Shown one piece after another: positions 1 through 44,370 of a DNA stretch of 44,370 bases. The position numbers were made by a program, and so were the translations under genes. The notes under the pieces were generated by a model, which saw only the letters and a list, made by a program, of their open reading frames with translations, made no database searches and was not told the DNA's origin. Location of the stretch: assembly GCA_963514965.1 (NCBI GenBank), contig CAUPXC010000001.1:1-44370 (forward strand), read 5' to 3'. Within the stretch, counting starts at the first letter, position 1. Each line of letters starts with the position of its first letter. Origin of the DNA: an uncultured Candidatus Saccharibacteria bacterium (GTDB lineage: Bacteria; Patescibacteriota; Saccharimonadia; Saccharimonadales; Saccharimonadaceae).

Positions 1-610
1 AGGCCGGTTCTTTCTCGGCGTTGGCGATGGCGGTGCGGAGGGCAGATAGGTCAGGACGAAGGGCGTCAAGTTTTGCTTGCAGAGCTGCTTTGGCAGCGTT
101 GAGTTCGGCAACAGAAGCACCGGCGTTGGCGGCGACCTGCTCTGCTTGGGTAGCTTGTGCAGCTACGGCGTCCTTGGTTTCTTGGGACATGCCGGCAGTA
201 GTTGCTGGGTCTTTGGCCTTGGTTATCAGGGCGGAGAGAGCGTTGCGAGCAGCGGTGACGTTAGCGGTTACCTGGTTGAGGCGATCCTGGAAAGCTTGCT
301 TCTTAGCTGGGTCTTGGACGGCAGCTACCTTGGCGTTGGCGCTGGTAACATCGTCTGGATCCTGGTTGTGTTCAGCCTGAGCAACTGCTTGTTCAGCGGC
401 TGTCTGGGCGTCTGCTTCTTTCTTCTTGGCGTTAGTTACTGCCGTGTTGAGGTCGTTGGCTGCTTTCTGGATGGCAGTAGCAGCTGGGTTTGGTTGCTTC
501 TCTACTTCTTTGGCTTTGGCGAGAGCTTGCTTGACGGTAGCGTCATTGGTAATGTAGGCCGGTTCTTTCTCGGCGTTGGCGATGGCGGTGCGGAGGGCAG
601 ATAGGTCAGG
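1..610. repeat. Intragenic direct repeat: 1-55 identical to 556-610, implying a 555-bp (185-aa) repeat unit
   Basis: aggccggttctttctcggcgttggcgatggcggtgcggagggcagataggtcagg occurs at 1-55 and 556-610; both copies encode PDLSALRTAIANAEKEPA. Confidence 0.9.
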
Positions 611-3600
611 CTTTGGCAGTGTTGCAGTCACGTGTAGTGTTCCAGAGAAAGCAAACGGCTTACCATTGATAGTTATTTGCTTATTCCAGTTAGCCTGCAG
701 TGCGTGCGGCTGCCCGTCATATATTGGCGCTGCGACTTTTAATTTACCGCTTACTTCATTGACCAAAGTAGCTGTATTTTCAATAGTAACTGGTGCGCCA
801 GAGGCATCCTTTAATGGTGAGTTAAATACCTCAGACTCAGTAGCCATACTACCTTGCTGGTTTTCTAGCTTCAAAGAGGTGAGGCGATTTAAGCCGGCCA
901 AAGGCTGTGCATTCATGACCGTACTATAGTCTAACCGCAGTTCAGTAAGTTGAGTCATTCGTCCAATTGCAGTAATCTCATCCTCGCTCAATTGTCCCCC
1001 AGTCAAGCGCAAAGAGGTCAGAGCTGGAGCACCAACAAGAGATTGAGCATTGACAACTTTAGTCTTTCGACCATAGTCATAGAAAGAAATTTTCTTTAAT
1101 GAGTTCTTACTACCTGCAAATGTTGATAGGTCTAACGTCTGATTGGTACCGCTCATCGAGATTTGCTCGAGCTTGTTCAGAGACGACAAAGGACTATAGT
1201 TCGCAACAACATTTTCCGACAAGTTCACACTACGCAGCTCAGACAAGCCAGCCAGCGGTTGGATATCAGCAACCTTGTTGCCTGACAGCTGTAATGCGCG
1301 CAGTTTAGTTAGGCCAGAGAGCGGCTGTAAATTGGTAATTGCGTGATTGCCAAGTGATAGTTCAGTCGCATTTTTAGCGTACTCCAGACCAGTCAAATCC
1401 TTAATCCTCTGGTCTTCCGTGATATTGCCAGTATTATCGACATACATGCGATCAATGGTTAGCATTTCTTGAGCAGTAATCGCTTGAGTATCGCTGCGGG
1501 CTTTTCCTGATATTTCAGCTAACCTCTTGTTCAACAACTGGCGCAACCTGGCATCAGGGATATTAACACCCTGCGCTGCCGGAGGTTGTGGAGGTGTCGG
1601 AGAATTGGTTGAGTCCATGTAGGCATTTACTAAAGCACCTCGGTTTACTGCCACGCCAGGTTTCACGTACTGACCGCTCGGGTCAATTGCCGATGCAACC
1701 TCAGCTGACAGTGGCTTACCTGAGCTAATCGCTGGACTGCCTGGCTTCAAGTTGTAGTTACTCTTGCGATAGTCAGTGTTCTGTTCAGCTTCTTTGATGA
1801 AGTATGGGTTATTGGCACGTGTACCAAACAGATCAAGAGAATGTGCGTCACGACCATCAATTGACGACCGAACGCGACTGTCCTTGGCGATGTCTTTCAC
1901 GTTGGCAAACAGAATATCAAGACGATTCGGCACATCCGCTAAGTCCCAGGTCATAATCGTGCCTTCATTTTGCAAACTGCTGCGGTAGTAGGCGTTGTAG
2001 TCAAAGCCTTTGAACATGTCATTGGTATAGGTGCCAGGACCAGTATGGTTCGGCCCACCAGTACTTCTGACAGGGTAGGACCAAAGTGGCGCGCCAGTGT
2101 CACCAGAAATGACTGCGCGAGAGGAAATGATGTTATTGTACATCTCCAGGCCAGTCAGATTCCAACTCAAACCTTTACCAGCAGACCATGATTCAAGCGA
2201 TTTACAAATTTGTGGGTTGTGAGCATCTCGCTCATTACAACCGTCCGTACGAGCATCCTCATTTAGCATGATCGGTCGGTTAGTTCGAGAGATGGTGTTG
2301 TTGTACACTTTGGAATTTGAACTACTTGAGACGCTAACACCAGCACCCGAGCCTTCAATGATGTTTGACGCGATGATCGTACCGTCTGAAACCTCATCAA
2401 AGATCGCGGTAGTTGTGTTGATGAAGAAGTTATTGACGATTTTCGCCTTAATACAACCTTCATCGCACCAGACACCTGCTGTACCATTGCGCACATAATA
2501 GTCATTGCCGGTTGAAGCAGGATTCTTTGAGTTATCAACCACATTACCTCGGAACGTAAAGTTCTCAATGTGCGTCACTTTTATCTCAGAAACAGTACAC
2601 CATGCCAAACAGACTGAACCATTGGTCAGATAATTTGCTGCGTTATTCTCTGTAAAGATGTTATTTTCAAATGTTGTATTGTGTGCACGGTTAGCTCCTG
2701 CACCATTACCACCATTTCCGATAAATTTGTTATTAACTATGCGCGCACCTTGTGCATCAGTATTGAAACCGACTGAGGAGCTTTGCGTAAAGATAGAGTC
2801 TTGGACGACTGAGCCACGACCATTTACCACGATCATACTGGTCCCAACCTGATCTTCGGCCAAGTCACGATCCCAAGACCAACTCTGTACTGGTGAGTAC
2901 TGTGCAACATTGATAGCTTTCATCGTGAAATTAGAGCCATCATCAGCCTGACGACCACCAACAGAGAAAGCGCGTGCTCGGTTGGTAATCTCTGTAGTAC
3001 CGCTAGATGGGTCAGAGCCAACATAATATGTCAAATCATCTTCTGTGCCGACGTTAAAGCCTGCGCGATTGTTGGTAGGGTCTTTTAGGGTAGTTGGATT
3101 CTTGTCTTCAACATAGAATTTACCAGGGCCAACCTTGCTTTTTGCATCGACTTGTTCCAGTGGTTGATCGTCGATAAACATCTGCTCTGGGTAAGCAGCC
3201 ATACCTTCTTTGGATGGGTTGGGGTTGACCGTACAAACACGACAGAAATTACGGAATTTACCCGTAGTCTTCCACATGTTGCCTTCTTTAGTCCATCGAT
3301 CTGCCGATACAATATCGCTACCCTTCATCCAGACTTCAGCATGAGGGGCAGCCTGGAAGGTAATATTTTTCTTCGTGACAAAGAAATGAGGCTCTCGGTA
3401 AGCACCGCTCTTGGCTACAACCGTTCCTCCATCAGAAACGGCCTGTAAGCCTCGCCTAAAGGTCGCGAACGGTCGCGCTTCGGTACCATTCCCGGAATTG
3501 TCATTACCATCTGGCGAAATCCATGCCACATTGGTTGTCGGCACTGGATAATTGGTATCCATCGCTTTATATTTTTTGTGGACACTAGCCGCTTGTACCA

Positions 3601-3706
3601 TAAATGGATGTGTCAAAACTAACGCAAACACCATCACCACTGCAGCTGCTGGTATTGCTATCTTGGCGACACGTTGATTCCTTCTTGATATACGAAGACG
3701 TACCAT
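1..3706 (-). CDS. Large secreted/surface protein, 3'-truncated by the window edge (>=1235 aa): signal/TM segment, parallel beta-helix (pectin-lyase-like), internalin-type LRRs, Ala-rich helical repeats
   Basis: Not in the ORF track because no stop falls inside the window. Manual translation from ATG 3706: MVRLRISRRNQRVAKIAIPAAAVVMVFALVL...WISPDGNDNSGNGTEARPFATF (beta-helix cap)...NYNLKPGSPAISSG...VNIPDARLRQLL...IKDLTGLEYAKNATELSLGNHAITNLQPLSGLTKLRALQLSGNKVADIQPLAGL (LRR)...PDLSALRTAIANAEKEPA. Frame is consistent at 3706, 1618 and 4. Confidence 0.9.
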   Translation of the reverse strand, partial: MVRLRISRRNQRVAKIAIPAAAVVMVFALVLTHPFMVQAASVHKKYKAMDTNYPVPTTNVAWISPDGNDNSGNGTEARPFATFRRGLQAVSDGGTVVAKSGAYREPHFFVTKKNITFQAAPHAEVWMKGSDIVSADRWTKEGNMWKTTGKFRNFCRVCTVNPNPSKEGMAAYPEQMFIDDQPLEQVDAKSKVGPGKFYVEDKNPTTLKDPTNNRAGFNVGTEDDLTYYVGSDPSSGTTEITNRARAFSVGGRQADDGSNFTMKAINVAQYSPVQSWSWDRDLAEDQVGTSMIVVNGRGSVVQDSIFTQSSSVGFNTDAQGARIVNNKFIGNGGNGAGANRAHNTTFENNIFTENNAANYLTNGSVCLAWCTVSEIKVTHIENFTFRGNVVDNSKNPASTGNDYYVRNGTAGVWCDEGCIKAKIVNNFFINTTTAIFDEVSDGTIIASNIIEGSGAGVSVSSSSNSKVYNNTISRTNRPIMLNEDARTDGCNERDAHNPQICKSLESWSAGKGLSWNLTGLEMYNNIISSRAVISGDTGAPLWSYPVRSTGGPNHTGPGTYTNDMFKGFDYNAYYRSSLQNEGTIMTWDLADVPNRLDILFANVKDIAKDSRVRSSIDGRDAHSLDLFGTRANNPYFIKEAEQNTDYRKSNYNLKPGSPAISSGKPLSAEVASAIDPSGQYVKPGVAVNRGALVNAYMDSTNSPTPPQPPAAQGVNIPDARLRQLLNKRLAEISGKARSDTQAITAQEMLTIDRMYVDNTGNITEDQRIKDLTGLEYAKNATELSLGNHAITNLQPLSGLTKLRALQLSGNKVADIQPLAGLSELRSVNLSENVVANYSPLSSLNKLEQISMSGTNQTLDLSTFAGSKNSLKKISFYDYGRKTKVVNAQSLVGAPALTSLRLTGGQLSEDEITAIGRMTQLTELRLDYSTVMNAQPLAGLNRLTSLKLENQQGSMATESEVFNSPLKDASGAPVTIENTATLVNEVSGKLKVAAPIYDGQPHALQANWNKQITINGKPFAFSGTLHVTATLPKPDLSALRTAIANAEKEPAYITNDATVKQALAKAKEVEKQPNPAATAIQKAANDLNTAVTNAKKKEADAQTAAEQAVAQAEHNQDPDDVTSANAKVAAVQDPAKKQAFQDRLNQVTANVTAARNALSALITKAKDPATTAGMSQETKDAVAAQATQAEQVAANAGASVAELNAAKAALQAKLDALRPDLSALRTAIANAEKEPA

Positions 3707-3756
3707 CCCTATTTTTCCCCTCTCCTCAGTTGTGTGTATTAAAACTACCTGCCACC

Positions 3757-3786
3757 AGTGTAGCATGAGCGATTTCGTCCTGTCAA
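3757..3786 (-). promoter_or_regulatory. Sigma70 promoter for the large surface protein
   Basis: Minus strand TTGACA (3786-3781), 18 nt spacer, extended -10 TGcTACACT (hexamer 3762-3757). Confidence 0.65.
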
Positions 3787-3787
3787 A

Positions 3788-3816
3788 TTGTCAACTACTG
3801 TTTTTTGTCCTATAAT
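3788..3816 (+). promoter_or_regulatory. Sigma70 promoter for dedA, divergent and back-to-back with the previous promoter
   Basis: TTGTCA 3788-3793, 17 nt spacer, TATAAT 3811-3816; ATG follows 8 nt later. Confidence 0.75.
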
Positions 3817-3824
3817 GATTATCC

Positions 3825-4499
3825 ATGATGCACGCTTTTGTAGACTTTATTATTCACTTTGGCATTATCGCCGTTTTATTTGTTGTATTCGCCGAGTCAG
3901 GTCTATTGTTTGGGTTTATTTTCCCTGGCGATAGCCTGCTATTCACTGCTGGCTATATGGTACAACAACACATTTTGCCAATCGACATTTCGATATTCGT
4001 ACTTTTACTTATCATCGCAGCCATTGCCGGAGACTCAGTCGGTTACACCTTCGGTCACAAGGTAGGCCGAAAATTATTTGAGCGAAAGAACTCGCGCTTA
4101 TTCAAACGTAAGTATCTCATCCAAGCTGAGAAGTTTTATGAAAAACATGGCGCTATCACGGTGATCCTAGCGCGATTTGTACCAATTGTGCGCACATTCG
4201 CCCCGATCGTAGCTGGCGCAGGCAAGATGCGTTATCAAACTTTCTTATTGTTTAATATCATTGGCGGCGTCTTATGGGCGTCGCTATTTACCTACCTGGG
4301 CTTCTTTGCTGGCAAAGCCCTGACTGAAGCTGGCATCAACGTCGAGGTTGCTGCCCTGATCATCATTTTCCTGTCAGTCCTGCCGATGGTCATTCACGCG
4401 CTCAAACAAGAATCCACCAAAGCAGCCATCAAAAAACAATTGTCTGTTCTGTTTTCAAAGAACAAACAGCCGAAGTCGGCTACTAAAAAGCGCAAATAA
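3825..4499 (+). CDS. dedA: DedA/VTT family membrane protein
   Basis: FAESGLLFGFIFPGDSLLFTAG, GDSVGY, ARFVPIVRTFAPIVAG motifs. Confidence 0.93.
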   Translation: MMHAFVDFIIHFGIIAVLFVVFAESGLLFGFIFPGDSLLFTAGYMVQQHILPIDISIFVLLLIIAAIAGDSVGYTFGHKVGRKLFERKNSRLFKRKYLIQAEKFYEKHGAITVILARFVPIVRTFAPIVAGAGKMRYQTFLLFNIIGGVLWASLFTYLGFFAGKALTEAGINVEVAALIIIFLSVLPMVIHALKQESTKAAIKKQLSVLFSKNKQPKSATKKRK

Positions 4500-4523
4500 C
4501 ATTCTTGCATCTAACGAGGCTGT

Positions 4524-7340
4524 CTATTTCAACAGCGGCTTGAGGTACTTACCGGTAAATGACTCTGTGTTCTTGGTAATGTCTTCTGGCGTTCCGCTAG
4601 CAACCACCGTACCGCCACCCATACCACCTTCTGGACCCATGTCGATGATCCAGTCTGCTGACTTGATAACATCCAAATTATGCTCAATCACGATCATACT
4701 GTTTCCACCTTCAACGAGTTTATGCAAAATCCCCAACAGCCGCTTAACATCAGCCGAATGCAGCCCGGTGGTTGGTTCATCCAAAATATACATAGTTTTG
4801 CCTGTTGATCGTTTTGATAATTCAGTCGCTAATTTGATGCGCTGCGCTTCCCCGCCAGAGAAGGTAGTGGCTGGCTGACCCAGACGAATATAACCCAAGC
4901 CAACTTCCACCAACGTCTCAAGTTTTCGATGAATAGATGGAATACTGTCAAAGAATTCGGCCGCTTGCTCTACTGTCATTTCCAACACATCAGAAATAGT
5001 GCGTCCTTTGTAGGTAATTTCCAACGCTTCACGGTTGTACCGCTTACCTTTACACTCGTCACACATCACATACACATCTGGCAAAAAGTGCATTTCAATT
5101 TTTATCACACCATCACCCTGACAATTCTCACATCGGCCACCCTTGACATTAAAACTAAATCGGCCTGCCTTGTAGCCACGAACGTTAGCTTCTGGCGTGG
5201 CAGCAAATAATTCACGAATTGGCGTAAAAATACCCGTGTAGGTGGCTGGGTTGGAACGCGGTGTGCGACCAATTGGCGACTGGTCGATGACGATGGCTTT
5301 GTCTAGCAGTTTAATGCCGTCAATGCGGTCGTGCTTGCCTGGCACCGCTTGAGACCGGTTGAGGCGAGCTGCCAGCTCCCTCGCCACAATGTCATTAACC
5401 AAGGTTGACTTACCACTACCAGACACACCAGACACCACCGTCATTAATCCCAAAGGAAACGCCACGTCAATATTTTTCAAATTATTTTCCTGAGCACCAC
5501 GCACTATGAGCTGCTGATCTTGATTTGGCTTCCTGCGCTTTTTTGGTACTGCAATTTTCTCTACACCACTCAAGTACCGACCGGTGATGCTGTCTGGATT
5601 TTTCGCTACTTCCTCAGGCGCTCCCATGGCGACGATTTGCCCACCCTTTGAGCCAGCCCCTGGCCCCATGTCGACCAAAAAGTCACTTTGACGAATGGTA
5701 TCTTCATCATGCTCCACTACCAGCACCGTATTACCAAGATCACGCAAGCGCTTCAGAGTATCAATCAATCTATCATTATCTCGCTGGTGCAACCCAATGG
5801 ATGGCTCGTCCAGAACATACAGCACCCCCTGCAAACCGGAACCAATTTGCGTAGCCAGCCGAATGCGCTGAGCTTCTCCACCGCTCAAGGTGTTAGCTGC
5901 TCGGCCCAGCTCCAGATAGTTCAAACCAACATTACTCATGAAGCCCAACCGCGCGTTGATCTCCTTTAATATCAGCCGCGCGATCATCGTTTCCTGTTCC
6001 GTCAACTTCAGCTTGCGAGTAAACAAATCCAACGCATCGTCAACGCCCAAATCACAAATATCAACAATATTCAGCCCATGAACCGTCACCGCCAAGACCA
6101 CTGGCTTGAGACGAGCGCCTTTACAAAGATAACAGGCTCGTTCGCGCATAAATCGTTCAATGTCTTTACGCATAAATTCGCTGTCAGTCTCACGATGTCG
6201 ACGCTCCAGATTCGGAATAACTCCCTCGTAAGTCGTATCATAATGCCGGCCATTACCAAGCTCAATGCGATATTTCTGCGCCCCCGTGCCGTACAAAATT
6301 TTCTGCTTAGCCTCATTTGACAGTTTCTTAACAGGAGTTCGCATACTAAAATCATGAGCTTCTGCAACAGCTATGATTTTTTTCATATAGAAATTGTCGA
6401 CATTGACGCGGTTGTACGGTCTGATGGCGCCTTCGGCGATGGTCAAATTGTCATTAAACACCAACTCTGGGTCAATTTCCATGCGACTACCCAAACCAGT
6501 GCAGCTTGGACAGGCTCCCTGTGGTGCATTAAAACTAAACAACCGCGGTTCCAGCTCTGGAATATCTTCTTCAGGGTGATCAACACACGCATATCTCTGA
6601 GAAAACGTCCGCACCTGATCATCATCAGCGTCCAATACTTCGACAATTCCCTGGCCCAATTCTAACGCTTGCTCAACACTCTGAGACAAGCGACCAGCCA
6701 ATTCACTGGTTAATGCCAAACGGTCAACTACCAGCTCAATTGAGTGCTTATAGCTCTTTTGCAATTCCGGAAACTCATCCAGGGCGTACACCACACCATC
6801 AACCCTGACGCGAGCATAACCCAATCGACGGTATTGCTCAGGAATGTGCGCAAATTCACCTTTTTTATTTTTGACGATTGGCGCCAATAGTAAAATCCGG
6901 CGTCCGTCGTACTGCTTGATGATTTCTTGAATAATGGTTTCAGTGGTACGTCGCGAGACTTCTTTGCCACAAATTGGGCAGTGTGGCACACCAATGCGCG
7001 CAAACAACAATCGCAAATAGTCGTAAATCTCAGTCACCGTCGCTACCGTTGAGCGTGGATTGCGGCTGGTTGATTTTTGGTCAATCGAAATAGCTGGACT
7101 CAAGCCATCGATGCTATCAACATCAGGCTTATCCATCGTTCCCAAAAACTGCCGAGCATACGAGTTCAAGCTCTCCATATAACGGCGCTGACCCTCAGCA
7201 TAAATCGTATCAAACGCCAGACTTGACTTACCCGAACCACTCAGACCAGTGATAACCACAAACTTATCACGCGGCAATTCCACGCTGACATTTTTCAGAT
7301 TGTGCTCGCGAGCACCTTTAACTCGAATAACCTCCGGCAT
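4524..7340 (-). CDS. uvrA: Excinuclease ABC subunit A; start corrected to [17 protein letters not shown]
   Basis: Two ABC cassettes ([28 protein letters not shown]), zinc-finger Cys pairs; TATAAT 9 nt upstream of ATG 7340. Confidence 0.97.
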
Positions 7341-7462
7341 AGCCGCTCTATTATACCGGTTTTTTATCTTTTTTTCCAGACATTGCCTAAATATTGGGTT
7401 ATATATCACCATATATTGCTTATGATTGCAAGTCAAGCTTTTATCTGTTACAGTTACAATAT

Positions 7463-7846
7463 ATGCGAAGGTTGAGTGTTTACTTACTGCTAATTATTGG
7501 TGCGGTTTTCATCACACCGATACTTTTTGACCAGCTTTGTATGTTCGTGTTTCTTGGCAAGCTTCCGTTTTTGAACGTTAATTTGTCAGCTACTTCCATG
7601 ATCGTTTTCTGGCTCGCCCTTGTGCCAATCTGCCGCATTTTGCGAGCAGCCATCCCAGTATCATTTGACGATATCAAAGAACTCATCCAATACATTTCCC
7701 GAAAACGCCTCAACAACAGCATGTTGTACCAGAGCCATGATCTAACCTTGCTATTTGTCTATCTGGCGCATGAAGCCGAGAAAGCCGAAATCAGCGAGCC
7801 AAACGCCCGCGTAAGCGCCCAAAAGCTTGCTCCATCTTTGACCTAA
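7463..7846 (+). CDS. Hypothetical membrane protein, ~127 aa with two hydrophobic segments
   Basis: Fills the gap between uvrA and sbcB. Likely start [13 protein letters not shown] at 7463; stop overlaps the convergent sbcB stop. Confidence 0.6.
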
Positions 7847-9255
7847 ACGATAGGCAGCACCGCCTCCGCCCACAACTGTAGTTCCTGTAAAATGAACTGC
7901 TGTTCGTCAGTTGCTGTCGGCGCTAGACGCTGCAGAGACGCCATAAATTGTGGTAGTTGCGCCTGCAGGCGCTGCGCCCGCCATGCTTCCCACTGCGCCA
8001 AATCATCTTCACTGAGTGACCGCGGAAAGTTACGGGCTTTGTAGTGCAGCAGTAGTGGCGCCAACCGCTCGTCCTGAAACTCTGGATGAAAATCAGCCAG
8101 CTCACGCTCATCAGCATTGCGCACCGCTTCTACCCGCAAGCGGTCACGGTCGTTCAAAAAGCCATCATATAACTGTGCTTCTGGGTCAGGCAATTTCTTA
8201 AATGCTGGCTTATTTTCAAAAATACCACGCAATTTTTCAGCAAAATCTGGATATTTCAACAACATATCTTGATGCTTCTGTACCGTCGCCAAATCAAGCG
8301 AAATTTTCTGCCAGCCATCACCCTGTTCCAGCACACCCAGCGGTGCCACTGCTGGACAACGATTGTACTGTAATTCTTTGACTGGTAGTTTAACGAAATC
8401 CTCAGCTTGCCGCTCCTCCCAGGAAGCAAAGATTTTCTTGGCCAACTCCTCTTGGCTCAGCCCAACAAACGGCGTCGGATCATAACGTAGGTCATAGACA
8501 ACCACACCGCCATTTCGACTGGTCGTCAGTGGAAAGGCCACTGTAGTTTTAGCAAACTCTTTGTCGTAACGCCCGCTGGCATAGACAAACGGTTTTTTAT
8601 CGTCCATATTAACCAGCTGCTGGACTACTTTTTTGTCGCGCATCTTCAGCAAATAATCATACAGCTGCGGCTGTTTTTGCTTGATCAATTTCGTCACGGC
8701 AATCAGCGCCGTCACATCCGCTAAAGCATCGTGAGCATTTTCGTGCGCAATACCGTTGGCGCTGGTGATGAGCTCCAGGCGGTTGCTTGGCTCACCTTTA
8801 GTATCAAGTGGCCACTTGATCCCCTCTGGCCTGAGTGCCCTGGTCAGTCGCACTACATCGAGCATATCCCAACGCGATCGACCATCTCTCCAGCTCCATT
8901 CGTACGGGTCATGAAAATTACGCCACAATAAATGGCGAATGAACTCATCGTCAAATCGAATATTATTAAAGCCAACCGCAATAGTATCCGGCGTGAAAAT
9001 CTCCTCGCTGAGCATCCGCGCAAACTGCGCCTCAGTGTAGCCTTCCTCGACCGTTTTTTGCGGCGTGATACCAGTCACCATCAGCGCGTCAGGGCTCGGC
9101 AAAGTATCATCGTTCAGCGTCACCAGCAGATTATACGGCTCGCCAATCGGTTCGAGATTCATGTCTGTCCGCTGCCCCGCAAACTGCATGATGCGGTCTT
9201 GTCGCGAGTTTAGTCCGCTAGTTTCGAGGTCGTAGAAGAAAAATGTTTGCGCCAT
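7843..9255 (-). CDS. sbcB: Exodeoxyribonuclease I
   Basis: FFFYDLETSG, GFNNIRFDDE, AHDALADV DEDDh motifs; EAQLYDGF and YKARNFP C-terminal ExoI motifs. Confidence 0.95.
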   Translation of the reverse strand: MAQTFFFYDLETSGLNSRQDRIMQFAGQRTDMNLEPIGEPYNLLVTLNDDTLPSPDALMVTGITPQKTVEEGYTEAQFARMLSEEIFTPDTIAVGFNNIRFDDEFIRHLLWRNFHDPYEWSWRDGRSRWDMLDVVRLTRALRPEGIKWPLDTKGEPSNRLELITSANGIAHENAHDALADVTALIAVTKLIKQKQPQLYDYLLKMRDKKVVQQLVNMDDKKPFVYASGRYDKEFAKTTVAFPLTTSRNGGVVVYDLRYDPTPFVGLSQEELAKKIFASWEERQAEDFVKLPVKELQYNRCPAVAPLGVLEQGDGWQKISLDLATVQKHQDMLLKYPDFAEKLRGIFENKPAFKKLPDPEAQLYDGFLNDRDRLRVEAVRNADERELADFHPEFQDERLAPLLLHYKARNFPRSLSEDDLAQWEAWRAQRLQAQLPQFMASLQRLAPTATDEQQFILQELQLWAEAVLPIV

Positions 9256-9278
9256 ACCTATAGTATAGCAGAAAGGGT

Positions 9279-12200
9279 TTACCCACCTATCGTCATCACC
9301 TTAACTCCAGGTATTTCCTCGTAATATTTTCTAGCATTGTGTAGTATTTTTTCGAATGCCTTGTCTTCAGTTGATCGATGTTTGTATATAAGAAGTATTC
9401 CATTTTTGGCATTAAACTGCAACATGTATTTTTTCATCGAATTAAATGACTTAGTTTTCTTTAAACTCCTTTGCCCGTACAATTCTGAGTGTGTAGACAA
9501 CTTTAACTCAATAATAACTGGGCCAAAAAATCCATGATACACCTGAAAGTCAGTTCGCGTTCCATCCAGCTCTTGAGCCTCACGCTCAAATCTAGTATGT
9601 ATATCCGACTTATTGTATTTTTCCAATAGTAAATTTTCAAATCGTATAGCAATGTTTCTTTGTGCGTCCACTTCACTATTGCATAACAGAGAAGATCCCT
9701 CCTGCTTCACCCACCTATCCAGTGATCTTATAATCTCTTCAGTCTCAAACAAAAGCTCACCCTCAGAGCAAATTGCTCTATCATCAATTGAGTTTAATCG
9801 ATTAACTAGCTGTATCGCCGCCGCGTATGGCTGCTCGTCGCCCAACTGTTCCAAAAATCTTGCCTTAATATCCTCAAGTAGGCGTCGAAAGCCAGCAGTC
9901 GCATACTCTGGATACTTCTCTACCTCTTCTTCTATCAGCCGCACTATACCTATATCTTTTGTATAACTAAGGTTCTTAAAATAGCTTTCGCACACCCTCC
10001 AAAGATAAAAGGCATATCGGCTCCATCCTTCGCCTCTCCCATTTATCTTGAACGACTCTCTCAGTAAGTCAATAAATAGACTAATCCATTTACTGTTCGT
10101 TAATCCTGATAGAGGCCTGGCGATGACCTTGTCATCCAGCTCTGCCTCATCATCACCAATAGCATAAAACCCTCCAGAGGGACGTTCTGGGCAATTAAAT
10201 GCTTTTTTCTTTAGTAGTTGAAATCTTCGTACAACAGCATCCTCATCTTCATAATTAGTAATTAGCATATCATCAACTACCTGAAGGATTAGTCTACTTG
10301 AGTCATCATGATTTTTTTCATAATAACGTAAAACTTCTAGCAAGAATTCTTTGTCTGGCATAATGACTTCAGCAACACGCAAGGCTTTCACTTTGTAATG
10401 AACCATTATGTCACTTTTGAGTATAAAATTTCGCAATATCGGTACGGCTTCTTTTACTGAATATTTATCAGCAAAATCGATGAAGTTTTCAGGCAAATGC
10501 TGCGCTTTATCAGCATCTACATCTTTGTAAGATTCTACAATATTGGCTCTGTCAGTATCATCAAGCTTTATATTATCAAAAATATCATGCCGCTGTTCTT
10601 CATACATATAAGGGAATAGACTAAGAATCTTTTGCTTATAAACCCCTAAATCCGTCCTTCTCGTAAGATAACCAAATAAAACTGCCGTGACAGCCTGAGG
10701 TACACATCTAGAAATAGTATACTCTCCGCCGCCCCCAGGATACTTCTTCGTATAAGCAAATTGTATCCGTGACTCATCAAAGCCATCAAGTATATGCTTT
10801 TTTAGCCCGTCCCATATACACTCGATTTGCTCTTCAGTATAATTCAACTCCTCTCGACGACTGGCGTCTTTTAAATAATCTATGATTATTTTCGCAGCCT
10901 CATATAAAGACCCCAAACTGCCACCTTTTAAATCATTGCAAATCTGCCTATAGATCGTATTAAATTTAACCGTTGGCTGGTTTAATTTATCCTGCCTCTG
11001 CATTCGCCTCATTTCATTGTCGAGCTGTTTAAACTCGTTTGGTAGTAGCGTGCGGGCACGCTTCTCAATGGCCACCTTATCAGGATTATCACTAATAGCT
11101 CTCGTTAATAAATGCCACAATCGCCATCTTTGATTATCCTCCGCCATCAGGCTGATTATCTTATCAACCGCATCAATGGTCATATTTGGCGCAAGAAATG
11201 AACGCATGCGATATAACAAAGTATCACCATCTTTACCGCCATGAAGTGAGCGTTCAAGTATTTCATCGAAATATGATGAGTCTTTTTGAAAAATTAAATT
11301 AATAATCTCTTCTACAAATTTGGAACGTTCGGCATAATAACCATGTTCGACTTTAACGGACAAATATATAAATTGTTTCAGCATAGACAACCAGTCATCA
11401 TGCCACAACTTATCAACACTCACCAGAAACTTACTCTTACCGTTAAATACCAACTTATCGTGCTTGATTACGGATAGCACAAGATTTTCATCGATTGCTA
11501 GCTTTTGCAAAAAGTAACTGATAGACTCTGGCTTATCTAATTCCTCAATATAAAATCGCGAGCCGATGACTTCGCGTTTCATGCCTTCAATGTATATATC
11601 TATGGCTGCTTCGCTGTTACTATCTATTTTGTAAGCAAAAGATTGTATGGCGTCAAATATAGCAGTATGGTTTCGGTGTGCGGATGACAGTAACCTATTT
11701 AGCACTGACTCGTCATTAGTTGCGATCAGGGAATGTATGGCATTATACTGTAAATCATGATTATTGTTTTTAACTCTCCTACAAGCTATCGTTAATAATC
11801 TTTCAACAAGCCGCCGATTATCTTCTTTATTATATCTATTAAGAAGCAACGCTTCGCCGCAAAATATAATGGCATTTAACAACATGGCATGGTTAGCTTT
11901 TGTGTTACGCTTTGAGATAACAAACTGTAATACTGACTCTATTTGATCTGAGCTAGCATAGCGAGCTAAGTTAAATAAAACCTCACGATCAATAAATGTA
12001 GACTGCCTCTTATGTTGACTCCATATGCGGTCAAATATGTATTCCTTATCAGAACTAGTCATACATACCGCGTTTACTCCTGTGACTAATAATTCCGTAT
12101 CATCGTTTAAAGTTACACCTTCTGGCTGCAGATCAATAATAAGACGTGCCATCTCTGGCATCTCATCGACTAGATATGACAGCGTATTACGCCAAGACGG

Positions 12201-13262
12201 TATAAGTCGACGAGTTTGACTGTCAAAGGCTAGTGTGAACGCTTTTCGGATTGGATTCGCCATCCGAGATATATATTTTGCCGCAAGATATTCTTGAATT
12301 TCTGCATTGGTAAAATATATCCTTCCTTCTACATTCTTAGTGAGTAAAGAGTGCTCATATATATCTTCTATGTCTGTATTTCCTAGTAGTAATTTTACAT
12401 CCGATGAAGCCCTGTCAATAAAAGTAATGAAATCATCAGTCGATATTTCAGTAACTTGAGCAATCTTCATAGTAAGTGCAATATGCTCCAAAAAACGCTG
12501 CTTTAGTTCTGCCAATTGACGTCTTGACTTCTCGTCCTCACCAAGAAGCTGTTTACTTACAAGTGAAGCAAACAACATCGGCCTATTAAGATCCTCCGCA
12601 TTAAAATTCTCATCCTCTAATTTCTTGGCAATAATTTCAAGATAGCGAGGGTTTTGTAGAATTGAACTGTCACCTGTGCTTCCACGTGGCAAGCTGTTAA
12701 ATAATTTCCTGATAGAACCTTCTTCAACACCAATCTGCTCTAAAAATTTTTTTGCTTCATGAGATTCAAGCGGGTTAATGAACAGATAGTGTGCATCTGG
12801 AATTCCTCTAAATATATTTTGGTATTTACTAAAATAATGTATACGACTTGATATTACATACCTACATTTTGGATGTCCATTGATATGATAGACCAGCCCC
12901 CTGATTGTCTCTATAATATCCCGATTTGGCGACTCGTCCAGACCGTCTAGCAATATAATATCAGTATCATCGTGTATACTGTTTAGTCGAAGCCACCTAT
13001 CTATATCTTGCCCTGGCAATTTAGTTTTAAAATCTATCCTACGTGCATTTTCATATAGACGTTCGAGTTCTTTAATGAGGCGCGTCTTACCCTGACCCGG
13101 TTCCGCTACAATAAAAGTCACTCTGTTTTTCAAAATATCTGATAGGTCATCAATATGAGTATCGTCGTCATCATAGTCAAAAAAGTAACTACCTCTGGAT
13201 TTGAGTTCCAGGAGTGACTCGTAGGAACTTGCGATATAGAGTCTTGGTTGAATATATTTCAT
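9279..13262 (-). CDS. NACHT/STAND-family NTPase with long helical middle region and C-terminal PD-(D/E)xK nuclease-like domain; candidate defence protein
   Basis: Walker A AEPGQGKT, Walker B IILLDGLDE, sensor ISSR, QNPRYL, winged-helix FTNAEIQEYLAA; C-terminal SEVDAQ...ERE...RTDF...IIELK. Visibly AT-rich versus flanks. Confidence 0.8.
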   Translation of the reverse strand: MKYIQPRLYIASSYESLLELKSRGSYFFDYDDDDTHIDDLSDILKNRVTFIVAEPGQGKTRLIKELERLYENARRIDFKTKLPGQDIDRWLRLNSIHDDTDIILLDGLDESPNRDIIETIRGLVYHINGHPKCRYVISSRIHYFSKYQNIFRGIPDAHYLFINPLESHEAKKFLEQIGVEEGSIRKLFNSLPRGSTGDSSILQNPRYLEIIAKKLEDENFNAEDLNRPMLFASLVSKQLLGEDEKSRRQLAELKQRFLEHIALTMKIAQVTEISTDDFITFIDRASSDVKLLLGNTDIEDIYEHSLLTKNVEGRIYFTNAEIQEYLAAKYISRMANPIRKAFTLAFDSQTRRLIPSWRNTLSYLVDEMPEMARLIIDLQPEGVTLNDDTELLVTGVNAVCMTSSDKEYIFDRIWSQHKRQSTFIDREVLFNLARYASSDQIESVLQFVISKRNTKANHAMLLNAIIFCGEALLLNRYNKEDNRRLVERLLTIACRRVKNNNHDLQYNAIHSLIATNDESVLNRLLSSAHRNHTAIFDAIQSFAYKIDSNSEAAIDIYIEGMKREVIGSRFYIEELDKPESISYFLQKLAIDENLVLSVIKHDKLVFNGKSKFLVSVDKLWHDDWLSMLKQFIYLSVKVEHGYYAERSKFVEEIINLIFQKDSSYFDEILERSLHGGKDGDTLLYRMRSFLAPNMTIDAVDKIISLMAEDNQRWRLWHLLTRAISDNPDKVAIEKRARTLLPNEFKQLDNEMRRMQRQDKLNQPTVKFNTIYRQICNDLKGGSLGSLYEAAKIIIDYLKDASRREELNYTEEQIECIWDGLKKHILDGFDESRIQFAYTKKYPGGGGEYTISRCVPQAVTAVLFGYLTRRTDLGVYKQKILSLFPYMYEEQRHDIFDNIKLDDTDRANIVESYKDVDADKAQHLPENFIDFADKYSVKEAVPILRNFILKSDIMVHYKVKALRVAEVIMPDKEFLLEVLRYYEKNHDDSSRLILQVVDDMLITNYEDEDAVVRRFQLLKKKAFNCPERPSGGFYAIGDDEAELDDKVIARPLSGLTNSKWISLFIDLLRESFKINGRGEGWSRYAFYLWRVCESYFKNLSYTKDIGIVRLIEEEVEKYPEYATAGFRRLLEDIKARFLEQLGDEQPYAAAIQLVNRLNSIDDRAICSEGELLFETEEIIRSLDRWVKQEGSSLLCNSEVDAQRNIAIRFENLLLEKYNKSDIHTRFEREAQELDGTRTDFQVYHGFFGPVIIELKLSTHSELYGQRSLKKTKSFNSMKKYMLQFNAKNGILLIYKHRSTEDKAFEKILHNARKYYEEIPGVKVMTIGG

Positions 13263-13346
13263 CTTTATATATAATTATAGCCTAATTAATCCTAAGATGT
13301 AGATCAAAATAATTTATATCAAAATTTGTCAACACTGCACTTTAAT

Positions 13347-14729
<1,383 letters not shown>

Positions 14730-15845
14730 TTAATGAATATAATTATAAGCGCCTGGGTTGGTCAACTCACGGTGAGTGATGACATTATAGCCAGCAAAGT
14801 TCATGTCACTCACAAACACCCGACCATTCTCAACCCTGTCAACGATCCCAACGTGTCCGTAGTAGCCACCTGAGCTCTGGAAAATAGCACCCGGAGCTGG
14901 TGTCTTATTGACCGTAAAGCCAGCAGCACGTGCACTCGCAGCCCAAGTATTGGCGTTACCCCAGAAGCTACCGATTGGACGACCAAGTGCCAAGCGTCGC
15001 TCATATGAGTACCACGTACAGTTACCTGGTGCGTATCGGTTACCAACAGATGCAGCAACATTGCCGTAGCTCACGCCACTATAACCAGAATGACTATTAC
15101 TGCTTCGTCCACCGCGCGGTGCGACATACCCTGGGCGCTCATTTTCTGGCAGTTCACCACCAGGCAAGACGATGCGCGTATTGACCGTTGGCTGTGCCAC
15201 GCGATCTAGTGAGTTGTACAATAAGACTCGCTCGGCATCAACTTTATACTTTGAAGCGATAGCTGCGATGGTATCGCCTTCCTTGACAGTGTAAACCACA
15301 CCATCGACTTGTGGCACTAACAGCGTCCTACCTGGTTCAACAGCGTCAGAGGTCATATTGTTCGCCCAACGCAGTGTCTGGGCTGAGATTTTGAATTTAG
15401 CAGCAATTTTAGCTAAATCATCACCCGGCTTAGTAACATATTCGGTAATACCACGCTGAGATGATGTTTCCGGCTGGATAAGCTGCGGCTTAGAGATAAC
15501 CTCTGCGTCAGTTTGAGCTAACTGCTTCTGGATTTGCAAAGAAGTAGTTGCTTCGCGCAAGTCACCAGCGGATGGTAAATCAGTAGCCTCTGCTAAACTA
15601 GCGACGGCGTCAGCCACCTCTAATTGATCGACTGACATTTTTTCCTTACTTGTGGTTGTAGACTTTGGATTTGGGTTAGCAACCTGAGACTCTTGGGCGG
15701 AAACCTCCACTCCAGTAACCCCGGTCCCCTGATGATAATTATTAATAGTCAAAAATGAAACAATAAGTGCAAATAGGGCTACATAGATAGAAGCTGACCG
15801 TACTCGCGCTAGACGACTCTGTCGAGTCTTTGATGTGTTACGAAT
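14730..15845 (-). CDS. LysM (x2) + CHAP peptidoglycan hydrolase; probable ATT start at 15845 (ORF track starts at TTG 15752)
   Basis: YVTKPGDDLAKIAAKF and YTVKEGDTIAAIASKY LysM repeats; GNCTWY...WGNA...YGHVGIV...SDMN CHAP motifs. Upstream in-frame extension adds a basic region plus hydrophobic helix behind an AGGAGA SD. Confidence 0.88.
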   Translation of the reverse strand: MRNTSKTRQSRLARVRSASIYVALFALIVSFLTINNYHQGTGVTGVEVSAQESQVANPNPKSTTTSKEKMSVDQLEVADAVASLAEATDLPSAGDLREATTSLQIQKQLAQTDAEVISKPQLIQPETSSQRGITEYVTKPGDDLAKIAAKFKISAQTLRWANNMTSDAVEPGRTLLVPQVDGVVYTVKEGDTIAAIASKYKVDAERVLLYNSLDRVAQPTVNTRIVLPGGELPENERPGYVAPRGGRSSNSHSGYSGVSYGNVAASVGNRYAPGNCTWYSYERRLALGRPIGSFWGNANTWAASARAAGFTVNKTPAPGAIFQSSGGYYGHVGIVDRVENGRVFVSDMNFAGYNVITHRELTNPGAYNYIH

Positions 15846-15857
15846 AATCGTTCTCCT

Positions 15858-16046
15858 GCATTGGCGTTACCACCAGTGCTACTACCATAATGAGTCTTTC
15901 TTCTCGCAATAGAACAGGATACGTTGTCGACCTAATAATTAGTGATATTTCATAAACGATTAGTTTTGTGCTGTATCCGTACGACCGTTTTGGTAGGCTC
16001 AACCCTCGACAGTTAAAAACAGAGTTAACTGTTCACGGTTAAGCTG
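15858..16046 (-). ncRNA. Structured ~200-nt 5' leader RNA; candidate lysM-TM7-type cis-regulatory motif
   Basis: Several complementary segments (16009-16016/16025-16032; 15882-15887/15991-15996; 15917-15922/15973-15978; GTAA-tetraloop hairpin 15858-15879) between a consensus promoter and a LysM gene. Family identity is from context only. Confidence 0.5.
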
Positions 16047-16052
16047 ACATCT

Positions 16053-16081
16053 ATTATAGTCTATATTGACATTTAAGTCAA
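16053..16081 (-). promoter_or_regulatory. Near-consensus sigma70 promoter of the LysM-CHAP gene
   Basis: TTGACT (16081-16076), 17 nt spacer, TATAAT (16058-16053). Confidence 0.8.
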
Positions 16082-16105
16082 AACATTTTTAGAAAATACA
16101 TTTTG

Positions 16106-17170
16106 TCAAGATTGCTGACACTTCTGATGACAATGCGCCTTGGTATTAGCAGTGTGTTCGGCATCTGTTTTAGCAAAATAGGTTACATTATCATCGCCAC
16201 TGAGGAAAAAGAGGTAATCTGTCTGTGCCGGGTCAGCAACCGCATTCAGTGCACTTAGCCCGGGAGTAGCTATCGGTCCCGGCGGCAACCCTTTGTGCAC
16301 GCGAGTATTGTATGGGGAGTCAAGCTGCGTATCACGAGTGACACCCATCTTGTCAGCAGCATACTGATAGGTCACATCCGACCCTAAGTTCATGCCAGCT
16401 TTCATCCTGTTATAAAATACGCTAGCGATCTTTCGCTGATCTTCACAGACTTCAGTACCTACACCGCAGCCGATTGACTCTTTCTGAACGATGGAAGCGA
16501 GCGTTATACCCTGATAGAGCGTCAATCCGCGTTTTTTGAACTTTTCTTCCAAATTATTTTTTCTGGCTACTTGATCAAACTCTGCTAATGCACGCTGAAT
16601 TGCTGATTTGGCGGTTGCATCACCGCTCATAAAATACGTATCACCATAGACAAAACCTTCAAGATCAGCCCCTGCTGGGCGTGCTTTGAAAACATAGCTA
16701 TCGTAGTCTGCTTTAAAGGCAGTTTCAATATCGGCGTCGTTATACCCAGCTTTTTTGAGAGCGCTTTCGACTGAGCGATAATCTTTTCCGCGTAACGTAC
16801 CGTCAGGGTAGAAGCGAACAGCCATCTCATCAGATTGACCGTCGATCAGATGTTTGATGATCTCAGGTGTTGACTGCGATGGCTTAACAGCATACACGCC
16901 GACGTTAAAACGAGCATCAATTCGCTTCAATTTGATATAGCCCAAAAATGCGTACCGACTGCGGATAAGTTTCTTTTCTTCCAGAGCAGACGCTACTTGA
17001 GGAGCTGTCATGCCGCTGGTGATATTGACCCGCGTTACTGTCTGGTCGCCTGTGTTTACCGCCGAAAGATTGTGTATATACCAACCAGCTCCAGCTGCAG
17101 CAGATAAACCGAGCACTGCCACCAAGCCAGCTACCACAATCATCCATTTTCTCGACTTACGAATCTGCAT
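16106..17170 (-). CDS. mltG: Endolytic transglycosylase MltG (YceG); start corrected to MQIRKS
   Basis: N-terminal TM, LEGFVYGDTY, LASIVQKE, SVFYNR, SPYNT...GLPPGPIATPG; GGAGG SD before ATG 17170. Confidence 0.93.
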   Translation of the reverse strand: MQIRKSRKWMIVVAGLVAVLGLSAAAGAGWYIHNLSAVNTGDQTVTRVNITSGMTAPQVASALEEKKLIRSRYAFLGYIKLKRIDARFNVGVYAVKPSQSTPEIIKHLIDGQSDEMAVRFYPDGTLRGKDYRSVESALKKAGYNDADIETAFKADYDSYVFKARPAGADLEGFVYGDTYFMSGDATAKSAIQRALAEFDQVARKNNLEEKFKKRGLTLYQGITLASIVQKESIGCGVGTEVCEDQRKIASVFYNRMKAGMNLGSDVTYQYAADKMGVTRDTQLDSPYNTRVHKGLPPGPIATPGLSALNAVADPAQTDYLFFLSGDDNVTYFAKTDAEHTANTKAHCHQKCQQS

Positions 17171-17567
17171 AGTGTACCTCCAAATAATCCTGCAAAATGA
17201 TGCTGGCAGCCTCAGCGTCAATCTCACCTTTATCTTTAACGCGACCTAACCGACGTTCAGCTTCAACGCTACTGAGCGACTCATCTTGATAAACCAGCTC
17301 AGCATCAAGCTCAATCTCAGAAAAACCATCAACAAACTGCTCTACAAACGCTGTCTGTTTGGTTGGCTCTCCTGACTGATTGCGCGGATAACCGACAACG
17401 ATAATATCAATATCATGTCGTAACACCGTTTCCGCCAGTTTGGTAAAAATCTCATCGTTATTCTCCAGCCAACCAAACGGCACAGCGATTCTGACTGAGG
17501 TATCAGCCATAGCCAAACCAATTCGTCGTTCACCGACGTCCAGTGCCAGCAAATTCTTACCGGCCAT
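17157..17567 (-). CDS. ruvX: YqgF/RuvX family RNase H-like nuclease
   Basis: LALDVGERRIGLA, VVGYP, DESLSS, IDAEAASIILQ. Confidence 0.93.
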   Translation of the reverse strand: MAGKNLLALDVGERRIGLAMADTSVRIAVPFGWLENNDEIFTKLAETVLRHDIDIIVVGYPRNQSGEPTKQTAFVEQFVDGFSEIELDAELVYQDESLSSVEAERRLGRVKDKGEIDAEAASIILQDYLEVHYADS

Positions 17568-19182
17568 TATCCAACTTAAATTCTATACTAATATGTTTGT
17601 CATTGTTTGGCACGGTGCGCACCCAAAACGGTGAGAATTTCGTGTCAACATCTTGCACGCCTTCGATTGATTCGAGGCTCGACTGAACATCACCATAGTT
17701 TCGGCCCTTGACCTGTTCTTTGACTTTATGCTCATCAATTTCTGGGCCAATCTTCGCATTTGCGGTTAATCGAACCTGCACGGCATTGTTGCGCTCACTG
17801 TATTGCGCAAATTTTACCTCATTTGACCCATCATTATAGATCTTTTGGTTTTTCTTGCTGCCAATTTCTTTCTTGAGCGTGTCCTCTAAAAATTGTTTCA
17901 TATCAGAGCGATCAATACCCTGCATACTGGCTGTCACTGTTGTCTTCAACTGAACGGTACCGCTGGCTTCATGGTCAACCGCCACTGAAGGAGTAGGGTT
18001 TGAGCGAGCCTCTTGGTAGCTTTCATTGATGACGATGCTTGAAGATGGGAATAGTGCTTTGACTGCTGACTGTAGCGACGGATCTTTTTGCGCATCAAGT
18101 TTGGCTTTGGCTTTGGCGACATCAGCGGCTGACACCACCGTGACTTCACGACTTGAGCCGCCGTTCATAGAAGAGCCTACTGCTGAAAAGCCACTGACGT
18201 TTGACGAGTAACTGCGTGAAGATAGGTTATATTCACTGCCGACTTGAGTTGCCTGCACTTGCACAGTAGCCGAAGACTGGATGACGCCGCCAGGACCAAT
18301 TGACGTGCCAGACAAGGTAGCTGGCTCAGTACTAACAAAGGTATAATCACCAGAAGAGAATGACGTTCCGGCCGGTATGGTAATGGTCAGGCTCGACACT
18401 GATGTTCGAACTAGCTTCATGCTACCGCTGGCTTTTTCACCAACCTTTTTCTTGCCCGTAGGAGTGAAATCAACAGAGATCTCTTTCTTTTGTTCTTGAC
18501 GCAATGACTTGATGGTGTTGTTAGCAGCATCAACTTTGCCATCTTGCTTTAATGTGACTGATTTATCAACGGTAGATGTAGTCGTTTTGGCTGTGATCAC
18601 CACTGTAGCATGTGGTGCAAACCAAATCGCCCAAACCATGAACAGAACAAATAGAACGATGCCGCCGCCAATCAAGACTAATTTTTTGCGGAAAACATTA
18701 AAATCTGGGACTTTTGGCTTACCTTTGCCTGCTGGCTTAGCAGGTTTTGCTGGCTTTGTTGGCTTTTCATCCTCGGCTATAGCTGCATCGATAGCATCAT
18801 CAGCCTTATTTCGTGCTTTTGGCGTCGCCTTATCAGCCAATTCACCGACCGGTATCTCACTACCGTCAATCACATCATCGCCATCATCAACATCGATGGC
18901 TGGAATTTCCGCAATTTCTGGACGAGACTGCAATGTCTTGGCCACTGGGATGCGAGCTGCGGCTGCCAATCCACTGAGCGCCTGGTCACTGGTGATCAAC
19001 ACGATTCGCTTCTCGGCATTTTCCGCCGCACGATTTAACAATCTCATATTGACCGCGCTCTGCAATATACCAACCCGTTTAGGAGGCACCAATGCAACGA
19101 TGCGCGCCTTTGAATCTTTTATCTTGCTGACGATGTTGGTGATATCGTCTTCAACATCGATATAGATAACATCTTTGTTCAT
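17557..19182 (-). CDS. Bitopic membrane protein: N-terminal globular domain, acidic/Lys-Pro linker, one TM, large extracellular beta-rich region (baseplate-J-like segment)
   Basis: 541 aa; TM LVLIGGGIVLFVLFMVWAIWF; TIPAGTSF...VQVQATQVGSEYNL...GGS resembles baseplate J/gp47-annotated segments; directly abuts the FtsA-like gene. Confidence 0.75.
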   Translation of the reverse strand: MNKDVIYIDVEDDITNIVSKIKDSKARIVALVPPKRVGILQSAVNMRLLNRAAENAEKRIVLITSDQALSGLAAAARIPVAKTLQSRPEIAEIPAIDVDDGDDVIDGSEIPVGELADKATPKARNKADDAIDAAIAEDEKPTKPAKPAKPAGKGKPKVPDFNVFRKKLVLIGGGIVLFVLFMVWAIWFAPHATVVITAKTTTSTVDKSVTLKQDGKVDAANNTIKSLRQEQKKEISVDFTPTGKKKVGEKASGSMKLVRTSVSSLTITIPAGTSFSSGDYTFVSTEPATLSGTSIGPGGVIQSSATVQVQATQVGSEYNLSSRSYSSNVSGFSAVGSSMNGGSSREVTVVSAADVAKAKAKLDAQKDPSLQSAVKALFPSSSIVINESYQEARSNPTPSVAVDHEASGTVQLKTTVTASMQGIDRSDMKQFLEDTLKKEIGSKKNQKIYNDGSNEVKFAQYSERNNAVQVRLTANAKIGPEIDEHKVKEQVKGRNYGDVQSSLESIEGVQDVDTKFSPFWVRTVPNNDKHISIEFKLDNGR

Positions 19183-20445
19183 TTATATTTTAAGTAATCG
19201 ATTAATTTTATCCATTAAGCCATTAGCATCTTGGCCACTTACCATTGTATCATATCCTACGCGCAGCAAACCCATGGCAGTTACAAATGTATGGTCGGTG
19301 ATATCACCTGTTGTATCAGTAATACCAACCACCTCGGACGGTTTGATGCGCTGCACCACTGGTTTTTTCGTGAATGGCAGCTCTTTGTACCATGGTTCAC
19401 TCCCCAGGGCGTCAACCAATTTTTCTAAGCTGGCGCCTCCACCACACAGTAAAATCCTATTTGGCAAATGATCAACACTATCAAATTCGCTTAACGCCAA
19501 TTCTACTCCAGATAGCCACACGTCAAGCGTCTTATCAATCGCACTATCAAGCCGCTTCTTGACCGACGGCTTAACGTACTCATGACCAAGATTGAGTTTT
19601 AATTTTTCAGCATCTTTATAACTGAGATCAAGCTCCGTGGCAATTGTTCTAGTGAAACTGCGACCACCGATGCCAAACATCCTGGTGCCTTCCACGCCAC
19701 CGTCATTGACCACGGCAATGTCGGTCGTTCCACCACCAACGTCTGCTAAAATTGCAGTGAATGAACTATTGGCGTCTGTTCCCAGCACGCTTCTACTGAC
19801 CGCAAATGGCTCAGCCGCTACCGCTATCAGCTCTAACGCCAACTCATCAGCCACCTTTTCCAGCGCACCGATATGCACCATTGGCGCAAACGCCGTATAG
19901 ATCTGCACTGCCACGTCTTTGCCCTGAAAACCGATTGGATTTGACACCTTATAGCCATCAATGTGCAAGCTCACCAGGGCCGAGTTGACCAATTTCACTT
20001 CGACGTCTTCATTGCCAGTTTCCAGCGCGATCTGTGCTTGAGCTTTGCCTTGTGCTCGCTCCTGAACTTTTTCGATGATAAATTCCATCTCGGCAACGTC
20101 CAACGCTCGTTCTGGCTGCGGACGACGATAGCGGATGGTGTTCGTCATACCTTTGACCAATTCTCCAGCGATGCCAATCACGACGCGGCGTGCCTGAACA
20201 CCAGCCTTTTCCTCGGCTTCTGCCAGGGCTGCTTCACAATTGGCGACCACACCAGATATGTCAGCGATTGCCCCTGAGTGCATATCGCCCAGCTCTTGCT
20301 GTTTACGGCCAACGCCAATCACTTCGATGGCATCATTTCGCACTTCAGCGATCAAAGCCTTAACAGCTTCTGTACCAATATCCAGACTAACTAGTAACTC
20401 TCGTTCTTCTTTTTCGGTTTTTTTGAGCAAGTCTTTTAGTACCAT
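19183..20445 (-). CDS. FtsA-like actin-fold ATPase
   Basis: LDIGTEAVK, DVGGGTTD, GGRSFT, AEKLK, LCGGGA, SHS2/1C-type insert and C-terminal amphipathic helix LMDKINRLLKI. Confidence 0.85.
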   Translation of the reverse strand: MVLKDLLKKTEKEERELLVSLDIGTEAVKALIAEVRNDAIEVIGVGRKQQELGDMHSGAIADISGVVANCEAALAEAEEKAGVQARRVVIGIAGELVKGMTNTIRYRRPQPERALDVAEMEFIIEKVQERAQGKAQAQIALETGNEDVEVKLVNSALVSLHIDGYKVSNPIGFQGKDVAVQIYTAFAPMVHIGALEKVADELALELIAVAAEPFAVSRSVLGTDANSSFTAILADVGGGTTDIAVVNDGGVEGTRMFGIGGRSFTRTIATELDLSYKDAEKLKLNLGHEYVKPSVKKRLDSAIDKTLDVWLSGVELALSEFDSVDHLPNRILLCGGGASLEKLVDALGSEPWYKELPFTKKPVVQRIKPSEVVGITDTTGDITDHTFVTAMGLLRVGYDTMVSGQDANGLMDKINRLLKI

Positions 20446-20491
20446 ACCCTAAATTATATACTGCTGATGCTTTTTGAGCAAACGTTATGAA

Positions 20492-22396
20492 CTATTTCAA
20501 TACAGCTTTCACCCGTCGAACACCGGCGGAACTGGATTCTTCCTTGATTATCCTAAATCGTTTACCGTTTGGCGTACCGTCATCGTCCTGAGCCAATTGA
20601 CCAGTATGATCCACATGCGGACCACCACAAATCTCGAAGCTGACTCGCTGGTCACCCTCTCCCATCTGATAAACCTTAACGGTATCGCCGTAGCGGTCAC
20701 CAAAGGCACCAACCGCGCCCATGTTGAAAGCTTCCTCGGTTGGGTATTCAGTATAGCTAACAGGCAAGTCAGCGTCAATCCAAGTGTTAACTAGTCTCTC
20801 CACCTCGTCCAGCTGTTCACGCGTAACCTTGGCGTCATTGTTAAAGTCAAACCGCAGTCGCTCAGCAGTGATATTACTGCCGCGTTGCATAACGTGATCG
20901 CCCAATACTCGTCTCAGTGCTGCGTACATCAGATGATTCGCCGTATGCAGTCGACGGTGTGCCATAGTCTGACCTTCCAGCCCACCTTTAAATGTACCTT
21001 TGGCAGCAGTTTGAGAACGCTTACGCTGCTCCGCCATACAGGCGTCAAATTCCGCCTTCCAATCTGCCGCGAGCTGAATATGATGACGCTTGGCAATCTC
21101 GACACTCAGTTCATATGGGAAGCCATACGTATCATGCATGGTGAAAATTTCTTGACCCGTCAATCCGTCAGCAATAAAGCTCAACAAATGCTTCGTACCC
21201 TTAAGTAGCGTACGAGCAAAGGCTTTTTCTTCTTTCATCAGCGTGATGATAATCTTGTCACGCTGTTCGGCCACCTCTGGGAAATCTTGAATATACAAAT
21301 CAGCGATGACCGGCACAATTTCCTCGAAAAATGCATCCTGAATGCCCAATTCGTGCGCAAAACGAATCGCCCGGCGTAATAAGCGGCGCATCACATAGCC
21401 TTGCTCTTTGTTGCTCGGCACGCAGCCATCAACCGCCAGAAACGTCGCCGCTCGCAAATGGTCAGCGATCACCCGCATAGCCTCAGTATGCTCTTCGTAC
21501 TGTTTGCCGCTCAGGTCTTGTAATTTTTCAATGATCGGCCACATCAAGCTAATTTTAAAGACATCTGGATCATCGATAGCCGCCGCCGCGATACGCTCCA
21601 GGCCCGAACCATGGTCGATATTTGGCTTCTCTAATGGCTCAAACACGCCATCAGCCACCTTTTTGTAGGCCATAAAGACGTTATTGCCAATCTCCATAAA
21701 TCGTCCACAGTCACAGTTTGGATGGCAATGCTCGCCAAAACTTTTATCGTGCTCAACCGAGGTGAACTCATAAAACATCTCGCTATCCGGCCCGCATGGA
21801 TCCCCAATTGGCGTAGTTTCCGGCCCGCCATTGCGACTCCACCAGTTTTTGCTGCCATCATAGTAAAAAATCCGCTCACCTGGTTTAATACCGCGCGCAT
21901 AACCAGTTTCTTCTGAGCCGATATCAGCTTGACCGCTACTTAAACCTGCTTTTTCGTATAGTTCCGCCCAAATTTCCGCCGCCTCAGTGTCTTTCGGGAT
22001 ATTATAACGTTCATCACCGATGTAACAGGTGACATAAACACGATTCATATCCAGCCCAACCTCTTCGGACAAGAATTGCCACATCCAATTGATCTGCTCT
22101 TTTTTGAAATAATCGCCCAAACTCCAGTTACCGAGCATCTCAAAAAACGTTGTATGACGATTGTCGCCGATGTCATCGATATCTTGGGCGCGCAAACAAG
22201 TCTGGCTGTCAACGATACGATTACCCTCAGGGTGCTTGGCCTCGCCCAACAAATAACTAATCATCGGCTGCATACCAGAGCCAGTAAATAGTGTGGTTGG
22301 GTCGTTGTGCAGCACCAGCGGTGCTCGACTGACAACAGCATGACCATTACTCTTATAAAAATCGAGGTATTTTTTACGGATATCTTGAGCTTTCAT
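20492..22396 (-). CDS. alaS: Alanine--tRNA ligase, short form (634 aa)
   Basis: DPTTLFTGSGMQP, HTTFFEMLGNWS, DHGSGLER; editing motifs HTANH and ICGGPHV; ends at GVRRVKAVLK. Confidence 0.96.
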   Translation of the reverse strand: MKAQDIRKKYLDFYKSNGHAVVSRAPLVLHNDPTTLFTGSGMQPMISYLLGEAKHPEGNRIVDSQTCLRAQDIDDIGDNRHTTFFEMLGNWSLGDYFKKEQINWMWQFLSEEVGLDMNRVYVTCYIGDERYNIPKDTEAAEIWAELYEKAGLSSGQADIGSEETGYARGIKPGERIFYYDGSKNWWSRNGGPETTPIGDPCGPDSEMFYEFTSVEHDKSFGEHCHPNCDCGRFMEIGNNVFMAYKKVADGVFEPLEKPNIDHGSGLERIAAAAIDDPDVFKISLMWPIIEKLQDLSGKQYEEHTEAMRVIADHLRAATFLAVDGCVPSNKEQGYVMRRLLRRAIRFAHELGIQDAFFEEIVPVIADLYIQDFPEVAEQRDKIIITLMKEEKAFARTLLKGTKHLLSFIADGLTGQEIFTMHDTYGFPYELSVEIAKRHHIQLAADWKAEFDACMAEQRKRSQTAAKGTFKGGLEGQTMAHRRLHTANHLMYAALRRVLGDHVMQRGSNITAERLRFDFNNDAKVTREQLDEVERLVNTWIDADLPVSYTEYPTEEAFNMGAVGAFGDRYGDTVKVYQMGEGDQRVSFEICGGPHVDHTGQLAQDDDGTPNGKRFRIIKEESSSAGVRRVKAVLK

Positions 22397-22416
22397 ATCT
22401 GTTAATTATAGCACAA

Positions 22417-22445
22417 CATAAAATCGCCCCAAAACGAGGCGATTT
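22417..22445 (-). terminator. Intrinsic terminator after rpsP
   Basis: Minus strand AAATCGCCTCG-TTTT-GGGGCGATTTTAT hairpin plus U tract. Confidence 0.7.
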
Positions 22446-22461
22446 CAAATAGCTCATATGA

Positions 22462-22824
22462 TTATTCAGCGGATTCTTCTACTGGCTCTTCAGCTGGAGC
22501 TTCTTCTTTTGGCTGGTTTTTGCGCAATTTTTCCGGGTTACGGATGGCTTTGTGCTTGTCAGCAGCCGGCTCTTTGACCCATTTTGGCAACTTGACACCA
22601 GCTTCTTTCAACAACTTAACAACACGTGGTGTTGGCTGAGCACCATTGTCCAAATATTTTTGTGCCAATTCAACCTGAATATTTGCTACTTTTGTGTGTG
22701 GATTGTAGCTACCAACATAGGCGACAACGCGACCGCTTGATGGGTGGCGCTGCGCTTCCTGTACAGCTAGGCGGTAGACTGGGTAGCCCTTACGACCCAA
22801 ACGTTGCAAACGAATTGCTAACAT
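22462..22824 (-). CDS. rpsP: 30S ribosomal protein S16
   Basis: MLAIRLQRLGRKGYPVYRLAV...GSYNP...GAQPTPRV. Confidence 0.97.
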   Translation of the reverse strand: MLAIRLQRLGRKGYPVYRLAVQEAQRHPSSGRVVAYVGSYNPHTKVANIQVELAQKYLDNGAQPTPRVVKLLKEAGVKLPKWVKEPAADKHKAIRNPEKLRKNQPKEEAPAEEPVEESAE

Positions 22825-22902
22825 ATACTTATCTTATTCCTTCTCTTACACTCTTAGGTTAATTCTTATTCTGTATCAGTGTACACTATTTTACTCGATG
22901 CG

Positions 22903-23955
22903 TCAATCTGTTTGAATAATCCCGCCGCCCAAACATTCCTCGCCGTCATATAGCACGGCTGATTGGCCTGGTGCGACGGCACGCTGCGGCTCAGCCAGCT
23001 TCACCGTCACCTTCTCGCCAGCGTCGTTCATGCGCGCAACTTCCGCATCAATCAACGGCGCCCGGTGTCGCACCCGAACCTGATAGGTGCCGTCTTTTGG
23101 TGGTTCACCAATCCAGTGAACATCAGCTAAAGTTAACTCTTTCCGCCAGAGATTTTCATTATCAATTGAGCGTGACACGTAAACCTCGTTCTTTGCCATG
23201 TCTTTACCGACGACATAATACGGCAAACCCCCACCAATATCCAACCCATGCCGCTGCCCCAAAGTGTAAAATATCGCCCCGTCGTGCCTGCCAACAACTA
23301 CACCTGTTTGTTGATCGATGATGTCGCCCGGACTCGTCTCGACATATTCTGACAAAAACTCGCGAATCCCCACCTGTCCAACAAAGCAAATGCCCATCGA
23401 TTCCTTTTTACTAGCAGTCCACAACCCCCGCTCTTTGGCCATCTCGCGCACCTCAGCCTTGGTAAAATCACCCAGCGGGAACATGGTCTTTGCGAGTGCC
23501 TCCGACGTCACCCGGTAGAGGAAATAGGTTTGGTCTTTGTTGTCATCGTGCGCCCGAAGCAAACGCCCCTCGCTCGTCCTGGCATAATGTCCCGTCGCGA
23601 TATATTCCGCACCTGCCGCCAACGCCGCCTCCAAAAACAGCTTAAACTTGACCTCTTGATTACACATCACATCAGGATTTGGTGTGCAACCCGCTTGGTA
23701 TTCGCGGATCATATAGTCAACGACATTTTGCTTGTATTCTTTCTGGAAATCAAACACCTGAAAATCGATCCCCAGCCCCACCGCCACGCGCTTGGCATCA
23801 GCCACATCCTCAGCCCACGGACAGTGCATACCCGGCAAATCTTCCGACCAATTTTTCATATAGACGCCGGTCACGTCGTGACCTTGCTCAACCAATAGCG
23901 CTGCCGCCACTGAGGAATCAACGCCGCCCGACATGCCAACAAACACCCGAGCCAT
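22903..23955 (-). CDS. mnmA: tRNA 2-thiouridylase MnmA
   Basis: GMSGGVDSSV, TPNPDVMCN, ATGHYA, KDQTYFL, SMGICF, APGQSAVLY. Confidence 0.97.
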   Translation of the reverse strand: MARVFVGMSGGVDSSVAAALLVEQGHDVTGVYMKNWSEDLPGMHCPWAEDVADAKRVAVGLGIDFQVFDFQKEYKQNVVDYMIREYQAGCTPNPDVMCNQEVKFKLFLEAALAAGAEYIATGHYARTSEGRLLRAHDDNKDQTYFLYRVTSEALAKTMFPLGDFTKAEVREMAKERGLWTASKKESMGICFVGQVGIREFLSEYVETSPGDIIDQQTGVVVGRHDGAIFYTLGQRHGLDIGGGLPYYVVGKDMAKNEVYVSRSIDNENLWRKELTLADVHWIGEPPKDGTYQVRVRHRAPLIDAEVARMNDAGEKVTVKLAEPQRAVAPGQSAVLYDGEECLGGGIIQTD

Positions 23956-24551
23956 CAGCGTGTTCCTCCGATGGTAAATAAGCCAATCTTGATCAATTCA
24001 CCAACTGCCAGCCACCAACCCCACGGCGTCAGCCACCAGATATCACCCCAATGCTTATCACGACTGACTGGGTGTGACAGCACTTCCACCCCAGGCACCT
24101 GCGCCGCAAACTCAGACCGAGCTCGCTGCATATGATAACCACTAGTCACCAAAATGATACGCTTCATTTTGCGAGCAGTGATGACTGATTTTACTTCAAC
24201 TGCATTCTGTTTTGTCGTCTCAGAATGGTCTTCAATGATAATATGCTTATCTGGCACGCCCTGTGACAATGCTCGACGTTTCATAGCCTCAGCATTGGAC
24301 AAGCCCGTCTTATCAGCTGCTGCACCCGACATGATGAGTAATGACGACCATTTCTGCTTATATAAACGAATCGCTTCGTCAGTTCGTGCATCAGTATCGC
24401 CACCAGAAACCGCTACGATGGCATCAGCCGTCGCACACTCACCAGAGCCAGGGCTAGGACACTTCGCCAAATCGTCTGGCGCTAGATACATTGTCAAGCC
24501 AATGATAATCACCACCACAACAACAGCCAGTCCAATCAATCGATGAATCAT
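23955..24551 (-). CDS. YdcF/ElyC/SanA (DUF218) family protein
   Basis: DAIVAVSGG, IMSG, AEAM, EDHSETTKQNA, LVTSGYHMQRA. Confidence 0.88.
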   Translation of the reverse strand: MIHRLIGLAVVVVVIIIGLTMYLAPDDLAKCPSPGSGECATADAIVAVSGGDTDARTDEAIRLYKQKWSSLLIMSGAAADKTGLSNAEAMKRRALSQGVPDKHIIIEDHSETTKQNAVEVKSVITARKMKRIILVTSGYHMQRARSEFAAQVPGVEVLSHPVSRDKHWGDIWWLTPWGWWLAVGELIKIGLFTIGGTR

Positions 24552-25705
24552 CGCATCCTCTCCTGCTCTTTTCGGACTGCCTGGATGATCAGTTCAGCTG
24601 CTCGAACAACCATTGCTTCATCATTCAACCTTCCAAAAGTTATGCGCAAACTGCCATCAATATCTGAATCACTCAAACCAATAGCCGATAGCACATGCGA
24701 ACGCATGCCAGAGTTAGCAGCACAGGCACTACCTGTCGCCACCATCACACCATGCATTTCCAACAAAAAGACCAGTCGTTCAGCGTCCAAACCCGGAAAA
24801 GAAATATTCAAAAAATTCGCCAACGACTTTTTACGATCAGACGAAATGATCATTTCCGGTAGTTCAGCCTTGAGTTTCTGAATCATACCATCACGCAATC
24901 CCTGCAGTCGCTTGACTTCAGCTTTGCGCCGTTTGGCAGCCAATTCCAAAGCCTCAGCAAAACCAACCACCCCAGCCACATTTTCCGTGCCACTGCGAAG
25001 ACCCAGCTCCTGTCCACCCCCGACAATGGTTGGTGCAATATGTACACCCGGACGCACCCACAGCAGGCCGACTTGCTTTGGTCCGTAAACTTTTGCCGCG
25101 CTGAGCGTCAGCAAGTCAACGCCCAATCGTTTCACTTTTATGTCCAACAATGCTGCCGCCTGAGATGCATCAGTATGGAAATAGAGCGGCGTATCCTCGC
25201 CAGCAGACCGACGCCGTTCCCGCTCTACTTGAATGACGCGAGCAATCTCTTCAATTGGTTGCACATAGCCCAGCTCATGATTTGCCAGGGCGATTGATAC
25301 AAAACCAACGTCTGGAGTGAGAACCTGTTTCACTGCTTCTGGAGTAATTCTTCCTTTACGATCCGGCCGAATCAGCACTGGTTCTCGGTGGCGGCCAGCA
25401 GCCGACAAAACTGATGCATGTTCGATGATCGCAACTGCGCACGTTGTCTGCTGCGCTGCCTGAAACGCCAAATTAACCGACTCCGTGGCGCCGGCCGTCA
25501 TCACCAATTCATCCGCAACAACGCCCAGAACCTGGGCGATGCGCGCTTTGGCGGCTTGATAGTCACGCTTCACTGCAACACCAGCAGCATACGGGCTGGA
25601 TGGATTGAAAAATTTCTCAGAAAAATAGGGCTGCATCACCTCAACCACCAACGGGTCCATCGGCGTTGCCGCCGCATGATCAAGATATATCAAATTATCA
25701 TTCAC
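24548..25705 (-). CDS. iscS: Cysteine desulfurase (IscS/NifS family)
   Basis: YLDHAAATP, NPSS, GATES, HTDASQ, SAAKVYGPK (PLP Lys), RSGTENV, GSACAA. Confidence 0.92.
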   Translation of the reverse strand: MNDNLIYLDHAAATPMDPLVVEVMQPYFSEKFFNPSSPYAAGVAVKRDYQAAKARIAQVLGVVADELVMTAGATESVNLAFQAAQQTTCAVAIIEHASVLSAAGRHREPVLIRPDRKGRITPEAVKQVLTPDVGFVSIALANHELGYVQPIEEIARVIQVERERRRSAGEDTPLYFHTDASQAAALLDIKVKRLGVDLLTLSAAKVYGPKQVGLLWVRPGVHIAPTIVGGGQELGLRSGTENVAGVVGFAEALELAAKRRKAEVKRLQGLRDGMIQKLKAELPEMIISSDRKKSLANFLNISFPGLDAERLVFLLEMHGVMVATGSACAANSGMRSHVLSAIGLSDSDIDGSLRITFGRLNDEAMVVRAAELIIQAVRKEQERMR

Positions 25706-25714
25706 TGTTATCTA

Positions 25715-26158
25715 TTATACCACCTGTAAAGGTTTGCCGGTGTCTGGATCTTGTTTATACAATTTGCGCGAAACACGCTCATAATATTCCTTCACTGCCA
25801 AGACAAAGTTGTGTAGCTCCTCGCCTTCCAGGTAGCTGTATTGGTAGTTTGGCTGGACCTTCAATACGCCTTTTTCTTGGATTTCATATTTGGTCGTCAA
25901 TTCTTGCACTTTGCCATCAGCGCCAACCACTTCTTCATACCAAATCCAGGTTTTCTTATCCAAGTTGAAAAATTCTCGGCGCTGCACATGTTCAGGCTTA
26001 TCACCAAAAATTGTCGCACCAATTTGGCTCTCCATCTGAATCAATTGTCGCTCGGTTAGCGGCTTAGCTGGTCGGTCTTTGCGCCGGATTCGCATCAACG
26101 GTTTTACCGACTCGTCTGCAAAAACCAGGCTTGCAGCTTTTTTAAGAATCTTACTCAT
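25715..26158 (-). CDS. Hypothetical protein (147 aa)
   Basis: Strong AAGGAGGT SD; globular-looking sequence (REFFNLDKKTWIWYEE); fills operon space. Confidence 0.8.
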   Translation of the reverse strand: MSKILKKAASLVFADESVKPLMRIRRKDRPAKPLTERQLIQMESQIGATIFGDKPEHVQRREFFNLDKKTWIWYEEVVGADGKVQELTTKYEIQEKGVLKVQPNYQYSYLEGEELHNFVLAVKEYYERVSRKLYKQDPDTGKPLQVV

Positions 26159-26171
26159 ATACCGAACCTCC

Positions 26172-26537
26172 TTATGCTGCTACTTCAAAATCAGCTTTAG
26201 TTACAGAGTCAGTCTGTCGCATTTTGGCCAGATACTCACCAATTTCCTTAGAATATCGCACTGCTTCAACGGGATCTTTGGGGTGTTTAGGGAATTCAAT
26301 CAATAATACACGTGGAGCTTCCATTGACTTGGCTAAGCTTGATGCTTCACTCTCGCCTGTACTGCCACGCATAGCAGCACTTGATAGTGAACGAGCATCA
26401 GCAGTTTGATGCGCAGCAAGCTCGTCAGCACGACCGACAGGAGTAGTCTCAAAATTCAGCGTGTTTGCCTTTTCCAAGGCAGCTTCCAACGCCGCATTAA
26501 CTTCTTTGTCGTACGTACCCGTGTTGTTCTCTCGCAT
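26172..26537 (-). CDS. Hypothetical protein (121 aa, Ala/Glu-rich)
   Basis: GGAG SD; tight packing between tatD and the next gene. Confidence 0.7.
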   Translation of the reverse strand: MRENNTGTYDKEVNAALEAALEKANTLNFETTPVGRADELAAHQTADARSLSSAAMRGSTGESEASSLAKSMEAPRVLLIEFPKHPKDPVEAVRYSKEIGEYLAKMRQTDSVTKADFEVAA

Positions 26538-26549
26538 ATTTCTCCGCTG

Positions 26550-27368
26550 TTACAAGCCAAAAAGTTTTACCGTGTTATCGGTCGCTGCTTTTTCGAGGTC
26601 GTGAAGCGCTAGCTTGCGCTCCGCCGCCCAATACTGTGCCACCAACTCCACATATTCTGGCTTATTCATCTTACCACGAAATGGCTTTGGTGTCAAGAAT
26701 GGCGCATCAGTTTCTAGTAATAATCGCTCCAGTGGGACAGAAGCGAATAATTCTCGCTGCGTTTGGTCTTTGGTGAACGTGCTAATGCCATTCAAACCAA
26801 CATACAACCCACGAGCAAATCCCTTCTCCAAATTAAGGCGCGTATCAGTAAAACTATGCAGCACACCGCGCACGCCATGGAAATTATCAAAAATCGGCCA
26901 AAAGTCATCCCACACCGACGGCTGGTCGGGTGCGCCATCGCGAATATGAAAACTAACCGGCAGATCATAATCCACCGCCAGCTGCAGCTGCGCCTCCAGC
27001 GCCTGAATTTGCACCTCGCGCGGGCTGTGATTGTAATAATAATCAAGCCCGATCTCGCCAATCGCCACAATTGGTGAATTATCCTCTCTACTTTTAAGCA
27101 GTCGCTCCACCTCACCCCAGCCATCTTTGCTGTCGTGCGGATGAACGCCAACTGCCGCCCAGGCAAAGTCGCGGTTTGTGGCAAACTCTACTGCCTGTCG
27201 ACTACTGCGTTCATCGGTGCCAATACAGATCATACCGATGCCCGCTGCGATTGACTGCTGATATAACTGCTCGCGATTGTCCGCGAAAAATTCAGTGTCA
27301 TGCAGATGACAGTGCGAATCGATCAAACGCAAAGTTGTCGCCGTGTGATGCTCCGCTGCTGAATTCAT
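26550..27368 (-). CDS. tatD: TatD family DNase
   Basis: DSHCH, GVHPH, GEIGLDY, HSFT, LETDAPFLTP. Confidence 0.95.
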   Translation of the reverse strand: MNSAAEHHTATTLRLIDSHCHLHDTEFFADNREQLYQQSIAAGIGMICIGTDERSSRQAVEFATNRDFAWAAVGVHPHDSKDGWGEVERLLKSREDNSPIVAIGEIGLDYYYNHSPREVQIQALEAQLQLAVDYDLPVSFHIRDGAPDQPSVWDDFWPIFDNFHGVRGVLHSFTDTRLNLEKGFARGLYVGLNGISTFTKDQTQRELFASVPLERLLLETDAPFLTPKPFRGKMNKPEYVELVAQYWAAERKLALHDLEKAATDNTVKLFGL

Positions 27369-27370
27369 GG

Positions 27371-28882
27371 TTATTTTCCTTGGGCTTCTACTTTTGGCGC
27401 CCGCGGATCAGGCGTGTGCAGGTATTTACGCGGGAATAGTGGCGTCAGCTCTGGTGGCACAACGCCACTAGCAAACATGTCGTGAATCTTCTCAGCAGTT
27501 TGTGGCATGAATGGGCGCAGCATGTCAGACACTTGTAGCAATGTACCGCAAGCATACGCCAAGATCTCGCCTAAGTGTGCTTCCGCCTCTGGATCTTTGG
27601 CCCGTTTTTTGGCAACTTGCCACGGCTGGACACGCTCAATGTACTGATTGAGCGCACGGATAATTTGCCAAATTTCATCCATAGCTTGGTTAAAAGCAAA
27701 GCTCTCCATGAAGTGGCGGTATGGGCCCATGTCGTGTTCGGCTTGCGGCGCATCGCCAATGACACCTGCTTGATACGACTGCACCATCTTGGCGACTCGC
27801 TGCACCAAATTACCGAGATCATTGCCCAGCTCACCGTTGTACGCGGCTTCAAATTTCTCCCAGGTAAAGTCACCATCATCTTGCGTCGGCACGTGGCGCA
27901 GGAAATAATAGCGAAAGGCCTCGACACCGTAGTGCGGGATGATGTCAGCTGGACCGACACCATTACCGAGACTCTTACTCATTTTGGCGCCACCAACATT
28001 GATAAAGCCGTGCACTAACAGTACTTTTGGTAGTGGTAAATCTAGCGCCATCAACATTGCCGGCCAAATTCCAGCGTGGAAACGAAGGATATCCTTTCCA
28101 ATCACCTGCACATTCGCTGGCCAATAACTCTGCCATTCCTCTGGACGATCAGGATAACCAATGACCGTGATGTAATTACTCAGTGCATCCAGCCAGACAT
28201 ACATCACCTGCGTGTCATCGCCTGGTACTGGCACACCCCAGCTCAGGTTCTTGCGCGGACGCGAAATTGACACATCTTTGAGGCCATCTTTCATCAATTC
28301 CAAAAACTCTTTTTTACGAAATTCTGGCACAATTTTCATCTTGTTTGACTCAATAGCCTGACGAATGTTCTCCGAAAAGGCACTGGTTTTGAAATAATAA
28401 TTTTCTTCACTCAGCCGTTGGTATGGTGACTGGTGATCAGGACAAATACCATTATTTTCAGCCGCCTCCTTGTCAGTGACAAACGCCTCACAACCTTGGC
28501 AGTACCAGCCCTCATACGTACTTTTGTAAATATAACCAGCCTCAGCAAGTTTTCGCCAAATGTATTGCACCGCGCCAACGTGATGCGGGTCAGTCGTGCG
28601 GATAAAATCCGTCGCCGAAATATTCAACTCAGCGATCATGTTCTGGAAATTGCCATGCATTTGATCGACGTAGGCTTGCGGTGTCTGATTTTGGCTGGCA
28701 GCCTTGGCAGCAATTTTATTGCCATGCTCATCCACGCCCGTCTGGAAACGCACCTCGCGGCCGTTTTGCCGTTGATACCGTGCCCACACGTCTGCCAACA
28801 TATAGTCCATGGCGTGTCCGATGTGTGGCAAACCGTTGACATAAGGAATAGCAGTAGTGATATAGGCGTGTTGTTTAGTCAT
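27371..28882 (-). CDS. metG: Methionine--tRNA ligase; start corrected to MTKQHAYITT
   Basis: YVNGLPHIGH, DEHGNK, YVWLDAL, GKDILRFH, KMSKS; TGaTACAAT 7 nt upstream of ATG 28882. Confidence 0.96.
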   Translation of the reverse strand: MTKQHAYITTAIPYVNGLPHIGHAMDYMLADVWARYQRQNGREVRFQTGVDEHGNKIAAKAASQNQTPQAYVDQMHGNFQNMIAELNISATDFIRTTDPHHVGAVQYIWRKLAEAGYIYKSTYEGWYCQGCEAFVTDKEAAENNGICPDHQSPYQRLSEENYYFKTSAFSENIRQAIESNKMKIVPEFRKKEFLELMKDGLKDVSISRPRKNLSWGVPVPGDDTQVMYVWLDALSNYITVIGYPDRPEEWQSYWPANVQVIGKDILRFHAGIWPAMLMALDLPLPKVLLVHGFINVGGAKMSKSLGNGVGPADIIPHYGVEAFRYYFLRHVPTQDDGDFTWEKFEAAYNGELGNDLGNLVQRVAKMVQSYQAGVIGDAPQAEHDMGPYRHFMESFAFNQAMDEIWQIIRALNQYIERVQPWQVAKKRAKDPEAEAHLGEILAYACGTLLQVSDMLRPFMPQTAEKIHDMFASGVVPPELTPLFPRKYLHTPDPRAPKVEAQGK

Positions 28883-28939
28883 GATACTCATTGTATCATT
28901 ATCTGGAACAATTTTCACCGATATGCGTTCGCCGAGGGC

Positions 28940-29680
28940 TCATCCACGCATCATTGCTACCACTGCAATTCGCCCCGCCGTATCACCAGCTGAATGTGAA
29001 AAATAGTTCGGATCATCTGCGGTGTCAATTGGTGAGATGACAATATTATCAGCCGGAACGCCCGCCTGGATGGCCAGCGAACGATTAAATCCTTGCATGT
29101 CCAGATATATTCCGTCAGCTGTTTGACGGCAGAAATTGTGCCAATTCGTATCATTTGTATGATTAAAATAATCCATACGATAATTTTTCTGCGTGATACT
29201 TGGCGACATCCAAATTCGTAACTCTTTTGCCTGGCTACCACGCTCGACAAAATACCGAATCGCCCTTGTCATCAGCCGCGCAACCGTCGAATGCCGACCC
29301 AAATGTGCCAGCATCAGTGCCCGACGTTTTGGATCATAAATGACGGTGGCGATACAGTCCGCCACTGGCAAAAACAAGCCCACGTCAACCGCTTCGGTAT
29401 AGAGCGCATCAGCAAAAATCCCCTCGTTGTTATGTCGAGTCGTGTCAGCTTCAGTAACGTCAGCGATGGCATCAAACGTTTGTCCTTCATCATATGAAAT
29501 CACATGATAAACAACGTCGTCATAGGTAACGCCAATCTGATCGCAAAACCGCCGCCGATTCTCCAGTACCTCAGTTACGTGGCGACCGCGAATACGGTTG
29601 AGCATAGTGCCATCATCTTTCGACGAAACCGCGACCAACAGGTCAGAGGGAAAGCAGGTGGGCTGATCTGTCGCAATCAC
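28940..29680 (-). CDS. pgeF: YfiH/PgeF (laccase-domain/purine nucleoside phosphorylase) family protein
   Basis: ENRRRF, DALYT, VADC, AHLG, SPSI, YFSH; GTG start overlaps the rsmA stop (GTGA). Confidence 0.82.
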   Translation of the reverse strand: MIATDQPTCFPSDLLVAVSSKDDGTMLNRIRGRHVTEVLENRRRFCDQIGVTYDDVVYHVISYDEGQTFDAIADVTEADTTRHNNEGIFADALYTEAVDVGLFLPVADCIATVIYDPKRRALMLAHLGRHSTVARLMTRAIRYFVERGSQAKELRIWMSPSITQKNYRMDYFNHTNDTNWHNFCRQTADGIYLDMQGFNRSLAIQAGVPADNIVISPIDTADDPNYFSHSAGDTAGRIAVVAMMRG

Positions 29681-30465
29681 CTTGCCCGCCATTCTCTGAG
29701 CAGCCGCTGCCAATCCGCAATCGCCAAATCTTCGGCACGAGCATCAGGTGAAATATCGGCTTTTTTTAGCAACTGTTCAGCGATGTTTTTACTAACACCT
29801 AGTCCACCGCTCAGACTAGAACGCAGTTTCTTACGCTTAGCCGAAAAACCGGCTTTAACGACACGGAAAAAATCTTTTTGGTCTTCAGCGGCGACTAGCG
29901 GTTCATCGCGAGTCTTAAGTACTACTACCTGTGAATCAACTTTTGGCGGCGGCGTGAAAAATTGCCGCAGTACTTCAATATCGAGTTCTGCCTCAGCAAA
30001 TAGCTGCGCGCTAACCGCCAAAATACTCATTTCACCAGGCTCCGCCGCGATACGCTCAGCGACTTCTTTTTGTACCAGTAGCACCGCCAAACGTGGTTTA
30101 TTTTCCGCCGTCATCAACTTTTCAACAATTTTACTGGTGATATAGTATGGCACATTGGCAACTACTTTATAGCCCTTCGGCAGCTGATTCAAATCAAACT
30201 GCAAAATATCTTCATTGATTACTTCCAGGTTTTTACCAGGAAACTGCCCCGGCAATTTGCGCGCCAAATCCACGTCAAATTCTACCGCCACCACGCGCCC
30301 GGCTCGCGCCAATAACCGACTGGTCAAGGTGCCAAGTCCTGGTCCGATTTCCAAAACCACATCATCCTTGCTCAGCTCCGCCGCCTCGGCAATCTCTGCC
30401 AAAATCTCTGGGTCACGCAGCCAATGCTGACCTAATTCTTTTTTCGGTCCGCGAGCTGATGCCAT
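29677..30465 (-). CDS. rsmA: 16S rRNA dimethyladenosine transferase KsgA
   Basis: KKELGQHWL, VLEIGPGLGTLT, VANVPYYIT, QKEVAERI, PPPKVDS. Confidence 0.97.
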   Translation of the reverse strand: MASARGPKKELGQHWLRDPEILAEIAEAAELSKDDVVLEIGPGLGTLTSRLLARAGRVVAVEFDVDLARKLPGQFPGKNLEVINEDILQFDLNQLPKGYKVVANVPYYITSKIVEKLMTAENKPRLAVLLVQKEVAERIAAEPGEMSILAVSAQLFAEAELDIEVLRQFFTPPPKVDSQVVVLKTRDEPLVAAEDQKDFFRVVKAGFSAKRKKLRSSLSGGLGVSKNIAEQLLKKADISPDARAEDLAIADWQRLLREWRAR

Positions 30466-31167
30466 CTAGCGACCGTCTCCGTTCGTCCAGTCGGTCGCCA
30501 GGTCAAATCCATGTGGATGCCGAGCCGCAAAACCGCCAGTGTCATACACTTTACCAGGCCCCATGCTGGTTTCCACCACCGAACAGCGCGGATAATTACC
30601 ATAATTTGCCGCTACTAAAATATAGCCATCTTTATCCACCTTGGCGCCGTCCGCTCGCACCGTGTAGCCACCGCCACCACACGCATTGATGACAACATTC
30701 ATCGGCAGATCATAGTAGGTTTCGCGGTGTGATATGCCCTTGGAGTCGGTAAACTGCTGGGCGCTTTTGGCTTTGGTCAAGGCATTCGGTAGCCTGGCAC
30801 CAACAATCTCTATCTGCGCCACAGGTTGATTGGTAATTTGTTCAGCAACTTTATTTTTCGCAACTTCCGTGCCGTCACCCTTCACCTTCACGCTATGCGT
30901 CACCTGCTTAGAACCGACAGCACCCGCCTGCTGCACCTGTTTGAAACCAACGGCATGGGCGTAGCTTTTTGCTGACTGTACCTCAAACTGAACTGGTTCT
31001 TCGGTGATAACGGTATATTCGTGAATTGCTTCTCTTTCTGTAGCTTGGGCGAATTTTCTCTGGACTGACGATACCGCCAGAACGACAGTCAACGCTGTTG
31101 CAGCCATCAGCCCTGTTATCATCACTGCTACTTTTGGAGTTTTTAGTAAAAACCAATACCGCTTCAT
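30466..31167 (-). CDS. Exported G5-domain protein with C-terminal 3D/DPBB-like (putative lytic transglycosylase) domain
   Basis: N-terminal hydrophobic helix; G5 (VQQAGAVG...QPVAQIEIVG); VAAN...VYDTGG...FDLAT Asp pattern. Confidence 0.7.
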   Translation of the reverse strand: MKRYWFLLKTPKVAVMITGLMAATALTVVLAVSSVQRKFAQATEREAIHEYTVITEEPVQFEVQSAKSYAHAVGFKQVQQAGAVGSKQVTHSVKVKGDGTEVAKNKVAEQITNQPVAQIEIVGARLPNALTKAKSAQQFTDSKGISHRETYYDLPMNVVINACGGGGYTVRADGAKVDKDGYILVAANYGNYPRCSVVETSMGPGKVYDTGGFAARHPHGFDLATDWTNGDGR

Positions 31168-31191
31168 GTATCTCCTACAGATTACCTGATA

Positions 31192-32376
31192 TTACCGGTA
31201 GATGTCTTGTAGACCCATCCTTACCTTACAGCTTGGCCACGGCTGCCAGCCACGAGCTTTGTATGTCTGCCATGCTTTCTCGTCTTGCACTGATGGTGGA
31301 GCGTCAGAAGCTACCGAATAACCACCAAAGCCTCCCCAGGTGCGCTTGTCAAACTGATACGCGCCATAATAACCGTTTCCGGTGTTTGATGTATAACCTC
31401 CTTCACAACTTCTCAACCGTGCCAAGGCCTCAGAAAAACTACCAGAGAAGGTGTTAGCACTCTTGGCGCCCACTAGCTCAACGCGCTTTTTTGGCTCAAC
31501 GGTCGTAACACTGGCGATGATACGGCGTGAAATTTCCTGACCATTTCTCATCTCAATTTCATAGGTAACGTTCTTTTTACCCGGTGCGCCAGCTTCTTTG
31601 ACCTGTTTGAAGCCAGTCTCTCGGTTGGCATCTTTAACCTGCTCAACAGGGACGGCAATTTCTTCCTCAACAGTAACCGTCTGCTTGCCATTACGCCAGA
31701 CACTGAAGTGCATACCAGCAGTGATAGGTGTTGATTCAGGAACAGACATGCCGTCATCTTTACCGAGCGTTATGTTTTTCTCACGCAACAATTCTCCGAC
31801 CGTATGAGCCATCGTCCTGACCTCAGTGGTTTTGCCATAAAGCGTCAGTTGTAATGGTGTAGCTCGGTGAATTTTCAAAATAACATCAGCACCATCCAGT
31901 AAAAAGTCGCTCGGCGGTTCAATGGTTGTCTTATCTTCAGGGTAAATAGTCACACCTGCGGCTTGTGCTATCAACGGTGTCGTCTGCTGGGCGGTCACCA
32001 CACGAACTCGGTGCGTACCATCCGCCACTGTTACTGGTCGCGCACGATAGACGTTGACATTATATTTCGTAGACACCAGCTGGGTATCAAGGCTCGGCTC
32101 AACGACATCATGCTTTTCATCAATCGAGACATCAGCCGCCTTCAAGGCCTCTTTGACCGTCCCGACAGTGGTGACGATGGATCGTTCCTGACCCCGATCA
32201 TGAATAGTTACTACCTTTTCGCCATTTGGAGCAGCTGTTGTTGACTCATTGACCTGTTCTCGGGCCAGAGCATTGTCAACTAACTTCACGCTCGCAATCC
32301 CAAAGATAGCAATCGCTACGACTATCATTATTCGCGCTGTACTGTGGTGAATTTTCAGTCCAAATTTCATACTCAT
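31192..32376 (-). CDS. RpfB-like protein: DUF348 repeats + G5 + Rpf lysozyme-like domain
   Basis: TVKEAL.../TVGELLRE... DUF348 repeats; EAGAPG G5; LRSCEGG...NTGNGYYGAYQFDKRTW...Q...GWQPWPSC Rpf signature. Confidence 0.88.
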   Translation of the reverse strand: MSMKFGLKIHHSTARIMIVVAIAIFGIASVKLVDNALAREQVNESTTAAPNGEKVVTIHDRGQERSIVTTVGTVKEALKAADVSIDEKHDVVEPSLDTQLVSTKYNVNVYRARPVTVADGTHRVRVVTAQQTTPLIAQAAGVTIYPEDKTTIEPPSDFLLDGADVILKIHRATPLQLTLYGKTTEVRTMAHTVGELLREKNITLGKDDGMSVPESTPITAGMHFSVWRNGKQTVTVEEEIAVPVEQVKDANRETGFKQVKEAGAPGKKNVTYEIEMRNGQEISRRIIASVTTVEPKKRVELVGAKSANTFSGSFSEALARLRSCEGGYTSNTGNGYYGAYQFDKRTWGGFGGYSVASDAPPSVQDEKAWQTYKARGWQPWPSCKVRMGLQDIYR

Positions 32377-32395
32377 AGCGAAAAACGCTCTATTG

Positions 32396-32424
32396 ATTAT
32401 AGCAGAACTCGCTCATATTATCAA
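32396..32424 (-). promoter_or_regulatory. Sigma70 promoter of the rpf-3D-rsmA-pgeF operon
   Basis: TTGATA (32424-32419), 17 nt spacer, TGcTATAAT (hexamer 32401-32396). Confidence 0.7.
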
Positions 32425-32428
32425 CTAA

Positions 32429-34534
32429 CTAGCACTTTTCTAATCGAGCAAACTCAACATTCAACTTCTTGGTTTTACCGTTTTCAAAAGCTACTACCAC
32501 TGCTAAACCATCGACTTCTATGACCTCGCCGACGCCAAATTGCGGACTGCGCACCCTATCGCCGACATCCAGACCGATTTCATCACTGTAAAATTCAGCC
32601 TCTGGCACAAAGCTTGACGAAGCAGGTTTGTCCAATCCACCACTCAGAATTCCCATCTCATCCAAAAAGCGCGACGGCAGATTGTACGCTATTTGTCCAA
32701 ATTGCGTCCTGGAGCTAGCACAAGTGATAAATAATTCCTGGCGAGCACGCGTGATACCGACATAGCAAAGCCGCCGTTCTTCTTCAACATCCTCAGACTT
32801 GCCGCCATCAAACACCCGGGAGTGCGGCAATATCCCTTCCTCCAGACCAGTCAGGAACACCACTGGAAATTCCAAACCTTTTGCGGCGTGCAACGTCATC
32901 AGGGTGATTTGCTCTTGCGCTTGATCATCACTAGCAGACACCAACGCCATTTCCTCCAGGAACGTCGGCACGTCAACATAGGCTTTAGCCTCAGCCACCA
33001 GAACGCCCAGGTTTTCCATTTTTTCTTCTGATTGTACGCTGCCGTCATTGATGAAGGTGCCGTAGCCCGTCTGGTCAATAATTTTTTCAATCACGTCAGC
33101 TGGCGCCTCGTCAATCGACTTTTGCAAATCACTGAGCAGCATCCCCAACTCGTGCAGCGAATGCCTAGCACGTGGCGTCAGCCCCTGCGCCTCGTTCACC
33201 GCCAATAACCCATCGATAATAGGCGTCCCTTGCTCATCATTCCACGCCAAAAATTTAGCCACACTCACCGCGCCAATACCTCGTTTCGGCACGTTGACAA
33301 TGCGTGAAAAACTCATCCTATCGCTCGGCTGATAGAGCAGCCGCAGATACGCCAAAACATCTTTGACGACCGCTCGATCCAAAAATCGCAATCCACCCAC
33401 AATTTTGTATGGCAAATAGTTTTGGCGCAGCGCCCGCTCAATTGCGTAACTTTGGGCATTGGTCCGATACAACACAGCGATGTCATCTGGTGAGCGTCCG
33501 ATACTCAATTGACGACGAATCTCATTGGCAATCACCTGAGCTTCTTCGGCTTCAGAGTACAGCTGCCACAGCTGCGGCTCCGCACCATCACCACTGTTGG
33601 TCCATAGATTTTTGTCAGTCCGATTGACGTTATGTTGGATGAGACTATTTGCCAAATGCAAAATTGAGCCAGTCGAACGATAATTTTGCTCCAGTTTGAT
33701 GACTACCGCCCCAGGAAAATCCCGTTCAAAATTGAGGATATTGGTATAGTCAGCGCCACGAAAACTATAGATCGATTGCGCGTCATCACCAACCACTGAC
33801 AGATTGCGCTCTGGTCCGACCAATAATTTAATCAACGTGTACTGCACCGTGTTGGTGTCTTGATACTCGTCGATCAGAATGTGCTGAAATTGCTGCTGCC
33901 ATTTTTGACGAATGTCAGGATGCGTCTTGAACAATTCAACAACCTTCAGTAGTAAGTCATCAAAATCAAGGGCCGCCGCCTGACGAAGTGCCTTCTCGTA
34001 TGCCTGAAATAGCGCAGCGATGCGCTGCTGCACAGGACTTGATGCTGACGCCGCATACGCCTCCGGGTCTATCATGTCATTTTTAGCGTGAGAGATGGCG
34101 AACAATACCGAACGCGGCTTGATGTCACGGTCGGTCATATTGTGCGTTTTCATGATTTGCTTGATCAAGCTCAATTGGTCATCTGTGTCATAAATCACAA
34201 ATCGCTTATCCAGCCCCAAAGCCATCCCATCCATGCGCAAGATACGCACACAGATACTATGAAATGTTCCCATCCATGGCATAAACCGACGGTCGTCTGG
34301 ATTTTCGTGCAGCAACACGGCTAGTCGCTGCCTCATCTCTTTGGCAGCCTTGTTAGTAAACGTTACTGCCAAAATATGGCTTGGCCAAACATTCTTCTGT
34401 GACACCAGGTATGCTATGCGGTGCGTCAACGTCTTCGTTTTGCCACTACCAGCACCAGCCAAAATCAATAATGGCCCAGATTCATGCTTAACTGCCCGGA
34501 GTTGCTCTGGATTCAGTTCCGTCAATATATCCAT
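32429..34534 (-). CDS. pcrA: ATP-dependent DNA helicase PcrA/UvrD; start corrected to MDILTELNPEQ
   Basis: AGAGSGKT, TFTNKAA, DEYQD, VGDDAQSIYSFRGA, HAAKGLEF, EERRLCYVGITRA; C-terminal Tudor-like domain. Confidence 0.96.
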   Translation of the reverse strand: MDILTELNPEQLRAVKHESGPLLILAGAGSGKTKTLTHRIAYLVSQKNVWPSHILAVTFTNKAAKEMRQRLAVLLHENPDDRRFMPWMGTFHSICVRILRMDGMALGLDKRFVIYDTDDQLSLIKQIMKTHNMTDRDIKPRSVLFAISHAKNDMIDPEAYAASASSPVQQRIAALFQAYEKALRQAAALDFDDLLLKVVELFKTHPDIRQKWQQQFQHILIDEYQDTNTVQYTLIKLLVGPERNLSVVGDDAQSIYSFRGADYTNILNFERDFPGAVVIKLEQNYRSTGSILHLANSLIQHNVNRTDKNLWTNSGDGAEPQLWQLYSEAEEAQVIANEIRRQLSIGRSPDDIAVLYRTNAQSYAIERALRQNYLPYKIVGGLRFLDRAVVKDVLAYLRLLYQPSDRMSFSRIVNVPKRGIGAVSVAKFLAWNDEQGTPIIDGLLAVNEAQGLTPRARHSLHELGMLLSDLQKSIDEAPADVIEKIIDQTGYGTFINDGSVQSEEKMENLGVLVAEAKAYVDVPTFLEEMALVSASDDQAQEQITLMTLHAAKGLEFPVVFLTGLEEGILPHSRVFDGGKSEDVEEERRLCYVGITRARQELFITCASSRTQFGQIAYNLPSRFLDEMGILSGGLDKPASSSFVPEAEFYSDEIGLDVGDRVRSPQFGVGEVIEVDGLAVVVAFENGKTKKLNVEFARLEKC

Positions 34535-34538
34535 TGTA

Positions 34539-36074
34539 CTATTGTACCAGCAAGAAGTAATATGCGGCAGCTCCGCCACCCGCACCCAGCAGCAACAAGA
34601 TCAAAATGATAATAAAGCTCATCACTCCAGATGGTTTCTTCTCTTCAATAGGCTGTGGTTGAGCTGCAGCCGCTTCAAACATTGGAGCAGGTTCTGGTGT
34701 TGATGACTCCGCTGGCTCATTTGCGTTCATTGCCACTGCTGCCTGTTGATCAAACGTTGGCGTTGGTTGAGAAGCGCTGTCGCTCGCTAACTCCGCCGCA
34801 GGCTGGTCATTTTCCACAGCGCCCTCTTCAGGCATTTCCGCCTCAGCAGCGCTAGATTCATTGGTTAATGAGTCTAGCTCAGCAACCGTAGCGGCCACCT
34901 CTGGCGTTTGCTCTTCTTCAGAGGCGTCAGCATCGCCGTCGGCCAATTCGCTCTTGATCCCCATCTCCAGAGCCATGAGCTCTCGATCGAGGTCAGAATT
35001 CATGCCAACTGACTCTTCAGCTGCTACCTCTGAGCTTGGCTCAAGGCTCAGCCGTGGTTTACCGCCAAGATCATTTTTCTCTGGCGCTGGCTGTGTATCA
35101 TCCGTCGCTTCAGCGCCCATCAAATCTGGGCTGACCATGGAGACTTCGCTATTCTCATCAGAAGCATTACCGGCACCATATGAGCCCAATGGACGCTTTT
35201 CGATAGTCGCGCTAGCGTTGCTCACAAACGGCGAAACCAATGATGACGAGGCTGGCTGTCCTGCTGCTGTTTCGCCAAAGCTTGATGTATCTGCTGACTG
35301 CTCAGTTGATGACAATGACTGAGAAATAGCATTTGCCAGGTCTGTGGTATCTAAAGTCGGTGCTGCCGTCTCAGCTGGCGTGCTACTTGATTCTGATTCA
35401 TGATTACCAGACATATCCATGCGCGGCGTTCGCACTGGGTTGACCATTGGATCAGCCACCACCGTGTTGGTGCGAACTGCCGACGCTGGGCGCGTGCTCA
35501 TGGCAGCTGTACTCACTGACGACGGTGCTACCACGTCCATGACGCGACCAGTGTGCCGTGGAGTAACCGGTGGGGCAAACACTGACTTTTCTGCCTTATC
35601 TTCAACCTCGGGCGCTGGAGCTTCATCAGCAACCTGATCCGCAACGACTGGCTCTGATTGAACTGGTTCTTCTACCGTAGGTTCTGGCTGAGCATCGGTA
35701 GCTTCAGGACTGTCAGTAGCCCCTGGCTCAGAGCTGGCCTCAGGTTTTGCTTCAGGCGCAATGAAAACGTGACCAAATGTTGACGCTGGCGCCGTCGGTT
35801 CTTTAGCTGGCGCTGGCTCTTTGGGCTCATTACTCTCAGATATAGGCTTAATCTCAGTTTTCTCAACCTCAGTCACAGAAGCAGGAGTAGGAGTAGTTGT
35901 CTGAGTCTCAGACACAGAAGTCGTCTCAGGTTTTTTATCATCAGCCACGGCAGCTATTTCGGTCTTTTTGTCATCAGTCGCTGGACTATCTGAAGCACGG
36001 TCGCTGTCCTGCTGGCGCTGATTCATCAGTGAATTCACCGCCCTGTCCAGTTCCTCAAAGTCAATATCTGTCAT
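34539..36074 (-). CDS. Acidic low-complexity protein with C-terminal transmembrane anchor (~511 aa)
   Basis: Start MTDIDFEELDRAVNSLM overlaps the tpiA stop (ATGA) with GGAGG SD; E/P/A/S/T/D-rich body; C-terminal FIIILILLLLGAGGGAAAYYFLL. Confidence 0.85.
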   Translation of the reverse strand: MTDIDFEELDRAVNSLMNQRQQDSDRASDSPATDDKKTEIAAVADDKKPETTSVSETQTTTPTPASVTEVEKTEIKPISESNEPKEPAPAKEPTAPASTFGHVFIAPEAKPEASSEPGATDSPEATDAQPEPTVEEPVQSEPVVADQVADEAPAPEVEDKAEKSVFAPPVTPRHTGRVMDVVAPSSVSTAAMSTRPASAVRTNTVVADPMVNPVRTPRMDMSGNHESESSSTPAETAAPTLDTTDLANAISQSLSSTEQSADTSSFGETAAGQPASSSLVSPFVSNASATIEKRPLGSYGAGNASDENSEVSMVSPDLMGAEATDDTQPAPEKNDLGGKPRLSLEPSSEVAAEESVGMNSDLDRELMALEMGIKSELADGDADASEEEQTPEVAATVAELDSLTNESSAAEAEMPEEGAVENDQPAAELASDSASQPTPTFDQQAAVAMNANEPAESSTPEPAPMFEAAAAQPQPIEEKKPSGVMSFIIILILLLLGAGGGAAAYYFLLVQ

Positions 36075-36844
36075 TTCCCCTCCCAATTGCTGTTATGTGC
36101 TTTTTCTATAATATCGATAAATTGATAGGCGTCCAAACTAGCACCACCAATCAACAAACCATCGATTCCATCAATACGCAAATAATCACTTGCCTTTTCA
36201 ACTGTTATACTGCCGCCATACAAGATTCTCACCTCAGTTGAAGCTTTTTTACCAAACAATTGTTGTATCTGGCGACGAATGGTTTTAATGGCTCGCCGCA
36301 CATCAGCTGGATTGGCACTTTCTCCAGTACCAATTGCCCAAACTGGCTCATAGGCGATCACGATGCGGTCAAACTCATCAGCTGTCACATTTGCCAAACC
36401 GCTCAGCAGCTGATCGTGCAGTGCATCAGCCGTTTCGCCAAGGGTTTTTTCTTGTAGCGTTTCGCCAATACACAGGATTGGTTGCAAATGATTACGCAGC
36501 GCGGCTTGAACTTTCAATCTGATGTCGCGGTCACGCTCCTGGAAAACATAGCGCCGCTCCGAATGTCCAACAATGACGTAGTCAACCAGCCCGCGCAGAT
36601 GAGCCGCTGGCACTTCGCCAGTGTAATTACCATAGTCACGCCAATAGCAGTTCTGAGCTGCCAGCTTGATGAGTCGGCGATTCACTTGCAGACTCAGACT
36701 CTGAAGCGTCAAAATCGTTGGCGCTACCACTGTTTCTACATCACGATGCGACGAAATCATCTTCATCAGCTTATGCAGATAAAGACTCGCTTCTTGCATA
36801 GTTAGGTGCATTTTCCAGTTGCCAACGATTAACTTTTTGCCCAT
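36071..36844 (-). CDS. tpiA: Triosephosphate isomerase
   Basis: GNWKM, GHSERR, AYEPVWAIGTG, YGGS, GLLIGGASL. Confidence 0.97.
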   Translation of the reverse strand: MGKKLIVGNWKMHLTMQEASLYLHKLMKMISSHRDVETVVAPTILTLQSLSLQVNRRLIKLAAQNCYWRDYGNYTGEVPAAHLRGLVDYVIVGHSERRYVFQERDRDIRLKVQAALRNHLQPILCIGETLQEKTLGETADALHDQLLSGLANVTADEFDRIVIAYEPVWAIGTGESANPADVRRAIKTIRRQIQQLFGKKASTEVRILYGGSITVEKASDYLRIDGIDGLLIGGASLDAYQFIDIIEKAHNSNWEGK

Positions 36845-36862
36845 ATATTCCCCTTATGCTTT

Positions 36863-38104
36863 TTAGTGTACCACTCCAAGCCCATATGCGTCTAGTAAAC
36901 TCTCAATTCCTGGCAGTTTTTTTCCAGCCATCAACGCCAAACTAGCCCCGCCACCTGTGGAAACATGACTAAACGCTGCGCCGTCATGACCATCCCATTT
37001 CAATACAAAATCAGCCGTATCACCACCGCCGACTACTGAAAGCGCCTGCTTGTTTTGGGCAATCGCTAAACTGAGACGAGCAGAACCAATGGCAAAGGTT
37101 GATTTCTCAGCTAAGCCAACTGGGCCATTCCAGATGATCGTTCCCGCGTGTGCTAGCACTGCAGTATAGCGTTCAATGGTTTGCATACCTATGTCGAGCG
37201 CCATGTCAGTGGCGCCAACATGGGCCACGCTGACTTCACGCCGCTCTTGGCTATCAGGATATTCAGCCACCGCAACATCGGTTGGCAGCAACAGAAACTC
37301 ATCCACATGTTCACGACCAACTTTTTGCTCCACCGCTTGATAAATCTGATGGATGACATCGTGCTGACCTGGCTCAACGCGGCTCTTGCCCAGGCTCAAT
37401 CCTTTATACTCCAAAAAGGTGTTTGCCATGGCACCGCCGATCAAGATCTGGTCAGCCTTGTTGATAAACTCATGAATCATACCAATTTTGTCAGACACTT
37501 TGGCACCACCGACGATGGCAACTAGTGGTCGTTTAGGCTTAAGCATAGCGTGAGTGATGGCGTTATATTCAGCACAAACTAAATCACCCGCTAGCCCAGG
37601 CACATACATGGTAATTTCATGTGTACTGGCGTGTTTTCGGTGCACCACCGCAAAGCCGTCTTGTACAAAATAATCAGCCTGGCTGGCCCGAGCAATTGAG
37701 CGCGCAAACTGCGTGTCGTCCGCCTCTTCTTCAGGATAAAACCGTAAATTTTCTAACAAAATGATTGCACCAGAAGATCGCCGCACTGTTTGACGAACTT
37801 TATCGCCGACACAATCATCAACAAATTTCACTGGATACTGCAACAGTTCTGACAAGCGCACCGCAACCGGTGCTAGACTGTATTTTTCGTCTCGGCCTTG
37901 CGGACGGCCCAAGTGACTGATCAGCACAATCTTACAATGCTGCGACAACAGATATCTTAACGTGGGCAAACTGGCACGAATTCGTAGATCATCAGAAATC
38001 TCACCATTTTCGAGCAACGGCACATTATAGTCAACCCGCACCAACACTGTTTTATGGCGCAAGTCAACGTCATGAATTGTCTGTTTGAAAAATCGTTTGC
38101 CCAC
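36863..38104 (-). CDS. pgk: Phosphoglycerate kinase
   Basis: RVDYNVP, SHLGRP, LENLRF, GGAKVSDK, WNGPVG, GGGDT, STGGGASL. Confidence 0.97.
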   Translation of the reverse strand: MGKRFFKQTIHDVDLRHKTVLVRVDYNVPLLENGEISDDLRIRASLPTLRYLLSQHCKIVLISHLGRPQGRDEKYSLAPVAVRLSELLQYPVKFVDDCVGDKVRQTVRRSSGAIILLENLRFYPEEEADDTQFARSIARASQADYFVQDGFAVVHRKHASTHEITMYVPGLAGDLVCAEYNAITHAMLKPKRPLVAIVGGAKVSDKIGMIHEFINKADQILIGGAMANTFLEYKGLSLGKSRVEPGQHDVIHQIYQAVEQKVGREHVDEFLLLPTDVAVAEYPDSQERREVSVAHVGATDMALDIGMQTIERYTAVLAHAGTIIWNGPVGLAEKSTFAIGSARLSLAIAQNKQALSVVGGGDTADFVLKWDGHDGAAFSHVSTGGGASLALMAGKKLPGIESLLDAYGLGVVH

Positions 38105-38130
38105 CCTTTGATATCCTATATACTAATCAT

Positions 38131-39552
38131 TTACTCCAGTGTCAAAACGCGTATCGTATCAGTTTTGCCGGCGCCTGGGCGGTGGCCATTGACCAATACC
38201 AACGTCGCCACACCGTCACCAAAGTAGCCTTCATTTTTCAGATCACGTGCTAGGTCAAGACCATGACAGTTCTCTGGTGGGCGCATGTATACACGAGTTG
38301 CGTAATTCAGCGCCAACTTCTGAGCTGTTTTGCGGTTGTCTGTCAGGCTGATGATCGGCATGTTTGGACGGAAAGCACCGATGTTGACGGCCGTAGCACC
38401 CGTGTCCGTCTCTGCCACGATAGCATCTGCGTTGAGGTCACGCGCCAAACGAGCAGCTGTGTAGCTGATGACAGCGTCATTTTTCTGGCGAGATTCACTC
38501 TTTGTCACTGACATGACATCACTGTGTTCCTGGGTGTAGAGAATGGTTTTTCGCATGGAATCAACCGCTTCAATTGGGTATTTACCATTGGCAGTCTCAT
38601 CAGACAACATCACGACATCAGCACCTTGGATGACCGCGTTTGCCACGTCGCTCACTTCAGCGCGGCTTGGCTCAGGATTGTCAACCATGCTACCCATCAT
38701 CTGAGTTGCTACGATCACCATCTTGCCGTGCTTGCGACACAATGTGATAATCCGTCGCTGTACGACTGGCACAATCTCAGCACCAGCTTCCACCGCCAAG
38801 TCTCCTCGCGCCACCATGACACCATCACTCAACTGCACGATCTTTTCCAGGTTTTCTGGAGAGATGGCAGATTTTGTCTCAATCTTGGCGATGATCTGCG
38901 CTTCAGAACCAAACGTCAACAAACGCTGCCGCAAGTCAACGATATCAGATGCCGACTGCACGAAGCTCAAAGAAACATAATCAAAGTCTCGGCTAGCCCC
39001 CCATTCAATGTCTTCTAGGTCTTTCTGGGTCAAAATGTCACCGCCAAAATCAGTGTCAGGCAAATTCAACCCTTTTCGGCTCATCAAAAAGCCATCGTTT
39101 TGAATCTCAACCTTGATGGCAGTTTCGCTGACGATTTCGCGCACAATTGAACGAATTTTACCGTCAAACATGTACAGCGGCTCGCCAACTTTCATCTTGC
39201 TGGCTAAGTTGTACTGCACTGGAAGATTGAAACTTCCGTCATGTTCAGCAATTTCTGAATCCAGCACCAACATATCGCCGGTTTTCACTTCCAACATGTT
39301 GTCTTTCAAAATGCCCAGCCGAATCTTTGGACCTTGCAAGTCTTGCAAGATCGCAACCGGCTTGTCTTGTTCACGGCTGGCAGTACGAATCCACTCGATC
39401 TGCTGCGTGCGCTCTTCGTAGCTACCGTGGCTAAAATTAAGACGGAAACCGTTGGCACCAGCGGCCATCAGCTCCGATACTTTTTCCTGGCTCATGGTTA
39501 CAGGACCAATTGTTGCCAAAATTTTGGTACGTTTAAAAATAGGTTTACTCAT
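38131..39552 (-). CDS. pyk: Pyruvate kinase
   Basis: TKILATIGP, RLNFSHG, DLQGPKIR, IAKIE, MVARGDL, ATQM, MLSDET. Confidence 0.97.
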   Translation of the reverse strand: MSKPIFKRTKILATIGPVTMSQEKVSELMAAGANGFRLNFSHGSYEERTQQIEWIRTASREQDKPVAILQDLQGPKIRLGILKDNMLEVKTGDMLVLDSEIAEHDGSFNLPVQYNLASKMKVGEPLYMFDGKIRSIVREIVSETAIKVEIQNDGFLMSRKGLNLPDTDFGGDILTQKDLEDIEWGASRDFDYVSLSFVQSASDIVDLRQRLLTFGSEAQIIAKIETKSAISPENLEKIVQLSDGVMVARGDLAVEAGAEIVPVVQRRIITLCRKHGKMVIVATQMMGSMVDNPEPSRAEVSDVANAVIQGADVVMLSDETANGKYPIEAVDSMRKTILYTQEHSDVMSVTKSESRQKNDAVISYTAARLARDLNADAIVAETDTGATAVNIGAFRPNMPIISLTDNRKTAQKLALNYATRVYMRPPENCHGLDLARDLKNEGYFGDGVATLVLVNGHRPGAGKTDTIRVLTLE

Positions 39553-39596
39553 TTTTAAAATTATATCACGAAATAACAGTGATGGAAATGGTTGTG

Positions 39597-40937
39597 TTAT
39601 CTGACTTTCAGGCTATCTTCTGTCTTGGTTATCAGCGGGTCAAGGAAAAACTCAATGATACGGCGCTGACCAGTAGTGATTTCGGCAGAGACGCTCATGC
39701 CTGGCAGTAATTTGAGTTGATTTTGTTTGGAACTTTTGTCGTCGTTCAGTTTAATCTTAGCTTTGTAAATGAGGCCTTTCTTGTCGTCTTGAATAGCATC
39801 GGGGCTAATATTTTCAACTGTCCCCTCCAGGTAGCCGTAACGTTGGAATGGATAGGTAGCGACTTTGACGACCACGCGCTGGCCAGATTTAACAAAGCCG
39901 ATGTCTTGATTGTCCAGCGCCGCATCAACATAGAGCGGCACTTTTTCTGGTACAATTTGTGCCAGCTGCTGCCCAGCATTGACCACACCGCCAATTGTTT
40001 TCACCGTCAGCGACAGTATCGTACCATCGACGGGTGCAGTGATGGTAGTTTGCGCTAAAATTTGTTTGGCTTTGACCAGATTATTTTCCAGTTCAATAAT
40101 TCTCTTTTCTGCCGTGATGATTTGATTGTTAAAAGCACTATTGGTTTCGGCAATTTGGGTTTGCGATTGATTTTGCGCCTGAGTGAGCGCCGACTGCGAT
40201 TGCAATAGTTGCTGATTTTGACCAAGGACAGCGCTGTCCGCGCTGGTGATTCGCTGGTCAATATTACTCAACTCGTTCTGCAGGCGCAGCTTGTCGACAG
40301 GATTGGCGTTTGGTAACTGCTTTTCGATCTCGGCTTTGCGATTTTTCAGATTTTGAGCGTTGGTTTCCAGCTGGTTTTTCGCTTGCTGGTTAAATTGTAG
40401 TTGCTGCTGATAATTAGAAATTATACCGCCTGTAGCTTGCCTTCTGGCCGCAGAAAGTGTGGTTTGCGAGCTAGCAAATTGTCGCAACATTGCCTTAGTC
40501 TCATCTGGCAAATCTGCATTATTAATAATATCGTCGGTGTTGCCGCCAACAGCTAGCCGCCGCAAAATATCGCGCTCGACTCGCGCCGTGTTCAGGCTTT
40601 GATTGGCAGTAGCAACGTCTTTTTCGGCAGTGGTTTTATCCAGCGCCAGCAAAGTTTCTCCTTTTTTGACACGCTGACCTTCATGCACATTAATACTTGT
40701 CACCACGCCAGAAATCGCCGGCTGGATAATCTTAGTACTGCCTTCAGTGGAGATTTTACCATTAGCTACCGCAACGATATCAATCCTACCAAGATATGAC
40801 CACGCCAACACTACGACCAGCAACAATGTAACTAGCCAAACCACCAACGCGCCCAGAGGAGCGGCTGGTGTTGCAACAATTTCCTCAGCTGCTGGCAAAA
40901 ATTCATACTGCAGCCGGTCGCGTCTTAGCCAACTCAT
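39597..40937 (-). CDS. HlyD-family type I secretion membrane-fusion protein
   Basis: EFLPAAEEI..TP, one TM, VHEGQRVKKGE, Gln/Asn-rich coiled coil, ITAPVDG, YPFQRYG, PGMSVSAEI..G.RRIIEFFLDP. Confidence 0.92.
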   Translation of the reverse strand: MSWLRRDRLQYEFLPAAEEIVATPAAPLGALVVWLVTLLLVVVLAWSYLGRIDIVAVANGKISTEGSTKIIQPAISGVVTSINVHEGQRVKKGETLLALDKTTAEKDVATANQSLNTARVERDILRRLAVGGNTDDIINNADLPDETKAMLRQFASSQTTLSAARRQATGGIISNYQQQLQFNQQAKNQLETNAQNLKNRKAEIEKQLPNANPVDKLRLQNELSNIDQRITSADSAVLGQNQQLLQSQSALTQAQNQSQTQIAETNSAFNNQIITAEKRIIELENNLVKAKQILAQTTITAPVDGTILSLTVKTIGGVVNAGQQLAQIVPEKVPLYVDAALDNQDIGFVKSGQRVVVKVATYPFQRYGYLEGTVENISPDAIQDDKKGLIYKAKIKLNDDKSSKQNQLKLLPGMSVSAEITTGQRRIIEFFLDPLITKTEDSLKVR

Positions 40938-43258
40938 ACTTCGTCTCCTGACTGTTGCTTATGCAGATATGTGTACAAACCGTTCTTTTTCAGCAGCACC
41001 GACGGCGTACCATACTCAACCAATTGGCCGCGATCGATTGCCATGATTTTATCGACTGACTTGAGCGTTGACAAACGATGCGCGATGATGATGACCGTTC
41101 GCCCAGCCGTAATTTGCTTTAGATTTCGCTGAATAATATTTTCCGATTCATAATCAAGTGCTGATGTCGCTTCGTCAAAAATGAGGATCTTAGGATTATG
41201 TAGCAATGCCCGAGCGATAGCGATGCGCTGCTTTTGCCCGCCACTCAGGCCTTCGCCTTTTTCGCCAACCATCGTGTCGTAACCATTTGGCAATTCGGTA
41301 ATAAACTCATGCGCGCCAGCAATTTTCGCCACCCTTACGATATCATCCACGCTGCTACTCGGCACATGTACCGCAATGTTATCGCGTACGCTGGTATTAA
41401 ACAAAAAGTTTTCCTGCAAGACCACGCCAATTTGCCGGCGCAACCAGCTCGGGTCAGTCGTGGCAATATCGACGCCGTCAATCAAAATCTTGCCTGATTC
41501 TGGCACGTACAATCGCTGCAATAATTTGGAAATCGTACTTTTGCCCGAACCGCTGCGCCCAACCACGCCGACCACCGTGCCAGGACGAACGCCAAACGAC
41601 ACGTCACGGATGACTTCCGGGCTATCTGGCGCATAGCGAAAACGTACATGTTCAAATCGCACATCACCAGTGATGCTCGGCAAGCGCGACTTGCTCGGAT
41701 CAAGCGTTGGTTCAGGCTTGGTGTTAAAAATATCACCCAACCGCTTCATGGAAATACCTGTTTGCTGAAAATCCTGCCACGATTGCACCAACCGCAGCAC
41801 CGGCCCGCTAACTCGCCCGCTCAGCATCCGAAAGGCAATCAACCCACCAATCGTCAAACTTCCCGCCATCACCATATGCGCGCCAACCCACAAAATAGCG
41901 ATGTCGAAAATCTTTTGGATGAGCTGTCCGAGCGCACCGGCATTGCCCGACAACAGATTAGTTCTGTAATTCGCGCGAACGTAATTACTCAGCCGACCCT
42001 CCCAATTTTTCTGCAGCTGTGGCTCTAGCGCAAACGATTTGATAGTCTGCGCGCCAGTGATCGACTCAACCAAATACGATTGAGACTCAGCGCCGGTGTT
42101 AAATTTTTCATCCAAACGCTGGCGAAGCAATGGCGTGATGATACCAGACAGAATCGCAAACACCGGCAAACTACCCAATACCACCCACGTCAATGTTGTG
42201 CTATAAAACAGCATAACTATGATGTAGACAAACATAAAACTAATATCGATCAGTGCAGTCATCGGCGTACCAGTCAAAAAAGCCCGAATTCGCTCCAGCT
42301 CCAGCACCCGCGCCGTGGTGTCGCCAACTCGACGGGTTTCAAAATACCTTAGCGGCAAGGCAAATAAGTGCCGAAACAGCCGCGAACTCAAAATCACGTC
42401 AATCCGACTAGTGGTGTGCGTGAAAATATAATTGCGAGCGATGCCGAGCATGCCCTCAAACAGCGCGATAATTACCAACCCACCAACGATGACGTCAAGC
42501 GTCGATACGCTATGATGCGCGAGAGCTTTATCGATGACGACCTGTGTCAAAATCGGCGTAAAAATTCCGATAATCTGCACCACTAGCGCCGCCAACAAGA
42601 CTTGCAGCAGCGGCTTTTTGTATTTGATAATCGTCGGAATAAACCATTTAAGATTGAATTTCCTGTCTGCCTCTTTCCAAAAACGCTGCGTAAATAGTAC
42701 CACGCGGCCAGTCCATTTGTCCTGAAAATTCTCAGCCGACATCACCTGCGGCGGCCCGCCATTTGGCGGTAAAATGAGGAATTTACTGTTGATGTTTCTA
42801 CCAGAACCTTTAATTTTGCGGCGACTGTCATTCTTAGTATCAGCAAGTTGCGCCGCCATATTATCCTCGGCAACTTGCGCCAATACCGCAAACTTTTCGT
42901 CCTTCGTACCAACGATCAGCGGTAATGGCAACTTCGCTAATTGTTTAGAATTAACCGTAGCCGCCCGCGCCTTCAATTTGAGCGAGCGCGCGGCCCGTAG
43001 CATATCCGTTTCACTCATACCCACACGCGAATCGATCGCTAACGCGTGAGCAATCTGCTCCGAATCAGCAGGAATACCATGAAACTGAGCGATAGCCGTG
43101 AAACAATACAGACCAGAATCTAACTTGCCGCCAGACTTTTTATTTCCCAAATCATCATGTAATTTTTCACGATTCTTTGATGCAGATTTAACACTAGTAC
43201 GCTTTTTAACCGGCGCTGCCTGACTATCCTTATCTGATTTTTCTCGTTTACTAACCAC
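40934..43258 (-). CDS. HlyB-family type I secretion ABC permease/ATPase with C39-like domain
   Basis: DSGLYC...FHG C39-like N-terminus; [58 protein letters not shown]. Confidence 0.93.
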   Translation of the reverse strand: MVSKREKSDKDSQAAPVKKRTSVKSASKNREKLHDDLGNKKSGGKLDSGLYCFTAIAQFHGIPADSEQIAHALAIDSRVGMSETDMLRAARSLKLKARAATVNSKQLAKLPLPLIVGTKDEKFAVLAQVAEDNMAAQLADTKNDSRRKIKGSGRNINSKFLILPPNGGPPQVMSAENFQDKWTGRVVLFTQRFWKEADRKFNLKWFIPTIIKYKKPLLQVLLAALVVQIIGIFTPILTQVVIDKALAHHSVSTLDVIVGGLVIIALFEGMLGIARNYIFTHTTSRIDVILSSRLFRHLFALPLRYFETRRVGDTTARVLELERIRAFLTGTPMTALIDISFMFVYIIVMLFYSTTLTWVVLGSLPVFAILSGIITPLLRQRLDEKFNTGAESQSYLVESITGAQTIKSFALEPQLQKNWEGRLSNYVRANYRTNLLSGNAGALGQLIQKIFDIAILWVGAHMVMAGSLTIGGLIAFRMLSGRVSGPVLRLVQSWQDFQQTGISMKRLGDIFNTKPEPTLDPSKSRLPSITGDVRFEHVRFRYAPDSPEVIRDVSFGVRPGTVVGVVGRSGSGKSTISKLLQRLYVPESGKILIDGVDIATTDPSWLRRQIGVVLQENFLFNTSVRDNIAVHVPSSSVDDIVRVAKIAGAHEFITELPNGYDTMVGEKGEGLSGGQKQRIAIARALLHNPKILIFDEATSALDYESENIIQRNLKQITAGRTVIIIAHRLSTLKSVDKIMAIDRGQLVEYGTPSVLLKKNGLYTYLHKQQSGDEV

Positions 43259-43260
43259 TC

Positions 43261-43292
43261 TTTCCTCTGATTAATGACTATATCAGAGGAAA
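43261..43292. promoter_or_regulatory. Perfect 11-bp inverted repeat covering the hlyB-like SD and an extended -10
   Basis: TTTCCTCTGAT (43261-43271), 10 nt, ATCAGAGGAAA (43282-43292). Confidence 0.6.
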
Positions 43293-43315
43293 TTATCGAC
43301 TCAAAGCTTAAACAA

Positions 43316-44074
43316 TTACATCTCGCTCTTAGCAAAACATATCAAACCAGCCACAATGCACGGCATACCGACATAAAGAAAAGCTAGCAACACATAATTA
43401 AATATGGTACTGCCACCAAAACCGCCATCTGGACCAACCATTATCTGCGATACCGCGAAAGAAATTACGATAGCTATAGCTAATGGGATGCTAAAAAGGC
43501 CAAAACCACTTCGCTGCAGCCGCAAGCCGCGCTCTTGCTGTTTATGTTGTGTTTTTGACAATGAAGATACTGGAAGAGGTTCCCAATACAACCGATCCGG
43601 AAGTCGTAGCAATCGCCACAAATATAACAAGCCAACAGCAGCCACAACAAACAACCCCAGAAGTACCCAAGGCGATGTAAGCAATTTCGCGATATAAACA
43701 ATATCGTATGCATGCAATAATGTAGCAGCCGCTGCTAATGTATTAAAAATCACGGCAAATACAGGCAAAAGTAATATCACGCTCAGCGCAGTAATACGCT
43801 GACGGTAGCGATCCACGCGCCGGTATTGTTTCAAAACGACAACGCCTTCTACAAACAATAAAGCAATAAATGATAAATAAGCTACAAACAAAGGCGGTAC
43901 AAAAAACAACGGAATAACAAGAAATGGGTTTGCTAGCAAACCCACCATCACTGCGCCAAACAGCAACATACCAACCGCTTGGCTAACTATGATGGCTTCA
44001 TTTTTAACGTTTCGTTCCGGCAGATGCTTATTAGGCTTTTCGTGTTCAGCAGATGATGCTTTTAAATTTGCCAT
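43316..44074 (-). CDS. Hypothetical integral membrane protein (~6 TM)
   Basis: 252 aa with several long hydrophobic segments; TGcTAAAAT 9 nt upstream of ATG. Confidence 0.75.
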   Translation of the reverse strand: MANLKASSAEHEKPNKHLPERNVKNEAIIVSQAVGMLLFGAVMVGLLANPFLVIPLFFVPPLFVAYLSFIALLFVEGVVVLKQYRRVDRYRQRITALSVILLLPVFAVIFNTLAAAATLLHAYDIVYIAKLLTSPWVLLGLFVVAAVGLLYLWRLLRLPDRLYWEPLPVSSLSKTQHKQQERGLRLQRSGFGLFSIPLAIAIVISFAVSQIMVGPDGGFGGSTIFNYVLLAFLYVGMPCIVAGLICFAKSEM

Positions 44075-44110
44075 AGTTATTTTATTTTAGCATGTATTGT
44101 TGACCTTATG

Positions 44111-44370
44111 CTATTTATCAGCATCAAAGAACTGGCGCGCTCGCTCAGTCTTTGGATGATCCATTACTTGTTTAGGCGGACCGTCTTCAATGATGTCGCC
44201 TTTGTCAAGGAAAATCATCCGGGTGCCAACTTCACGGGCAAAGCTCATTTCATGCGTGACGATTACCATGGTCATGCCCTGCTTAGCCAAATCGCGCATC
44301 ACGTCGAGTACTTCTCCAATCATTTCCGGGTCAAGCGCGCTAGTCGGCTCATCAAACAGCATGACTTCTG
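44111..44370 (-). CDS. Polar amino-acid ABC transporter ATP-binding protein (GlnQ/ArtP-like), 3' part only
   Basis: [19 protein letters not shown]...[14 protein letters not shown]...[10 protein letters not shown]; frame is open to the window edge. Confidence 0.92.

Follow-up and report, generated by a model that had tools for sequence, protein, structure and literature searches.

The window (the whole 44,370-nt stretch of DNA analysed here) carries an ORF (9279..13262, reverse strand) whose 1327-aa product, labelled P0001 (other P numbers denote proteins and L numbers loci), is probably a single-protein NLR-like immune sensor of the bacterial NACHT type with a C-terminal PD-(D/E)xK DNase as its effector, encoded by an accessory cassette whose composition is foreign and which occupies a conserved obg-sbcB intergenic site in some Saccharibacteria. 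P0001 most likely acts as a suicide nuclease against phage, of a kind for which databases already have names, and was classified as an uncharacterised member, of known kind, of the Pfam DUF8371 family.

Domain organisation of P0001

The ORF starts with ATG, contains no internal stop and its translation displays all the motifs that had been quoted for a 1327-aa protein in an earlier note on this DNA. Its features are as follows.

9279..13262, (-): whole gene of P0001 (1327 aa + stop), encoding NACHT NTPase, helical/HEAT sensor region and PD-(D/E)xK nuclease
12258..13145, (-): NACHT-type STAND module (NBD, helical domain, winged helix), aa ~40-335, from the AlphaFold model, Foldseek and the NCBIfam EruA match
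13083..13106, (-): Walker A AEPGQGKT, aa 53-60; E54, P55, G56, G58 and K59 invariant in 19/19
12933..12959, (-): Walker B with extra acidic pair IILLDGLDE, aa 102-110; D106, D109 and E110 invariant in 19/19
12279..12314, (-): winged-helix motif FTNAEIQEYLAA, aa 317-328; F317, N319, E321 and Q323-A327 invariant in 19/19
9711..12257, (-): helical/HEAT-like region, presumed sensor, aa ~336-1184, from alphaRep/HEAT profile matches and modelled helices
9282..9710, (-): PD-(D/E)xK (restriction-endonuclease-fold) domain, aa 1185-1327, from the model and VIA-align
9501..9584, (-): predicted catalytic core R1227-E1228...D1238...E1252-L-K1254, invariant in 19/19

Full-length homologues of P0001 reach down to 26% identity, and invariance was scored in a 19-sequence full-length alignment covering that range. 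Besides the positions listed above, R140, P205, R206 and Y207 in the N-terminal part and E1197, Q1201, Q1230 and R1236 in the C-terminal part are identical in 19/19, an invariant set that, as judged from this alignment, is far above chance.

The N-terminal part combines a Walker A of the GxxxxGK[ST] type with a Walker B bearing extra acidic residues in the D-G-h-D-E arrangement, which is reportedly the NACHT signature, and further contains the motifs SSR (R140) and NPRYLE (P205-R206-Y207). An AlphaFold model of aa 1-470 (pLDDT 80.8, pTM 0.70) has the succession of NBD, helical domain and winged helix found in NLR NACHT modules, and a Foldseek search of the PDB with this model gave 312 matches at E<=1e-3, headed by NLRP3 (best, E 3.8e-11), NLRP14, NLRC4, NLRP7 and the NOD2 NACHT. 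The best 48 among the matches listed are all animal NLRs (NLRP3, NLRC4, NOD2, NAIP), which score better than Avs4 at rank 49 (E 3.5e-8). This structure comparison supports the NACHT-type STAND module proposed earlier. In Pfam, P0001 gave no match to NACHT PF05729 at E<=1 (gathering score 26.7 bits) and all of its matches fall below cut-off (NPHP3_N 19.3, AAA_22 18.4 and nSTAND3 15.6 bits); among relatives, PF05729 is passed by the L078 protein (33.1 bits), with P0021 and P0024 (26.2 bits) just under the gathering score. In the model, the first 45 residues comprise a strand and two short helices (a strand and a helix within aa 1-24) and the P-loop domain opens with a beta-strand at aa 48-53, in agreement with the earlier statement that the NTPase begins ~45 aa in, with no N-terminal effector.

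The conserved nucleotide-contacting His of the winged helix is replaced in P0001 by Asn319. This His corresponds to NLRC4 H443, an equivalence drawn from the motif and from the available text of Kibby et al., not from a residue-level structural alignment, and is present in NLRs and in the EruA-like protein P0173, with whose His N319 is aligned by hhalign (WAHQTYGEFLAA). Of 94 relatives of at least 1200 aa, 75 have N at this position, 6 have D and 3 have H. According to the available text of Kibby et al. (bioRxiv 10.1101/2022.07.19.500537), bNACHT25 and bNACHT16 are hyperactivated by mutating the His that is naturally Asn in P0001.

The ~850 aa following the NACHT module had been described as helical, which holds for aa 205-470 and 1037-1216, nearly all helix in the models of aa 1-470 and 1030-1327, and for the alphaRep/HEAT repeats matched over about 497-605 of the profile (best E 2.2e-11, profile against PDB sequences); HEAT_2 matches in homologues are sub-threshold.

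At the C-terminal end, the motifs E1197.D.Q1201, RE1228.Q, TRTD1238F and IIE1252LK1254 succeed one another, and a D..(E/D)xK pattern occurs within the last 220 aa in 93 of the 94 relatives of at least 1200 aa. The model of aa 1030-1327 (pLDDT 79.2) displays a helix, two strands, a helix, a strand, a helix and a strand (H168-187, E210-214, E217-226, H242-253, E258-264, H271-285 and E291-296 in model numbering). D1238 lies directly before strand 210-214 while E1252 and K1254 are on strand 217-226, and together with the upstream acidic E1228 they provide the catalytic Asp and (D/E)xK of a PD-(D/E)xK site. VIA-align of model residues 135-298 retrieved BamHI (Z 7.4 over 126 aa, rmsd 3.7), BglII (7.4), VC1899 (7.3), BstYI (7.2), Can2 (7.0), the R.BspD6I small subunit (6.8) and OkrAI (6.7), a Z of ~7 being middling and within the range that the tool terms common; Foldseek found nothing in the PDB at E<=1e-3 with this model (best BstEII, 1.2e-2). 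The model and the VIA-align matches (Z 6.7-7.4) agree with the alpha-beta-beta-beta-alpha-beta core fold of the PD-(D/E)xK superfamily and, with the invariant E/D/ExK set, support the restriction-endonuclease-fold domain previously proposed, a predicted nuclease.

Insertion between obg and sbcB and distribution of the gene

The gene is the sole content of an insertion between two housekeeping genes, delimited by the sbcB start codon (9253-9255) and the obg stop (13347-13349).

9271..13336, no strand: low-GC insertion of ~4.07 kb, approximate extent, from the window junctions aligned to four empty sites
13274..13303, (-): promoter-like site TCTACA-18-TATAAT, a consensus match 12 nt upstream of the ATG and within the inserted DNA, such sites numbering 24 in the region vs 15.1 expected

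GC content is 38.0% in the inserted segment (GC3 34.3%) vs 48.4% in the rest of the window, and in 4/4 examined same-genus genomes devoid of the gene the obg-sbcB gap is 44-50 bp. At the borders, no integrase and no repeats were seen. Neighbours in the window are exclusively housekeeping (uvrA, sbcB, obg, a LysM-CHAP protein, mltG/yceG, ruvX and alaS), placing this copy outside any defence island. The 4-kb gene amounts to about 0.6% of the host genome.

Intact copies that are 86-95% identical occur in six other Saccharibacteria species, which bears out the CPR host suggested earlier, and the same intergenic site is occupied in at least seven Saccharibacteria species. In two of these loci (L007 and L008) the flanks are mosaic, with Obg at 68% vs SbcB at 94-95% identity. 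Of 24 further genomes of the genus, 2 have the gene; 16 genomes belonging to different genera elsewhere in the order all lack it. The family as a whole is widespread and patchy: species-representative genomes spanning many phyla yielded 117 relatives, those in other phyla occupying unrelated sites. Nei-Gojobori dN/dS is 0.21-0.29 in 11 codon-register pairs (0.11-0.22 for the NACHT part, 0.25-0.52 for the middle), which, together with the intact 86-95% identical copies, indicates that the gene is functional. PF28130 (DUF8371) is precomputed on 4 of 25 homologues (P0010, P0012, P0013 and P0024) and on 15-47% of the members of the nearest ESM-Atlas clusters. DUF8371 is a domain of unknown function, assigned here via the annotation of homologues.

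Relation to named NACHT proteins and defence loci

NCBIfam release 20.0 holds two models named "NACHT domain-containing antiphage protein", EruA (NF058535, 1318 positions, equivalog cut-off 1000 bits) and HyoA (NF058534, 1430 positions, cut-off 1200 bits). P0001 matches EruA with 55.9 bits (E 2.2e-15, aa 31-540 on profile positions 9-511), far short of the cut-off, and has no match to HyoA at E<=1. In 72 protein scans of relatives (10 + 34 + 28, two proteins being scanned twice and L057:5606-9937 being a neighbouring PglX, not a family member), the EruA cut-off was never reached. Relatives nevertheless match EruA C-terminal profile positions ~1140-1242 (P0152, best with 51.9 bits, L041 and P0145), and relatives found with the P0001 C-terminal domain match HyoA positions ~1240-1385 (best 50.8 bits, P0055) as well as its N-terminal NACHT positions ~10-160, all far under 1200 bits. 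P0001 resembles EruA in its length, in a NACHT module placed right at the N-terminal end and followed by a HEAT-like region, and in a C-terminal D..ExK domain, as judged from the profile matches of relatives and from the end (RE..ETDI..VIIEVK) of P0173, which scores 262.7 bits over EruA positions 23-1290. The family differs from P0173 in its Asn at the winged-helix His and in a middle of ~600 aa that cannot be aligned: hhalign aligned the first ~550 residues only (E 1.2e-8), and C-terminus against C-terminus gave E 0.051 with a probability of 1%. The likeness to HyoA concerns relatives of P0001, not P0001 itself, which match both of its ends weakly. A literature search did not turn up the publication from which EruA and HyoA take their names, so that "antiphage" is here solely an NCBIfam label.

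Like Avs proteins (e.g. Avs4, PDB 8dgf), P0001 combines a STAND NTPase with a large presumed sensor and a predicted nuclease effector. In Avs the effector is at the N-terminus and the NTPase lies outside the NACHT clade; P0001, by contrast, has no effector domain ahead of its NTPase (P-loop strand from aa 48). PADLOC 2.0.0, which reportedly contains bNACHT models, returned no match to P0001, Avs included, an outcome that the earlier note had counted in favour of novelty. As far as the available text of Kibby et al. (bioRxiv 10.1101/2022.07.19.500537) goes, bNACHT25, with its Mrr-like REase effector, likewise unites NACHT switch, repeat sensor and REase-fold DNase in one polypeptide; the tested bNACHT proteins have an N-terminal effector, unlike P0001 with its C-terminal nuclease domain, and some bacterial NACHT effectors lie at the extreme C-terminus past repeats. 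The architecture, which the earlier note had taken as undescribed, is not so, given the weak matches to the EruA and HyoA models at the NACHT and nuclease ends, and its novelty is further weakened by the C-terminal effectors in that text; the earlier case for an undescribed system holds only in part. Since the architecture is already in print and two relatives bear antiphage names in NCBIfam, no new category is added.

Paired adjacent components of one known system were found within three genes at 6 of 35 loci of distant relatives.

L078: GajA+GajB (Gabija) near a relative
L059: DrmA+DrmB (DISARM) near a relative
L057: PglX + AbiLi near a relative, PglX also being above the NCBIfam BREX-1 cut-off
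L040: AbiEi+AbiEii near a relative
L048: SIR2+HerA near a relative
L061: HEC-01A+B near a relative

The defence role claimed earlier is retained as the most likely function of P0001. These loci do not amount to a statistical enrichment of relatives in defence islands, since the raw PADLOC match rate of proteins flanking relatives (43/208) is no higher than that of the housekeeping proteins of the window (5/20).

Proposed mechanism and alternative explanations

The steps proposed for P0001 are all taken from its family, with oligomerisation-activated abortive infection borrowed from Avs. At rest, the nucleotide-bound NACHT module would hold the protein monomeric with the nuclease off. Binding of a phage-derived protein, or of an infection-induced change, by the long HEAT-like solenoid would make the NACHT module swap its nucleotide and oligomerise, gathering the C-terminal nuclease domains into active units. 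The assembled nuclease would then cleave phage DNA, host DNA or both, halting the infection, with the cell probably lost in the process.

An NTP-dependent restriction-like enzyme, sensing DNA via its REase-fold domain and/or solenoid with neither phage-protein trigger nor suicide, would account for a nuclease fold nearest to the type II enzymes BamHI, BglII, BstYI and OkrAI, for the type II methyltransferases adjoining five Patescibacteria relatives (L021, L024, L033, L038 and L050) and for the N-terminal HTH DNA-binding domain of relatives P0152, P0052, P0034 and P0066. The DNA so sensed would be modified, foreign or damaged, with the NTPase licensing cleavage. STAND/NACHT NTPases are, however, switches that act by oligomerisation and not translocases, no methyltransferase is linked to the gene in the window, a repeat-type sensor of ~850 aa is typical of protein-sensing NLR/Avs proteins, and dN/dS is higher in the middle than at the enzymatic ends, as expected of a ligand-tracking sensor; we regard such an enzyme as unlikely. 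A STAND protein without immune function, serving as regulator or housekeeping factor and tied to the adjoining DNA-repair genes uvrA, sbcB and ruvX, appears more improbable still. The gene does lie between sbcB and obg and near uvrA, and many STAND clades have no defence link (198 of 589 fall in a defence-associated class in the available text of PMC13581612), but sbcB and obg are directly adjacent in same-genus genomes lacking the gene, only 2 of 24 further genomes of the genus contain it, its composition is foreign (GC 38.0% vs 48.4%), and its relatives in other phyla have unrelated neighbours, several being complete defence systems.

The precise placement of a single gene between the same two neighbours in at least seven Saccharibacteria species, with mosaic flanks (L007 and L008) and with neither integrase nor repeats at its borders, would also suit a selfish or addiction-type cassette whose nuclease maintains or spreads the insertion (e.g. 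by cutting empty sites) and does not defend the host. Homing would need far less than a 1327-aa NLR-type sensor, relatives from other phyla occupy unrelated sites and NCBIfam gives the closest named relatives of P0001 an antiphage label; this is the least probable of the explanations considered. Within the preferred reading of P0001 as an immune sensor, we put forward only tentatively, and with more doubt than confidence, that DUF8371 forms a mechanistically distinct NLR-like branch, with the nuclease behind the solenoid and His replaced by Asn, exchanged among CPR genomes at an obg-sbcB hotspot. Family-wide Asn for the autoinhibitory winged-helix His would then imply a different means of holding the off-state, and the gene would represent a compact one-gene defence swapped by homologous recombination into a fixed hotspot.

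In Saccharibacteria, as in other CPR bacteria, the genome measures about 0.7 Mb and few defence systems have been recognised. That purifying selection maintains a 4-kb gene (~0.6% of the genome) suggests that phages exert a relevant pressure on these organisms. The family allows testing how an N-terminal NACHT switch activates a C-terminal effector and what role Asn plays in place of a His that, once mutated, makes NLRs of humans and bacteria hyperactive.

Insertion of the P0001 gene between obg and sbcB

The gene encoding P0001, a protein of 1327 aa with a NACHT NTPase and a C-terminal PD-(D/E)xK domain, is flanked in the window by housekeeping genes.

Table. The P0001 gene and its neighbours in the window
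4524-7436, uvrA
7843-9255, sbcB (exonuclease I)
9279..13262, minus strand, P0001 gene, one uninterrupted ORF with an ATG start, 1327 aa
13347-14666, obg
Further neighbours: LysM-CHAP protein, mltG/yceG, ruvX, FtsA-like protein, alaS, rpsP, mnmA

The composition of the gene is foreign, with a GC content of 38.0% (GC3 34.3%) against 47-53% (GC3 43-58%) for seven neighbouring genes and 48.4% for the rest of the window. Among the other genomes compared, its product is present in two of 24 from the same genus and in none of 16 that belong to different genera of the order. In G003, G005, G006 and G011, four same-genus genomes devoid of the gene, a gap of 44-50 bp separates sbcB from obg. Junction alignment indicates that the window departs from such an empty site at two points, on the sbcB side 15 nt upstream of the start codon and on the obg side ca. 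10 nt past the stop. These divergence points therefore delimit an insertion of ca. 4.07 kb, roughly 9271-13336, which contains the P0001 gene, preceded by 84 bp of AT-rich DNA that include a promoter-like site, and no more; neither integrase nor border repeat was seen at this insertion. Membership of a repair operon was rejected on the basis of the empty sites.

The same obg-sbcB site is occupied in all six loci having an 86-95% identical copy and both flanks (L002, L003, L004, L006, L007 and L008), and likewise by the P0001-type gene of genome G022; in L005, obg lies upstream of the gene and the contig then ends. Genome G006 has the closest flanks (94%), yet lacks the gene. In L007 and L008 (8608-9913 vs 14008-15411), SbcB is 94-95% identical to that of the window whereas Obg is only 68% identical, the gene in between being 86-89% identical. 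Such mosaic flanks suggest recombination at this site; they would be expected from exchange through homologous recombination as well as from repeated loss.

Other ORFs in or near this region were recorded, including those of a second variable spot located between sbcB and uvrA.

Table. Other ORFs recorded in the window and in related loci
L003, 15485-17170, plus strand, BNR/Sortilin-type beta-propeller ORF of 561 aa in the sbcB-uvrA spot
L004, 15423-16766, plus strand, BNR/Sortilin-type beta-propeller ORF of 447 aa in the same spot
Window, 7394-7846, plus strand, 150-aa ORF without family, on the other strand, the only ORF of this spot, which has no beta-propeller ORF here
Window, 2-3766, minus strand, open at the edge, protein of 1255 aa or more that combines a right-handed beta-helix (PF13229, NosD) with leucine-rich repeats (LRR_4 1.5e-12, LRR_8), probably a large protein at the surface of the epibiont
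Window, 17557-19182, minus strand, 541-aa ORF between ruvX and the FtsA/PilM-like gene, odd in this row of housekeeping genes, its sole match being a borderline Baseplate_J (E 8e-5, 22.5 bits vs a cut-off of 21.1)

The P0001 gene is maintained under purifying selection. No stop codon occurs in any of the P0001-type copies compared, and Nei-Gojobori dN/dS values for the 11 in-register pairs range from 0.21 to 0.29, with 0.11-0.22 for the NACHT region and 0.25-0.52 for the middle; the other 10 of the 21 pairs (dN ca. 0.56) were left out because a compensating pair of indels shifted the codon register. A search of sequencing runs listed no RNA run, and the best DNA run contained 0.17 of the sampled words.

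Domain architecture and conserved residues

All motifs quoted in the earlier note were found in the translation of the gene. A database search returned 25 homologues at E<=1e-3, one of which bears the name Candidatus Saccharimonas, and 21 of these span 97-100% of the query with identity down to 26%. In a 19-sequence full-length alignment, invariant residues are those of Walker A (E54, P55, G56, G58, K59) and Walker B (D106, D109, E110), R140 and P205-R206-Y207, the winged-helix motif (F317, N319, E321, Q323, E324, Y325, L326, A327) and a C-terminal set (E1197, Q1201, R1227, E1228, Q1230, R1236, D1238, E1252, K1254, S1272, S1275, Y1279). This pattern is not due to chance.

For aa 1-470, an AlphaFold model that took the family alignment as input (pLDDT 80.8, pTM 0.70) gave 312 Foldseek matches in the PDB at E<=1e-3. 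The top rows are throughout NACHT modules of animal NLRs (NLRP3 at 3.8e-11, NLRP14, NLRC4, NLRP7, NOD2, NAIP/NLRC4), the bacterial Avs4 occurring at rank 49 (3.5e-8). All Pfam matches of P0001 are sub-threshold (NPHP3_N 19.3 bits, nSTAND3 15.6 bits) and none is to NACHT, a domain which a Mucilaginibacter relative matches with 33.1 bits, above the cut-off of 26.7. In the model the P-loop strand begins at aa 48 and leaves no room for an N-terminal effector, in agreement with the earlier note. The winged-helix position occupied by His in NLRs, including bNACHT25 and bNACHT16, whose hyperactivation upon mutation of this residue is reported by Kibby et al. (bioRxiv 10.1101/2022.07.19.500537), is instead Asn in the P0001 family; among 94 stored relatives, 75 have N, six D and three H at the position of N319, which hhalign pairs with the His of P0173, an EruA-like protein.

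For the middle region, the sole matches of the family profile to PDB sequences are designed alphaRep/HEAT repeat proteins (profile positions ca. 497-605, best E 2.2e-11). HEAT_2 is matched below threshold at aa ca. 507-579 of homologues, and the modelled stretches to both sides of it (aa 205-470 and 1037-1216) are helical.

In the model of the C-terminal part (aa 1030-1327, pLDDT 79.2), the chain closes with a helix, two strands and a helix, followed by a strand, a helix and a strand; D1238 stands just ahead of the first of these strands (model residues 210-214), and the second (217-226) carries E1252-x-K1254. Foldseek found nothing in the PDB at E<=1e-3, its best rows, all weaker than this value, including BstEII, Ecl18kI, MUS81, EcoO109I and a Cas4. 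A VIA-align search over 48,161 chains, run in place of Foldseek, retrieved seven proteins of restriction-endonuclease fold that each cover model residues 135-298, namely BamHI (Z 7.4, 126 aa, rmsd 3.7), BglII (Z 7.4), VC1899 (Z 7.3), BstYI (Z 7.2), Can2 (Z 7.0), the small subunit of R.BspD6I (Z 6.8) and OkrAI (Z 6.7). By the tool's own warning Z values of 7-8 are common, and the PD-(D/E)xK assignment therefore rests on the agreement of the fold, the strand placement and the invariant E, D and ExK residues. Of the 94 stored relatives with 1200 aa or more, 93 have a D..(E/D)xK pattern within the last 220 aa. When the nuclease domain (model residues 130-298) was predicted as a complex of two copies, the score was 0.00 against a mark of 0.42, which is evidence neither way.

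Relation to EruA, HyoA and other known systems

The earlier note had proposed P0001 as an undescribed stand-alone anti-phage system. In NCBIfam release 20.0, P0001 matches the model "NACHT domain-containing antiphage protein EruA" (NF058535) over aa 31-540 (profile 9-511 of 1318) with E 2.2e-15 and 55.9 bits, the cut-off being 1000. Relatives were covered by 72 protein scans (10 + 34 + 28), in which two proteins were scanned twice and one of the 34 was a neighbouring PglX outside the family. None reached the threshold of EruA or that of HyoA (NF058534, 1430 positions, cut-off 1200). Many match the N-terminal ca. 20-300 positions of one or both models, and several match their C-terminal parts (HyoA ca. 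1240-1385, best 50.8 bits; EruA ca. 1140-1242, best 51.9 bits). No protein above the EruA cut-off occurs in the genome of the window, in five genomes with relatives or in a draw of 401 genomes from the class to which G041 belongs; the best score in this last draw is that of P0173 (1425 aa, 262.7 bits over profile 23-1290). With hhalign, the first ca. 550 residues of P0173 align with the family profile (probability 95.6%, E 1.2e-8), and its end RE..ETDI..VIIEVK aligns with RE..RTDF..VIIELK, a match that is not significant alone (E 0.051).

Taken together, these partial profile matches and alignments indicate that an architecture of NACHT, HEAT-like solenoid and PD-(D/E)xK is common to EruA, HyoA and the P0001 family. 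By sequence comparison the three share distant homology, which holds at least for the NACHT end, P0001 being the equivalog of neither model. The domains described in the earlier note and a probable defence role thus stand, while its claim of an undescribed architecture does not: the P0001 family (DUF8371-type) is an uncharacterised family of an already known kind.

The PADLOC search suggested in the earlier note, run with version 2.0.0, returned no match for P0001 at E<=1; P0013, a homologue, and P0173 have none at E<=0.01, and other relatives match generic ATPase or HTH models only. REase is listed among the effectors of bacterial NACHT proteins by Kibby et al. (bioRxiv 10.1101/2022.07.19.500537), who also place some effectors behind the repeats, at the very C-terminus. 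A 2026 STAND survey describes the N-terminal-effector layout as typical; the names Eru and Hyo are absent from its main text, and its supplementary tables may place the P0001 clade (PMC13581612). No phage-related paper using the names EruA or HyoA was found in the literature searched, beyond which the source paper may lie, and none combining NACHT, anti-phage and "C-terminal nuclease"; the "EruA" and "HyoA" retrieved are an E. coli SlyA-type regulator and a mouse hypoxia/OVA model, neither of them phage-related.

Distribution, gene neighbourhoods and probable role

Back-translated patterns were run over 185,579 species, each represented by a single genome, and 248 stretches matched. A relative is encoded in 117 of them, and of the 79 loci kept, about 65 have an intact ORF of 1245-1494 aa where the pattern matched. 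Relatives occur in Saccharibacteria and many further lineages of Patescibacteria, and also in Nitrospirae, Gammaproteobacteria, Planctomycetales, Ignavibacteria, Bacteroidota (Mucilaginibacter, Pedobacter, Pontibacter, Marinifilum, Bacteroides), Negativicutes and Acidobacteriota, among other hosts. When the last 188 aa of P0001 were scanned against 1.84 billion representatives, 211 proteins matched at E<=1e-3; among the long matches listed, the nuclease domain invariably forms the very C-terminal end of a protein of ca. 1280-1490 aa, and short matches look like fragments. The neighbouring ESM-Atlas clusters, with lengths of 1338-1470 aa, go by the names "NACHT domain-containing protein" or "hypothetical", and 15-47% of their members carry PF28130 (DUF8371). 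Four relatives of ca. 1400-1430 aa (P0152, P0052, P0034 and P0066) have an additional HTH of XRE or MerR/excisionase type before the NACHT, possibly for autoregulation or for tethering to DNA. In L036 (9974-14329, plus strand), a 1451-aa relative from Patescibacteria shows a weak, sub-cut-off HAD-IIIA phosphatase-like match (E 1.3e-6) at aa 1335-1397, past the nuclease domain. The sole tblastn relatives (24-25% identity) in 72,556 plasmid records are on two Arcobacter plasmids of ca. 133.5 kb, where they are annotated as hypothetical (H1, CP134847.1, 107006-110889; H2, CP129951.1); 50,697 phage records gave no match to P0001.

Association with defence islands was assessed in 35 loci of distant relatives, by comparing script-called ORFs, three genes on each side, with PADLOC. 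Matches at E<=1e-5 were obtained for 28 of 105 upstream and 15 of 103 downstream proteins vs five of 20 housekeeping proteins of the window taken as control, so that the raw rate shows no enrichment and lone matches are weak evidence of an island.

Table. Control proteins of the window with a PADLOC match (coordinates of the last three in listed order)
4524-7436, UvrA, mad3, 353 bits
7843-9255, SbcB, RTasSbcB
24548-25705, cysteine desulfurase, DndA/SspA
32429-34585, UvrD-type helicase, GajB, 393 bits
40934-43258, 774-aa ATPase, mad3

Two adjacent components of one known system were found in six of the 35 loci (L078, L059, L057, L040, L048 and L061), and type II methyltransferases occur near relatives in five Patescibacteria loci.

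Table. Defence-related genes flanking distant relatives
L078, GajA and GajB, 724 bits each
L059, DrmA and DrmB, plus TmtA and PDC-S26
L057, PglX (1337 bits, passing the NCBIfam BREX-1 cut-off) and AbiLi
L040, AbiEi and AbiEii
L048, SIR2 and HerA, plus PDC-S45
L061, HEC-01A and HEC-01B
L066, full-length PDC-S36
L041, full-length GajB
L045, Cas1
L070 (Sphingobacteriaceae genome), 6113-7207, minus strand, TnpB/Cas12f-like ORF, 174 bits
L070, 16679-20593, plus strand, 1304-aa protein with a Dsr2/ThsA-type SIR2 match

The window copy itself lies outside any island. The pairs fit a defence role of the family, short of statistical proof.

Computation shows an architecture of three parts, conservation of the NTPase and nuclease residues, purifying selection, and a gene of accessory and foreign character. 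P0001 is probably a defence nuclease. By analogy with bNACHT and Avs biology, the solenoid would bind a trigger, nucleotide-dependent oligomerisation would follow, and the nuclease would be switched on by proximity, with abortive infection as the outcome. P0001 is notable chiefly as a one-gene cassette within a CPR genome of 0.7 Mb.
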